The notes under the pieces are model-generated. The model saw nothing but the letters and a program-made list of their open reading frames with translations. It was not told the origin of the DNA and searched no databases. A stretch of DNA of 48,194 nucleotides from a virus (lineage: Duplodnaviria > Caudoviricetes). The stretch's first letter is position 1. Every line of letters starts with the position of its first letter. Made by a program: the position numbers and the translations under genes. Shown in pieces: positions 1-48,194 of the stretch. The stretch lies in IMG/VR virus record IMGVR_UViG_3300022670_000218, positions 1 through 48,194 of that record. One strand, written 5' to 3'.

Positions 1-417
1 TTCCCGGATACAATAAACACTTATGAGGCAACAGCTAAATGGGATAAGTTTCAAACATCAATTCTCGAAAAGAATAATGTTGAAAAAGTAGAAGGGGAAT
101 GGAGGTATATAGATAAAATCAATCCTCATGTAAATGGATTGCTATCAGATTTAGTGAGCAAAGACGCTGAATTAACTAAAATGATGGAGGGCAGACAGCA
201 AAAAGGACCAAATGTAAAAGAGGTAAACCTGAAGAAATTAGACGGGATTCCTTTTGATGTACCTGAAACCGCTATTAAAGATCCTGCCGAACGTTCAAAG
301 CTTATAAAAGACCATTTGCTTTCAACACACAAAGGACTCAGTGTAACAAGCGGTGATTATTCTGCAAAGTTCAGGGAGTTAAATGACAAGATCCGTGACG
401 GGGTTGTCGCGGCTTAA
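1..417 (+). CDS. C-terminal part of putative capsid scaffold protein (5'-truncated)
   Basis: Frame open from base 1 to TAA at 415-417, directly before the capsid gene; probable N-terminal part at 47715-48049. Confidence 0.6.
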   Translation, partial: FPDTINTYEATAKWDKFQTSILEKNNVEKVEGEWRYIDKINPHVNGLLSDLVSKDAELTKMMEGRQQKGPNVKEVNLKKLDGIPFDVPETAIKDPAERSKLIKDHLLSTHKGLSVTSGDYSAKFRELNDKIRDGVVAA

Positions 418-436
418 TTAAAGAAATTAAAAACAA

Positions 437-1516
437 ATGGCATTTTTAGACGTAACGCAATGGAATGACATCCAGGAAACCGCCGCAACCAATGAAAAGA
501 GGTTTCCGGAATTGGGGCTTGTGGATGGCGTAAAGGCGTCAACTCCTGCAACAATGGAGTACATTCCACCTAGCGCAATGGAAGCATTACAAAAGCTTTC
601 AGCATCAAGGGACGTACAAATCCCTGTTATTAAAGACCAGGCTGTAACAGTGGTACAGTCTCCAGGTTTCAATTTTATTCCTGATAACCTTCCTGAAACT
701 GATCAGTACACTTTTGTACCGTTCGATGTGTTTTCAGGATTCAGACATTTTCCGGCGGCATTCGATAACAATGCGATAGACGGTGAATTTACCCGTCGTC
801 AGGTAATGAGAAATATTGCTCACGCAATGGGCGTAGTGACAGAAAGCATTCTTGAGGCTCAAATGGAGACCCGTAAAAGTCAGTTGCTGAATTTTACTAC
901 TCAGGTTTCTCAGGGTGACGGTACTTTTGTGTTTAACGGAGGAACTGATACGCTTGAAATAAATAAAGCGGCCCAGAAGGAAACAATGTTTTTCAACCTT
1001 GAGCAGTTGATGAACTCAAATGAGTTACCGGGTCAGTATCGTATTACTACAAGTAGATCAGGACTGACTGTACAGAGATCAGAGGCGATAAAATTTGGAG
1101 CAAACAACGATAGAAATTTGCAGGCTCTTGGCTTCCTTCCTAGCGACAGGTTACACGAGACTGGAAATATATCTCCTGGTTCTGATGTTTTTAACGGCTT
1201 CTTTTACCGTGACGGTTCAGTAGGAATGATTGAAAATTTCCCTTGGGACTTTAGGAACGGTACAGAGATTAACGGGAAAAAATGGTCTATCACCGACATG
1301 GAACTACCGTTTGTAAAAATGAGAGCCAACATTTTTACAAACAGCGAAGCCACTGAAGCAACTAGCCTTATTTCACCGGCTACTGATTCTAATTTGATCA
1401 TGACGGCTTTTGAAGAAATGGCTATCTGGGTTAGATTCTATTTTGTATTTCGGTTTAATTCTGACTTGGCAAACAGGACACAGGATATTGTAAAAATTAA
1501 AGGTTTAATCACGTAA
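437..1516 (+). CDS. major capsid protein
   Basis: 359 aa; follows portal and scaffold in circular order and precedes neck/tail genes; typical size. Confidence 0.75.
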   Translation: MAFLDVTQWNDIQETAATNEKRFPELGLVDGVKASTPATMEYIPPSAMEALQKLSASRDVQIPVIKDQAVTVVQSPGFNFIPDNLPETDQYTFVPFDVFSGFRHFPAAFDNNAIDGEFTRRQVMRNIAHAMGVVTESILEAQMETRKSQLLNFTTQVSQGDGTFVFNGGTDTLEINKAAQKETMFFNLEQLMNSNELPGQYRITTSRSGLTVQRSEAIKFGANNDRNLQALGFLPSDRLHETGNISPGSDVFNGFFYRDGSVGMIENFPWDFRNGTEINGKKWSITDMELPFVKMRANIFTNSEATEATSLISPATDSNLIMTAFEEMAIWVRFYFVFRFNSDLANRTQDIVKIKGLIT

Positions 1517-1518
1517 TT

Positions 1519-1956
1519 ATGGGATGGTTTGTATATCAGGCAGAAGACAGTAAAGTCTATATTGAAGGAAACGGTAAAAGCCAGGCTTTAGCCGAAGACG
1601 TAACTGTTGCGGTTACGTTAACAGAAGAAGACAGCGGAAAGGTTTTAGTATTGAGAGCCGCTGCCGGTGCCGCTATCGCCCTCCCTGCCGTGACTTTAAA
1701 AGGGTTTACGTGCAGGATTGTTACGGGGCTTGCATTTGCAACGACCCCGTGGACGATTGTGAGCGCTACCAATGTTATTCAGGGAAATGTGTTAGTTGAC
1801 GGTGCGGCAGTGCCCGGAGTGAATGAGAATACCATAAGCTTTGTAGAAAGTGCTGAATCATTGGGGGATTATGTTGATATCGTAAGTGACGGCATCAATT
1901 TTTATGTTTCAGGCAGTGCGGTAACAGCAGGGGCAATCACTCTTACGGCAGTATAG
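1519..1956 (+). CDS. putative head decoration / minor virion protein
   Basis: 145 aa, Ala/Val/Thr/Gly-rich beta-type composition, right after capsid gene. Confidence 0.5.
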   Translation: MGWFVYQAEDSKVYIEGNGKSQALAEDVTVAVTLTEEDSGKVLVLRAAAGAAIALPAVTLKGFTCRIVTGLAFATTPWTIVSATNVIQGNVLVDGAAVPGVNENTISFVESAESLGDYVDIVSDGINFYVSGSAVTAGAITLTAV

Positions 1957-3116
1957 TGGTAGTAGGGTTTTCAGAGGATTTAACGAGTAACGTTGTTTTG
2001 GACAGTGATTTAATTGCTGTTCCTGACAGCGGTATGTACTTTAATAGTGGTGTTCATTCGAGCATCACTATTGATAATCTTCTGCAATTCCTGCCAAAAC
2101 TTGAGGTTACTTTTGTCGATTACAATGCCGGTGTTACTTACGGTAAGTTTGAAGACAGCAGGAAAAGGGTTGATATTGTTGAGAGTGCAAGCATAATTTA
2201 CATGTCTTTAACCGCCTCAAATACTGGCAACACCCCTGTAAGTTCCCCGGCAAACTGGTTGCCTACAAACATTGAAAGTTTAAGAATCAGGTTACATATT
2301 TTTAAGGTAAAGGACAGGCTGTTAACTGAATTAAACCTGCAAAAAAGACTTGTAGATAATCAATACCTATACAGTGTAGGCGATGTTGTAAAGGATGAAG
2401 TTAATCCGTTGTCGGGTGATTTTAACGGATGGGCATTTGAGCCTAAAGGATCTGACTATGTAGCAATTAAAATTAACAGTGCTTCTTTGCAGGCTCCTAC
2501 CGCTTCACCTGTTACGGTTTCAATTATTAACCAGGGTGTTTTAATAGATACTATTACTTTAAACCCTACGGCAGACGGACGTTTAACCTTTGAAGCACAG
2601 ACTAATAAAATACTTTTTGGTCAAAAAGGAAGGTGGATTTTATCATTCCCTTCACAGGATGTATTTAATAACAGTTCGTTTATTGACGCATTGCAGTTTG
2701 ACGGGTTTGTAGCCTATACGGTTAACGGAATAGGTGCTACTCCGGAAGGTGCTGATTACTCTATAAGTACGGTAGGAAACGGTTTAAACTTCAATATAAG
2801 TGCGTACTTGAATGCAACCGAATATGTGAATGACAACCTGGAGTACTTTGGAAGTTTATTTCAGTCAACATTTGAATTAATGACGCTTGAAATGTTTTTG
2901 CAGAATGCAAATAACAGAAGCAACAGAAACGAAAGAATACAGACCAGTGATAAGCAGTTAGAGGTTCAAACGGTTGTTTTAGATCAGAACACTGTAGCAA
3001 AGAGATGGGAGAGGGAGCGAAGGAACGCAATTAACCAGTTGGAAAAAACTTTTGACAGGCAACTGGCAGGTGAAGAAGAAGACGGGGAAATGGAAATAGA
3101 GATAGGATCAATTTAG
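1956..3116 (+). CDS. putative head-tail adaptor / virion protein
   Basis: 386 aa, GTG start overlapping previous stop; head-neck position. Confidence 0.5.
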   Translation: MVVGFSEDLTSNVVLDSDLIAVPDSGMYFNSGVHSSITIDNLLQFLPKLEVTFVDYNAGVTYGKFEDSRKRVDIVESASIIYMSLTASNTGNTPVSSPANWLPTNIESLRIRLHIFKVKDRLLTELNLQKRLVDNQYLYSVGDVVKDEVNPLSGDFNGWAFEPKGSDYVAIKINSASLQAPTASPVTVSIINQGVLIDTITLNPTADGRLTFEAQTNKILFGQKGRWILSFPSQDVFNNSSFIDALQFDGFVAYTVNGIGATPEGADYSISTVGNGLNFNISAYLNATEYVNDNLEYFGSLFQSTFELMTLEMFLQNANNRSNRNERIQTSDKQLEVQTVVLDQNTVAKRWERERRNAINQLEKTFDRQLAGEEEDGEMEIEIGSI

Positions 3117-3120
3117 AATT

Positions 3121-3447
3121 ATGGCAAAAGACGTAACAGCACATGATGCAACAACAGTTTTAAGCGAAGAGTTTAGGGTTCCTAAAGCTATAAGTGCTGT
3201 AGTAAGTTTAAAGTGGACAGGAATAACGGGTGGAGGACTGAAGACTTACAACCTGTTTAATTCAAACTTTGATAATCCTAGCGATGAAGTTGCTGCACTG
3301 TCAAGCGGTTTTAATATACCATTAGGCTCAGGATCTCTTACTGTTAAAGTTAATAATCCAGGAACTAATTTTAAACATGATTACAATGGTGTGGCTAGTG
3401 GCGGTACAATTGATATAGCTACAAATATTATTTATTCAAATGACTGA
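3121..3447 (+). CDS. hypothetical virion-module protein
   Basis: 108 aa tightly packed in structural operon. Confidence 0.5.
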   Translation: MAKDVTAHDATTVLSEEFRVPKAISAVVSLKWTGITGGGLKTYNLFNSNFDNPSDEVAALSSGFNIPLGSGSLTVKVNNPGTNFKHDYNGVASGGTIDIATNIIYSND

Positions 3448-3797
3448 TGGGACTAACTAAACAAGAATCACAAACATCGTCTGATAACCTCACCATCATG
3501 GATTCTACGTATGAAATAGACTGTTCACAATACAGTAGTTCTATAAATTTAATTTTACATATTGACGTTGAAACCACAACTGTCAGCATTATTAATGCAG
3601 GTTCATTAACTAAATTAAATTTAATAACAGTCATTGACCTAATTGGGGCAGTTGTCACATTTGGAGCAGGGTTTAAAATGTCCAGTAATAATGATGCGGC
3701 ATTATCTGCTGTAGGGGACATGAATACTTATCAGTTTATGGGTGAAGATTTTTTAGGAGTATATCAGATTGGGACAGTTGGCAAAATATTAGATTAA
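3447..3797 (+). CDS. hypothetical virion-module protein
   Basis: 116 aa, stop/start overlaps on both sides. Confidence 0.5.
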   Translation: MGLTKQESQTSSDNLTIMDSTYEIDCSQYSSSINLILHIDVETTTVSIINAGSLTKLNLITVIDLIGAVVTFGAGFKMSSNNDAALSAVGDMNTYQFMGEDFLGVYQIGTVGKILD

Positions 3798-4327
3798 TGG
3801 CTATAAACCGTAAAATATCGCCCGTGGGAATAGATGACCCGATTGATAAGTTACAAGTTGCTTTGTTTAATAATCTTACCTGGAGTACCGCGGTAAATGG
3901 TTACGAGTCTTATCATGGTGTTTATAAAAATGAAACAGACAAAGGCAGGGTGCCAGAAAGACATGTTTCAGGAAATGATTATGAAGAGGTTTTTGTAAAT
4001 GATGGATTTAGCGCAACGTCTTTTTTCCTTGTAGATGACAGGGAAACGGTAAACGACAAGGTTAAAAGCGAAGTGAATATAATATTTCAGCTTAACCTTA
4101 AGGAACTTTACCCTCTTATCCTTCACAGGGCAGACGTTGAAGCCCGTAAAGACGTATACGATGTTCTTTATAAAAGGCCCGATATTGGTAAAATAACCAG
4201 TATCACAAAAGGCATTAGAAATGTTTATGAAGACTTAAAAATTACACAGGTAAATTTTGATGATATGCAACCGTTGCACGTATTTAAAATTACAATGGAC
4301 GTACATCATGATATGTCTACATGTTAA
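3797..4327 (+). CDS. putative tail terminator / neck protein
   Basis: 176 aa immediately upstream of the presumed tail tube gene. Confidence 0.45.
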   Translation: MAINRKISPVGIDDPIDKLQVALFNNLTWSTAVNGYESYHGVYKNETDKGRVPERHVSGNDYEEVFVNDGFSATSFFLVDDRETVNDKVKSEVNIIFQLNLKELYPLILHRADVEARKDVYDVLYKRPDIGKITSITKGIRNVYEDLKITQVNFDDMQPLHVFKITMDVHHDMSTC

Positions 4328-4354
4328 ATTGTTAATAATTAAAATTAAAATAAA

Positions 4355-5272
4355 ATGAGCGAACAAATTGGGAACATACAGCTTGCAAGTGGAGCAATAT
4401 CCCTAAAAAACATTGTAAAAGCATTCATTGTTCCTACGTTCGATGATGCGGGAGTTAGAAACACTATTCCAGTGGGTCCGCTGACTAAAGCCGTGCTTGA
4501 TGCCAACCTTACGAAAGAGGATATTTCACAGAGGTGGCAACCGTTGCCTATCTTTAACGATGCGCTGTTACCAAAAGCCGACACTGTTTTTGATACAGCG
4601 GCTGATGGTACTAACTTTCGTGTAAGAGACGGTATTAGAAGTTTTACGGGCATGTTTAAAGGCATTGACTCGGTAATACTTAAAGGACTTGAAGTTGCTG
4701 AGTGCGGCCCTTCCGCTGACTGGTCTATCTTCTTAGTAGACAGATGCGGAATTGTAGTAACTGAGGAAGTAGACGCAGGGATAGGAAGGCCATTGCAAAT
4801 CACACCGGAAACATTTGATGCGATTTATCATTATATGACCAATGATACTGCAAACGATGTAACGATTCAGTTTGATTTCGGTAAGTTAATCAAGGACTCA
4901 AGGTTAACACCCGTGAATGTTGATGAAGATGCAGACATTTTGAAAGCTAAAGGTGTTGTATCCGTGAATGCTGTTATTTCGGCTATTTCTCTTACAGGGT
5001 ACACAATGACATGTACTTTCGATACTGGATTTCTTGGAGAGAAGGTTAAGTTTGTCGGAGCATTAGCCGCAGATTTTGAGCTTAACGAAATTAGCCCTGT
5101 ACCTGGATCTATTACAATTACTACGGTAGTAGAAACCCCTGCATTGAGCGGAATTTATGTCGTAGTTCATCCTGCGGCAACAGATCAGGATGTATTGGAG
5201 ACGACCAGTTCAGCGGCAGGAATTATTAAGAAATTCGAATTAAGACCAGTTAGACACATAGCAGTACCGTAA
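4355..5272 (+). CDS. major tail (tube) protein
   Basis: 305 aa between neck genes and tape measure; beta-rich C-terminal extension. Confidence 0.6.
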   Translation: MSEQIGNIQLASGAISLKNIVKAFIVPTFDDAGVRNTIPVGPLTKAVLDANLTKEDISQRWQPLPIFNDALLPKADTVFDTAADGTNFRVRDGIRSFTGMFKGIDSVILKGLEVAECGPSADWSIFLVDRCGIVVTEEVDAGIGRPLQITPETFDAIYHYMTNDTANDVTIQFDFGKLIKDSRLTPVNVDEDADILKAKGVVSVNAVISAISLTGYTMTCTFDTGFLGEKVKFVGALAADFELNEISPVPGSITITTVVETPALSGIYVVVHPAATDQDVLETTSSAAGIIKKFELRPVRHIAVP

Positions 5273-5273
5273 T

Positions 5274-5483
5274 ATGCAATTTATATATATATACAAAGGT
5301 AATCAATGCTCGTTCACTTTGGACGGCATTGAGCGCCTGAAGAAAAAAGAAGACTTCAAGGAAGTATTTCAGGGGAAAGTAGACGTCAATAAGGCCTGGA
5401 AAGACGTTCAAAAGGCCCGGGGGAATGAAGAAAAAGTAGACGTAGAGGTTAAGGTTTTGAAGGAGGAAGGGGGCGATAAATAA
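5274..5483 (+). CDS. small hypothetical tail-region protein
   Basis: 69 aa, K/E-rich, starts 2 nt after tail tube gene. Confidence 0.5.
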   Translation: MQFIYIYKGNQCSFTLDGIERLKKKEDFKEVFQGKVDVNKAWKDVQKARGNEEKVDVEVKVLKEEGGDK

Positions 5484-5494
5484 GCCCCTTTTTT
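5470..5494 (+). terminator. probable intrinsic terminator
   Basis: GGGGC-gataaataa-GCCCC followed by TTTTTT. Confidence 0.55.
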
Positions 5495-5497
5495 ATT

Positions 5498-5950
5498 ATG
5501 AATAGTTTTGAAAGGCTACAGCAAAAATTTAAGCAGTTCGATGTAAACAGGGTACTCCGAGAAGTATGGAGGATACCGGCAGTACAGCAAAAAATAACTG
5601 AACTTAATACAAAAAATCAGCTTTTCGAAAAGGGTGAAGATTCGCTAGGTGTTTCACTCGGCAATTACAGCCCTTTTACTATTCAGATAAAAGTACAGAA
5701 AGGGCAACGGACTGATCATATTACCCTTAGTGATACGGAAGAGTTTTACAACTCTTTTAAGGTTGTTCCGGTGCTTAAGGGATTTAGGATAGAGGCCGAT
5801 GCCGATAAGGGCGGGGGAGACGTGTTAACCGATCCACAGCCGGACGGATTCGGGCCTGATATAATTGGATTAAGTGAAGAGAGTTTACTCATATTGTGCG
5901 AATTTATACAACCTTTTTTTGCTATGGAGGCAAAGAAAGCACTATCATGA
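5498..5950 (+). CDS. putative tail completion / neck protein
   Basis: 150 aa; segment GNYSPFTIQIK..KGQRTDHITLSDT resembles phage virion morphogenesis proteins (recall). Confidence 0.45.
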   Translation: MNSFERLQQKFKQFDVNRVLREVWRIPAVQQKITELNTKNQLFEKGEDSLGVSLGNYSPFTIQIKVQKGQRTDHITLSDTEEFYNSFKVVPVLKGFRIEADADKGGGDVLTDPQPDGFGPDIIGLSEESLLILCEFIQPFFAMEAKKALS

Positions 5951-6428
5951 TTCTGTTGAATTCCTGTCTATTGGCGCGTGGTGGAAGGTTCACGAGGAAG
6001 GCGATTTTAAGTGGCTTCACAAAGACCTTATCGGGATGGAAGATAAAAGCGTTAAATCCTCATTTCTATGGAATGATATTTACAATTCTTACCTGAAGTA
6101 TGTGGGCTTATCAGAGGATTTCGACACGCTATTAAAGCTTAAGGTTGAATATCACGGGCTAAAATGTGATTTGATTTTGACCAAAAATCAATTTATAAGA
6201 AACTCCATGTCACAGATTGATTCGCAGATAAGATCGATTGAATTAAGTGTTAAAAACAGTGACAAAATAAGCAATGGCGAGAGCGTTAACATACTTGAGG
6301 ATGATCCAAACAGGGGTGAGATAGATATATGGAAAACATCAGTACTAAAATACCACGACATAGTAAAGGGTCATACTGAGAAAAGAAAAAGAGAGGTTTC
6401 ATTAATCAACAGTAAAAAAGCGGCTTAA
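5874..6428 (+). CDS. putative tail assembly chaperone-like protein (start uncertain, possibly TTG 5919)
   Basis: ORF directly before the tape measure with TAATG overlap. Confidence 0.45.
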   Translation: MKRVYSYCANLYNLFLLWRQRKHYHDSVEFLSIGAWWKVHEEGDFKWLHKDLIGMEDKSVKSSFLWNDIYNSYLKYVGLSEDFDTLLKLKVEYHGLKCDLILTKNQFIRNSMSQIDSQIRSIELSVKNSDKISNGESVNILEDDPNRGEIDIWKTSVLKYHDIVKGHTEKRKREVSLINSKKAA

Positions 6429-9400
6429 TGACATTTATATCAAATGATGACCTACAAGGTTTAACTAATTTAGAATCCAAACTTGACCTTATTAATCAGG
6501 GTCTTATAAAAATTATATCAAACAGTAAAAAGGTTACGGGTGCGCTTGATTTTAAAAAAACAGATGATTTTACAATTCTTGAAAAGGAAATTGACCAGGT
6601 TACCAGGGCAGAAATTGAGTTGATTGCCATTGAAAAGCAAAAAAAGCAACTATCTGTAGAGGTACAAAGAGCAGAAAAAGCAAGAATACAAACATTAAGA
6701 GAGAAGCAACGTCTCGATGTTCAGACTCAACGTGAAGCAGAAAAAGTAGCTAAAGCCACCGAAAAAGTACAGAGGGCACAGGAAAAAGCGAACTCAGCAT
6801 TTCTGAAGGCTACAAAACGGCTTAATGACATGCGTAGGGAGTACAAAGACCTTGTGTTTTCCGGTAAGGGCGCCACAAAATCAACCATTGCCTTAAGAAA
6901 TGAAATAAATAAATTAGACAGGTCTGTTAAGAAAGCCGAGGCAGACGTAGGACAATTTCAAAGAAGAGTAGGAGAGTACAAAAGTGCTCTTGCCGGATCA
7001 CTTGGAACGGTAGGGCAGTTTGCAACCGGTGCGGGAGCTATTGCGGCAGGTGTATTGCTTGCAGGCAAAGCCATTGGATCAGCTGTAAACATTATAAAAG
7101 ATTTCGAGCAGGCGGGAGCTAATTTAGCGGCTGTTCTTGGTGATTTAGCCACGGATGACAATATAGGAAAACTTGCAGATGACGCAAAAAGACTAGGCGC
7201 AAGTACTGCGTTCAGCGCAACAGAGGTAAGGGGATTGCAGACTGAGTTTGCAAAACTTGGATTCAGTCCGGAGGCCATAGTTAACGCCACAGAGGCTACG
7301 TTAAACCTAGCGGCAGCAACAGGTTCGGATCTTGCAGAAGCGGCCGCAATTGCAGGGGCTACACTTGGCGGGTTCGGATTAGAAGCGAGCGAAACACAGC
7401 GCGTTACTGATGTGATGGCTAAATCTTTCAGTACATCTGCACTGGATATTGAGAAGTTCAGGGAATCAATGAAGACAGCGGCACCTGCGGCAAAAGCTGT
7501 GGGTCTTAATGTTGAAACTACAACAGCATTACTAGGAACGTTAGCCAATGCGGGTATAAGCGGAAGTAAAGCCGGATCCAGTTTAGCAACATCTTTTATT
7601 AACCTTAACACAAAGGGACTAACCTTACAAAAAGGACTTGAAAAAGTAAGTAAAAGCACCAATAAATTACAGACTGCCGTAGATCTTGTCGGGAAAGAAG
7701 CGGCAAAAGCCTTTCTAATATTAGCAGACGGTACAGAGGCAACGGAATTATTAGAGCAGGGATTAAACAATGCAGGTGGTGCGGCCGAACGAATGGCAAA
7801 CGTACAGCTCGATACATTGGACGGGGCCATTAAAATACTCAATAGCTCATGGGAAGGGTTTATTTTAGCGCTTGATGACGTTGTGGATTCTAGTACAGTT
7901 ATGACTACCGCAGTGAAAGTTCTTAGCAATGTATTATCTACACTTAGCGGGCAGACAAAGGAGGTTAAGAAGTCGCAATCAGAATTAACAGACGAGAATT
8001 TAAGACTTCTGAAATCAACGAGGGAAAACACCCAGGAAAATGAGAAGCTTGCAAACAGATATGATGAACTAACCGGTAAGGTTGAGTTAAATGCAGATGA
8101 GAAAAATGAATTAATAAGCATAACAACCCAATTAATAGACAGATTCGGGGAGAGTGTCGTTGTTATAAATCAAGAAACAGGAGCCTTAGAAGTCAACATA
8201 AGAGCCGTAAGGAAAAAGATACTTGCGGACAAAGTTCTTGAAAGTGAAACTACTAAAAATTTAATTGTAGAAAAAGCCAGATTAGAAACAGCAATTGAAT
8301 TAGCTAAAAACGCACAATCACAAGTACAGGCATTAAGAGAAAGTATTGATATCAGTGAGTTAGATTTTGGGGCCGGACGTATATTTGAAGTTATAGACGC
8401 TATTGAAAAAGGGCCGGCAGCTGTAGCTACTGCCGCCGCTAAAATAACAGGTGAACTAGCGGCAAGCACATCCGGCAGTCTGAATGAATTAAAGGCTTTT
8501 GAAAAAATATTAGAGCTTATTGCTCCTCAAATAAACAGATTATCCGGAGCGGTATTTAGTTTAAATACAAACCAGAAAGATTTAATTAAAATTAATGAAG
8601 AATTTAAAGCCCTTGGTATTGACATAGACGAGTTTCTTGAAAATGAAACCGAAGCATTTAATTCGAATACAAGTGCCGTTAACAGTAATAAAAAAGCCAG
8701 AAGAGAATTAACGGGATTAATAGAGCTTCAGCAGAAAGCGTTAAAAGATCTTCAGGATCAAAGAAAACAAACAACAAGTGAGGAGGATATAGCAAGATTA
8801 AGTTCTGAAATAAGAGAAGCACAGGCTGAATTAAAAAGACTCCAAAACCTAGGATTAGAAGCATTGGAGGAAGTGCCTGATAGATTAGAGGTAACTCTGG
8901 ACATAGGTGCAAATTTAGAACCGTTCAAGTCGGATATATTTGATTTTGTAACGGATGCGAATAAAGTAATAGCAGACGCCAACAAGGAAGCCGAGGAAGA
9001 TGTGCGTAAATCATTTGAAAGAAGACTTTCTATTATAGGCAAGTCCTTGGATGAGGCCGCGCAAGCTCAACGTGAAGCGCACAAAGAAAGATTAAATGAG
9101 TTTGATGAAGAAATCAAAGCAAGCAGAGACCTGCAAAAATCACTCGCAGAAGACGCAAGACGCGGTGTCGCTAGTGCTAAAAACAATCTTGTGTTCGCAC
9201 GACAGGAAGAGCGTAAAGCGCAACTTGACAGAGCAGAAGAAGTTAAACGGCAAAAGAGAATTGAGGAAGGTTTAGTATTCTTAAAACTGTTAGCAAGCAA
9301 TGCCAGTGACCCAAACGACAAGAACCCTGTGCTTACCACTATTTCAGAATTTGCGGCCGCTAAACTAGCCATAGCGGCATTGACAGGATTCTTTACAGGC

Positions 9401-9820
9401 GCTGACAATGTAGCTGAATCATTAGGAAAGCCAACCGTGTCAGGACGGGACGGATACGCCATACGTGTAGACGGCAATGAAATGATTTTAAACCCTGATG
9501 AAACCGCAGAATTAAGGAGCAAAGGAATAACGACAAGGGACGGTATTTTTGATGTTATAGAGCAGAATGAGCAGTTTAAACTGCGTCAGTTGGTGGATGT
9601 TGATAAAACACATCAAGCCTTGCACGTTACCAATATGTATGAAAATAATGGGCAGATGTTGAGTAAAATGGATGACTTAATTGAATCAAATAATAACGCC
9701 TATAAGAAAATTAAGCAGACTAACTGGTCTTTGGATGCGCTAGGTAGACTAATGAAAGACTATCAGGACGGAAACGGAAAAAGAACTATTGATATTTACG
9801 AAAAAGGCAGTATATTTTAA
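6428..9820 (+). CDS. tail tape measure protein (TP901-type core)
   Basis: 1130 aa coiled-coil, Ala-rich; core motifs LGASTAFSATEV..LAKLGF, LNLAAATGSDLAEAA, AERMANVQLDTLDG. Confidence 0.92.
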   Translation: MTFISNDDLQGLTNLESKLDLINQGLIKIISNSKKVTGALDFKKTDDFTILEKEIDQVTRAEIELIAIEKQKKQLSVEVQRAEKARIQTLREKQRLDVQTQREAEKVAKATEKVQRAQEKANSAFLKATKRLNDMRREYKDLVFSGKGATKSTIALRNEINKLDRSVKKAEADVGQFQRRVGEYKSALAGSLGTVGQFATGAGAIAAGVLLAGKAIGSAVNIIKDFEQAGANLAAVLGDLATDDNIGKLADDAKRLGASTAFSATEVRGLQTEFAKLGFSPEAIVNATEATLNLAAATGSDLAEAAAIAGATLGGFGLEASETQRVTDVMAKSFSTSALDIEKFRESMKTAAPAAKAVGLNVETTTALLGTLANAGISGSKAGSSLATSFINLNTKGLTLQKGLEKVSKSTNKLQTAVDLVGKEAAKAFLILADGTEATELLEQGLNNAGGAAERMANVQLDTLDGAIKILNSSWEGFILALDDVVDSSTVMTTAVKVLSNVLSTLSGQTKEVKKSQSELTDENLRLLKSTRENTQENEKLANRYDELTGKVELNADEKNELISITTQLIDRFGESVVVINQETGALEVNIRAVRKKILADKVLESETTKNLIVEKARLETAIELAKNAQSQVQALRESIDISELDFGAGRIFEVIDAIEKGPAAVATAAAKITGELAASTSGSLNELKAFEKILELIAPQINRLSGAVFSLNTNQKDLIKINEEFKALGIDIDEFLENETEAFNSNTSAVNSNKKARRELTGLIELQQKALKDLQDQRKQTTSEEDIARLSSEIREAQAELKRLQNLGLEALEEVPDRLEVTLDIGANLEPFKSDIFDFVTDANKVIADANKEAEEDVRKSFERRLSIIGKSLDEAAQAQREAHKERLNEFDEEIKASRDLQKSLAEDARRGVASAKNNLVFARQEERKAQLDRAEEVKRQKRIEEGLVFLKLLASNASDPNDKNPVLTTISEFAAAKLAIAALTGFFTGADNVAESLGKPTVSGRDGYAIRVDGNEMILNPDETAELRSKGITTRDGIFDVIEQNEQFKLRQLVDVDKTHQALHVTNMYENNGQMLSKMDDLIESNNNAYKKIKQTNWSLDALGRLMKDYQDGNGKRTIDIYEKGSIF

Positions 9821-11682
9821 TGGGACTGACTAATTTAATATTCAAGCTTAACGGCAAAACAGGACACGAGCCGGACAACTGGGAGAGTATAAAGCTGTCT
9901 GCATCATTTGTGTTTACGGACACCAATGATAACCGGATATCTGAGTCTGTGCAACCTAGTATAAATACTGATTTGTTTGTGTTCTCCAATGAGTCCGCAC
10001 GGGAATTTATTAAATACAGAAAAGCGGGGTTAACTGGAGGGCCGGGATTATTCGAAGGTATGCCATTTAGCATAGAGGCAAGTAACGACACGACAATAAA
10101 GGCTTTTAACGGATTCTTTGATTTTACCAAGGGTTACAGGGAAATAAGCCCCGTAGAGGTAGAGTGCAGAGTGAAAAAACTTGACGGTCTAAATTCATTC
10201 AACGATATTGCGCGGGTCAATACGTTTGAATTCCTTGAAAGTGAAGGGGTGTTTAAATTAAGTGACTACATAAACATTCCTTTTATAGTCGAGCCTTTGG
10301 ATGCAGAGGCTCAGATTGCAATGCTTGAACTTACTTTGGTTATGCTGATAATTGAAGGGGCAAGGCTTGTAAAGGAGATATTAAAAGATATAGGTATTAT
10401 TGTAGGTCTGGCAAGCACTGTAACCGGAATACCTGGATCTCTTGTATTAGCAGTACTTACACTTATACTTGACATTGCTTTTCTTATAGTTCTTGTATTC
10501 CAAATTGGAAAACTTGTAATAAGAATGGTTGCACTATTAGCACCTCCTGTGCAATTCAACAGGGGAATGTTTATTAAGGATCTAATTGAGAAAGCTGTTA
10601 ATCATTTTGGGTATGATTTTGAAACCGGGATAGATGAATTATCCATTGTTGCATACATGCCCGCAAAAGGATCTGGTGAGACAAAAATATTCAGGGGTGT
10701 ACCAAAGATAGGAGAACCTGGACAGACTGTTGCAAGACTTATTAATATAGCCCTTAAGATTGGCAACGCAAGGATTGGAATAATTGATAATACCGTACAT
10801 CTAAGAACCGATGCAGATCCGTTTTGGATTAAAAACAGTACGTACCAATTACCGGATGTAGGCAATATTGACGCGGACGCAATAACGTTGCAAAGCGAGG
10901 AATTTGTGCCTAATACGGATGAAATGTTTGGCTCAACAATAATCAGCCTCACGTCCGATCAGTCAGACCAGTGGACGCTATCAGATGATGCCGGAATAGA
11001 TTCACAGGCTATTAGGACTCCGAAATTCGTTGTTGATAAAACCGGAAAGAAGGTTTTGATAAAAGGATTGCAGGAAATCGTAATTCCTTGCGCTCCTGCA
11101 AGCCGTAAGTCAACACTTAATGAAGCTGAGCAACTTCTTTCTCAAATACAGAAGAAATTAGCCCCACTGATGGAGCAGGTTAATAAGATATACGGAAATC
11201 AATTGGGAGCCAATTTAAGCAATGTTACGGGTATACCACCATTTGTTCAGACCGTGGTTAATTACCTTAGCAATGACCGTATAGGAGCGGTAAGAATTAG
11301 TTCAAAGAGTTACAGCACACCAAAACTCGTTGTACTGGAAGACGTTTCTGAAACTTTAAAACCTGATTATAGGATTCCTCAGAACCATAGGGATTTATTC
11401 AGCGCATTAACCCTTTATAACAAGTATTATATAAGCGATTCATTCGCTAATGTTCATCCTGGAACAAGACAAAGAAGACTATTCAGAGGCAGGACTATAC
11501 CGTTTGTATTTTCTGATTTTTTAAAAGTAATAGAAAATTCTTATTTTGCGACAAATAAGGGGCAACGTGCTAAGATTGAGAAGTTAGAATGGGAGTTAGA
11601 CAAGGATGTTGCAACTGTTGACTATTGGATTGAAGAGCAGTATACGAACAATATAAAGGAACTTGTAATCAGCACGACATGA
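9820..11682 (+). CDS. tail tip / baseplate hub-like protein
   Basis: 620 aa directly after tape measure; long internal hydrophobic stretch. Confidence 0.55.
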   Translation: MGLTNLIFKLNGKTGHEPDNWESIKLSASFVFTDTNDNRISESVQPSINTDLFVFSNESAREFIKYRKAGLTGGPGLFEGMPFSIEASNDTTIKAFNGFFDFTKGYREISPVEVECRVKKLDGLNSFNDIARVNTFEFLESEGVFKLSDYINIPFIVEPLDAEAQIAMLELTLVMLIIEGARLVKEILKDIGIIVGLASTVTGIPGSLVLAVLTLILDIAFLIVLVFQIGKLVIRMVALLAPPVQFNRGMFIKDLIEKAVNHFGYDFETGIDELSIVAYMPAKGSGETKIFRGVPKIGEPGQTVARLINIALKIGNARIGIIDNTVHLRTDADPFWIKNSTYQLPDVGNIDADAITLQSEEFVPNTDEMFGSTIISLTSDQSDQWTLSDDAGIDSQAIRTPKFVVDKTGKKVLIKGLQEIVIPCAPASRKSTLNEAEQLLSQIQKKLAPLMEQVNKIYGNQLGANLSNVTGIPPFVQTVVNYLSNDRIGAVRISSKSYSTPKLVVLEDVSETLKPDYRIPQNHRDLFSALTLYNKYYISDSFANVHPGTRQRRLFRGRTIPFVFSDFLKVIENSYFATNKGQRAKIEKLEWELDKDVATVDYWIEEQYTNNIKELVISTT

Positions 11683-11894
11683 TAAATGATATTGATAAAT
11701 TCGGGGAAGCATTTAAAAAAGCGTTTGATTGTGCAAATCCATTTATTAACCAAATGGATGAAAAAAACGAAATACACAATCTTTTAAAAAACGGCATTGA
11801 AGCAATGACAAAAAATGATTTAGAAGGAATAGAGGCGTTTGAAAAAAACATAAATAAACTGGGTGATAAAATGAATAATAAGTACAGTCAATAA
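11679..11894 (+). CDS. hypothetical protein
   Basis: 71 aa with ATGA and TAATG overlaps. Confidence 0.5.
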   Translation: MINDIDKFGEAFKKAFDCANPFINQMDEKNEIHNLLKNGIEAMTKNDLEGIEAFEKNINKLGDKMNNKYSQ

Positions 11895-12832
11895 TGGCTA
11901 TAACAAAACAATTAGGAGACAGCAACGCACATATTGCGAACGGACTAACGACCAAACAGGACGTTAGTGTAATTACGCGGTCTGATTTGGATGAACTGAT
12001 ACCTAAATCCTTTGATTTAAGCCTATTTCAGTGTGATTATGTTGAAACTGTGTTCTCTGAGTTTGGTGGAGTTGTAGTTGATCAGTACAAGAATGATAAA
12101 ACGGATTTGCTGTTTGGGCTTACTTTAATCACGGACACCGTAGTAATTAAATTATTTAAAGACGGTATTTTTCTTCCTTTGGCAACATTGAACAATAATC
12201 TATACGGTACGTTTTTTCCACCTTCATTTTTCCCCGATCAGTTAAAAGTAGGTTTTCTTGCCGATTGGAATTTTATATTTGATGATTTTGGCCCGGGTTT
12301 ATATCATTTTACCGCAGAACGTGTTATTATTGGAGAAACAAGCACTAAAATAAGCCATGATTTCAGGTTAAAACTCTTCAGGGAAGAAGTTGCAGACAAC
12401 ACAATCAGGGTTGTTACAAAGCAGACCGGAGTGATTGAAGGGGGATTTAATTATGAAGGATTCGAATGGGAGGGACACATCAGGCTGTACGGGTTCTTTG
12501 GCAATCCTGAATACGAATTAATTGACGAGAGCCTAATTACTACAGGACGCGTTAAGACGCAGATTCAGATAAAAGTTAAAACAGTTTACACACTGAATTT
12601 AAAACTTCACCCTAGCAGTATAATGGTTCCCTTTATTAAGGATCGATTATTAGCTAATGAAATGACTATAACAGGATACGGACTATTTGATTATCTTGAA
12701 CGATACAAAGGAATTCCTGTTTATCCAGAGGGAATACCGGAATCAAATTACTTTGAAAGAAACAGCAACGGGAAGTTTGTTATAGCATTTACCGACAAGA
12801 AACAGACGCCAATTAAAAGAAGATTCACATAA
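11894..12832 (+). CDS. minor tail protein (putative)
   Basis: 312 aa in tail operon. Confidence 0.5.
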   Translation: MAITKQLGDSNAHIANGLTTKQDVSVITRSDLDELIPKSFDLSLFQCDYVETVFSEFGGVVVDQYKNDKTDLLFGLTLITDTVVIKLFKDGIFLPLATLNNNLYGTFFPPSFFPDQLKVGFLADWNFIFDDFGPGLYHFTAERVIIGETSTKISHDFRLKLFREEVADNTIRVVTKQTGVIEGGFNYEGFEWEGHIRLYGFFGNPEYELIDESLITTGRVKTQIQIKVKTVYTLNLKLHPSSIMVPFIKDRLLANEMTITGYGLFDYLERYKGIPVYPEGIPESNYFERNSNGKFVIAFTDKKQTPIKRRFT

Positions 12833-15800
12833 TGCCTACTTTATTAGAATCCATAGTATTTAGTTACGAGTTCAGGGGGTTTAGCACCGGAGGGGCCGAC
12901 ACGACTACCGTATTAAAAGCCAATGCGGGTGAAAAAGTGCGCGCCAATTTACAGTTCAGGGTACAGATTGAAAGCAAGGCGAATGTAGGAAACGGTGACG
13001 AGTTTTTAGTACAGACAATCAGCGGTGTAACATCTATTACCGCAAATACTGCTGATTTTGTTGCAGACGGATGGAGGGTAGGCGATGTATTTACTTTTAC
13101 GGATAATTCGGGGGGAGGTATAGGCGCGGCACCTGGTCAGATTATAACGCTTGTATCCGGTAATTTCATGGAAATAACATTGCTCGCTCCATTGGTTCCG
13201 AATACTTATGTTAATGTTGACATGCAGCTGACGACTGAATTGGACACGCTAAGGTATCAATATAATTTCACCCAAATATCAGACCGTAGTGATCTAATAC
13301 AGCAGATGTTGAAGTCGATTCAAGGGTTTGAATATAAAGGATTGACAGATTTAGCTTTTCATGCCGGCGTTGCTTTTGTTCCAGATCTTGGAAATACAGG
13401 TTCATCGCAGGCTAAAAGGAGAGCTGTATCTGCTAATTTTGTACAGTTTTTTGAGGTTGAGCATGATTTTATTATTATTCCTTCAGGAAAGGAAGATCAG
13501 TTAAATAACTTACAGACAAATAATATACCCGACCCGTACAGGACTGAAACCATACTATACAATCAGATTATAGACATAGGGGTGGGTAATGATAATTCAA
13601 GACTCCGTACACTTCCAATTAAGCGAAATACCACCGACTTTGTAGGTTGGAGAAATGAAAATTTTGACGGAGGGGTAAATGACTATGTGGTTGACTCTGT
13701 AAGCTATCTTAATGTTGCCACTAACGGGCCATTGGATGTAATAGAAGCCAAGGCAGTGACGAGGGTAACGGCAGTAATAAGCAGGGTTTCCGGCACATTC
13801 ACAATAGGAGACAGTACTATAGTTCACCATAGTTACTTACCTGTAGAATCCGCATATCAGTCTACGGTAGAGGATTATCAGACTGCATGGATTTACGAGA
13901 GTTTAAAAAATGATATTGACGCGGGGGCAACTAGCGGGACAGTTATAACAAACTATGAGGCCACTCTTGCGGCTAACATATTAACTGTTGTTTTTGACAT
14001 CCAATATACAGTGGCCCAATTGGCCCTTATATTTGATGACGGGGCTTATGATTTATACATTTCATTGGCAGATAATACCTCTTTGAATGCAGAAGAAAGC
14101 AACCGCGTAGCCCTTAATATAGATGCCGACAGGTTAACAAAGAATCCGGACATTGCCGGACTTGTGAGCAATGAGGTGATGCACTTTTACAACCACCCTC
14201 TTGACTTTGTGGACGGGGTAAGCACAGGGTTTACAAGCCTTCAAACATGGATTGAGGAAGGAATTATGCTATCAGGATTCTTTTTTATTGAAGGTTCAGG
14301 ACGGGCCAATGTAGTAGAGAGCCTATCAATAGAATTGATAGCAGAAGACACGGTAACGGGTGAAATATTTGTTATTAAATCAGATACCGTACCCACAATT
14401 ACACAGACATTTATTCAGGAAGGAAGCGATACCGTGCAGGTATTAGAACTAGAAAGCGAAAGAGGTTTTTTACTTCCCCCAAATGATCAATTTAACAACC
14501 TGAATATAGAAAATGGAATATTCGCCGCCGGAGCACAGGAATATAAATACCAGATTGGGTTAAAAATAACCTGGCAGGATTGGGAGAAATTACAGAGTGC
14601 GCCTGGTAAATTTTTCGATACATCCAAGCTGAACAACGGATTAAACAAGAAGTCTGATAATTATGATGACTCTATATTGACTTCACAAATTAAATACAGG
14701 CAGGTTCTCAGGGTAAACAAAGGCGGAATTATTACTACCTATAATGCTTTAACTCCTGTATTCAGGGTTTTTGATTACGAAAAAGACATAAATGTAACAC
14801 CTGATTTTACGGGGGAGGTCACTATCAAGGATAAAAACGGAAACCCTATTTCTGATAATTTAATTCAAAATGAAAACAGCGAAGTTACCGTCACGTTTGA
14901 TGACGGAGAAACAAAAATAAGTCCAACTAATTTCGAAGCTGTAGTAAGGATACAGGTAAAACAACAAGGAACTGAAGACAGCATTCATGAGATTAGTTCA
15001 TTACGGGGTGTTTTATCGGGCGATATACTTAAACCGCTTTCAGGCGAGATCCAATTGCAGAAATCTATAGTTTCCGGCAATTACACTGTTAAATGTTTAA
15101 CTGACGGATTACAGTTATCAACAGCAGATCAAAGCATTAGTTGCCGTCTTTATAACGGAATTAAAGAATCACTCTTATTTGATGGCACTAATGAACGGGT
15201 AGACCATGGTTCATTTAGCGGCCTTACGTTTGCTCGAACCGAAGCATTCTCTTATGAATATTGGATACATTTAAACGCAACTGGTATATTGCAAATAGTT
15301 GCCTCTAATCAAGTTCCTTTGCCAAGTCCTTCAGGATTTTTTACTGCGGTGACTTCAGGAGATAAGATTATATTTTATTTACAGGGAGACGAGGCTCCGG
15401 TGGCTAGGATACAGGTTGAAACTACTTCTGCAACGCTATCAGTCTCTACGTGGACGCATGTTGCTGTTACTAAATCAACGGCAACGGCGGCAAGCAGTGT
15501 AAAAATATACATTGACGGGATCTCGGTGAGCTTAACGACCACTTTTGATAGTTTGGGTGTTGACCCTGCTGTTGACGACCTGACGGTAGGAGCCAGAGAA
15601 AGGACAGTATTTCAAAACTTCCTTGATGCGAACCTTAAGGGACTGGCGTTTTGGGACAAAGAGTTAAGTGCGGCAGAGGTAACTGAATCGTATAATAGCG
15701 GGTGTCCTCTTAACTTAAATTCACATAGCGCATCATCTAATTTGGTGAGTTGGTTCCCTATAGACGGTGATACAATTGCAGAAATAAGAGACCAGGCATC

Positions 15801-15876
15801 AGGAGGAACCAACGATGGAACGCCTGTAAATATGGATTCAACGAACATTACAAAAGAAGCACCATCACCATGTTAA
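12832..15876 (+). CDS. large tail protein with C-terminal LamG/concanavalin-A-like domain (putative receptor-binding)
   Basis: 1014 aa; SLLFDGTNERVD, WTHVAVT, KIYIDG, LAFWDKELSAAEV are LamG-like hallmarks. Confidence 0.75.
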   Translation: MPTLLESIVFSYEFRGFSTGGADTTTVLKANAGEKVRANLQFRVQIESKANVGNGDEFLVQTISGVTSITANTADFVADGWRVGDVFTFTDNSGGGIGAAPGQIITLVSGNFMEITLLAPLVPNTYVNVDMQLTTELDTLRYQYNFTQISDRSDLIQQMLKSIQGFEYKGLTDLAFHAGVAFVPDLGNTGSSQAKRRAVSANFVQFFEVEHDFIIIPSGKEDQLNNLQTNNIPDPYRTETILYNQIIDIGVGNDNSRLRTLPIKRNTTDFVGWRNENFDGGVNDYVVDSVSYLNVATNGPLDVIEAKAVTRVTAVISRVSGTFTIGDSTIVHHSYLPVESAYQSTVEDYQTAWIYESLKNDIDAGATSGTVITNYEATLAANILTVVFDIQYTVAQLALIFDDGAYDLYISLADNTSLNAEESNRVALNIDADRLTKNPDIAGLVSNEVMHFYNHPLDFVDGVSTGFTSLQTWIEEGIMLSGFFFIEGSGRANVVESLSIELIAEDTVTGEIFVIKSDTVPTITQTFIQEGSDTVQVLELESERGFLLPPNDQFNNLNIENGIFAAGAQEYKYQIGLKITWQDWEKLQSAPGKFFDTSKLNNGLNKKSDNYDDSILTSQIKYRQVLRVNKGGIITTYNALTPVFRVFDYEKDINVTPDFTGEVTIKDKNGNPISDNLIQNENSEVTVTFDDGETKISPTNFEAVVRIQVKQQGTEDSIHEISSLRGVLSGDILKPLSGEIQLQKSIVSGNYTVKCLTDGLQLSTADQSISCRLYNGIKESLLFDGTNERVDHGSFSGLTFARTEAFSYEYWIHLNATGILQIVASNQVPLPSPSGFFTAVTSGDKIIFYLQGDEAPVARIQVETTSATLSVSTWTHVAVTKSTATAASSVKIYIDGISVSLTTTFDSLGVDPAVDDLTVGARERTVFQNFLDANLKGLAFWDKELSAAEVTESYNSGCPLNLNSHSASSNLVSWFPIDGDTIAEIRDQASGGTNDGTPVNMDSTNITKEAPSPC

Positions 15877-16151
15877 GAAGACGCTTTATAATGGACAAAT
15901 CGCAGGCTCAAAATGAGGACTATCTGGACGCGCTAAAGATGTGCATAGGTCTTGATTCTACGCAACGTCTTAGCATTCCTAAAACCCAACTGTATATTAA
16001 AACAACTCAAAAGGAGATAGACATAATGCTTGAAAAATATCCTGAGTATACATTGGATGAAATAATGGCGGCAACTTTTACCGTAGAGCAGACTTATGAA
16101 GGAATTAAAATCATTTTAATCGGCCCAGATTGGCAAACAGAAGGAATATAA
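15870..16151 (+). CDS. hypothetical protein
   Basis: 93 aa after tail protein. Confidence 0.5.
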   Translation: MLRRRFIMDKSQAQNEDYLDALKMCIGLDSTQRLSIPKTQLYIKTTQKEIDIMLEKYPEYTLDEIMAATFTVEQTYEGIKIILIGPDWQTEGI

Positions 16152-16152
16152 T

Positions 16153-16449
16153 ATGGACGTAACTGAAATACTGGCAATTGGAGGAACATCAACAACGGTT
16201 GCAGGAGGCACGCTTTGGGGATTTGTTAAAATGTGGTACAAGCTTAATGAGGGGGTTACTCTTCTTAAGCAGAGAATTCACTATCTGGAATCACAGTGCA
16301 AGACATTTAAGGGTGAAATAGACAAGATCGAAACGGATATAAACAACAAACACGACGTATTATCGGAAAAATTCAACCATCTTGAGCTTAAGATTGAGCA
16401 AAATAAATCTGAGATCATCAGGGAGATTCACGAATTAATGCGTAAATGA
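16153..16449 (+). CDS. holin-like / membrane-anchored coiled-coil protein
   Basis: Hydrophobic N-terminus then coiled coil; lysis-module position. Confidence 0.4.
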   Translation: MDVTEILAIGGTSTTVAGGTLWGFVKMWYKLNEGVTLLKQRIHYLESQCKTFKGEIDKIETDINNKHDVLSEKFNHLELKIEQNKSEIIREIHELMRK

Positions 16450-16679
16450 TAAGTGAAATTAACGTAATTCCACAAGAGCAGTTTAACCTGTTCGACATCG
16501 CCTATAAACACGGTGGAAGGGATCGCACAATGATGCAGAAGCGTACTGAATTAATCCAGTACCTAATGATAAAAGACGGTTCTTCGATGAACAGGGCCGA
16601 TGCAGATTTTGAAAAGATTATGTCCGTAGAACAGGATTATACCGATTTTTTCAAAGAATTCCTTGAAAACTACCACTGA
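16446..16679 (+). CDS. hypothetical protein
   Basis: 77 aa, last ORF of the late operon. Confidence 0.5.
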   Translation: MISEINVIPQEQFNLFDIAYKHGGRDRTMMQKRTELIQYLMIKDGSSMNRADADFEKIMSVEQDYTDFFKEFLENYH

Positions 16680-16693
16680 TTTAACTATATTCG
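16662..16693 (+). promoter_or_regulatory. Bacteroidota-type promoter for putative sRNA
   Basis: CTTG (16662) N20 TATATTCG (16686), one mismatch in each box. Confidence 0.5.
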
Positions 16694-16698
16694 TATGG

Positions 16699-16766
16699 CA
16701 AATCAATCTTAGCATTGTATTTCATAGTTGTAAAAAAGCCCGTTCATTAATTTGGATGGGCTTTTT
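16699..16766 (+). ncRNA. putative small RNA antisense to early-gene start codons
   Basis: Lies between promoter and terminator; TTGTATTTCATAGTTGTA is complementary to many AACTATGAA start contexts; 5' end estimated. Confidence 0.5.
16732..16766. terminator. bidirectional intrinsic terminator
   Basis: AAAAAAGCCCGTTCA-ttaatt-TGGATGGGCTTTTT. Confidence 0.8.
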
Positions 16767-16832
16767 GCGTTATCTGCAAATCTTTTTGTTGAAATAAATT
16801 AGAAATATACACTACAACAGTAACCTTTTAAC

Positions 16833-16840
16833 TACATTTG
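16833..16840 (+). promoter_or_regulatory. early promoter -7 box
   Basis: TACATTTG matches TAnnTTTG upstream of first early ORF. Confidence 0.6.
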
Positions 16841-16878
16841 TCGTATACAATAATAAGAGACAACAAAAATTTATCACC

Positions 16879-17064
16879 ATGAAAACTGAAACTAGATTTA
16901 ACGAAGTATTTGAAAAATTAAACAAAAAGTTTAAAAGAGCAACTGAAGAAGGTAAAGACTCTTTAGTAAGCGAATTAAAGAGTTGGTGTCGATCTAATAA
17001 GGCTGATGAAACCGGAAAATTAGACGCTATCCATTGCTTCTTAGCTGATAATAATATTTTTTAA
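16879..17064 (+). CDS. hypothetical protein
   Basis: 61 aa, first ORF after early promoter. Confidence 0.55.
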   Translation: MKTETRFNEVFEKLNKKFKRATEEGKDSLVSELKSWCRSNKADETGKLDAIHCFLADNNIF

Positions 17065-17084
17065 AATAAAATAATTAACAAAAA

Positions 17085-17273
17085 ATGACAACATCAGACA
17101 GGATAAGAATGGGTTGCTTAATATCCAGAATATCCCAAAAAGAATTAGCTGAAAAAACAGGATATCATCCTGGATCAGTTCGGGACGCTATAAGCAAGAA
17201 CAAATTTTCGTTCAAAATGCTTGTTAAGATTGAGGAAATACTTGGCGAGGATTTAGGATCTAAAGAATTATAA
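17085..17273 (+). CDS. Cro/XRE-family HTH regulator
   Basis: ISQKELAEKTGYHPGSVRDAI HTH and MLVKIEEILG helix; 62 aa. Confidence 0.75.
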   Translation: MTTSDRIRMGCLISRISQKELAEKTGYHPGSVRDAISKNKFSFKMLVKIEEILGEDLGSKEL

Positions 17274-17293
17274 AATCAACTAAAAATAAAACT

Positions 17294-17650
17294 ATGAAAC
17301 ACAACTTTGAAATAACGGAAAAACTCCCGATTGAGTTTAAAAAGAAATGGGTTGAAGCCCTTAGAAGTGGAAAATATAAACAGGGAAAGGGTGCGTTACA
17401 TAGGCGTAACTGCTTTTGTTGTCTTGGAGTTGTATGTATGTTATTTGACATAAGCCCAACTCAATTGGGAGAAGCAGGTTATATTCAAAATAGAGATGAC
17501 AAGTATACAGTTGATGCTGATGTTTCGATGATTCCGGATTTAATCAAGGGTGATAATATAGAAAATGAAATTGTTACATTTATAAGCAATAGCAATGATT
17601 CTGGTTCAACATTCGAAGAAATAGCAGACTGGATTGAAATTAACTTATAA
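17294..17650 (+). CDS. hypothetical phage protein
   Basis: KKWVEALRSGKYKQGKG..CCLGV..NDSG.TFEEIADWIE, a recurring phage family pattern (recall). Confidence 0.65.
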   Translation: MKHNFEITEKLPIEFKKKWVEALRSGKYKQGKGALHRRNCFCCLGVVCMLFDISPTQLGEAGYIQNRDDKYTVDADVSMIPDLIKGDNIENEIVTFISNSNDSGSTFEEIADWIEINL

Positions 17651-17662
17651 CTAAAAATAACT

Positions 17663-17911
17663 ATGAAATACAAAATTATCAGATTCGAAAACGGCAGTGT
17701 ATCCTACTGCCTTATGAGTGAAAAGGTATCAGGAGATGTTATAGGTATCGCGTCAACACACGAACAAGCACAGGCAATGGTTGAAACCAACATGTTCAGC
17801 GTAAAGGTAAGACTAGCGGCATATTTACACGGCCTCAAATTATGGGACTATTTGGACAGGGAAAGAGCCAAAGCAATCGCCAAAGACGTAAATTTTGCAC
17901 TCGTAAATTAA
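17663..17911 (+). CDS. hypothetical protein
   Basis: 82 aa, AACT-ATG start context. Confidence 0.55.
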   Translation: MKYKIIRFENGSVSYCLMSEKVSGDVIGIASTHEQAQAMVETNMFSVKVRLAAYLHGLKLWDYLDRERAKAIAKDVNFALVN

Positions 17912-17916
17912 GAGAT

Positions 17917-18186
17917 ATGAAATTCAACCACATACAAAAGTGGACTAATGAGGAAATCCTGCTATTGGACAGAGAAGATTATCAGTATAAAGTTAAGAGC
18001 GTTAAACTTCTTGAAATGATGTTGGTGGATAGTTCAGATTTCAGTGGCCGTGAATTGGATTTTATAGACAATTATGGATGGAATCAATACAACATAAAGT
18101 TTAACAACGCTTTGATTGACGAGTTGAATTTTATGAGTAACCATGATCCTGAATTCTTCAAATTTATATTCATTAAAATAAACTGA
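17917..18186 (+). CDS. hypothetical protein
   Basis: Start moved to ATG 17917, just after previous stop. Confidence 0.5.
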   Translation: MKFNHIQKWTNEEILLLDREDYQYKVKSVKLLEMMLVDSSDFSGRELDFIDNYGWNQYNIKFNNALIDELNFMSNHDPEFFKFIFIKIN

Positions 18187-18188
18187 TT

Positions 18189-19094
18189 ATGAGTAATTTA
18201 CAAAAAATAAGCACATTCGACAACATAAAAGACAGGTTTGTACAGCTTGTAGACGAAACCACATTCTTAAAAGAAGCATCATTTGCAGTTCAGGCGTTTA
18301 ATAAAAATAAATACCTTAATAAATCGACAGACGCTAGTAAGTTACTTGCGGTTATGAACGTAGCACAGACAGGTCTAAGCCTTAATCCTGTGTTAAAATA
18401 CGCATATCTGGTTCCTAGATGGAACGCTACAATCAGTCAGGTTGAGTGTCACTTGGAACCAGGATATCAGGGATTAGTTAAGTTGGTAACAGATACCGGA
18501 AGCGCAAAAACTATTTACTGTTATCCTGTTTATGAAGGTGATGAATTTGAGGAAATACTTGGAACATCTGTAGAGATTATTCACAAACCTAAACGAAAAA
18601 CGACTATTCTGGAAAAGGTTTATGCGGTGGCAATTCTTCATGATGGAACAAAGCAAGTTGAAGTAATGACCTCTGAGCAGATAAATAATATACGTGATAA
18701 ATCAGAAAGCTACAAGGCATTTAAATCTGGCAAATCAAAAACCGCTATTTGGGAAACAGATTATGATGAAATGTCACGTAAAACGGTGCTTAGAAGAATA
18801 GTTAAATACCTTCCTAAGACCGAGCGTTATGAAAGGCTTGCAAAAGCGATTGATTTAGATAATTTCGATTATAAAATAACACCTGGACAGGAGGAATTAA
18901 TTTACACTTTAATCAGGACTAGTGCATTAAGTGAAGATCAAAAATTAGTGATTGAAAGCGATATTGATATCATGACTGCCGAGCGCGCAGGCGAAGTGCT
19001 ACAATACCTTAAAGACAATCAACTGGATGCCATCAGCGCAGGCAATCCTTACAGCGCAAAAGACATCCAAAATAAATTAGCAAACGAGCAATGA
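18189..19094 (+). CDS. recT: RecT-family single-strand annealing protein
   Basis: AQTGLSLNPVLKYAYLVP, GYQGLVKL, VYEGDEF, W.TDYDEMSRKTVLRRIVKYLP motifs. Confidence 0.88.
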   Translation: MSNLQKISTFDNIKDRFVQLVDETTFLKEASFAVQAFNKNKYLNKSTDASKLLAVMNVAQTGLSLNPVLKYAYLVPRWNATISQVECHLEPGYQGLVKLVTDTGSAKTIYCYPVYEGDEFEEILGTSVEIIHKPKRKTTILEKVYAVAILHDGTKQVEVMTSEQINNIRDKSESYKAFKSGKSKTAIWETDYDEMSRKTVLRRIVKYLPKTERYERLAKAIDLDNFDYKITPGQEELIYTLIRTSALSEDQKLVIESDIDIMTAERAGEVLQYLKDNQLDAISAGNPYSAKDIQNKLANEQ

Positions 19095-19288
19095 AAGCAT
19101 TTTTAAAACTAACGACCGCACAGCAGATAGAGTTTGTTGATAATAGCGAAAATGAGCCGTTCTGGCTTGAAAGGATGCGCACAGCGATAGAGAAGAACGC
19201 GCCCCAATGTGTTACGTTTGACAAGGAATTATTGGGAGTATACTGGGCAATTAAAAGCAGGGAAACTACATGTCAGGAACAAGAATAG
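19091..19288 (+). CDS. hypothetical protein
   Basis: 65 aa, ATGA overlap with recT. Confidence 0.5.
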   Translation: MKAFLKLTTAQQIEFVDNSENEPFWLERMRTAIEKNAPQCVTFDKELLGVYWAIKSRETTCQEQE

Positions 19289-19464
19289 CGGTTTACGAAA
19301 AGCCTGCTGAACTTATGGAGAACAACCCAAAAGAGCGAATGAAATCAAGCAACCAAAGGGTTGAGGTATTGAGCATTGGGAAACTTCATTGTTGGATACG
19401 GCCTATTGGCAGCGGAATTTGCGGATTTAAAACATTTACCAAATACTTAACTTTTGAAAAATAA
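19270..19464 (+). CDS. hypothetical protein
   Basis: 64 aa in operon. Confidence 0.45.
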   Translation: MSGTRIAVYEKPAELMENNPKERMKSSNQRVEVLSIGKLHCWIRPIGSGICGFKTFTKYLTFEK

Positions 19465-19468
19465 CATT

Positions 19469-20737
19469 ATGAGTACAGAAACGAAAACAGAAGAATTAAA
19501 AATTGACCCGAAGGAATACGGGTTGGAAGATAAAAGCGTGGTAACTATTGAGCAGGCATTTCTGCCAAAGATTGCAGAACGTGACGGGTACGCAAAAATA
19601 TACGCTGAAATTATCAAGGAAGAAATTACGGTAGATCTGGTAAAGCGAGCCAGTAGATTAAGGAAAGATCTTGTTAAAACTAGAACTGGAATTTCTGATA
19701 TACACAGAACTCAAAAGGCTTTCTTTCTTGCGGCGGGTAAATTTGTTGATGCTCATAAAAACAGGGAGACTAAACCCGTTGAGCAAATGGAAGAGAAGTT
19801 GAAGGAGATTGAGAACTATTATGAGAATAAGGAGTCTGAGCGCAAAGAAAAACTGGCACAGGAACGTATGACGGAATTGGAGGGATTTGAAAAATACAAT
19901 GTTCCGGGACTCGGTGAAATGGAAGAGGACATTTACGACTTAGTGTTGAACGGTGCTAAGTTAAAGCATGGTGAAAAGATTGAAGGCGATCGTTTGGATC
20001 AGTTGGAAATTGCACGAGACACTAAAATAAGTGAGTTCAATGATTTCACAGAAGGAGTTGCACCGGATATTAGAAACTCAACTACAGAAGAGTTTGAGGC
20101 GTACATGGATACATTGCGCACCCGTAAATCCGATCATGACAAAAAGGAAGAGATGAAACGGGTTAAACAAGTGGTGTATGATGACAGATGGGAGAAATTA
20201 CTGCCTTTAACAAAGTTTACGGATGTCTCTGTTTTGACCTTAGAAACGTCCTCAACTGAATTCGGTAAAATGTTGTCTGATGCGGTAAAAAAGGATGAAG
20301 AGTTTACAAAAGAGCAGGCCAAAATCAAAGCTGAAAACGACAGGTTGGAAAAAGAAGCGGAGGAAAGTGAAGCAAAAATGAAAAAAGAGCGTCACCAATG
20401 GAATGTATTAAACCGAAAATCAGAAGCCAAAATCAAAAATGAACGTGAAGCTAACGCGGCCAAATTAAAGGCTCAGACGGAAGCAAAGGAGAAAGCGGAG
20501 GCCGAACTACAAGCTAAGGAAGAAAAGGAAGCACAAGCCAAGAAAGAAGCCGAGGATAAGAAAAGACAGGCCCAACTTGCACCGGATAAAGAGAAGCTTG
20601 AAAAATGGATTAATGATATGCACGTAAAAATTCCTGAATTATCATCATCACAATCCTACGCTTTTGCAAATATGGTAGACAATAAATTCAATGTTTTCCA
20701 ATTGTGGGCCTTGGAAGAGATCAGTAAACTAAAATAA
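19469..20737 (+). CDS. long coiled-coil protein of recombination module
   Basis: ~420 aa, E/K-rich; ATG 19469 preferred over TTG 19454. Confidence 0.65.
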   Translation: MSTETKTEELKIDPKEYGLEDKSVVTIEQAFLPKIAERDGYAKIYAEIIKEEITVDLVKRASRLRKDLVKTRTGISDIHRTQKAFFLAAGKFVDAHKNRETKPVEQMEEKLKEIENYYENKESERKEKLAQERMTELEGFEKYNVPGLGEMEEDIYDLVLNGAKLKHGEKIEGDRLDQLEIARDTKISEFNDFTEGVAPDIRNSTTEEFEAYMDTLRTRKSDHDKKEEMKRVKQVVYDDRWEKLLPLTKFTDVSVLTLETSSTEFGKMLSDAVKKDEEFTKEQAKIKAENDRLEKEAEESEAKMKKERHQWNVLNRKSEAKIKNEREANAAKLKAQTEAKEKAEAELQAKEEKEAQAKKEAEDKKRQAQLAPDKEKLEKWINDMHVKIPELSSSQSYAFANMVDNKFNVFQLWALEEISKLK

Positions 20738-20756
20738 ACAACAAACTAAGATTATT

Positions 20757-20969
20757 ATGAACAAACAACTATTAGAAAACCGGATCAATATATTCAACGA
20801 TGCTTACAAGGTGGGTGATAAAGTTGAGGTGATGAATACCCTGGACGGTGATGAAACCTTTGTTGATGAAATAAAGCATCCTGCAACCATCATGGGAGGG
20901 CATACAGCAATGGCATGGCTAAAGGATAAGGGTAGTTATGACCTGACATTTGTAAAAGGGAAAGCCTGA
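20757..20969 (+). CDS. hypothetical protein
   Basis: 70 aa. Confidence 0.55.
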   Translation: MNKQLLENRINIFNDAYKVGDKVEVMNTLDGDETFVDEIKHPATIMGGHTAMAWLKDKGSYDLTFVKGKA

Positions 20970-21008
20970 TATTTGGAATTCCCCTTAATTATCGCTTAGT
21001 TTGTAATC

Positions 21009-21124
21009 ACATAATTGCAAACCCGACCAAGGTAACAGCAAGAACTTATTTAAAAATCTCCTCTCGGAGTGGGTTACCTTTCAAACACCTTGGTCGGATT
21101 GTGGTAACCCTTTTTACACATTTT
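21009..21124 (+). ncRNA. structured leader RNA, copy 1 (5' 11-mer / hairpin-loop pairing plus U-tail)
   Basis: Homologous to 26299-26425 with compensatory changes; promoter-like TTTG-N20-TTAGTTTG upstream. Confidence 0.7.
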
Positions 21125-21381
21125 GGGGTCAATCAAAAGAAAACTTTAACCGTAAATGGTTATTGGATCGGGTACTTTCCTGTATCGTGTATCATGGTAT
21201 AGGGCTACAAACTTAGCGATGGAAGTACTAGCGCTTGGGTGTAATTCCCGAAGTCATGACGTTGCCGATGGCTCATCGGGAGATTGTTATTGATGTAGTT
21301 AGCTTTGGTAACTTTAGTTAACTACGTCACTCTGAAAGCCTCCGGTCTATCAATAGATTGTTTAACTTAAAGATTGATAAT

Positions 21382-21729
21382 ATGATAATCGAGACTAAAG
21401 AAGTTTACAAGTGCGAACATTGCCGAAAGTTGTATCAGATAAAAACCGCTTGTGAAAAACACGAATTTAAATGTTTAAAGAATCCAGACAATTTTAGAAT
21501 ATGTCATGGTTGCGATCACTTGGAGGTTCAAGAGAGAGCGTATTATTATGATACCTTCCACGGGGAGGATTCGCGAAATGTCAAGGTATTTTATTGTTCT
21601 AAGGTTGATACTCTTTTATATCCAATAAGAATTGAATTAGGAGATAATGGAGCGTTTGATTTTGGAGACATTTTAAATAAGCCTATGAAAAAGGAGTGCA
21701 AACATTTTGAGGAAAAGAATTATTTTTAA
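21382..21729 (+). CDS. Cys/His-rich putative zinc-binding protein
   Basis: YKCEHCRK..C.KHE..C and CHGCDH motifs. Confidence 0.6.
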   Translation: MIIETKEVYKCEHCRKLYQIKTACEKHEFKCLKNPDNFRICHGCDHLEVQERAYYYDTFHGEDSRNVKVFYCSKVDTLLYPIRIELGDNGAFDFGDILNKPMKKECKHFEEKNYF

Positions 21730-21745
21730 CTTAAATACTATAACT

Positions 21746-22036
21746 ATGAAACAATTGAATCTAACGAAAAAGCAACTACGATTAGTCGGATTTACTCGAA
21801 AGGTAGTTAAGGCGAGTCAGCCAGACGGGACTAAAAAGCCAAGAACAATTTACCGAATATCAATAATAAACGGATCAATTTATTGCAATGTGGATGAACC
21901 TGTTTACAAATGGTATATTGCTATGAGTGTAGGAGATGCATCAAATCATATTTGTATGGATATCTATTGTGCTTCTCAAATGTATGGTGTATTGGACGCT
22001 ATGGGGGCTAAGAATAATCTAATTATGGGATTATAA
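21746..22036 (+). CDS. hypothetical protein
   Basis: ATG 21746 in AACT-ATG context. Confidence 0.55.
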   Translation: MKQLNLTKKQLRLVGFTRKVVKASQPDGTKKPRTIYRISIINGSIYCNVDEPVYKWYIAMSVGDASNHICMDIYCASQMYGVLDAMGAKNNLIMGL

Positions 22037-22063
22037 AACAGAATTGAACTAAAGGATAAGACG

Positions 22064-22537
22064 ATGGAACATAAGGGTAAAATAGTTGCTTATATAGAAT
22101 ATCAAAATGGAATACCTCATTTTGCAATTACTGTTAATGATTCAGGAGGTATGACTCACTGGGATTTTGAAATTTTCTATGGCGATACAAAAAATATACG
22201 ATATTATGAGTCTGGCTCTGGTGGTAATATATCTTCGTTCGATTCTCCAAAATACATAGATGGTCTTAATGGATGTTATTATTGGATGTCGAATGTTGCT
22301 TCATTTAAAGATAAACCAAAGAACATAAAAGCAATTAATGAACCTCTTATTATTACGGGATATAATGGAACTAGTAAAAACCCTTTTGACCCAATAGTTA
22401 GTGAAGAAACTTATTCTTTAGATTATTGTGATAGGTGTCAACATTGGGACAATGAATATTGTAGACAACATCAATTCGAGGATGAAAATGATGATTATGT
22501 TTTAAAATATATTGATGACAAATCCTTAGTAGAATAG
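22064..22537 (+). CDS. hypothetical protein
   Basis: 157 aa. Confidence 0.55.
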   Translation: MEHKGKIVAYIEYQNGIPHFAITVNDSGGMTHWDFEIFYGDTKNIRYYESGSGGNISSFDSPKYIDGLNGCYYWMSNVASFKDKPKNIKAINEPLIITGYNGTSKNPFDPIVSEETYSLDYCDRCQHWDNEYCRQHQFEDENDDYVLKYIDDKSLVE

Positions 22538-22538
22538 T

Positions 22539-23012
22539 ATGAAAAATAGTAACTCATATAAAGACCTAGAAAGGCAATTAAAAGAGGCCCATAAAAAAGA
22601 TAAGTCCTTTAGCGCCGTGGATGTAATGAAAATTGTTGACAACTTCATTTATTTCTATGAAATAGAGACACAACCAAATAATTCCGGCAAATGGTTACTT
22701 GATCACTTATACGAGTGTACCAAGATAAGAAGAAAGGCACTGAACAAATCTAAGTTGAAGGAACGGTTAAAAACGTACTCAGTGAAGGAAATAAAGCAAG
22801 CCATTTTAAACGCCTCCAGGAGTTCACATCATATTGAAAGCGGGTTTAGATATATGCACGCGGAATTCTGGACCAGGAACAACGACATTATAGAAAAATG
22901 GCTGCATTCGAAGGTAGATGTTAAAGTTGATGTTAAAGTCAGTAATATTCGGCAGTCTGTGAATGATATTTACGAAGGACTTGGAACTTTTAACAATGAA
23001 AACGATGAATAA
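22539..23012 (+). CDS. putative replication initiator / replisome organiser-like protein
   Basis: ERLKTYSVKEIKQAI..AEFWTR..IEKWL resembles C-terminal domains of phage initiators (recall). Confidence 0.4.
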   Translation: MKNSNSYKDLERQLKEAHKKDKSFSAVDVMKIVDNFIYFYEIETQPNNSGKWLLDHLYECTKIRRKALNKSKLKERLKTYSVKEIKQAILNASRSSHHIESGFRYMHAEFWTRNNDIIEKWLHSKVDVKVDVKVSNIRQSVNDIYEGLGTFNNENDE

Positions 23013-23979
23013 TTTACCGGAAAAATCAACCAACTTAATCCACGGTTATACGTTCCCTGAGAATGAGGCGGCAATGATACGCGCAAATCCAAAAGAAAAT
23101 AGCACGGCGGTTTCAGTCCGTACCGTAACATCAGACCAAATAAAAGAGATACTTCAATCAATCGGTGTTCCTCTGGATAAAATACCTAGATACGATGCAA
23201 CTGTTCAGGATGTCATTTTAGTATGCATTCATACGGCTATCCAGAGATTAGGCCACAACAAGAAGCATTCCCAGGATGTTAAATTTACATGTGACGAAAT
23301 TTACAAATGGGTAAAATCATACAAGTACAGCTTATCCGTACAGGAACTTATACTGGCTATTCAACTGGGCAGTCAAGGGGAGTACAATGAGGACGTGGTT
23401 TACGTAAGTGCTACAAATGCTATCAGATGGGTTAAAACGTACCTCAACAGGCGCGAAATAGTTTTCAAGACGCTGAGTGTAGCAAAAGAAAAAGAAGCTC
23501 TTACGGGGTCTGAAATTGAGAGAAAGGAAAAGTTCATTGATTACTGGGAGAGATTCCCCGCAATGGTCCGGGATGAATTCCTTTTTTACAACGCCAACGG
23601 CACTACGTCTGAAAGCGTAGCAAGGATCATAACCGGATTGGAGAGGATAGGTTTTAAATCTAACGGAAAAGGGTTTTTATCTGAATTAATCCCCGTCGAA
23701 ACTAAACAGGAATGGAAGGAAGAAATTGAAAAGAGGCTAAAACCAGAACCTGTAACCAAAACCATTACCACATATAACGCTGAGACTGATAAACACGAAC
23801 ACACTAAGCACACTTTGGAGCCTCAAAAAATAGATGTCGTGTTATTCGGTGATGAGGTTATTGCTGAATGTAAGCGCAGGGCACTCATACATTGGTTTGA
23901 CGGCGTTGTAATGGTTGAAGTGGATGTGATTAAGCAATTGTGCGACAAAGCCGTTAAAAGAGCCTTAAAACGAAATTAA
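22996..23979 (+). CDS. putative helicase loader-like replication protein
   Basis: Follows initiator-like gene; LSVQELILAIQLGSQGEY motif; start uncertain. Confidence 0.4.
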   Translation: MKTMNNLPEKSTNLIHGYTFPENEAAMIRANPKENSTAVSVRTVTSDQIKEILQSIGVPLDKIPRYDATVQDVILVCIHTAIQRLGHNKKHSQDVKFTCDEIYKWVKSYKYSLSVQELILAIQLGSQGEYNEDVVYVSATNAIRWVKTYLNRREIVFKTLSVAKEKEALTGSEIERKEKFIDYWERFPAMVRDEFLFYNANGTTSESVARIITGLERIGFKSNGKGFLSELIPVETKQEWKEEIEKRLKPEPVTKTITTYNAETDKHEHTKHTLEPQKIDVVLFGDEVIAECKRRALIHWFDGVVMVEVDVIKQLCDKAVKRALKRN

Positions 23980-24006
23980 GGAATTGATAACTAAAAATAT
24001 AAAATA

Positions 24007-24651
24007 ATGGAAACAAAAGAACTTACAACCGATCAAATAGAATTATTATTTCAAATGTTTTGCAGTACTGATCACTACAGGGAAAATTTACAATCCCCAT
24101 TTAAAATAGACGGGATGTATTGCGCAACAGATGGTATCTCGATTGTATGGGTTAAAGAACAGGACGCAAATCTAAGTTTTGAAGAAAATCCAGATGCACC
24201 AGATGTACACAAGGTTTTACCTAAAGACTCTGAATTATATAAGAATTCAATTATTATTGATTTAAAAAAACTGAGTAAAGAAATACTTGAAAATAAATTA
24301 CCAGAGTTTGAAACATGCACTGATTGCAGAGGAAGTGGTTTTTTAACATGTGATTTAGATCATGAGCATGAATGTACTAATTGCGATGAAACAGGTAAAC
24401 AGCAATCTCTAGCAGTTTATGATTTCGGAATTGAAACAGGAAAAATGAGGCCACAATTGTTACATAGAATGTTAAATTTCTGTTATAGAATTGGTGAGAC
24501 AACAATTTTAATGACAAAAGGAAAACCGGATAAATCATGGTGTTTTGAAGCAGGTATTTTCAATATTATTTTAATGCCATATATGGTTTCTGATGATGAT
24601 GATGATGAATATAAATATTATAAAATTGACCTTAAACAACTGCAACCATAA
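24007..24651 (+). CDS. protein with DnaJ-type CxxCxGxG zinc finger and beta-clamp-like motifs
   Basis: CTDCRGSG..CTNCDETG; YCATDG, PDVHKVLP, ILMP segments. Confidence 0.5.
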   Translation: METKELTTDQIELLFQMFCSTDHYRENLQSPFKIDGMYCATDGISIVWVKEQDANLSFEENPDAPDVHKVLPKDSELYKNSIIIDLKKLSKEILENKLPEFETCTDCRGSGFLTCDLDHEHECTNCDETGKQQSLAVYDFGIETGKMRPQLLHRMLNFCYRIGETTILMTKGKPDKSWCFEAGIFNIILMPYMVSDDDDDEYKYYKIDLKQLQP

Positions 24652-24784
24652 AAATGATCTACTAACCCCTCACTCTATAGCACAGGACAATTTAAACAGG
24701 ATTAAAAAATGCAACTGACTGATAAAACAACAGAACCAAAAATAAATAAATAGAAAATAAAAACAGAAATAAAACAACAGAACC

Positions 24785-25195
24785 ATGAAATACGACTACA
24801 TAATAGGAATTGACCCTGGGGTAAATACAGGTATAGCTGTTTGGGATGTTGTGAATAAAAAAATAACAGCTGTAGGAAGTATGAAAATACATGAAGCCCT
24901 AGAAATAGCATCTATTTATAAAGGATGCTATTTCCGTGTAGAAGACGCTCGTAAACGTAAGTGGTACGGCAATGATTCAGTTGCTAAGAAACAAGGTGCC
25001 GGCAGTATCAAAAGAGACTGTAAAATTTGGGAGGACTTCTTGAACGATAAGAAGTTTAATTTCGAAATGATTCACCCGGTTAAAGGAGGAACAAAACTAA
25101 AAGCACTGGCCTTTAAAAAGCTTACAGGATGGACTAAGCAAACCAACTCCCATGGCAGGGACGCGGCAATACTCGTATATAAATTTAACAAGTAA
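24785..25195 (+). CDS. RuvC-like Holliday junction resolvase
   Basis: IIGIDPGVNTGIAVWD, VED and terminal H.RDA acidic motifs. Confidence 0.75.
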   Translation: MKYDYIIGIDPGVNTGIAVWDVVNKKITAVGSMKIHEALEIASIYKGCYFRVEDARKRKWYGNDSVAKKQGAGSIKRDCKIWEDFLNDKKFNFEMIHPVKGGTKLKALAFKKLTGWTKQTNSHGRDAAILVYKFNK

Positions 25196-25205
25196 TAACA
25201 CGACT

Positions 25206-25496
25206 ATGACAACACAGGAATTAAAAGACAGGTGGTATAAGATCCGAATAGAAGAAAGTAAAAAAGCAAGAACCGGAACTGGGGGAGCTGTCTGTGTAGA
25301 CGATGAGTTTGAATCAGCCGTTAGGTTTGCCAATGAATTTTACCAGAGCAAAATAGACGCTGTTACGAAAGAGGTTTCAAAAGAAGCTGACAGACGCTAT
25401 CCTATTGAGTCCGAAGGATTCCTTTCTTATAATTCGAGTGCCAATGAGGGTTTTACCGAATGTTTTAATTGGTTAAAAGAAAAACTAAAGCAGTAA
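25206..25496 (+). CDS. hypothetical protein (paralogue of next gene)
   Basis: Shares SKIDAVT and EKLKQ* with 25501-25782. Confidence 0.55.
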   Translation: MTTQELKDRWYKIRIEESKKARTGTGGAVCVDDEFESAVRFANEFYQSKIDAVTKEVSKEADRRYPIESEGFLSYNSSANEGFTECFNWLKEKLKQ

Positions 25497-25789
25497 GACT
25501 ATGAAAACCACACACGAAGTATTTAAGGAAGTATTAAAAGAACTTGGTTTTGACGGGTTTAAACCGGATCAGATGACTAATTCTGATTACTGGTTATGTA
25601 GCAACACGGCGATGAAGAGATTCGCAGAAGCCTACCACAATAGCAAAATAGACGCTGTTACGGAAGAAGAGATACATGTGGCCTGTGAACAGAGGAAATA
25701 CAGTATTACATACAACTCAGGACATCCAGAAGATGTTTTTTACATGGGTGTTAAATGGCGTGAAGAAAAACTAAAGCAGTAAGACTATG
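25347..25789 (+). repeat. two direct-repeat pairs (21 bp and 27 bp)
   Basis: AGCAAAATAGACGCTGTTACG at 25347 and 25642; AAGAAAAACTAAAGCAGTAAGACTATG at 25477 and 25763. Confidence 0.9.
25501..25782 (+). CDS. hypothetical protein (paralogue of previous gene)
   Basis: 93 aa. Confidence 0.55.
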   Translation: MKTTHEVFKEVLKELGFDGFKPDQMTNSDYWLCSNTAMKRFAEAYHNSKIDAVTEEEIHVACEQRKYSITYNSGHPEDVFYMGVKWREEKLKQ

Positions 25790-25869
25790 GCATTTGAATT
25801 AGGATATATTTTAATAGGTGTTTTTGCCTGGATATTTTTAAAGATTGTTGATTACAGACAGAGAAATAA

Positions 25870-26274
25870 ATGAAAGCTATATTCATAAAAACACTGGGAG
25901 GACTCAGGCCGGTAGACGACTGCAAAGCCTACAATCTTTTGAAGGTAGGAGAACAGACCGAACTGGATATTAAGACACCGCGTAACATCCGGTTCCATAA
26001 TAAGTTTTTTGCTCTTATAAATCTGGCATTCGTCAATCAGGAATTATACGTAAAACAAGACGATCTAAGAGAAGATTTAATCATAGCGGCCGGATTCTAT
26101 ACCACAAGGAAAAATCATATATCAGAGGCAGTTAAACTGGTAGCTGATAGCATTTCCTTCGCAAAGATGGATGATATAGAATTTGGAGAAGTTTACAACA
26201 GGGTTTTGGATCAGGTTTGGAGTATGTTGGGAGGTGAAAAACAGGATATTATCGATGAACTTTTGCGTTTTTGA
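25870..26274 (+). CDS. DUF1367 / NinB-like protein
   Basis: PRNIRFHNKFFALINLAF, AAGFY, SISFAKMDDIEFGEVY motifs. Confidence 0.75.
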   Translation: MKAIFIKTLGGLRPVDDCKAYNLLKVGEQTELDIKTPRNIRFHNKFFALINLAFVNQELYVKQDDLREDLIIAAGFYTTRKNHISEAVKLVADSISFAKMDDIEFGEVYNRVLDQVWSMLGGEKQDIIDELLRF

Positions 26275-26298
26275 TATATTATACGTTACTTTACAGTT

Positions 26299-26425
26299 AC
26301 ATAATTGCAAACACCTCCGACAGGAACTAGCAAAAAGAACTTATTGAAAAATCCAGATCACACTGGTGGGTTATCGAATCTAAAACTGTCGGAGGTTTAG
26401 CGATAACCCCTTTTTCTACATTTTC
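26299..26425 (+). ncRNA. structured leader RNA, copy 2
   Basis: Homologous to 21009-21124; ACCTCCGACAG / CTGTCGGAGGT pairing; GGGTTATCG / CGATAACCC stem plus U-tail. Confidence 0.7.
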
Positions 26426-26681
26426 CTGTGGGTGCTATTTAGGGTATAAAGAAAAGTACAAGAACAGCCGTTTGGTGGAGCTATCGAGGGAAGGACTACG
26501 GGCACGGAAACAAGGGCAACGCATTAGACAAGATAAAAAATATAAGACGTGACAACGAAAGACTAGCGCGTTTCAGGCGGGAACCTGATAAACATTGACG
26601 GCATCCGACAAACTCAACGGAGAACGTTTACAGGTGGTTAACTACCATTTTAAACACCTTCTAAATCTAACAAAGAATGTT

Positions 26682-26924
26682 ATGGGCAAATGTGATAAAG
26701 GGTATCAGGGGGAGTGCTGTTGCGGATGTGTAAACAGAATGAAACTGCATAGACATTGCTGTGTTGATAAAAAGGAAAGTGAGGATGGTTGCATTTGCTC
26801 TCAACAGGTAGAAATAAATAATGATCCAATGTGGGTATGTATTATTGATATTAAAATGGGAGGTGACAGAGCTAATTTAAGTCATGAGCACGGGTGTTGT
26901 GAGTTGTGGGAAAGTAAGAAATAA
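26682..26924 (+). CDS. Cys-rich hypothetical protein
   Basis: ATG 26682; many Cys residues. Confidence 0.5.
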   Translation: MGKCDKGYQGECCCGCVNRMKLHRHCCVDKKESEDGCICSQQVEINNDPMWVCIIDIKMGGDRANLSHEHGCCELWESKK

Positions 26925-26971
26925 CAGCCTTTAAGGTATAACAAAAGTAAGTTTAAATAAATACTACAACT

Positions 26972-27115
26972 ATGAAGAAATACGAATCAATTGTTTGGAT
27001 TCCAGAAGAGGAAACACTTGGACATTTATTAAACAACTTAGAATTTAAGTACACTAAAATATATCAAATGTTTATGGAACTCCCCGGACTATACGTAATA
27101 ATACTAGAACTATGA
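26972..27115 (+). CDS. 47-aa hypothetical protein (not in ORF track)
   Basis: MKKYESIVWIPEE..., TACAACT-ATG context, ATGA overlap with next gene. Confidence 0.5.
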   Translation: MKKYESIVWIPEEETLGHLLNNLEFKYTKIYQMFMELPGLYVIILEL

Positions 27116-27495
27116 AAACACTAATATACTATTCTCTTCAAGACAAAGATAACGACAGAGACCCTAAAGAAACTAACTTCGAATCAGGATTCAAGGAAAT
27201 TGCAAACGCATTAGCTATACAGATAGCGTATGGAAAATCCTCTGAATTCTACAATCAAAACATAGTGTATGTATGTGGCTTTGATAAAAAGAATAACGAC
27301 TTAGAATTACCTGTATTCGTAGGCAATGAAAACATACTAAACGACATGGTTTATATCTGTCAGAATGAAATGTATGATTTATTGTTTGACTCTATATTTG
27401 TACAGGAGTACCGTTCTTATGAGACTGCTTACGAAGTGGCCTTAATGATGAAAGAGTCTTCTATGATGTGTTATAAAGCGGATGAAATAGAGTAA
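27112..27495 (+). CDS. hypothetical protein
   Basis: 127 aa. Confidence 0.55.
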   Translation: MKTLIYYSLQDKDNDRDPKETNFESGFKEIANALAIQIAYGKSSEFYNQNIVYVCGFDKKNNDLELPVFVGNENILNDMVYICQNEMYDLLFDSIFVQEYRSYETAYEVALMMKESSMMCYKADEIE

Positions 27496-27525
27496 ATAAA
27501 TCAATAGAACCTTAACAATACAACT

Positions 27526-27756
27526 ATGCAGACACACAGTGCAAAAGCTAAATACCATCCAGACAACCGTCCAGTGCGCGTCTTTGTATGTCCTTGTGGA
27601 GGGAATAACATTATGATGGCCGGACAACCAAAAGATAATCCGACATTAAAAGAAAGAAGGGAAATTGGAGAACTAATTACAATGGGTTGTACAATAATGA
27701 ACATAACCATTAAGGAATTCAGAAAAATAGATTTCACATTTTGCGACAAGCATTAA
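27526..27756 (+). CDS. hypothetical protein
   Basis: 76 aa. Confidence 0.5.
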   Translation: MQTHSAKAKYHPDNRPVRVFVCPCGGNNIMMAGQPKDNPTLKERREIGELITMGCTIMNITIKEFRKIDFTFCDKH

Positions 27757-27778
27757 ATAAACCTTAACAAAGAACATT

Positions 27779-27961
27779 ATGACGAGTGAGAAATTTGTAC
27801 GGGGTCAATACAAAGATGCTCTTGTAATTAAAAGTTCAACGCCATACATTTACGATTGTAAGGAATCATTCATGGGCAAAGTAATTGCAACCGGTAAAAA
27901 CCCATCAAACGCATGGACTAACGCAAGGAAGAAAGTGTATAAAAAACTATTTGAAATATAA
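27779..27961 (+). CDS. hypothetical protein
   Basis: 60 aa. Confidence 0.5.
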   Translation: MTSEKFVRGQYKDALVIKSSTPYIYDCKESFMGKVIATGKNPSNAWTNARKKVYKKLFEI

Positions 27962-27972
27962 AATATACAACT

Positions 27973-28173
27973 ATGAAAGAGACAACCTTAAAAGTAACCA
28001 ATTGCATAGACTGTATATTTTGTGGCATGGGAGGATGGGAAGGAGAGGTAAACGAATGTTTGGCGGTAAGTAAACAAATTCAGGAGAAGGGCGCTAAATC
28101 ACATGAAATACCTAAAATAATTCCAACATGGTGCCCTCTAAAGAATGGTAAAATTACGGTAGAATTAAAATAA
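27973..28173 (+). CDS. small Cys-rich protein
   Basis: CIDCIFC..C..IPTWCPL pattern. Confidence 0.55.
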   Translation: MKETTLKVTNCIDCIFCGMGGWEGEVNECLAVSKQIQEKGAKSHEIPKIIPTWCPLKNGKITVELK

Positions 28174-28189
28174 ACTTAACTATACAGCT

Positions 28190-28468
28190 ATGACAAAGAA
28201 TAGAGCAATTTATAAATTCATGTTAAAGATACAGGACGAGCAACAAGTTGAATTACCTGCATACAGCGAGGTGTTAAAAGTTAATGAACAAAATGGAAAC
28301 ATGTGCTTATGGGCTATTGTAGATGTAAATGAGAAAACTATTGTTCCGTTGAAAATAAATATTTACGGAACAGGCAGCACTATAGGAGAGCAAATGTTCA
28401 AGCATAATTATTTAGACTCGGTATTAATGAATGATGGTTTGGTTTGGCATATATTCTACGGATTTTGA
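28190..28468 (+). CDS. conserved hypothetical phage protein
   Basis: IYKF..LP..EVL.V..Q..LWAIVD..IYGTG..VWHIF pattern. Confidence 0.6.
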   Translation: MTKNRAIYKFMLKIQDEQQVELPAYSEVLKVNEQNGNMCLWAIVDVNEKTIVPLKINIYGTGSTIGEQMFKHNYLDSVLMNDGLVWHIFYGF

Positions 28469-28494
28469 AATTAAATAAACCTTAATACAATAAC

Positions 28495-28746
28495 ATGAAA
28501 GCACAGGAGAAAGCAAAAGAACTGGTAGAGAAGTTTAAGGGTATAACAACATGTCCTACTGATTATTCTAATGAGCCGGTTCCTGATGACCATACAGATG
28601 AAGCCAAAGAATGCGCTATATTATGCTGTGGTCAAATAATTGAAAACACCATAATTGATACTAATCTTGACAGCCTCTACATGTTTACAAAAGAATACTG
28701 GGAAGATGTAAAAATAGAAATATATGAAATTAAACCCAGTAATTAA
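28495..28746 (+). CDS. hypothetical protein
   Basis: KAKELVEKF..AKECAI..YWEDVK.EI pattern. Confidence 0.55.
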   Translation: MKAQEKAKELVEKFKGITTCPTDYSNEPVPDDHTDEAKECAILCCGQIIENTIIDTNLDSLYMFTKEYWEDVKIEIYEIKPSN

Positions 28747-28756
28747 CAATAGAACG

Positions 28757-29140
28757 ATGCCAATAGATTATTCCAATTACCCGAAGAACTGGCTTTCTGA
28801 GATTCGGCCAAGGATAATGAAACGTGCAAATAATACTTGTGAGTTTGAAGGGTGCGATTTTGAGCATACGGAACACGTTTGGAGCGTTAAATACAGGGGC
28901 AAGGTAACTGGATGGTTCAGGGATTATCACGAAGCTATAAAGTCCCCTATTACCATTGAGTGTAAAAACGGTAAAACGATACCTAATCCAAAACCAGTAA
29001 AAGTTGTTTTAACTATTGCGCATTTAGATCATGACGAAACCAATAAAAACATAACTGATGATCGTTTAAAAGCCGCGTGTCAATTATGCCATTTAAGGTA
29101 TGATGCAAAAGAAAAATATCGAAGAAAACACCAAAAGTGA
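28757..29140 (+). CDS. HNH endonuclease-like protein
   Basis: RANNTCE..VVLTIAHLDHDETN..LKAACQLCHLRYD. Confidence 0.75.
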   Translation: MPIDYSNYPKNWLSEIRPRIMKRANNTCEFEGCDFEHTEHVWSVKYRGKVTGWFRDYHEAIKSPITIECKNGKTIPNPKPVKVVLTIAHLDHDETNKNITDDRLKAACQLCHLRYDAKEKYRRKHQK

Positions 29141-29526
29141 ATGGAAAAACAAAACACACCCAGAAAGAGAAGGCGGGTAAAAATAGCCAGGATAATAGAT
29201 CATGCAGGCAACATAAAACAGGTAAGATGCAACGACACACAGCAATATATTTCAAAGAGTCAGGAATAGACCCGCATGGATTCGTAGAATGCGAGGTGTG
29301 TGGCGCTTCTTCTGTAGACGTAAACCACATTGACGCTCGCGGCATGGGTGGAAATCCAAAAAAAGACAAGGAAGTATTTGAGAATCTAATGGCATCCTGT
29401 AGGCGTTGTCATAATGATTTCGCTGATAAACAGGCATACAAAGAATTCCTTAAGCGCAGACACGCGGAAAACTTCCCTGGTAAATTAAAGTACGTTGAGG
29501 AAACAGGTAAAATAATACGCATATGA
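29137..29526 (+). CDS. HNH endonuclease-like protein (start may be 29227)
   Basis: CEVCG..DVNHIDARGMGG..ENLMASCRRCH. Confidence 0.75.
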   Translation: MNGKTKHTQKEKAGKNSQDNRSCRQHKTGKMQRHTAIYFKESGIDPHGFVECEVCGASSVDVNHIDARGMGGNPKKDKEVFENLMASCRRCHNDFADKQAYKEFLKRRHAENFPGKLKYVEETGKIIRI

Positions 29527-29563
29527 AAGAACTAAAAACTTTCAAATAAAAGCATTATCTTGG

Positions 29564-29773
29564 GTGCCTACAATCCCCCTAATGGAAATAGGAGACCCAG
29601 TATATTGCAAATTCGATTTATTTTATGTGAAATTCCTAGGGGACGAACCAACACCTTTAAAATCAGGAGTTGCAAGCTTTAGAATCAAGCTAGTATTAGG
29701 AGGGAAATACGTAATTACATTTGGTAGCAAATTATTTGTTGTTGAAAAGCAGGATCTTTATCATAAAAAATGA
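29564..29773 (+). CDS. hypothetical protein
   Basis: 69 aa, ATGA overlap with next gene. Confidence 0.4.
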   Translation: MPTIPLMEIGDPVYCKFDLFYVKFLGDEPTPLKSGVASFRIKLVLGGKYVITFGSKLFVVEKQDLYHKK

Positions 29774-30186
29774 AAACACTACAGCCAGGAGACTTCAAAG
29801 AAGGACATTTATTGAAAACAGGATCAGGAGACGAATTTTTGGCCAATAAACATACGGTAACCTTTTACAAAGCACTTCACCACAGGCTAGGACTCATCAA
29901 CCCCGTTGAAATAACTACCGACATGCTATTTAGATGTAAGCAATTTAGCAGTTTCGGGCACCTACGGAACCAATGGGTATGCAATGAAAGTGTATTTAAA
30001 TGCAAAGACCGGATATTTGTAGACGAGAATAAAGAGGAAGTATGCGAAAGTATTAAGTTAATCATGGAATTTGATGAGTACCTTTTTTACAGAAATGAAA
30101 TTCTTATCAAAAGCATTGTCTACATCCACGAATTGCAGGCCACTTTCCTGGAGCATACGGGGGAGGAACTTAAAATAAACACCTAA
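29770..30186 (+). CDS. hypothetical protein (related to 41730-42104)
   Basis: Ends IHELQATFLEHTGEEL versus IHKIQNLFYELTGEEL. Confidence 0.55.
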   Translation: MKTLQPGDFKEGHLLKTGSGDEFLANKHTVTFYKALHHRLGLINPVEITTDMLFRCKQFSSFGHLRNQWVCNESVFKCKDRIFVDENKEEVCESIKLIMEFDEYLFYRNEILIKSIVYIHELQATFLEHTGEELKINT

Positions 30187-30190
30187 ATAG

Positions 30191-30221
30191 TTTGCAGTTA
30201 CCGGAATAATTAGTACATTTG
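30191..30221 (+). promoter_or_regulatory. consensus Bacteroidota promoter
   Basis: TTTG (30191) N19 TACATTTG (30214). Confidence 0.75.
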
Positions 30222-30225
30222 AATA

Positions 30226-30345
30226 AGCGGTTCGACAAACGCAAAAAAAATTATAAACACAGTAAAGCAAAGGACAATCCAACACGTCGAACCGTTGAGG
30301 GTTTCATGCCCACGTCCTGCGCTTGCTGTTTAAGGTTCGACAATT
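30226..30345 (+). ncRNA. structured leader RNA, copy 3 (divergent)
   Basis: CGGTTCGAC pairs with loop GTCGAACCG; second GGTTCGACAA just before ATG. Confidence 0.6.
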
Positions 30346-30711
30346 ATGAAAATTATACCAGACAAAACTAAATTATTTCCAAAGTCAGTTGTTGATGCGT
30401 ATGCAGAAATGGTAGAAGCAAGAGAGGCGTATTCAATAGCATGTAGGGAATACGCGCCTGAACCACCTTTGAAAAAAGGGGATAAAATACAGGTTAAAAA
30501 CATAAATTCAGGAAAGTTTGAAAACTGTATTGTCAGCACTGACCCTAGTTACGATCCTTATTCTAGTCATGACATGTTTGAAGGGTTTAGTATTATTGTC
30601 ACTGTTTATAACAAGACATTCACTAATAAATTAAAAAGAAGACATAGTATTAATTTAGTCTCAAATGGGTGGAAAGATGATGAGATTATTCTAATAGAAA
30701 GATTTAAGTAA
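30346..30711 (+). CDS. hypothetical protein
   Basis: 121 aa directly after leader RNA. Confidence 0.55.
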   Translation: MKIIPDKTKLFPKSVVDAYAEMVEAREAYSIACREYAPEPPLKKGDKIQVKNINSGKFENCIVSTDPSYDPYSSHDMFEGFSIIVTVYNKTFTNKLKRRHSINLVSNGWKDDEIILIERFK

Positions 30712-30723
30712 GGCTATAGTATA

Positions 30724-31044
30724 TTGATTATGGCAAAGGTGGATTGGGATATTGTTAAGAAGAATGTAAAATCAGGGCTTTGGATACCTAGAATTTATAT
30801 TACGACTGTTAGGTATCTTAGCAATCCGCTTTCTTTCGGTAGTAAACGACACAGTACTTACACCGAGTATGAATTTAATTTGATTAATTCTTTTTGCCTT
30901 AAAGAACATACTAGAATACAAGGGGTAGATTGTGGAAGTAAGTTTGGAAATCTACATCAGTATAGGAATTTTTTGTGCGGTAAACTAGATTTGAAAAAAA
31001 CTGATTTCCAAATAAGGAAACATAGAGTATCAAAATCCTATTGA
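30724..31044 (+). CDS. hypothetical protein
   Basis: 106 aa. Confidence 0.45.
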   Translation: MIMAKVDWDIVKKNVKSGLWIPRIYITTVRYLSNPLSFGSKRHSTYTEYEFNLINSFCLKEHTRIQGVDCGSKFGNLHQYRNFLCGKLDLKKTDFQIRKHRVSKSY

Positions 31045-31082
31045 AAAACTGGAAAAAGGAAATACTAAAAAGGGAGTTTAAT

Positions 31083-31241
31083 ATGAATGATTCAATACAT
31101 ACAATTTGGGAAAAGTGCATTGAAATAGGATTAAAATGTAATGAGTCAGATGCACATGACATTTATCTAGCATTAAAAGAAAAGGGGTATATTTCTGAAA
31201 AGGGTAGAAAATCAAAGCGAACAAAAATAAATAAAGTTTAA
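31083..31241 (+). CDS. small protein, paralogue of 34738-34887
   Basis: IWE..GLKC..SDA..I..AL...GYISEKG.KSK shared. Confidence 0.6.
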   Translation: MNDSIHTIWEKCIEIGLKCNESDAHDIYLALKEKGYISEKGRKSKRTKINKV

Positions 31242-31512
31242 CACCGATCAGACGGAACGGTGCCGGAGTACTTAACCTGCTCCGGAGGAATTGAAGAGTA
31301 AACAGTTAATGTGAATGATTTTAATCATATAGAGACGCTCTTACTAGCATGTTGGCATTACAGAGGTGTAGCCGTAAAATAACAATTACCGTTTAACAAT
31401 TCACCTTGGAGCGAAAAGCGAAAACTTTTAAACTAGTGTACACGAAAACTCATGCTTTACATTAACTGTTTTTAAATTAAGAGAGTATAGGCAATTGGCC
31501 TGTACCCTTTAT

Positions 31513-31595
31513 GCCGGAGTGGCTGAATTACAAGCGAGGAAACAGGGGTAAAATATATCTGACACCTTTATGAATCTTAATTGATTCCTCCGGCA
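31513..31595 (+). ncRNA. degenerate tRNA-like element (Leu/Ser-like ends)
   Basis: GCCGGAG/CTCCGGC acceptor stem and TGGCTGAATT D-arm start; no canonical T-loop or anticodon arm. Confidence 0.35.
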
Positions 31596-32097
31596 CTAAA
31601 CCATAACTGTATGAGCTGTGGTAATGAAATAAAGCGTGTCTAAAGAGTGAAGTAAAACGTAACTAACTAATGACGCTACATAGTTCCTATTTAGGATTGA
31701 GGAATCTGTTTAGAATAGATAAATCAATTACTTAGGGTAGTGCACTCACACGTTTTAACATTGAAATAAAGAACCATCCGCTTAACGCAGACAGTGGCAA
31801 GGATACTCTATTATTAGAGGTGACCGCAGGAAGGAAAGGGGATTATAATTCCTCATTAGCAGCCTGATATTGTTATCACAATCACTCCAAGTAGTGGTTA
31901 GTCTGTTGTTAAGGTAATTGTTTGATTAAATCCCTTGAAACCGATATAGGTAAAAGGTGTGTATTAAGTAGTGATTTGTGTTGATCTACGAATTGCCTTA
32001 TTGTTTATGAAAATAATTATGCACTTGGGCCGGATGATTCTTTTGTGAAATACCAGTTGTAAACAAATAGTTGACAACTGAATTGAAATACAGTCTA

Positions 32098-32220
32098 AAG
32101 CAGATAGCTCAATCGGCAGAGCTCGTGACGTTAATCGCGGTAACCCTGTGTGGGTATGTAAGAGGTGGAATTGATCACCATGGGTAGCATATGGTATAGG
32201 TTCGAATCCTGTTCTGCTAA
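32098..32220 (+). ncRNA. tRNA-Asn-like RNA with 6-nt anticodon loop and ~55-nt variable-region insertion
   Basis: AGCAGA/TCTGCT acceptor, TAGCTCAATCGGCAGAGC D arm, CGTGA-cgttaa-TCGCG, ATAGG-TTCGAAT-CCTGT T arm. Confidence 0.6.
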
Positions 32221-32250
32221 AGACTGTGTTTTTGGTTTGCAAACATAGAA

Positions 32251-32276
32251 ATCCCCGGGCAACAGTGCCCGGGGAT
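32251..32276. terminator. strong GC hairpin ending the ncRNA block
   Basis: ATCCCCGGGCA-acag-TGCCCGGGGAT, 11 bp; no clear U-tail. Confidence 0.45.
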
Positions 32277-32316
32277 AATTAAAAGTACACTAGTGCAGTG
32301 CACTAGTTAATTAAGA

Positions 32317-32523
32317 TTGATTATGGCTAAATACATTTTAAAGCACAATGAATTGATAGTCCTTAATTCAGAGGGTAAACCAGTTGCAGGATTCAAGGTA
32401 AAAGACCCAATGGAAGGATTGTTTGATCGGAAATCATTAAATAACATGCCGGTTACTAAGGATTATTTTGCAATGGCTCAGGCTGAATATAACGGGTCAT
32501 ATTATGATTTAAGTAGCAGTTAA
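32317..32523 (+). CDS. hypothetical protein
   Basis: 68 aa. Confidence 0.5.
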   Translation: MIMAKYILKHNELIVLNSEGKPVAGFKVKDPMEGLFDRKSLNNMPVTKDYFAMAQAEYNGSYYDLSSS

Positions 32524-32543
32524 AAGCATATAAATACAACACT

Positions 32544-32873
32544 ATGGAAGAACCGATAACACACCCTACAGCCGTAATGGCTAAGGAGAAAGGATTTGTA
32601 TTTACTTATGAATTTGGATTTAAGGGCAAAAACGAAGACATGTACATTAATCTTGTGTCTCAATCAGTCCTAGCGCGATGGTTAAGGGAGAAGCACGGTA
32701 TATGCGCTTACATCGATTGGCTTCAAATGAGAGCGGTAATATGTACTCTTTTTACCATAAGAAAACCAAGTGTACATATTTTATCAACTTGGTCAATTCT
32801 AATTAAGGATAATCCAGAAATTGCATTGGATGAATTATTCCAGGAAGCATTAAAACTAATACCTGCACAATAA
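32544..32873 (+). CDS. hypothetical phage protein
   Basis: AKEKGF..SQSVLARWLREKHGI..QEALKLI pattern. Confidence 0.6.
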   Translation: MEEPITHPTAVMAKEKGFVFTYEFGFKGKNEDMYINLVSQSVLARWLREKHGICAYIDWLQMRAVICTLFTIRKPSVHILSTWSILIKDNPEIALDELFQEALKLIPAQ

Positions 32874-32908
32874 AGGAAAACACTAAACAGCTTTAAATCC
32901 AAACAAAT

Positions 32909-33550
32909 ATGCCATTAACACCGAAAGATTATTATAAAGAAACATTTGGATCTGACCCCGGAAGAAATATCACTTTTTCAGGGGAAAACGTGGTTAAATT
33001 CGCAGAGAATTATTATAGGTTAAAAACTGAATCCGTTAAGCCCGTAGTGCTGAGTAACGAAATGGTTTACAGAAGAATTGAGTCTTATAAAAAGGACATT
33101 CATAATCTTGAAACAGAAATTAGCCATTATCTAAAAAACATAGGTAAAACATCAGATAGACAATGTGCATTAATGGTTGTTGATTCTTCAAGACTTAGCA
33201 TAAGAATAAAAGAATTAGAATGGGCCCGTGTAATCATAACCGGAAGTAAGGAAGACACAGAAAACCGTAAATTAATATCTGATGTAGCTGATAAAATAAG
33301 GGAAGGATCTTATGAAATTAATTTATCTGAAAAGGAAGAAGTAAAGGAAACCGGATGGATAAGCATCAACGATCGTTTGCCTGAATATAAAAAGAGTGTT
33401 ATTTTCCATTATAAAGACGGATATACGGATTTGGGCGATATACAGGAACTAGAAGGAAAAACATGCTTATGCACGAATGATGGTTACATCTTGTTGAGTG
33501 ATTCAAGGATTACCCATTGGATGCCAGAACCAGAACCACCAAAAGATTAA
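32909..33550 (+). CDS. DUF551-domain protein
   Basis: C-terminal WISINDRLPE..ITHWMPEPEPP. Confidence 0.75.
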   Translation: MPLTPKDYYKETFGSDPGRNITFSGENVVKFAENYYRLKTESVKPVVLSNEMVYRRIESYKKDIHNLETEISHYLKNIGKTSDRQCALMVVDSSRLSIRIKELEWARVIITGSKEDTENRKLISDVADKIREGSYEINLSEKEEVKETGWISINDRLPEYKKSVIFHYKDGYTDLGDIQELEGKTCLCTNDGYILLSDSRITHWMPEPEPPKD

Positions 33551-33552
33551 CC

Positions 33553-34080
33553 ATGGAACCAAGCAAAGAAATATGGAAAGATATACCAGGATACGAAGGG
33601 TCGTATAAAGTGTCTAGTTACGGAAGGGTGAAGAGTTTGAAACGAACGGTTAAGGGAAAATTAAATTCAAATCGAATTATTCAGGATAAAATAATATCAC
33701 CAAGCAAAGACAGGAAAGGATATTTAAGGGCGTATCTAACAAAAAGTGGTATTACTAAAACAATTAGTGTTCATCAGTTAGTAGCCATGGCTTTTTTGGG
33801 TCATAAACGTTGCGGAATGCTCCTTGTTGTGGATCATAATGATGATGATAAGGTTAATAATTTTTACAAAAACTTACGGATAATTACAAATGTAGACAAT
33901 GTAAGAAAAAATAAAAATGGTGTAAATTCTATTAATACCGGAGTATCTTGGCGTAAAAGAAGCAAAAAGTGGATATCTAGAATTACCATTGATACAAAAG
34001 TACATCATTTAGGAAGTTTTGATTGTGAAAAACAAGCATCAGAAGCATATCAAGCTAAACTTAGTGAAATAAAAGAATAG
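33553..34080 (+). CDS. NUMOD4-HNH homing endonuclease with AP2-like C-terminus
   Basis: EIWKDIPGYEGSYKVSSYGRVKS; VHQLVAMAF..VDHND.DK.NN..NL; GVSW..KW.SRI..LGSF..E..A..AY. Confidence 0.85.
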   Translation: MEPSKEIWKDIPGYEGSYKVSSYGRVKSLKRTVKGKLNSNRIIQDKIISPSKDRKGYLRAYLTKSGITKTISVHQLVAMAFLGHKRCGMLLVVDHNDDDKVNNFYKNLRIITNVDNVRKNKNGVNSINTGVSWRKRSKKWISRITIDTKVHHLGSFDCEKQASEAYQAKLSEIKE

Positions 34081-34205
34081 AATTTGAACCCTAAAGGGAC
34101 TCGTGACCCACTCCCTGCGGTCGCTCTTGTCACGCTTTCAAATTCTATGGGGACACCGATCAAAATCAACCCCAAAAACGCACGGAAGCGACCTGCAAGA
34201 CCAAA

Positions 34206-34274
34206 GCAACTTAACATAACGTAAACATTATAAAACAGCAAGCGGATTTATAATTAAGCGTTATGTTAAGTTGC
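34206..34274. repeat. 16-bp perfect inverted repeat containing attC-like core boxes
   Basis: GCAACTTAACATAACG (34206) / CGTTATGTTAAGTTGC (34259). Confidence 0.8.
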
Positions 34275-34366
34275 CACACGACCCACCACTGGAAGTAGCT
34301 GTTTATAATTTATAATGAAAAACAATGTAATAATTGATCAATGAAAACTAATTAGAATATAGAATT

Positions 34367-34573
34367 ATGGAATACACAGAACCAAAAATACACAAAGAAA
34401 AAACTCAATTAGGTAATTTACCTATAGAGTTTGAAGGAGAGCAATTTAAGGGGTCGGAAATACTTGATACAAGAGTTAAGTTAAACGGAGAAACACTATG
34501 TTGGATTACATGGGTGAATAAGGATATCTTTTTAAGAGAACTATCCAGGACTATATCAAAGTATGAAATTTAA
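34367..34573 (+). CDS. hypothetical protein
   Basis: 68 aa. Confidence 0.5.
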   Translation: MEYTEPKIHKEKTQLGNLPIEFEGEQFKGSEILDTRVKLNGETLCWITWVNKDIFLRELSRTISKYEI

Positions 34574-34694
34574 AACCCTCCAACAGTTTAGGCAGTTCGT
34601 CATATTAATTGCATTATCAGCGTAGTTTTATTGTGTTAAATAAAGAAATTGTGTAATATATTAAAAATAATACACAAAGAATGAAACATTAAAT

Positions 34695-34702
34695 TATCTT
34701 TG
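34695..34702 (+). promoter_or_regulatory. promoter -7 box
   Basis: TATCTTTG followed by CGTATAC, as at the 16833 promoter. Confidence 0.5.
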
Positions 34703-34737
34703 GCGTATACAGAAGTATGAAACAAACACAAACAACC

Positions 34738-34887
34738 ATGAAAAACATAACAGATCTTATTTGGGAAACCGCATTGCACCTGGGTTTAAAATGTCAGGGA
34801 TCAGACGCCCTTGAAATTTTAAAAGCCCTTGAAAGGGAAGGTTACATTTCTGAAAAGGGCATGAAATCAAAACTTAAGGATAAATGA
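34738..34887 (+). CDS. 49-aa protein (not in ORF track), paralogue of 31083-31241
   Basis: MKNITDLIWETALHLGLKCQGSDALEILKALEREGYISEKGMKSKLKDK; ATGA overlap with next gene. Confidence 0.65.
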   Translation: MKNITDLIWETALHLGLKCQGSDALEILKALEREGYISEKGMKSKLKDK

Positions 34888-35081
34888 TCTACCATTACGT
34901 AAACAAACGCACCGGAGAGGCCCTGGTATTCGGTTCTCTAGCTGTTATACCGGATCATGTTGAAGTAACCAGGATACAACTAAGATACTGCTTCACGGAT
35001 AAGAAAGAATTGAAGTACGAAGACCACACCCATTTGATAAAAAAGCTTGAGGAGGTGATCAGAAGTAAACGTAAAAATTAA
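34884..35081 (+). CDS. hypothetical protein
   Basis: 65 aa. Confidence 0.55.
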   Translation: MIYHYVNKRTGEALVFGSLAVIPDHVEVTRIQLRYCFTDKKELKYEDHTHLIKKLEEVIRSKRKN

Positions 35082-35088
35082 AACGACT

Positions 35089-35547
35089 ATGGAAAACAAG
35101 GAATTATTATTTAAAGCGCTGTGCAGTTATCTGCCTTATGACCCTAAAATAAAGTTTACGGACAGTGATAATATTTTTGGAATTACATTTGAATCTACGC
35201 CTCAATGGGATGATACTCTGTATCCAATGGCTACCCTTAAATTCACGCTTGAATTATCGCGTACAATCGGATGGGGATTATTATTAAGACCGTTAAGCCA
35301 ATTGACAAAAGAGATCGATCACAACGGGGAAAAGTTTGTTCCAATTGAAAGGTTATATGAAATGTTTGGAGGGGGTTACTCTTCAATAAATAGTTTTACC
35401 ATCTCAAACTTAAATGATTTTACAATACCAAGATTATTGAATTATTCTAGGCATTCAACTTTATTAGAATGGCACTTTGATTGTTTTGGCCTGATTGAAG
35501 AAGGACTTGCAATTGATATTAATACAGTTAAGAGTTCAGCAGTTTAG
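35089..35547 (+). CDS. hypothetical phage protein
   Basis: LRPLSQLTKEIDHNGEKFVPIE..WHFD.FGLIE.GLAIDIN pattern. Confidence 0.6.
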   Translation: MENKELLFKALCSYLPYDPKIKFTDSDNIFGITFESTPQWDDTLYPMATLKFTLELSRTIGWGLLLRPLSQLTKEIDHNGEKFVPIERLYEMFGGGYSSINSFTISNLNDFTIPRLLNYSRHSTLLEWHFDCFGLIEEGLAIDINTVKSSAV

Positions 35548-35647
35548 GCAAATAATCCAAAGCCAGAGGGTCACGTTCCAAAAAGTAACCCTCTGCCCTT
35601 TCAGGTATCCAGACATTGTCTACGTAGTTAGCAAACACCGAGTAATC

Positions 35648-35875
35648 ATGAGCGACAAAAATACAGAATTATCACAATTTACTGTTCTATTGAAGAAGAA
35701 ACCTGATGAGAATTATTATACTTCACACATAGAGGGTATTCCCATGATGTGTGCTAAAGGAGAAACGGAGGAGGAAGCATTTATGAACCTGGGTAAATTA
35801 TGGTACGGTTATAGTAAGTTTGAAGAGCAACAGATGCATTTAATGATGCGTGAGCAGATGAAACTTAATAAATAA
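35648..35875 (+). CDS. HicB-like N-terminal domain protein
   Basis: YYTSHIEGIP..CAKGETEEEAFMNL motif. Confidence 0.55.
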   Translation: MSDKNTELSQFTVLLKKKPDENYYTSHIEGIPMMCAKGETEEEAFMNLGKLWYGYSKFEEQQMHLMMREQMKLNK

Positions 35876-35877
35876 TT

Positions 35878-36129
35878 ATGAAACTTAAATTATCATGGAT
35901 TCCTACAGTTGAATCTGAAATACAATTAAAATTTGAAACACTCTACCATGAAATACTATCCATAAGCGATGATAAGGAAATGACTGAAAGAATAGTAAAA
36001 TATTCTAAATCATACCCTGATCAAATAAAATTCATGAAATACGCCAAACATGAATTGCTAAAAGGTAATAACCTTATACCTCCAACAACTTTGGAAGGTA
36101 TTCCAATGCAACCGGGTCTCGATCCTTGA
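35878..36129 (+). CDS. hypothetical protein
   Basis: 83 aa, convergent overlap with Bro-N gene. Confidence 0.4.
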   Translation: MKLKLSWIPTVESEIQLKFETLYHEILSISDDKEMTERIVKYSKSYPDQIKFMKYAKHELLKGNNLIPPTTLEGIPMQPGLDP

Positions 36130-36817
36130 AATACTTTTGTGCTCTATTTGGCATCCAATCATCATCTACATACTCAATGAATAGAGGCAAGAGACTATTT
36201 TTATACTGCCTAACCTCTGTCTCGAATCCATTTGGAAATATATGCAAGTACTTTTTATAATCTTCTGATATTTCAGGGTGTTCATCCCTCAGATACTTGG
36301 CGAATAGCTTGCCGACACTATTGTCCGGCCTTATCTCCTTACCGTCAAAGGCTTTTTCAGCTATTTCATGACCAACTCCCCAAAACCTGCCGTAAAGCCT
36401 AATATAAAGTTCGCTAATGACTGAGAAGTATCCTTTATCGGTACGATCCCAATTGTCATTAAATCGGACTACAAATTTATGGCTACCTGCAATGTATACG
36501 CCTTTCTTCCTGATGGATGGTATAACCTCTTTTGTGACCCATTTTCTGAATTGCTTGGCTTCAGGTTTATTGCTTGTGAATATTAATGAGTACAATCCGC
36601 TCTCTGAAACAATGGTTTTATTCTGGTTTCCGGAGGATGTCGGTAATAATGACACCCCCTTCTCATCATCATCTAAGCGGGTTACTGCCTGCCTTGAGTT
36701 CTTTATGTCTAGAACCTTACAAACCTCGTTTGCAACGAACCATATTTCTCCATCTATCTCTAATGTAGTCAGGTTGTCCATGTTCTCATATTTAAATATC
36801 TGCGTATTCATAGCCAT
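36074..36817 (-). CDS. Bro-N domain protein with BstA-like C-terminal domain
   Basis: Bro-N: WFVANEVCKVL..VSESGLYSLIFTSNKPEAKQFRKWVTKEVIPSIRKKG; C-terminus GYFSV..PDNSVG..Y.H.FP..KYF..RDP. Confidence 0.8.
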   Translation of the reverse strand: MAMNTQIFKYENMDNLTTLEIDGEIWFVANEVCKVLDIKNSRQAVTRLDDDEKGVSLLPTSSGNQNKTIVSESGLYSLIFTSNKPEAKQFRKWVTKEVIPSIRKKGVYIAGSHKFVVRFNDNWDRTDKGYFSVISELYIRLYGRFWGVGHEIAEKAFDGKEIRPDNSVGKLFAKYLRDEHPEISEDYKKYLHIFPNGFETEVRQYKNSLLPLFIEYVDDDWMPNRAQKYFKDRDPVALEYLPKLLEV

Positions 36818-36866
36818 TTTTTAAGCAATAATATAATCGTAAAAGTATAGTAAGGTAATCCCATAT

Positions 36867-37076
36867 TCAGTTGGTTAAATCGTTAATGTCAACATCCAGG
36901 TATTTGGCTATTTTTCCAAGTGTGGAAGTCCTTATATCTCTGTCAAGGGACAGGATGCGCCCTATATGTATACCGGTATCGTTGTAGAACGCATCCTGCT
37001 TAATTCCCTTTTGCTTCATTATAATTTTTATATTCCTCAAGACTATGAATAGCAAATCCCGGTCTCTGGTACACAT
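36867..37076 (-). CDS. XRE-family HTH regulator
   Basis: NIKIIMKQKGIKQ..TGIHIGRI..STLGKIAKYLDV. Confidence 0.75.
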   Translation of the reverse strand: MCTRDRDLLFIVLRNIKIIMKQKGIKQDAFYNDTGIHIGRILSLDRDIRTSTLGKIAKYLDVDINDLTN

Positions 37077-37110
37077 ATCTTACAAAATAACGACATAATT
37101 TTTAAATATG

Positions 37111-37176
37111 CAATGACCAATAGTTCATTTTTTTACATTATTTCAATGACCAATAGGTCATTATTGCGTATATTTG
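37111..37176. promoter_or_regulatory. two palindromic operators and a rightward promoter
   Basis: CAATGACCAATAG(T/G)TCATT at 37111 and 37144; TATATTTG at 37169. Confidence 0.7.
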
Positions 37177-37201
37177 ATGTACAACAACTAAAAAAACAGC
37201 T

Positions 37202-37708
37202 ATGAAACGACTATTAATACTGCTTGCACTGCCCTTGTTATTTGCATACAGTTGCTATGCTCAGGATGAAAAGGAAACTGATTGCGAATCTATCATCATC
37301 ATAGATTATGACAAGGTTACAGGTAAAACTTCTACCAGAACAAACACAATTGTAATTTCGAATAACGATAAGAAAATATATATGTGCGGATACAAGCATG
37401 GAAAAGTTCATAACTCTTTAGCTATAATAATAGATGGATTTCATTGCATAGATAATGATTCAAAAATAAATATCCTATTTAGAGACGGATCTAGGTCGGA
37501 AATGAAACATGACGGTAAATATAATTGTGATTCAAGATATTTGAAGCTATTTGGAGGAAACTTCGGATCTGAACCTGAGTTAAAAATGTTGTCAACTAAA
37601 GAGATAGAAATAATAAGGATATTGACTACTAAAACGCATTATGATATAGTTCTAATGAAGCAGGAAAGTGTTAAATTAATGCAATCTATGAACTGCATTA
37701 GTAATTAG
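37202..37708 (+). CDS. exported protein with signal peptide
   Basis: MKRLLILLALPLLFAYSCYA-QD, a Bacteroidota-type signal peptide followed by Gln. Confidence 0.7.
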   Translation: MKRLLILLALPLLFAYSCYAQDEKETDCESIIIIDYDKVTGKTSTRTNTIVISNNDKKIYMCGYKHGKVHNSLAIIIDGFHCIDNDSKINILFRDGSRSEMKHDGKYNCDSRYLKLFGGNFGSEPELKMLSTKEIEIIRILTTKTHYDIVLMKQESVKLMQSMNCISN

Positions 37709-37944
37709 AAACTCCCGCCCTTCTGTTGATTTTGCCGTGTCTCTCAAACTCTCTTTATTGTTCGTTCCTCACAATAATCGTTTTCAAGCCAGGACATCGG
37801 TGCCCCGTCTAATACGCAGACAAATCTTTGCATAGAATCCATGCTAATTGAACTTAATCCAATGCGCCCCAAAGTCATAACTTCAATTACCCCGGATATA
37901 TTGATTCCGACTACATAATGCAGTATTTTGATAAGTAGTTTATT

Positions 37945-38124
37945 ATGGGTAACTTGCATCAAATGAACTACAAAGAAGCATGTAAGCAACTGGACTCTTT
38001 TGTTGAGTGGTCAAGACAGGAAAGAGGGAGGATATACAAAGAGCATATTGACATTTTGTTGCCTCGCGTTGAGAAGTATTGGGGTAAAAATAGTGTTTAT
38101 GTTGCAAAGACAATTTGCGATTAA
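37945..38124 (+). CDS. 59-aa hypothetical protein (not in ORF track)
   Basis: MGNLHQMNYKEACKQLDSF... open to TAA at 38122-38124. Confidence 0.4.
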   Translation: MGNLHQMNYKEACKQLDSFVEWSRQERGRIYKEHIDILLPRVEKYWGKNSVYVAKTICD

Positions 38125-38190
38125 TGTCCTGTGTTATAGCTCTTATAATAGCAGGCATAATACTGATGAAAACGAGTAAACGAATGAAGG

Positions 38191-38364
38191 ATGAATAAAG
38201 GAGGATTTTCAGCAAAAAGGTTATACGACAAGTATTGGCAAGAGAAACTAAGTATATCCGGTATAAGAGGATCAGAAGCCGGAAAATCAGCTAGAAACAG
38301 GTTAATTGAATTAAACTCAAAGACATGTAAGCCTTGGACAGATAGTAAACCAACTGATTCGTAA
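38191..38364 (+). CDS. 57-aa hypothetical protein (not in ORF track)
   Basis: MNKGGFSAKRLYDKYWQEK... open to TAA at 38362-38364. Confidence 0.35.
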   Translation: MNKGGFSAKRLYDKYWQEKLSISGIRGSEAGKSARNRLIELNSKTCKPWTDSKPTDS

Positions 38365-38391
38365 TGGCTTATTCAGAGAAACAAAAGAGAA

Positions 38392-38718
38392 GTGATGGAA
38401 AACGACAATTATAAAAGACCAACTGAAACGCATTCAACTGATTACAAGGAAACATCAGGAAAACTGTGGGATTTACTAGATGATATAGACACGGCAAGCG
38501 ATATATTTAAACCAAGTGAAGCCAACGGCTTTGACTCGTTTAAAAAGTTCTATACATACGTAATGAATAAATCGGAAGAAAGGCATAAATACATGAAGTC
38601 AGACGGTTACGACCTATACAGTCTGGAGGAGTTTGATAAATTAACAAGAGATGATAATGGTAATTTGATTGCCAAGCAATTTGAAGGTGCCTCTCCTTTA
38701 ATGAAAAGGAACTGCTGA
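38392..38718 (+). CDS. hypothetical protein
   Basis: 108 aa, LWDLLDDIDTASDIFKP. Confidence 0.55.
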   Translation: MMENDNYKRPTETHSTDYKETSGKLWDLLDDIDTASDIFKPSEANGFDSFKKFYTYVMNKSEERHKYMKSDGYDLYSLEEFDKLTRDDNGNLIAKQFEGASPLMKRNC

Positions 38719-38719
38719 T

Positions 38720-38911
38720 ATGACTTGCCCAAATTGTAATATAAACACAGTGTTCACTCATCCTTTTATGAGAATGGATAAACCTGGACCTAAAGCAAAA
38801 GGCGTGTTTTGGTGCGAACCTTGCGTAAAAAAGACAGAACCTGAATTATATAAGAATCAAAAGGAAGATGAAACCCAAGTTGAGAAGGAATTAAAGGATA
38901 TTTGTTATTAG
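38720..38911 (+). CDS. small zinc-finger-like protein
   Basis: CPNC..WCEPC. Confidence 0.55.
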   Translation: MTCPNCNINTVFTHPFMRMDKPGPKAKGVFWCEPCVKKTEPELYKNQKEDETQVEKELKDICY

Positions 38912-39499
38912 ATGAGTGACTTAAAACCAGAGTGGAGAGTGTTTTCAGAGCAGTATGTGATAGACTGGAACGGCACCCGCGCGTACATGGTTGCTTATCC
39001 TAAATCAAGTTACGAAGCCGCTATGAGTAGCGCGTCTGATCTCCTAAGAAATCCTAAGATTCAGGACTACATCAAGGAAATACAGGAGGATTTAGGTAAA
39101 TTAGCCGGTGTTAGCGCACTGCGTAACATCTTAGAGCTTAAAAAACTTGCCTATACCAACCTGTCAGATTTCAAAGACGGGTGGCTAACACAGAAGGAAT
39201 TTGAAGAATTGGACGAATCAACATTAGCGGCATTATCTGAGATCCAATATACCACAAAGAAGATTGGGGAAATGACTGAGAACATAGTCAAATTTAAACT
39301 ACATGACAAGTTAAAGGCTATTGAAGGACTTAATAAAATGTTGGGTTACGATGCGCCTACGGTGAATATAAACGAGAATAAGAACACGGACAACGGTTAC
39401 ACCCCCGAATTAAAGGAGAAACACCAGAAACTTAAGGATAAGTTAAAGCAGGAGGCAAGAGAGGAGATTGAGAACGAAATGAAGGGTAAGAAGAAATGA
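38912..39499 (+). CDS. terS: terminase small subunit
   Basis: FSEQYVIDWNGTRAY..AY..A...ASDLLRNPKIQDYI; KLHDKLKAIE.L.KMLG. Confidence 0.88.
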   Translation: MSDLKPEWRVFSEQYVIDWNGTRAYMVAYPKSSYEAAMSSASDLLRNPKIQDYIKEIQEDLGKLAGVSALRNILELKKLAYTNLSDFKDGWLTQKEFEELDESTLAALSEIQYTTKKIGEMTENIVKFKLHDKLKAIEGLNKMLGYDAPTVNINENKNTDNGYTPELKEKHQKLKDKLKQEAREEIENEMKGKKK

Positions 39500-39720
39500 A
39501 GAGATTAATAAAGACCGGAACCGCATTGAAAAGCGATCTTAACATAATGCCTTTATCCCAGTTGGACGGGTGGATTCGCCACAACATAAGGAACGGTGCT
39601 ACTCATTTTATTCCTTATTTTACTGCTGAAAACAACGATTTCGAACTGATTGCGTATAAAGAAGTTGAACAAAATCAAGAATTTCTCGAGGTAAAAACAT
39701 CAAAAAACAGCCCTGAGTAA
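39496..39720 (+). CDS. hypothetical protein
   Basis: 74 aa, ATGA overlap with terS. Confidence 0.5.
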   Translation: MKRLIKTGTALKSDLNIMPLSQLDGWIRHNIRNGATHFIPYFTAENNDFELIAYKEVEQNQEFLEVKTSKNSPE

Positions 39721-39764
39721 CGAATCAACCGAAGGGGTACGAAAATAATTGAATATGATTAATT

Positions 39765-39974
39765 GTGGATAAGGGAAGACGCAACGAATTAAAGAACCTA
39801 AAATACATCAAGCGGTTAAAAGTTTTTGCAGGAATGGATGACAAGCTCACTACAGACCTTTTAAAAACCCGTTGGTACCTAATGTATAAATCAGACGCAA
39901 AGCCCTGTAGCTGTTACATGTGCAGTCTTTACAAGTATTCAAGGAAAACAAAACACAGATCCCTTGCATATTAA
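39765..39974 (+). CDS. hypothetical protein
   Basis: 69 aa, PCSCYMCS motif. Confidence 0.5.
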   Translation: MDKGRRNELKNLKYIKRLKVFAGMDDKLTTDLLKTRWYLMYKSDAKPCSCYMCSLYKYSRKTKHRSLAY

Positions 39975-40000
39975 GTAATAATTTGGTTAACTTTGAATAC

Positions 40001-40429
40001 ATGAAACGTTTTATATTTTTAATGGCGTTCTGCATACTGGGTATGTTGGTCGTTAAGGGGGTTGGGTCTACAGATGCCTCCGTATACAAATCTGGTGAAG
40101 ATGAAATTAAATGTGATTACTCTTGTGTTCAGGATGTAAAAGCAGTTGAGGTTGCTGTAATTTATCACAGCATGGTTAGCCCTGTTAGTGTTGATTGGAT
40201 ATTAACCGACAGCTATTTTTATGTCAGGAGTCCAATGAAAGAGTATGTTGCACGCGTAGCTGTTAATGACCGCTTTGTAAAAACTATACCGGATGGATTT
40301 ATAAAGCCTCCTAATTATACAAAGTACATTAATGATTATTCACCTACCAATAAGAGAACCAAGGAAGTTATTGCCGGAGGAAGCGGGGGAATGCCGTATG
40401 ACCAGTATAATCATTCGTACTCTTTATAG
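40001..40429 (+). CDS. exported or membrane-anchored protein with own promoter and terminator
   Basis: TAACTTTG at 39988 just before ATG 40001; MKRFIFLMAFCILGMLVV signal-like N-terminus. Confidence 0.55.
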   Translation: MKRFIFLMAFCILGMLVVKGVGSTDASVYKSGEDEIKCDYSCVQDVKAVEVAVIYHSMVSPVSVDWILTDSYFYVRSPMKEYVARVAVNDRFVKTIPDGFIKPPNYTKYINDYSPTNKRTKEVIAGGSGGMPYDQYNHSYSL

Positions 40430-40472
40430 AAAACAATCGCCTGGAGTCGAAGAAAAACATAATTAGATTGGG

Positions 40473-40502
40473 AAAGCCTTGCATTACGTGAGGCTTTTTT
40501 TT
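40473..40502 (+). terminator. intrinsic terminator
   Basis: AAAGCCTTGC-atta-CGTGAGGCTTTTTTTT. Confidence 0.75.
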
Positions 40503-40562
40503 GTTAGGAATGTTCTTAACTAATAATTATGTTATTCAGATAATTGTTATTATATTTACAGA

Positions 40563-41117
40563 ATGATATACATTATAGGGAACAAGCTTCTTGATGTTTG
40601 TAAAATTGGGTTTTCTGATAGGCCACAAACAAGAATCAAAAGTATACAAAGTGGTGTTCCATTTGACTTAGAAATACTATCTATTCAAGGAGGTGACAGG
40701 GACAAGGAAAAAGAACTACACACTTTATTGGAATCATGCAGAGTAAGAGGTGAATGGTTTTGCTTAAGTAGAGTTACTGAAAATCTACTGTACTTAGACG
40801 TTAATATGATTCCGTTTTTGTCTGGATTTCTCATCTCTAACAATTACGAATATATCTCATTATCTTCATTGATTAAATTGATTAACAAAGAGCGCGTTTT
40901 ACGTGGAGATCAGTTATTTAATATAAGCCTTTTCTTTAAAAGAGACGACATTGCTATTCTTAGTGAGGAAATGAATAAAAAGCGTATCAAGCCAATAATT
41001 GATAAGGGCTTTGGTAAGTGGATACATAAATATATTGTAATAGAAATATGTAGATCATCTGGAGCTAAGGAGAAATTAAGCGCATTAGAATTGTACTTTG
41101 AAGAAATCACAAGGTAA
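40563..41117 (+). CDS. GIY-YIG (T5orf172/MUG113-like) nuclease with KilA-N-like C-terminus
   Basis: IYII..KIGFS..P..RI..IQ.G.P..EKELH..RVRGEWF; C-terminal GFGKWIHKYI. Confidence 0.7.
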   Translation: MIYIIGNKLLDVCKIGFSDRPQTRIKSIQSGVPFDLEILSIQGGDRDKEKELHTLLESCRVRGEWFCLSRVTENLLYLDVNMIPFLSGFLISNNYEYISLSSLIKLINKERVLRGDQLFNISLFFKRDDIAILSEEMNKKRIKPIIDKGFGKWIHKYIVIEICRSSGAKEKLSALELYFEEITR

Positions 41118-41204
41118 ATCAATCAAAACTCTGTGCGTTGTATTGGATGACCCACGGGAGGCTGTAAGAATTGGAGTAAACGAGAACATTAAAAATTAGA
41201 AACA

Positions 41205-41387
41205 ATGGAAGCGATAATAATAATTTTATGGGTAGCTATAGGGTACATGTGTCAAATGATACTATGTGGAATTATCAACATATTCAACGGGTCTGAACCT
41301 CCTAATAGTGGAAAGGATTTGTTAAGGAAAACATTTCTGCCTTGGTTACTAATTAATCTGAAAGAAGCAAGAGGCGATGATTTTTAG
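41205..41387 (+). CDS. small membrane protein
   Basis: Hydrophobic N-terminal helix. Confidence 0.5.
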   Translation: MEAIIIILWVAIGYMCQMILCGIINIFNGSEPPNSGKDLLRKTFLPWLLINLKEARGDDF

Positions 41388-41409
41388 TATTAAAAGAGAT
41401 ATTTGAGTT

Positions 41410-41697
41410 ATGAACCACAAAAGAAGATTAGAAATAGACGAAATAATCAAGCCGTTGACAGAGGAGTTTAAAGCTAGTTCTCTGGTCGATGGTAAGTACG
41501 GTGTATTTTATATGAGCAACAGTCAGGATGAAGATGATTTCCACGTATCATTAGAATGCGAACGGGAGGCTTTTAAGAGAATGATGGCAACCCTTATGGA
41601 TATGGATGAAAAGATAGCAGAAGACATTCTTGAGGCGGCCAAAGCTTACTGTGAGCGTAGAATAGTTGTACCGGAATCAATGTTTAAAGACGATTAA
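41410..41697 (+). CDS. hypothetical protein
   Basis: 95 aa. Confidence 0.55.
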   Translation: MNHKRRLEIDEIIKPLTEEFKASSLVDGKYGVFYMSNSQDEDDFHVSLECEREAFKRMMATLMDMDEKIAEDILEAAKAYCERRIVVPESMFKDD

Positions 41698-41729
41698 CCC
41701 ATGAAACACCTAATCAAAGTAAAGCAACT

Positions 41730-42104
41730 ATGAAGAGTACGGAATTAAGAATAGGGAATAATGTTGATGTAACCATAGAAGAACTTTCTTTCACTGATGG
41801 TAAAATAACTAAATTGTGTGTTGAGCATGTTTATGTTAATGGTGTAAAAATGAGGTATGAACATTTACGACCTACAACGCTAATAAAGGAATGGTGGCCT
41901 AAATTTGGTTATGAATCAATACAGGAGTTTGCGTGTGATTTGTCCGAGAAAGCGGAAAACCATTTAGGAGTGGATATTGATTTTTACAATGAGTGTGGAA
42001 TCGACCTCATTGAGAGTCTACCAATTCATAAGATACAGAATTTATTTTATGAACTTACCGGAGAAGAATTAGCCCTAATTGATTTAAAGAACAAACAACT
42101 ATGA
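41730..42104 (+). CDS. hypothetical phage protein
   Basis: MKSTELRIGN..HKIQNLFYELTGEEL pattern. Confidence 0.6.
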   Translation: MKSTELRIGNNVDVTIEELSFTDGKITKLCVEHVYVNGVKMRYEHLRPTTLIKEWWPKFGYESIQEFACDLSEKAENHLGVDIDFYNECGIDLIESLPIHKIQNLFYELTGEELALIDLKNKQL

Positions 42105-42266
42105 AGAGATTAAGGAAAGAGTTAGAAACATATATGATTCTATACCTCCAATCGAAACCTAATACATATGAAAAACAAAGATGGGAAAGTGATATTAATA
42201 TGATTATTAAGGCAATAAATACGCTGAAAGAAACTGAACCTATTTGGAAACGATTATTTTAGAGCC

Positions 42267-43247
42267 ATGAACAGAACTGAAGAACAACACCAAGATAAAG
42301 ACCACAAATTCATTACCCCTGTTTCCATGCCGTGTACACAGGAGCAGTTTGAGAGAGACCTTAAAGGCCCGTTGGAGGAGATGGGGTATGATCTAGTGGG
42401 CTTAGAAGGTCAACCACAACGACAAACGGTAGTATTCGCTCACACTAAAATGGACATGCATGTAGTAGGATTATGTTATGTGAATTCTATAATGCATCAA
42501 TCAATTTCTATTTGTATTGATTTCAACCCTGAACACTTCCTTGCATTAGCCGCTAGGACTGATAATCCGGAAGGTATACCGGGGGAGTGGTGGAGAGACA
42601 TTACTAACGGTAGATTAACAAAAGGAGAAGCGAACGAATCACATGGGCCGTTCCATGTAAAAGCGACAGTCTCAGAGATTAACCGGCACTTTGAGGGCAT
42701 TGTTATGGATGACATAAACAGTAACCCTAGCGATACGCAAATTGAAAACGCTGAGTTTTGGTGTACCCACTGCATTGATGGTGTTATACCTGGCATAATA
42801 AGCACATTATGTCCTAAGTGTATACAAATAATAAATGAGCAAATATGTGACCTAGCCAAACCTCCGCTGAATATAAAAGGAACTTTCAATTCGTTAAATA
42901 CAGTTAAAGAAACCCCCGATCAGCTTTACAGGCTGAAGGATGAGATAGCTAAAACCTTATCAAACTGGCAAAACGTAGGAATGGTAATTGGTTTTGACCC
43001 AAATCATGAAGATTTAAAGTCAGTTTGGAATGATAAGGGCTATTCTGAAAAAGCTTTAGAAAAGGTAGAACCGGAGAAACAAATTAAATACGAGGTTCAT
43101 AGGGATGGGAAATTTTCATTGCTTAAAGTAAATTGCGGATGTAATCCGTGGGAAGAACAGGACCGCAAAGAGATAGAACACTTCATTAACGGTGAATATG
43201 ATCAGATTGATAAATTAAATACTTTTTTGAATGATAGTAGGCGATAA
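42267..43247 (+). CDS. hypothetical protein
   Basis: 326 aa with internal CxxC..CxxC. Confidence 0.6.
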   Translation: MNRTEEQHQDKDHKFITPVSMPCTQEQFERDLKGPLEEMGYDLVGLEGQPQRQTVVFAHTKMDMHVVGLCYVNSIMHQSISICIDFNPEHFLALAARTDNPEGIPGEWWRDITNGRLTKGEANESHGPFHVKATVSEINRHFEGIVMDDINSNPSDTQIENAEFWCTHCIDGVIPGIISTLCPKCIQIINEQICDLAKPPLNIKGTFNSLNTVKETPDQLYRLKDEIAKTLSNWQNVGMVIGFDPNHEDLKSVWNDKGYSEKALEKVEPEKQIKYEVHRDGKFSLLKVNCGCNPWEEQDRKEIEHFINGEYDQIDKLNTFLNDSRR

Positions 43248-43422
43248 GTATCTATGCATACAGGATTCCGGTGTAGGAACATTTATAAATGGAAATGTGT
43301 ATGCAGTCGAGTACGTCAAGAATGGCATACCGTATTTTAAACCGTCAAAACAAGTAAGGAAAGGACAGTTAAATTCAATGCCTTCAAATCATTTTGATAA
43401 GTTTTTCACAAGGTTGGAATAA
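43231..43422 (+). CDS. hypothetical protein
   Basis: 63 aa. Confidence 0.5.
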   Translation: MIVGDKYLCIQDSGVGTFINGNVYAVEYVKNGIPYFKPSKQVRKGQLNSMPSNHFDKFFTRLE

Positions 43423-43431
43423 AAACGAGAC

Positions 43432-43647
43432 ATGAACTACACTGAAATACAAATAACCCGCATACTAAGGGAGCGTGATGAATTGCTTAATCTTTACATA
43501 GATGCAGGAGAGGAGCCAATGAAAGTAAAACGCCTGATCAGATGGAACATACTTGAATTCGCGCTATGGTGGTATGACTTTGAAAGAATATGGGTTCCGT
43601 TTGTGGAAAGAAAAATAAAGTCAATAAATGACAGATTCGGAAATTAA
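43432..43647 (+). CDS. hypothetical protein
   Basis: 71 aa. Confidence 0.45.
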   Translation: MNYTEIQITRILRERDELLNLYIDAGEEPMKVKRLIRWNILEFALWWYDFERIWVPFVERKIKSINDRFGN

Positions 43648-45109
43648 TGAACTCAACAGGCTTGAGGAACTAAAATTAGTGCATGATTCAGGCAAGGCTC
43701 TTTATACTTTTGCGCAATACACCTATTCTAAATTCAAACAAACTCATTTTCACGAAACCTATTATAATATACTAAATCTATTCGCTCATGAGAAAATCAA
43801 AAACCTAATAATTAACGTTCCTACCCAACACGGAAAAAGCTTGGGAAGTTCTCAAAACCTGCCTGCATTTATAGCGGGTATACGTCCTGATGCCAAGATA
43901 GCTTTAATATCATACGCCTCTACCAAAGCCCGTTCATTCGGTCGTAAGATCATGGGATTAATGCGGGAGGATAAATATAAACAGATATTTCCGGACGTAA
44001 GCTATCCAGAGCGGGGATATACTGGAGTAGAATCCAATACAGGTGAATTAAGGGAGTCTATAAATTCAGAGGGCAGTATGAAATTTATAGGCATTGAAGG
44101 TCCGTTAATAGGTGATCCTGTTGATATATTACTCATGGATGACCTGTATAAAGGGTGGAAAGAAGCGAATAGCCCTACTATACAAAAGTCAGCAATAGAC
44201 TGGTATGTTTCAGTTGCAGATTCGAGATTACACAATGACAGCCAACAGCTATGTGTTTTCACAAGATGGTCGGAAAATGATTTAGTAGCCTTTTTGGAAT
44301 CACTTGGATTAGTAGTAAACTTAGATTTCGATGGAGACATAGAAGAACAAATAAGAAACTTAGATGATGACCAATGGTTAAAAGTTAATTTTCCGGCATT
44401 AAAAGTAGGAATACCTACTAAGTTGGATCCAAGAGAGGAGGGAGAACCCTTGTTCCCCTGGAGACATTCCAAAAAGAAGTTGGAAGCAAGCAGGGCTAAA
44501 GATTGGAATAAATTCCAGTGCATGCAACAGGGAGACCCGCAGGATAAGAAAGGCAGGTTGTACAAGGATTTTAAGACATACCCAAATTTACCGGAAGCCA
44601 TAGGAGAAAGAAAAAACTGTACAGACGTGGCAGACGGAGGAGGTGATTTTGTGTGTTCAATAAATTACGTAAGATCTGTTAATTACCAAGACAACCTAAA
44701 GTATGTAATCAATGTTTATTTTTCAAAAGACGGAAGCGAAGATACTGAACCAGAAGTAGCTAAACTACTAATAAAGGATGATATACGTTACAGCCGCATG
44801 GAAAGCAACAGCGGAGGCAGGGCGTTTGCAAGAAATGTACAAAAAATAGCAAAGAGGTGCGATATAGATCCAAGACACAGAACTGAAAATAAACAATCTA
44901 GAATAATAACCAATGCTCCTAACGTTAACAATGAAGTGGTATTTCCTTCTAACTGGCATATTATTTGGCCTGAATTCTACGATCATGTAATTAGGTTCAA
45001 AAGGGATTTTAAACAGAATGAAAATGATGACGGGGCAGACGCATTAACTGATATTATCTTGGTGGAAGAAGAGGATAATTGGGAAGGTGTTGAGACTGAG
45101 ATTAATTGA
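43628..45109 (+). CDS. terL: terminase large subunit
   Basis: Walker A-like INVPTQHGKS, Walker B LLMDD, TRW..DL, QQGDP; nuclease DVADGGGD, ESN.GG, DDGADALT. Confidence 0.92.
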   Translation: MTDSEINELNRLEELKLVHDSGKALYTFAQYTYSKFKQTHFHETYYNILNLFAHEKIKNLIINVPTQHGKSLGSSQNLPAFIAGIRPDAKIALISYASTKARSFGRKIMGLMREDKYKQIFPDVSYPERGYTGVESNTGELRESINSEGSMKFIGIEGPLIGDPVDILLMDDLYKGWKEANSPTIQKSAIDWYVSVADSRLHNDSQQLCVFTRWSENDLVAFLESLGLVVNLDFDGDIEEQIRNLDDDQWLKVNFPALKVGIPTKLDPREEGEPLFPWRHSKKKLEASRAKDWNKFQCMQQGDPQDKKGRLYKDFKTYPNLPEAIGERKNCTDVADGGGDFVCSINYVRSVNYQDNLKYVINVYFSKDGSEDTEPEVAKLLIKDDIRYSRMESNSGGRAFARNVQKIAKRCDIDPRHRTENKQSRIITNAPNVNNEVVFPSNWHIIWPEFYDHVIRFKRDFKQNENDDGADALTDIILVEEEDNWEGVETEIN

Positions 45110-45152
45110 TTATATTTGAATATGAATGAATTACACGTTAAATTATTAGGAT

Positions 45153-45356
45153 ATGGGAAAATCAATTAAATATGAAAGCAAACAATTATTTGTAATTGAC
45201 TGCATAAAGTGCAGTAAAAACTGTATGCACTTCCATAAAGACATTGTTTATACTAATATAAAAGAAGCTAATAAAGAATTAAAAAACCTTCCTAAACATG
45301 CTAAAGTGATAACACTTGAAGAAATGATTTCAGATATTTCCGACACTTATTATTGA
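45153..45356 (+). CDS. hypothetical protein
   Basis: 67 aa between terL and portal, TATATTTG box upstream. Confidence 0.4.
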   Translation: MGKSIKYESKQLFVIDCIKCSKNCMHFHKDIVYTNIKEANKELKNLPKHAKVITLEEMISDISDTYY

Positions 45357-45374
45357 AATAAAATCACAAAAATC

Positions 45375-45407
45375 TTTGATTAATTAAAAATATTTTATAT
45401 ATATTTG
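45375..45407 (+). promoter_or_regulatory. consensus promoter for portal/head operon
   Basis: TTTG (45375) N21 TATATTTG (45400). Confidence 0.65.
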
Positions 45408-45454
45408 CAATATAGTACGCTGTAAAAAGACTTACACAATACTTCATAAATTCA

Positions 45455-47155
45455 ATGTCAAAGGATTTTATCGAACGTAAAGTGGGGTCATCATCTATAC
45501 AGCTTGCAAGGAAACAGCAGAGGCAACTTGCGTACTTTACCCAATCTAGCATCCAGGAAGAAATCAACATTTCTTATTTAGAACAGTGGTCAGAAAGACA
45601 ATTTCGCGGTAATGATGATTTTTTAAACTGGGTTAAGGTTATCTTTAAAACGGATAACTTTCTTAGTTTTTACAAATATCTCCGGTTCCCTATATCATCT
45701 TCTAAGCTTATAAACAAAAGGGTAATACCGGAACTTAAGAGGGTTTTCTTTGCAGAGGACTCTTTTTTCAATTACACCATAAACGGCGAGAATGTAGAAA
45801 CTCCGGAGAATCTTAAAATCAAGGAATTCAACGAGACAGTTTTTAAGGCGTTAATGTTTCATCATAATGATATTATGGTGCATGACCTAGTTGATATTAA
45901 TATGCCAATGCGTCATTTAGTATCAATTGATAATGTTAAGGCAATAGAATCAAAGAACAACGTTATCAGGCGTCTTGCATTCAGTGCTGAACTGCCTACG
46001 GATAACGGGCCTATACAGGGATTCCTCTTCATGGACTCTGAGCGTTTCCAGTTTCTGGACAAAGACACCTTTGCGGTATTGCTTGATATTCCCCATGATC
46101 TAGGTGAATGTCCTGCCGATTATGTAGCCGCTGAAGCGTTTTCAGATGATGATATAGTAAGAAAATCCATTTACAGTTACGTCCGTGAAGAGTTAGAGGA
46201 ATTTGTATTTCTTAAGACGTTACAGCGCATGACAGAACCCAACGGGGCAATACCTATAGTTACCGTATTAAAGAACTCAGATAATAAGGGAGACGATATA
46301 AAGGGCTCTTCTGAAAAACACCCTATGTCTTCAAAAGAAATTGGCAGTCAACGGGCACAGCTTGGTAACGAAAACAATCCTTTAAAATCTGTTTTACAGA
46401 CCGGAACCGTTGTTAAGGTTAAACCGCCAAGAAAGACAGACGGATCTGTTGATATGGACCCCGTTAAGAATTTTATAAACTTCTTCCACATGCCTGTTGA
46501 GCAGTTGGATTATATAAACAGACGGGTTAATGAGATTGAGCAGAGCATAGTGCTGACTTTGGTAGGAGTAGTGAAGGAAGGGAAGGAAAAGGCAATGAAC
46601 GAATTGCAAAACAAACTTGGAATTGTATCCAAAGAGGACAGGCTCAGGGGTGTTTCATTTGAACTTTCAAGGATCAGACAGAGATCAGATAACAAGATGT
46701 TAGGTCTTGAATTCGGGCCCGACAGAACCACCAATGAGGCTAATTACGGAACTAAGTTTTTCCAGGCAACGCAACCGGAATTATTAGAACTTTTCGATAA
46801 AGCCCCGAACCCTATTGAAAGACAGAAAATTCTTATAAAGCTGGCGCAGACCGAGAACCGCTTTGATAAAGATAAATCAGACAAGGAGGTACTGTTAAAC
46901 AAGTTACTTCCGTATCCCAGTGATTTAGACTTTGATAAGGCAATAACAAGAAACATATTAACGGACACTACTTTCCAATACCAGACTCAGTTTACTCATT
47001 GGATAGGTATTTTCGAAGCAGAGTTTGGGGACATACTTGAATTTGCAAGAATGATAGAAGGAGCCGAAGCAGAGAAACTGTTATTAATAAATAATTTAAT
47101 TACGCAAATAATAAACAAAAGTACAATACAAACAGAAAAAGATATTACTGAATAA
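45455..47155 (+). CDS. portal protein
   Basis: 566 aa after terL and before scaffold/capsid; PHDLGECPA segment. Confidence 0.75.
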   Translation: MSKDFIERKVGSSSIQLARKQQRQLAYFTQSSIQEEINISYLEQWSERQFRGNDDFLNWVKVIFKTDNFLSFYKYLRFPISSSKLINKRVIPELKRVFFAEDSFFNYTINGENVETPENLKIKEFNETVFKALMFHHNDIMVHDLVDINMPMRHLVSIDNVKAIESKNNVIRRLAFSAELPTDNGPIQGFLFMDSERFQFLDKDTFAVLLDIPHDLGECPADYVAAEAFSDDDIVRKSIYSYVREELEEFVFLKTLQRMTEPNGAIPIVTVLKNSDNKGDDIKGSSEKHPMSSKEIGSQRAQLGNENNPLKSVLQTGTVVKVKPPRKTDGSVDMDPVKNFINFFHMPVEQLDYINRRVNEIEQSIVLTLVGVVKEGKEKAMNELQNKLGIVSKEDRLRGVSFELSRIRQRSDNKMLGLEFGPDRTTNEANYGTKFFQATQPELLELFDKAPNPIERQKILIKLAQTENRFDKDKSDKEVLLNKLLPYPSDLDFDKAITRNILTDTTFQYQTQFTHWIGIFEAEFGDILEFARMIEGAEAEKLLLINNLITQIINKSTIQTEKDITE

Positions 47156-47161
47156 AAGATT

Positions 47162-47689
47162 ATGAGTGATTTAAAAGAAAAACACCCGACCATACACCTT
47201 TATATTTATAAGGGAAAGAAAGGAATTAAAGGGGTGGCCAAAGGAGAAGACGGCAAAATTATAAACGACAACCACCCTCTTGATACTATGGAATGGAACA
47301 ACTGGTTAAAACAGGTTATTCCAAGCGGTATTATAAAGATTGATGTTTTGGGAATTGCTAAAATAAAAAAGGATTCAAACGGAAATTATGAGTCGCACAG
47401 CTATGAAGATGTTTCGGAAGAGATTAAAAAGAAAGTTGCAGATTCCCTGATAGCTAAGGTCAATATAAACCTAACTCCTGAGCAAAAAAAGATTGCAGAA
47501 CTTGAGGCTAAAATTGATGCATTGATATCGGGAAACGGTGTTGCACAGGATCATAAAATTGAAGCTTCACCTGAACTCAAAGAGATCCGAGAGGAGTACC
47601 GGGAATTATTCGGTAAAAAAGAGTACCACTCATGGGACGTTGCAACAATACGTGAAAAGATTGACGCAGAATTAGCTAAACAAAATTAA
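47162..47689 (+). CDS. hypothetical head-module protein
   Basis: 175 aa; short helical C-terminus EYRELFGKK..W....IREKI. Confidence 0.6.
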   Translation: MSDLKEKHPTIHLYIYKGKKGIKGVAKGEDGKIINDNHPLDTMEWNNWLKQVIPSGIIKIDVLGIAKIKKDSNGNYESHSYEDVSEEIKKKVADSLIAKVNINLTPEQKKIAELEAKIDALISGNGVAQDHKIEASPELKEIREEYRELFGKKEYHSWDVATIREKIDAELAKQN

Positions 47690-47714
47690 TATTAACCAGA
47701 CGAAATAAAAGATT

Positions 47715-48049
47715 ATGGAGTTTTCAAAAGAATTCATAGAAGAACAAAAATTTACACCGGATCAAGTAACAGCTATCACATCTAATGTTACTACGCATTA
47801 TGATGATAAGATTGCAGTCCTTAAAGGTGAATGGGACGGTTTAGCAAACAAGAATGCAGAACGTATTTTGGACGGTGTTATTGGGTCTACTCAATCTAAA
47901 ACAGGATTCAAATTAGAAAGGAATCAAGGCGAAAAACATGCAGAATATTTACTTAGATTTAACGATGCTTATTTGTCTGACCAAAAAACATCTTTAGAAA
48001 ACGCTAAGATTGAGTTAGATAAAAAAATAAAAGAAGGAGGTACTGACCC
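47715..48049 (+). CDS. N-terminal part of putative scaffold protein, cut by chimeric end
   Basis: Coiled-coil ORF that runs into the inverted duplicate at 48050. Confidence 0.55.
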
Positions 48050-48194
48050 GGTGGTTGTCGTTTATAATTTTGCCGTCTTCTCCTTTGGCCACCCCTTTAA
48101 TTCCTTTCTTTCCCTTATAAATATAAAGGTGTATGGTCGGGTGTTTTTCTTTTAAATCACTCATAATCTTTTATTCAGTAATATCTTTTTCTGT
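48050..48194 (-). repeat. 145-bp inverted duplicate of 47132-47276 (likely chimera)
   Basis: Exact reverse complement reaching the contig end. Confidence 0.9.

Follow-up and report, generated by a model that had tools for sequence, protein, structure and literature searches.

A candidate small RNA at the late/early junction of a probable Bacteroidota phage, predicted to pair across start codons of the phage's own early genes

The stretch of DNA analyzed here (the window; 48,194 nucleotides) is a near-complete 48-kb tailed phage. Its host likely belongs to the Bacteroidota, judging from promoter boxes and capsid relatives: the capsid protein weakly matches that of an Elizabethkingia phage, and one relative (64% in the capsid) is named from Winogradskyella. 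Capsid, tail and tape-measure genes occupy positions 437-16679; small early and middle genes, including those for RecT, a resolvase, NinB and an HNH protein, occupy 16879-43647, and terminase and portal genes follow. The late operon is closed by a compact unit (~16698-16766) consisting of a host-type promoter, a free stretch containing TTTCATAGT and a strong terminator, and one such unit is found within the whole window (Table 1). The last late gene ends within the promoter, so that the unit doubles as the 3' terminus of the late operon. Within one gene the window is interrupted and lacks ~60 codons present in the closest related phage (G001); its last ~160 bases (48033-48194) are an inverted copy of ~47160-47300 that cuts the gene continuing at 1-417, and this inverted end is likely an assembly artefact. 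Elsewhere, a tRNA-like element with a long insert (32098-32220, plus strand; Rfam 35.2 bits, missed by ARAGORN) ends a region of ~1 kb without long open reading frames (31242-32316) and is followed by a hairpin. Only two minus-strand genes have a family match, a Bro-N gene of 247 aa and a gene for a small HTH protein (36074-37076).

Table 1. Features of the junction unit and its predicted targets, in coordinates of the window
Feature	Position	Strand	Remarks
Last gene of the late block	16446..16679	+	77 aa, no family; 3' end contains the -33 box
-33-like box CTTG	16662..16665	+	consensus TTTG (PMC7366714)
Antisense frame	16681..16725	-	14 codons, MKYNAKIDLPYEYS; not conserved
-7 box TATATTCG	16686..16693	+	consensus TAnnTTTG; identical in relative G001
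Predicted RNA	16698..16766	+	~69 nt; start position estimated
Seed region	16715..16732	+	core TTTCATAGT at 16720-16728; anti-AUG CAT at 16723-16725
Intrinsic terminator hairpin	16732..16766	+	-19 kcal/mol; A tract 5', U tract 3'
-7 box TACATTTG	16833..16840	+	just downstream of the unit, likely early promoter; same box in G001
Best predicted target, 82-aa gene, start 17663	17659..17673	+	15 nt; duplex -22.8 kcal/mol
Predicted target, 118-aa gene, start 17294	17290..17299	+	10 nt
Predicted target, gene start 21746	21742..21751	+	10 nt; G001 orthologue likewise has an ACTATG start
Weak predicted target, gene start 25501	25498..25506	+	9 nt; reads GACTATG, not AACTATG
Predicted target, gene start 26972	26965..26976	+	12 nt
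Predicted target, gene start 27112	27108..27117	+	10 nt
Predicted target, gene start 27526	27519..27528	+	10 nt, all upstream of or including the ATG
Predicted target, gene start 27973	27966..27978	+	13 nt
Predicted target, gene start 41730	41725..41734	+	10 nt
Predicted target, gene start 42101	42095..42105	+	11 nt
Further ACTATG start, ATG 25206	25203..25209	+	7 perfect pairs; doubtful target
Further ACTATG starts	32544 and 35089		6 pairs each; doubtful targets

The original prediction described a near-consensus promoter and a strong terminator enclosing ~70 nt, and this architecture holds. The two promoter boxes are separated by a 20-nt spacer and each carries one mismatch to the consensus given in PMC7366714, by which the promoter is predicted to be of the main-sigma type. 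The RNA start was placed 4-5 nt past the -7 box, modelled on Rfam-matched FopS copies. Folding predicts a 5' part that is only weakly structured, with an unpaired probability of 0.4-0.9 for the core, and the fold of 16690-16775 is unusually stable (z = -3.27, equalled by 0 of 200 shuffles); the hairpin at 16732-16766 is not among the calls of a generic terminator scan. Its flanking A and U tracts could allow the terminator to act in both directions, and the second -7 box downstream likely opens the early block. In shuffles of the free region, the 8-letter core arises 193 times in 100,000. A second TTCAT within the terminator, at the site of G001's second seed, was discarded as a candidate seed, being buried in the stem and matching just two structural starts over 7 nt. 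A blastn search with 16400-17300 against 50,697 phage records returned short chance matches only; the exact 16-letter seed occurs at 48 loci in IMG/VR, which were inspected by eye and excluded from all counts.

That the seed is aimed at start codons was part of the original prediction and is supported; overlooked there was that its core is the published seed of the Bacteroides RNAs GibS and FopS. As far as the GibS and FopS-10 primers define it, TTTCATAGT at 16720-16728 is the core found in the 5' ends of these two RNAs, and the FopS R1 seed core is present in the unit. With FopS (RF04319; PMC11697453) the unit shares a host-type promoter, a length of ~70 nt, the core TTTCATAGT, pairing at starts, and a free 5' part followed by an intrinsic terminator, these last two being present by prediction. 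According to PMC11697453, FopS-10 acts by pairing at the translation start, and in vitro it blocks translation; the protein RbpB binds the 5' part of FopS and GibS and counteracts repression, and one Bacteroides phage carries a FopS copy. In FopS, however, the seed lies at the very 5' end with an extended R1' and a shared tail, whereas the window core begins ~22 nt in and the tail is missing; FopS has many paralogues per genome and the window unit is a single copy; and FopS acts on host mRNAs, whereas the predicted targets of the window RNA are phage genes. An Rfam search of 16500-16950 gave no RF04319 match even at E up to 10 (family cut-off 56 bits), while FopS positive controls scored 59-81 bits. 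GibS of B. thetaiotaomicron (RF04182; PMC7366714) has the core in common and likewise pairs across start codons of trans-encoded mRNAs, but it is ~140 nt long (142-position model), about twice the length of the window RNA, and has a second seed, R2, and another promoter type; Rfam gave no GibS match for the unit. Bacteroidota mRNAs are described in PMC7366714 as being without Shine-Dalgarno sites. Taken on its sequence features, the window unit appears to work like FopS and GibS, whose core it shares, but is not a member of either family by Rfam score, seed position and copy number.

Phage RNAs that repress genes of their own phage include P4 CI, lambda OOP and P22 sar, each acting on one operon. 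P1 c4 (PMC8546580) also represses its own phage's genes in trans, but acts on an antirepressor, whereas the window RNA would reach ten or more scattered genes. Rfam found no window match to the c4-type, P4 CI, lambda OOP or P22 sar families. A search of titles and abstract openings, with subscription papers mostly outside its range, yielded no Bacteroidota phage RNA aimed at the phage's own start codons, and the accessible part of bioRxiv 10.64898/2026.09.22.753630 held nothing relevant.

All ten start-codon matches proposed originally were found in place at 9-15 nt, one of them differing in its letters (25498). Predicted duplex energies range from -11 to -23 kcal/mol, calculated without an opening penalty. 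Twelve of the 13 genes with an ACTATG start encode at most 130 aa, and nearly all are without a known family. In the window phage no match falls on the two genes that open the early block, on RecT or on the packaging genes (terminase), although the G001 RNA does match its own RecT start. Complements of 11-12 nt to other segments of the RNA lie away from starts as well (11568, 23581, 32312, 35916, 48003), and the signal thus lies in the register on the AUG and not in length alone. On the minus strand, a -7-like box at 17671-17678, with no -33 box, directly precedes the complement of the best target, probably by chance.

The frequency of this start context was compared across genome sets using one heuristic gene caller, on which all starts rest; for the early/late, permutation, flank-shuffle, ranking, complement and merging tests, a false window start at 17842 was dropped and those at 17663 and 17917 were added manually. 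ACTATG is found at 35 of 185 called ATG starts (19%) in the window phage and G001, against 39/1083 in 18 capsid relatives, 19/415 in 14 RecT relatives, 43/929 in 14 other core-bearing viral records and 21/743 in samples of eight cellular Bacteroidota genomes, control shares of 3-5% from which the pair differs at p values of 9e-8 to 6e-13. The highest single controls were Salibacter (7/82) and two RecT loci (3/23 and 4/23), followed by a fragment of a closer relative (4/36) and G024 (3/28). Among genes of at most 130 aa the counts are 12/53 in the window and 18/65 in G001, versus 14/583, 13/245 and 2/233 in controls. Within the window phage, the context is carried by 13 of 61 early and middle genes and by none of the 23 structural and packaging genes (p = 0.016), in agreement with the original statement that structural genes lack AACTATG starts; counting free-standing starts alone leaves 9/40 early versus 0/10 late, which are small numbers. 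The corresponding figures in G001 are 21/69 early and 1/20 late. The earlier caveat that AACTATG is common in Bacteroidota is weaker than feared, as it is found at 12 of 743 cellular starts (1.6%) compared to 9 of 84 plus-strand ATG starts in the window (8 by the caller, plus 17663 added by hand). Complements of at least 10 nt occur at 9/91 own starts in the window and 13/95 in G001, against 12/1790 background starts for each, which supports the proposed enrichment at own early starts.

G001, a complete genome whose capsid is 90% identical, is the closest phage and is largely collinear with the window. Its unit lies at the same junction, directly past the stop codon of the final late gene: a -7 box identical to that of the window is followed by an inserted hairpin, then by TTTCATAGT, and then by a terminator with a second TTTCATAGT in its loop; the core is present twice, with flanks that differ between the copies and from those of the window. 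Folding predicts both copies to lie in hairpin loops, although for the first copy this holds for the ATAGTC part alone. Among 23 capsid relatives found, of which 19 were examined (several being fragments lacking the junction), and among the best 80 of 213 RecT loci, the unit was found in G001 only. The clade's unit is carried by only two genomes, the window phage and G001; a third close relative (P0005, 47-kb, capsid 76%) lay outside the DNA comparison. The long tail protein as a query led to no loci directly, and the 93-aa gene adjoining the junction led to G001 only in viral contigs and to nothing in metagenomes. Three metagenomic loci matching a clade-specific pattern were rejected as chance matches in eukaryote-looking DNA with no terminator.

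The altered flanks allow seeds and start contexts to be compared between the two phages. The window RNA extends its match with CAACTATG, which 5 of the 13 ACTATG starts of the window carry and none of the 22 in G001; the first G001 seed extends with GACTATG, found at 14 of the 22 G001 starts versus 3 of the 13 in the window, and the second matches AGAACTATGAAAC at two starts. The commonest G001 leader, AAGACTATG (10/22), has an A at -5 that neither seed copy pairs. One orthologous pair, 41730 in the window and 15117 in G001 (52% identical), has CAACTATG and AGACTATG, respectively, tracking the two RNAs at position -4; of 7 orthologous pairs in which ACTATG occurs at a start, only 3 have it in both phages. 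When genome labels are permuted, each RNA proves to fit the starts of its own phage better than those of the other (p 0.002-0.005). With its flanks shuffled, the window RNA gives p = 0.002 against window starts and 0.51 against those of G001; each single G001 seed copy gives p = 0.18, which is not significant. Ranked among 43 rows of natural core-bearing RNAs, the window RNA is 1st by match length on its own starts, and by energy 4th on its own and 21st on G001's, three unrelated RNAs surpassing it on window starts; the G001 RNA is 1st on its own starts and 13th on the window's. Of the five CAACTATG starts, three are part of a local family of leader repeats and the remaining two are neighbors; this family comprises leaders of small genes at 26900-28800, in which 16 nt are repeated exactly (27752 and 28470). 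When neighboring targets are merged, the significance of the covariation is lost (p = 0.11 and 0.13). The co-change of seed flanks and start contexts across the two phages is suggestive, not established.

To place the unit among other core-bearing RNAs, we used a pattern of -7 box, 20-50 nt, core, 25-55 nt and CTTTTT, with loci passing at a hairpin of -10 kcal/mol or better. The viral scan gave 108 loci, of which 65 pass (17 of 53 sequence clusters); a permuted control seed gave 49 loci, of which one passes (1 of 33 clusters). The cellular scan gave at least 120 loci from 18 of 64 parts, with 22 passing; 13 of the 17 titled passing loci are from Bacteroidota, from Bacteroides to Saprospiraceae and Flavobacteriales. 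A looser pattern, run on ten cellular genomes, gave no surplus over the same pattern reversed and served solely as a way into those genomes. By Rfam, four of 18 cellular loci are FopS proper and five more score 26-32 bits (cut-off 56), and 20 viral loci gave no FopS or GibS match. Cellular units outside Bacteroidaceae (L323, L311, L320, L337, L355, L316 and L303), none of which reaches the FopS cut-off, apparently belong to an uncatalogued wider class. Another locus (L346), titled Alysiella (not Bacteroidota), has a seed flank resembling that of the window phage and a hairpin of -27 kcal/mol, and the Salibacter sample (G047), with the top ACTATG share among sampled cells (7/82), contains several core-plus-hairpin stretches.

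An excess of matches at own starts is weak in two other core-bearing viral records (G033 and G027; p ~0.01, uncorrected) and missing from 12 of 14. Self-targeting as a general rule of phage-borne units is rejected on these counts; self-matching marks the pair of the window phage and G001, not the class. The unit follows endolysin and exonuclease genes in G033 (the same order, by likeness, in G035), lies shortly past a holin gene in G029 and G039, and is found elsewhere in other records. A 27-member family of core-bearing RNAs from phages of ~30-34 kb (L129, L133, L135 and 24 more; G033-G035) sits where the lysis end gives way to small early genes, with little own-start excess; a further unit (L427:1642-3231, in G026) immediately precedes a phage groEL gene. 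Tyrosine integrases were found in 0 of 11 core-bearing viral records, some of them fragments, and in 8 of the 13 capsid relatives searched that lack the unit.

We consider it reasonably probable that the unit encodes a ~69-nt RNA that pairs over 9-15 bases across about ten early starts, with a timed shut-off as the likely role. Transcription by way of the host's main sigma factor would provide the RNA as soon as infection begins; late transcripts, ending at the same terminator, would carry the seed as well. With the seed made from the outset and added to by late transcripts, the RNA would build up over time. By analogy to GibS and FopS, pairing over -3 to +6 would keep the ribosome from loading; accessory early proteins would appear in a short burst and afterwards be damped, and structural genes would be spared for want of such an address. 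Of the original reading, the sRNA gene, the start-codon seed and the enrichment among own early genes are supported and a relative with changed flanks has been added, whereas a role in place of a repressor has become the weaker option.

A possible but unlikely alternative is that the RNA is real and mainly aimed at host mRNAs, as FopS is, including those of outer-membrane transporters that might serve as receptor, the early genes simply sharing the host start context. The core is common to host RNAs across Bacteroidota, FopS targets are enriched in SusC-like transporters, and most other phage-borne units have no own-start excess. Four of the five cellular starts matched over at least 10 nt come from Salibacter alone, so that some hosts are richer in the start context than others. 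Against this, the context is all but missing from late genes (0/23 in the window, 1/20 in G001), and the window RNA ranks 27th of 43 by energy on the 743 cellular starts. The core is preceded by A in the window RNA and by T in 31 of 39 other units, which suggests that the window RNA has left the host-type match.

We regard as improbable a role in immunity, in which early genes would be held down in a carrier or plasmid-like state, or superinfection by kin blocked, as with P1 c4. The host-type promoter is independent of phage protein and each RNA fits its own phage best; proviral relatives G008 and G009 have an integrase ~16-20 kb downstream of the capsid gene, roughly at the unit's place, and the Bro-N and small HTH genes lie on the minus strand. 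However, no tyrosine integrase (PF00589) was found in either phage, compared to 8 of the 13 capsid relatives searched, no CI-type repressor among the 83 and 71 ORFs scanned, and no serine integrase or ParA among the window ORFs scanned. With no integrase or CI-type repressor found, a timed shut-off fits better than lysogenic immunity. Lysis, moreover, may not be blocked, given the unmatched first early genes, RecT and terminase.

A comparably doubtful reading holds that there is no regulatory RNA, and that leader repeats spread by recombination, an inverted leader copy having come to lie in a 3' UTR beside an ordinary terminator. Leader repeats do exist, the 15-nt match at 17659-17673 is less than 1 kb away and could be the source, and the merged covariation is not significant. 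Yet G001 keeps the core twice with changed flanks, together with the -7 box; promoter-core-terminator units pass at 65/108 loci versus 1/49 for the control seed, and the core is infrequent in shuffles of the free region. Very improbable is a decoy role, in which the RNA would draw off an RbpB-like RNA-binding protein of the host or compete with host RNAs that have the same seed; such a role accords with the binding of RbpB to the 5' part of FopS and GibS and its counteraction of repression (PMC11697453), but leaves the matches to own early starts and the non-host-type flanks unexplained. Hardly credible is that the functional element is the minus-strand minigene raised as a caveat originally: the frame MKYNAKIDLPYEYS is real and open with a good start context, but the antisense frames at the two G001 copies give MKV and MKPGA, so that the 14-codon peptide is not kept, the frame varies from 3-99 codons in 39 other units with no common peptide beyond MK, no minus-strand -7 box lies within 16300-17677, a hairpin stands directly upstream of the minigene ATG, and we judge the frame a by-product of the seed, which largely removes the caveat.

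Judging from the pattern scans, core-bearing RNAs seem to extend well past Bacteroidaceae, the described range of FopS, and to be mostly missed by Rfam. More tentatively, the anti-start-codon RNA of Bacteroidota may have been made into a programmable regulon switch in some phages, with one 70-nt RNA replacing a protein regulator in timing or in immunity against kin. Held with the same reserve is the proposal that the start context of early genes serves as the address in such a switch and that the RNA seed is rewritten along with it. The start-masking Bacteroidota RNAs compared here act on host metabolic genes, from which use by a phage on its own genes would differ. If the proposal is true, the system would represent an RNA-only timing layer in a phage group without known regulators and would offer a small-scale way to learn which positions flanking the AUG have to be covered by an RNA.

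Follow-up and report, generated by a model that had tools for sequence, protein, structure and literature searches.

The locus considered here raises the question of why two sites within the early region of a single phage genome should each carry a short segment (termed the key) whose exact complement (the lock) lies inside the loop of a terminator-like hairpin further downstream, and why the paired sequences should differ between the two sites while the surrounding scaffold does not. The window analyzed, that is, the whole stretch of 48,194 bp, corresponds to an entire marine virus genome. A first-pass annotation had described the arrangement at one site (copy 1) and had noted the same scaffold, with different paired sequences, at 26299 (copy 2); upon re-reading the sequence, every one of the copy 1 features was found where it had been placed, and the second scaffold is indeed present (Table 1). 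As argued below, the element is a real structured leader RNA occurring in two diverged copies, which constitute an unusual subfamily of an uncatalogued class of Bacteroidota-phage leaders.

To judge from its genes, the phage is a siphovirus of Bacteroidota type: its structural genes resemble those of B40-8 and of Croceibacter phages; the portal matches (44/44) are all in Bacteroidota phages; the terminase is 36-40% identical to those of Bacteroides, Parabacteroides and Porphyromonas phages; and a relative of the capsid is present in an uncultured Winogradskyella. The early region, which encodes HTH, RecT, RuvC-like, NinB, HNH and anti-repressor proteins, contains both copies of the element, each beginning just past a stop codon; the upstream neighbors are an ORF at 20757-20969 (copy 1) and a ninB-like gene at 25870-26274 (copy 2). 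No integrase was found in a PHROGs scan of the 75 ORFs of the genome.

Several other features of this genome are recorded in their own right. An anti-repressor-like gene (36074-36817, minus strand) has an HTH-looking reading frame upstream of it, and a divergent promoter-like site, TATATTTG, occurs in its upstream region near 37169. Two tandem paralogous ORFs (25152-25782) have in common a 31-nt and a 42-nt repeat, spaced 286-295 nt apart. A non-coding stretch of 856 nt (31242-32097), which folds better than its shuffles (z = -3.85) and has no Rfam match, lies directly 5' of a tRNA-like gene (32098-32220), its size and position being reminiscent of large phage ncRNAs that adjoin tRNAs. The tRNA-like gene has an expanded anticodon region of about 60 nt (Rfam score, 35 bits), and a similarly expanded tRNA is present in the closest relative of this phage (L372, 6128-6231); past the gene are two adjacent near-perfect palindromes (32251-32307), with arms of 11 bp and of 8-9 bp.

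Table 1. Features of the two copies of the leader element (positions within the 48,194-bp window)
Feature	Position	Strand	Description
Copy 1 promoter-like site	20972-21004	+	TTTG (20972-75), 21 nt, then TAGTTTGT (20997-21004; TAnnTTGY box)
Copy 1 element	21009-21124	+	Read from the sequence
Conserved 5' block ACATAATTGCAAAC	21009-21022	+	Identical in copies 1 and 2
Key 1 (11 nt)	21023-21033	+	Exact complement of 21087-97
Conserved linker AGCAA..GAACTTATT(T/G)AAAAAT	21037-21057	+	
Small hairpin P2 (CTCC/GGAG), 4 bp	21058-21069	+	3/4 pairs differ between copies, still paired
Terminator-like hairpin and U5	21071-21115	+	Stem of 8 bp (21071-78/21103-10); U-run from 21111
Lock 1, in terminator loop	21087-21097	+	Exact complement of key 1
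Further non-coding leader, copy 1	21125-21381	+	257 nt; ends at ATG 21382
Copy 2 promoter-like site	26262-26294	+	TTTG (26262-65), 21 nt, then TACTTTAC (26287-94)
Copy 2 element	26299-26424	+	Directly after the ninB-like gene
Key 2	26313-26323	+	
Copy 2 P2 hairpin	26353-26366	+	
Copy 2 terminator-like stem	26368-76/26401-09	+	
Lock 2	26386-26396	+	
Copy 2 U5	26411-26415	+	
Further non-coding leader, copy 2	26425-26681	+	257 nt; ends at ATG 26682

In both copies the promoter box ends 5 nt before the element begins, and the spacing between the TTTG and the box is equal as well; the copy 1 box matches TAnnTTGY exactly (the word described there earlier, TTAGTTTG, occupies 20996-21003), and that of copy 2 does so with one mismatch. 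Because boxes of the TAnnTTTG and TAnnTTGY (SM5) types sit at -12 to -5 in F. psychrophilum, according to the promoter data in PMC9723704, transcription is predicted to start at 21009 and at 26299; that is, in both copies the +1 would be the first A of the common 5' block. Around the key there is only a weak hairpin of 4 bp (P1), in which the predicted partners are AUUGC (21014-18) and GCAA. The terminator loop comprises 24 nt in each copy; the copy 1 hairpin, which was not picked up by a scan for short-loop terminators, folds by itself at -13.8 kcal/mol. No conserved reading frame runs across the element, and a relaxed ARAGORN scan yielded noise only. Judged by eye, neither a resemblance between the 5' block and a tmRNA resume site nor one between downstream words and ribozyme cores holds up. 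A nut/boxA site was likewise rejected: compared by eye with the boxA-like words found in Bacteroidota rrn leaders and spacers, GTTC(T/A)TTGA(A/C)A, the phage block agrees at 7-8 of 11 positions and does not have the GTTC core.

After both copies come exactly 257 non-coding nucleotides and then a small Cys-rich ORF. The first of these ORFs encodes a 115-aa phage protein with 12 relatives and no Pfam match, and the second an 80-aa protein of no family; the next ATG thus lies 284-285 nt past the lock in either case. The intervening stretch is strongly folded after copy 1 (z = -4.5) and folds at the level of its shuffles after copy 2 (z = 0). Homology between the two stretches, which stood out against shuffles (5/500) but was not significant against other windows of the genome, was not accepted.

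The complementarity between key and lock is not matched in shuffled controls: a key followed by a hairpin whose loop contains its complement occurs at two sites in the 48-kb genome and at none in 10 block-shuffled genomes, and for neither copy was an 11-nt complement reached in 5000 shuffles of the loop. Folding z-scores for copies 1 and 2 are -3.0 and -4.0 on the plus strand and -2.3 and -1.7 on the minus strand. When the two copies are aligned, all 44 pair cells hold (22 pairs in each of 2 copies), and 11 of the 22 pairs have changed on both sides (7/11 in key:lock, 3/4 in P2 and 1/7 in the terminator), in a comparison of two sequences whose alignment was fitted to the structure with the keys in register behind a common AAAC; the word CCGAC is present in both keys, in a shifted register. 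The cognate key:lock duplexes are predicted at -19.6 (copy 1) and -19.9 (copy 2) kcal/mol versus -8.1 and -7.7 kcal/mol for the cross pairs, and similarly weak cross-pairing is predicted in five other within-genome pairs of class members. Copy 1 is also present, letter for letter, on a single 37.7-kb contig from a marine-sediment run; this run may be the source of the record, so that the match does not count as independent support.

A model derived from copy 1 recovers copy 2 (E about 5e-12) and nothing further. A covariance model of both copies gave no significant match in 100 loci (1.66 Mb), the best being in the closest relative (E = 1.7, not significant), and none in 150 Bacteroidota genomes. 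Chance matches only, lacking a key and lock, came from exact-pattern scans, which returned 3, 18, 68 and 41 loci from IMG/VR, 56 from JGI metagenomes and 39 from GTDB genomes; a BLAST search of copy 1 against cultured phages likewise returned chance matches only, and a search of 50 related virus records allowing one mismatch found no subfamily member. A weak third profile match within the genome itself (36056-36136) was rejected, inasmuch as it lies in the final part of the anti-repressor ORF and is without the architecture; pairing of key 2 there (with two G-U pairs) was taken as chance, a better partial site existing elsewhere. Since no further member of the exact subfamily was found, its links to a wider class are architectural.

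Nor does the element belong to a named Rfam family, as had been surmised: Rfam 15 yields the tRNA only for the whole window, two chance matches for the element region (to E = 10), and nothing except a tRNA for the loci with class members. The class is not described in the available text of a mostly open-access literature, including the motif catalogues PMC2864571, PMC5737381, PMC8040213 and PMC10690425. The last of these tabulates unnamed candidates that precede NUMOD4-HNH and Bro/Rha genes; the candidates are flagged as non-terminators, and their hosts, where given, are not Bacteroidota; by these table rows, rather than by alignments, some anonymous overlap with the class may exist.

To look for the wider class, 59 capsid relatives, many of them extended to whole records (about 2.25 Mb), were scanned for architecture rather than for letters. 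The architecture (a promoter, a key, a terminator whose loop contains the complement of that key, and a U-run) recurs, with unrelated sequences, directly after Bacteroidota promoter boxes. A TAnnTTTG box lies 3-20 nt before the key in 10 of 68 architecture matches, as against 1 of 58 in a control using parallel, non-pairing complements; the same test gives 1/88 and 0/88 for enterobacterial phage loci. The enrichment is weaker when both box types are counted at 3-25 nt (13/68 versus 5/58). With the first set removed, a tightened scan of the relatives returned nine matches (one being another match read on the opposite strand, and two looking doubtful) versus none in the control; in five more cultured phages it returned two versus none.

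In the closest relative, whose capsid is 90% identical, there are two members, one of which heads a NUMOD4-HNH-AP2 gene. Three homologous HNH-AP2 leaders keep all 66 of their pair cells, with two-sided changes at 5 of 8 key:lock pairs (0/500 shuffles) and at 2 of 14 terminator pairs; the first-pass annotation had inferred a Bacteroidota-phage pseudoknot or attenuator family with switchable specificity, and this much is borne out, the architecture both recurring and covarying in relatives and the keys being predicted not to cross-pair. Convincing members were found in five cultured Bacteroidota phages out of the 10 whose records were scanned, four of these 10 being covered over their first 48-50 kb only: in B40-8, before rha (L471, 28411-28490); in the temperate LoVEphage, which has two, one of them between a cI-like gene and the early operon; in the Cellulophaga baltica phage phi19:1, with its key at 10373, heading an operon with a primase/helicase; in P12002L, before a replication protein gene; and in Flavobacterium phage 6H, upstream of a putative tail gene (L554, around 7943 on the minus strand), with an 18-bp key:lock. 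The lock loop of the B40-8 rha leader, UUGGCGG, contains the 5'-UUGGCG-3' named in the title of a ColIb-P9 Inc RNA paper, a word not common to the two copies described here.

Across the class, whose members were partly hand-picked and are in some cases related to each other, key:lock pairing extends over 7-18 bp, the keys are unrelated, and the genes downstream encode HNH-AP2, Rha, replication protein, RNase H and helicase-methylase. The distance from lock to U-run is 8-22 nt in 18 of the 19 hand-picked members (18 being measurable). Most members other than the two copies have a start codon within about 50 nt and no other obvious promoter. In cell genomes the class does not generally head genes of the NUMOD4, ORF6N or Rha families: the architecture was matched at none of 30 NUMOD4 loci and, doubtfully, at one of 46 ORF6N/Rha loci.

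What might such a leader do? The favored reading, with a probability of roughly one half, is that each copy forms the 5'-terminal part of a transcript starting at an internal early promoter, and that it acts as a two-state transcription attenuator, in which key:lock pairing would block the terminator. From this perspective, the lock would clear the polymerase some 13 nt ahead of the U-run and would pair with the key (11 bp), AACUUA (21043-48) would pair with UGGGUU (21070-75) in the 5' arm of the terminator, and AUUGC (21014-18) with the start of the 3' arm (21101-05); because both arms would then be tied up by two conserved helices, transcription would continue into the early genes that follow. 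If, on the other hand, something else engaged the key (the weak 5' hairpin, a protein or a second RNA), or if the key were too slow to pair, then the terminator would form and an RNA of about 105-120 nt would be released. The letters of key and lock would be free to drift, since only their pairing would matter, and different keys may insulate several such leaders within one genome.

Folding calculations are consistent with this scheme. Nested folds containing key:lock are predicted at -29.4 and -31.8 kcal/mol (copies 1 and 2) versus -23.2 and -26.3 kcal/mol with the terminator enforced, in an energy model (ViennaRNA) that leaves out the pseudoknot of terminator plus key:lock, which may be the most stable state. 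With polymerase at the U-run and a footprint of 14 nt assumed, the RNA that has emerged is predicted to form key:lock with a probability of 0.99 and to have the terminator 5' arm paired at 0.91-0.96. Two base changes between the copies in the 3'-arm segment both keep its pairing with the invariant AUUGC; indeed, the invariance of the AACUUA and AUUGC blocks would be explained by such alternative pairing with the terminator arms, as predicted from two sequences and from invariant letters. The U-tract is U5 only. In silico, a promoter, mutually exclusive folds, a U-run and a downstream gene, by which an attenuator with an intrinsic terminator is recognized, are all predicted. The predicted fold, however, is an always-on one, which would need an input.

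The geometry of the favored cis attenuator or antiterminator is that of the guanidine-IV riboswitch (GGAM-1/mepA), though without the conserved ligand-binding loop bases of the latter. In that riboswitch (PMC11611296, PMC7736828), base-pairing of the terminator loop is in competition with the stem being completed during transcription, and gives read-through; here too, at the sequence level, an upstream segment is complementary to a terminator loop. Other readings may be set against this one.

It is possible, though on the whole unlikely, that the element is a self-made trans regulator of the P4 CI or IsrK kind, in which the terminated short RNA binds the key of newly made cognate transcripts and forces their termination; cleavage in the AU-rich linker would free the short RNA of its own key, giving a burst of expression that is then turned off and a means of sensing copy number or superinfection. 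Such a regulator would supply the missing input and would explain the variable addresses: the keys are hypervariable and predicted to be mutually non-pairing within one genome, the linkers are 61-83% AT, the downstream genes are of dose-sensitive types, and the LoVEphage member next to the cI-like gene precedes an early operon. There is precedent in P4 CI (seqA/seqB/seqC) and Gifsy-1 IsrK (PMC4825925); these, like P1/P7 C4, resemble the element in being promoter-proximal phage leaders with short, variable complementary sites; premature termination (predicted here) ahead of regulatory early genes, such as rha in B40-8, is shared as well, as is, for CI and C4, an upstream seqA-like site complementary to an RNA loop. 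Unlike CI and C4, however, the element has no second downstream target and no cloverleaf or Rfam match, and its lock lies inside the terminator loop itself; c4 motifs are given as proteobacterial in Table 1 of PMC2864571.

The analogy with P4 CI and P1 C4 that was drawn at the outset holds as a resemblance but not as regards a seqC-like site, none of which rises above background: 42/148 and 19/148 random windows match the lock equally well in pairing, and the longest downstream repeat of the key spans 4-7 nt in all but one of the 19 members and 0 in that one (a 7-nt repeat, at about 26604, occurs for copy 2 only). A short RNA that carries its own key, moreover, should pair with itself, which argues against action in trans. 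A bolder form of the idea, which can be put forward only tentatively, is a protein-free addressable RNA code, whereby the short RNA would silence in trans only those leaders having the same address, early module by early module; this, if true, would provide for autoregulation of each module and for sequence-specific sensing of superinfection or copy number, and would be re-addressable by paired mutations.

A doubtful alternative is that termination is constant and the product a stand-alone small RNA of about 110 nt, in which key:lock would close a long H-type pseudoknot and protect both ends, and which would have a job of its own, such as serving as a protein decoy by means of the invariant single-stranded blocks. 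The unit from promoter to terminator is self-contained, the distance to the next ATG in both copies is in keeping with this, and the invariant blocks and constant 24-nt loop would suit a fixed three-dimensional shape. The closely placed start codons of most other members, for which no other promoter is obvious, speak against it, as does the fact that the invariant blocks are accounted for by alternative pairing with the terminator arms.

Countertranscript control of the pT181 or IncI type, in which a promoter further downstream would produce an antisense RNA that rivals the key in pairing to the lock loop, is improbable. As in the IncI/IncB/IncK rep leader and in pT181, a hairpin loop pairs in cis with a distant complement, and the letters of the loop set specificity. 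In plasmids, incompatibility is set by changes in the antisense loop (PMC10724649). The element differs in that the partner is upstream and the hairpin terminator-like. A conserved A-run would give a minus-strand U-run after P2, and an opposite-strand -7-like box lies 10-130 nt past the lock in 10 of the 19 first-set members versus a background of about 22% (P about 0.003). Yet this signal failed to replicate: the box is present in 1 of the 11 members found afterwards, is absent in copy 2 and in 3/3 HNH-AP2 homologues, and is scattered in position over 21-117 nt, leaving no reproducible antisense promoter.

Equally hard to credit is a translational switch resembling the repZ pseudoknot, in which key:lock would open the hairpin's 3' arm for ribosome loading; an ATG does lie 9-49 nt past the lock in many class members, but in both copies the next ORF of at least 50 aa starts 284-285 nt away, and reading the two copies reveals no common short ORF. 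A small-molecule riboswitch of guanidine-IV type is more improbable still despite the shared topology of an upstream segment paired with a terminator loop: the loop nucleotides vary freely here (7 of 11 key:lock pairs differ between the copies), whereas the ligand pocket of guanidine-IV needs highly conserved ones; there is no Rfam match; and the downstream genes are unrelated phage genes, Cys-rich ORFs in the present case rather than the guanidine-export genes of the sugE/mepA type. By the features tested, therefore, the element is a member of neither the guanidine-IV nor the CI/C4 family. Chance, or the scar of a DNA inversion or duplication, would fit the lack of a third copy in exact-pattern searches but is so strongly disfavored by independent covariation in two sets (the two copies and the HNH-AP2 leaders), along with the 0/5000 shuffles per copy and the promoter-linked enrichment of the architecture, as to be negligible.

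Because only the pairing is conserved, catalogues based on sequence would miss a class of this kind. Its presence in the cultured phages B40-8, phi19:1, P12002L, 6H and LoVEphage makes it directly testable; it bears on whether terminator-loop pairing alone, without a ligand, antiterminates, a point left open for guanidine-IV; and it may offer orthogonal RNA switches for engineering Bacteroidota. Gene control is poorly described in the phages of these hosts, which are major marine and gut bacteria, and a widespread leader RNA of the sort proposed here would represent a new layer of control over their replication, Rha and homing-nuclease genes.
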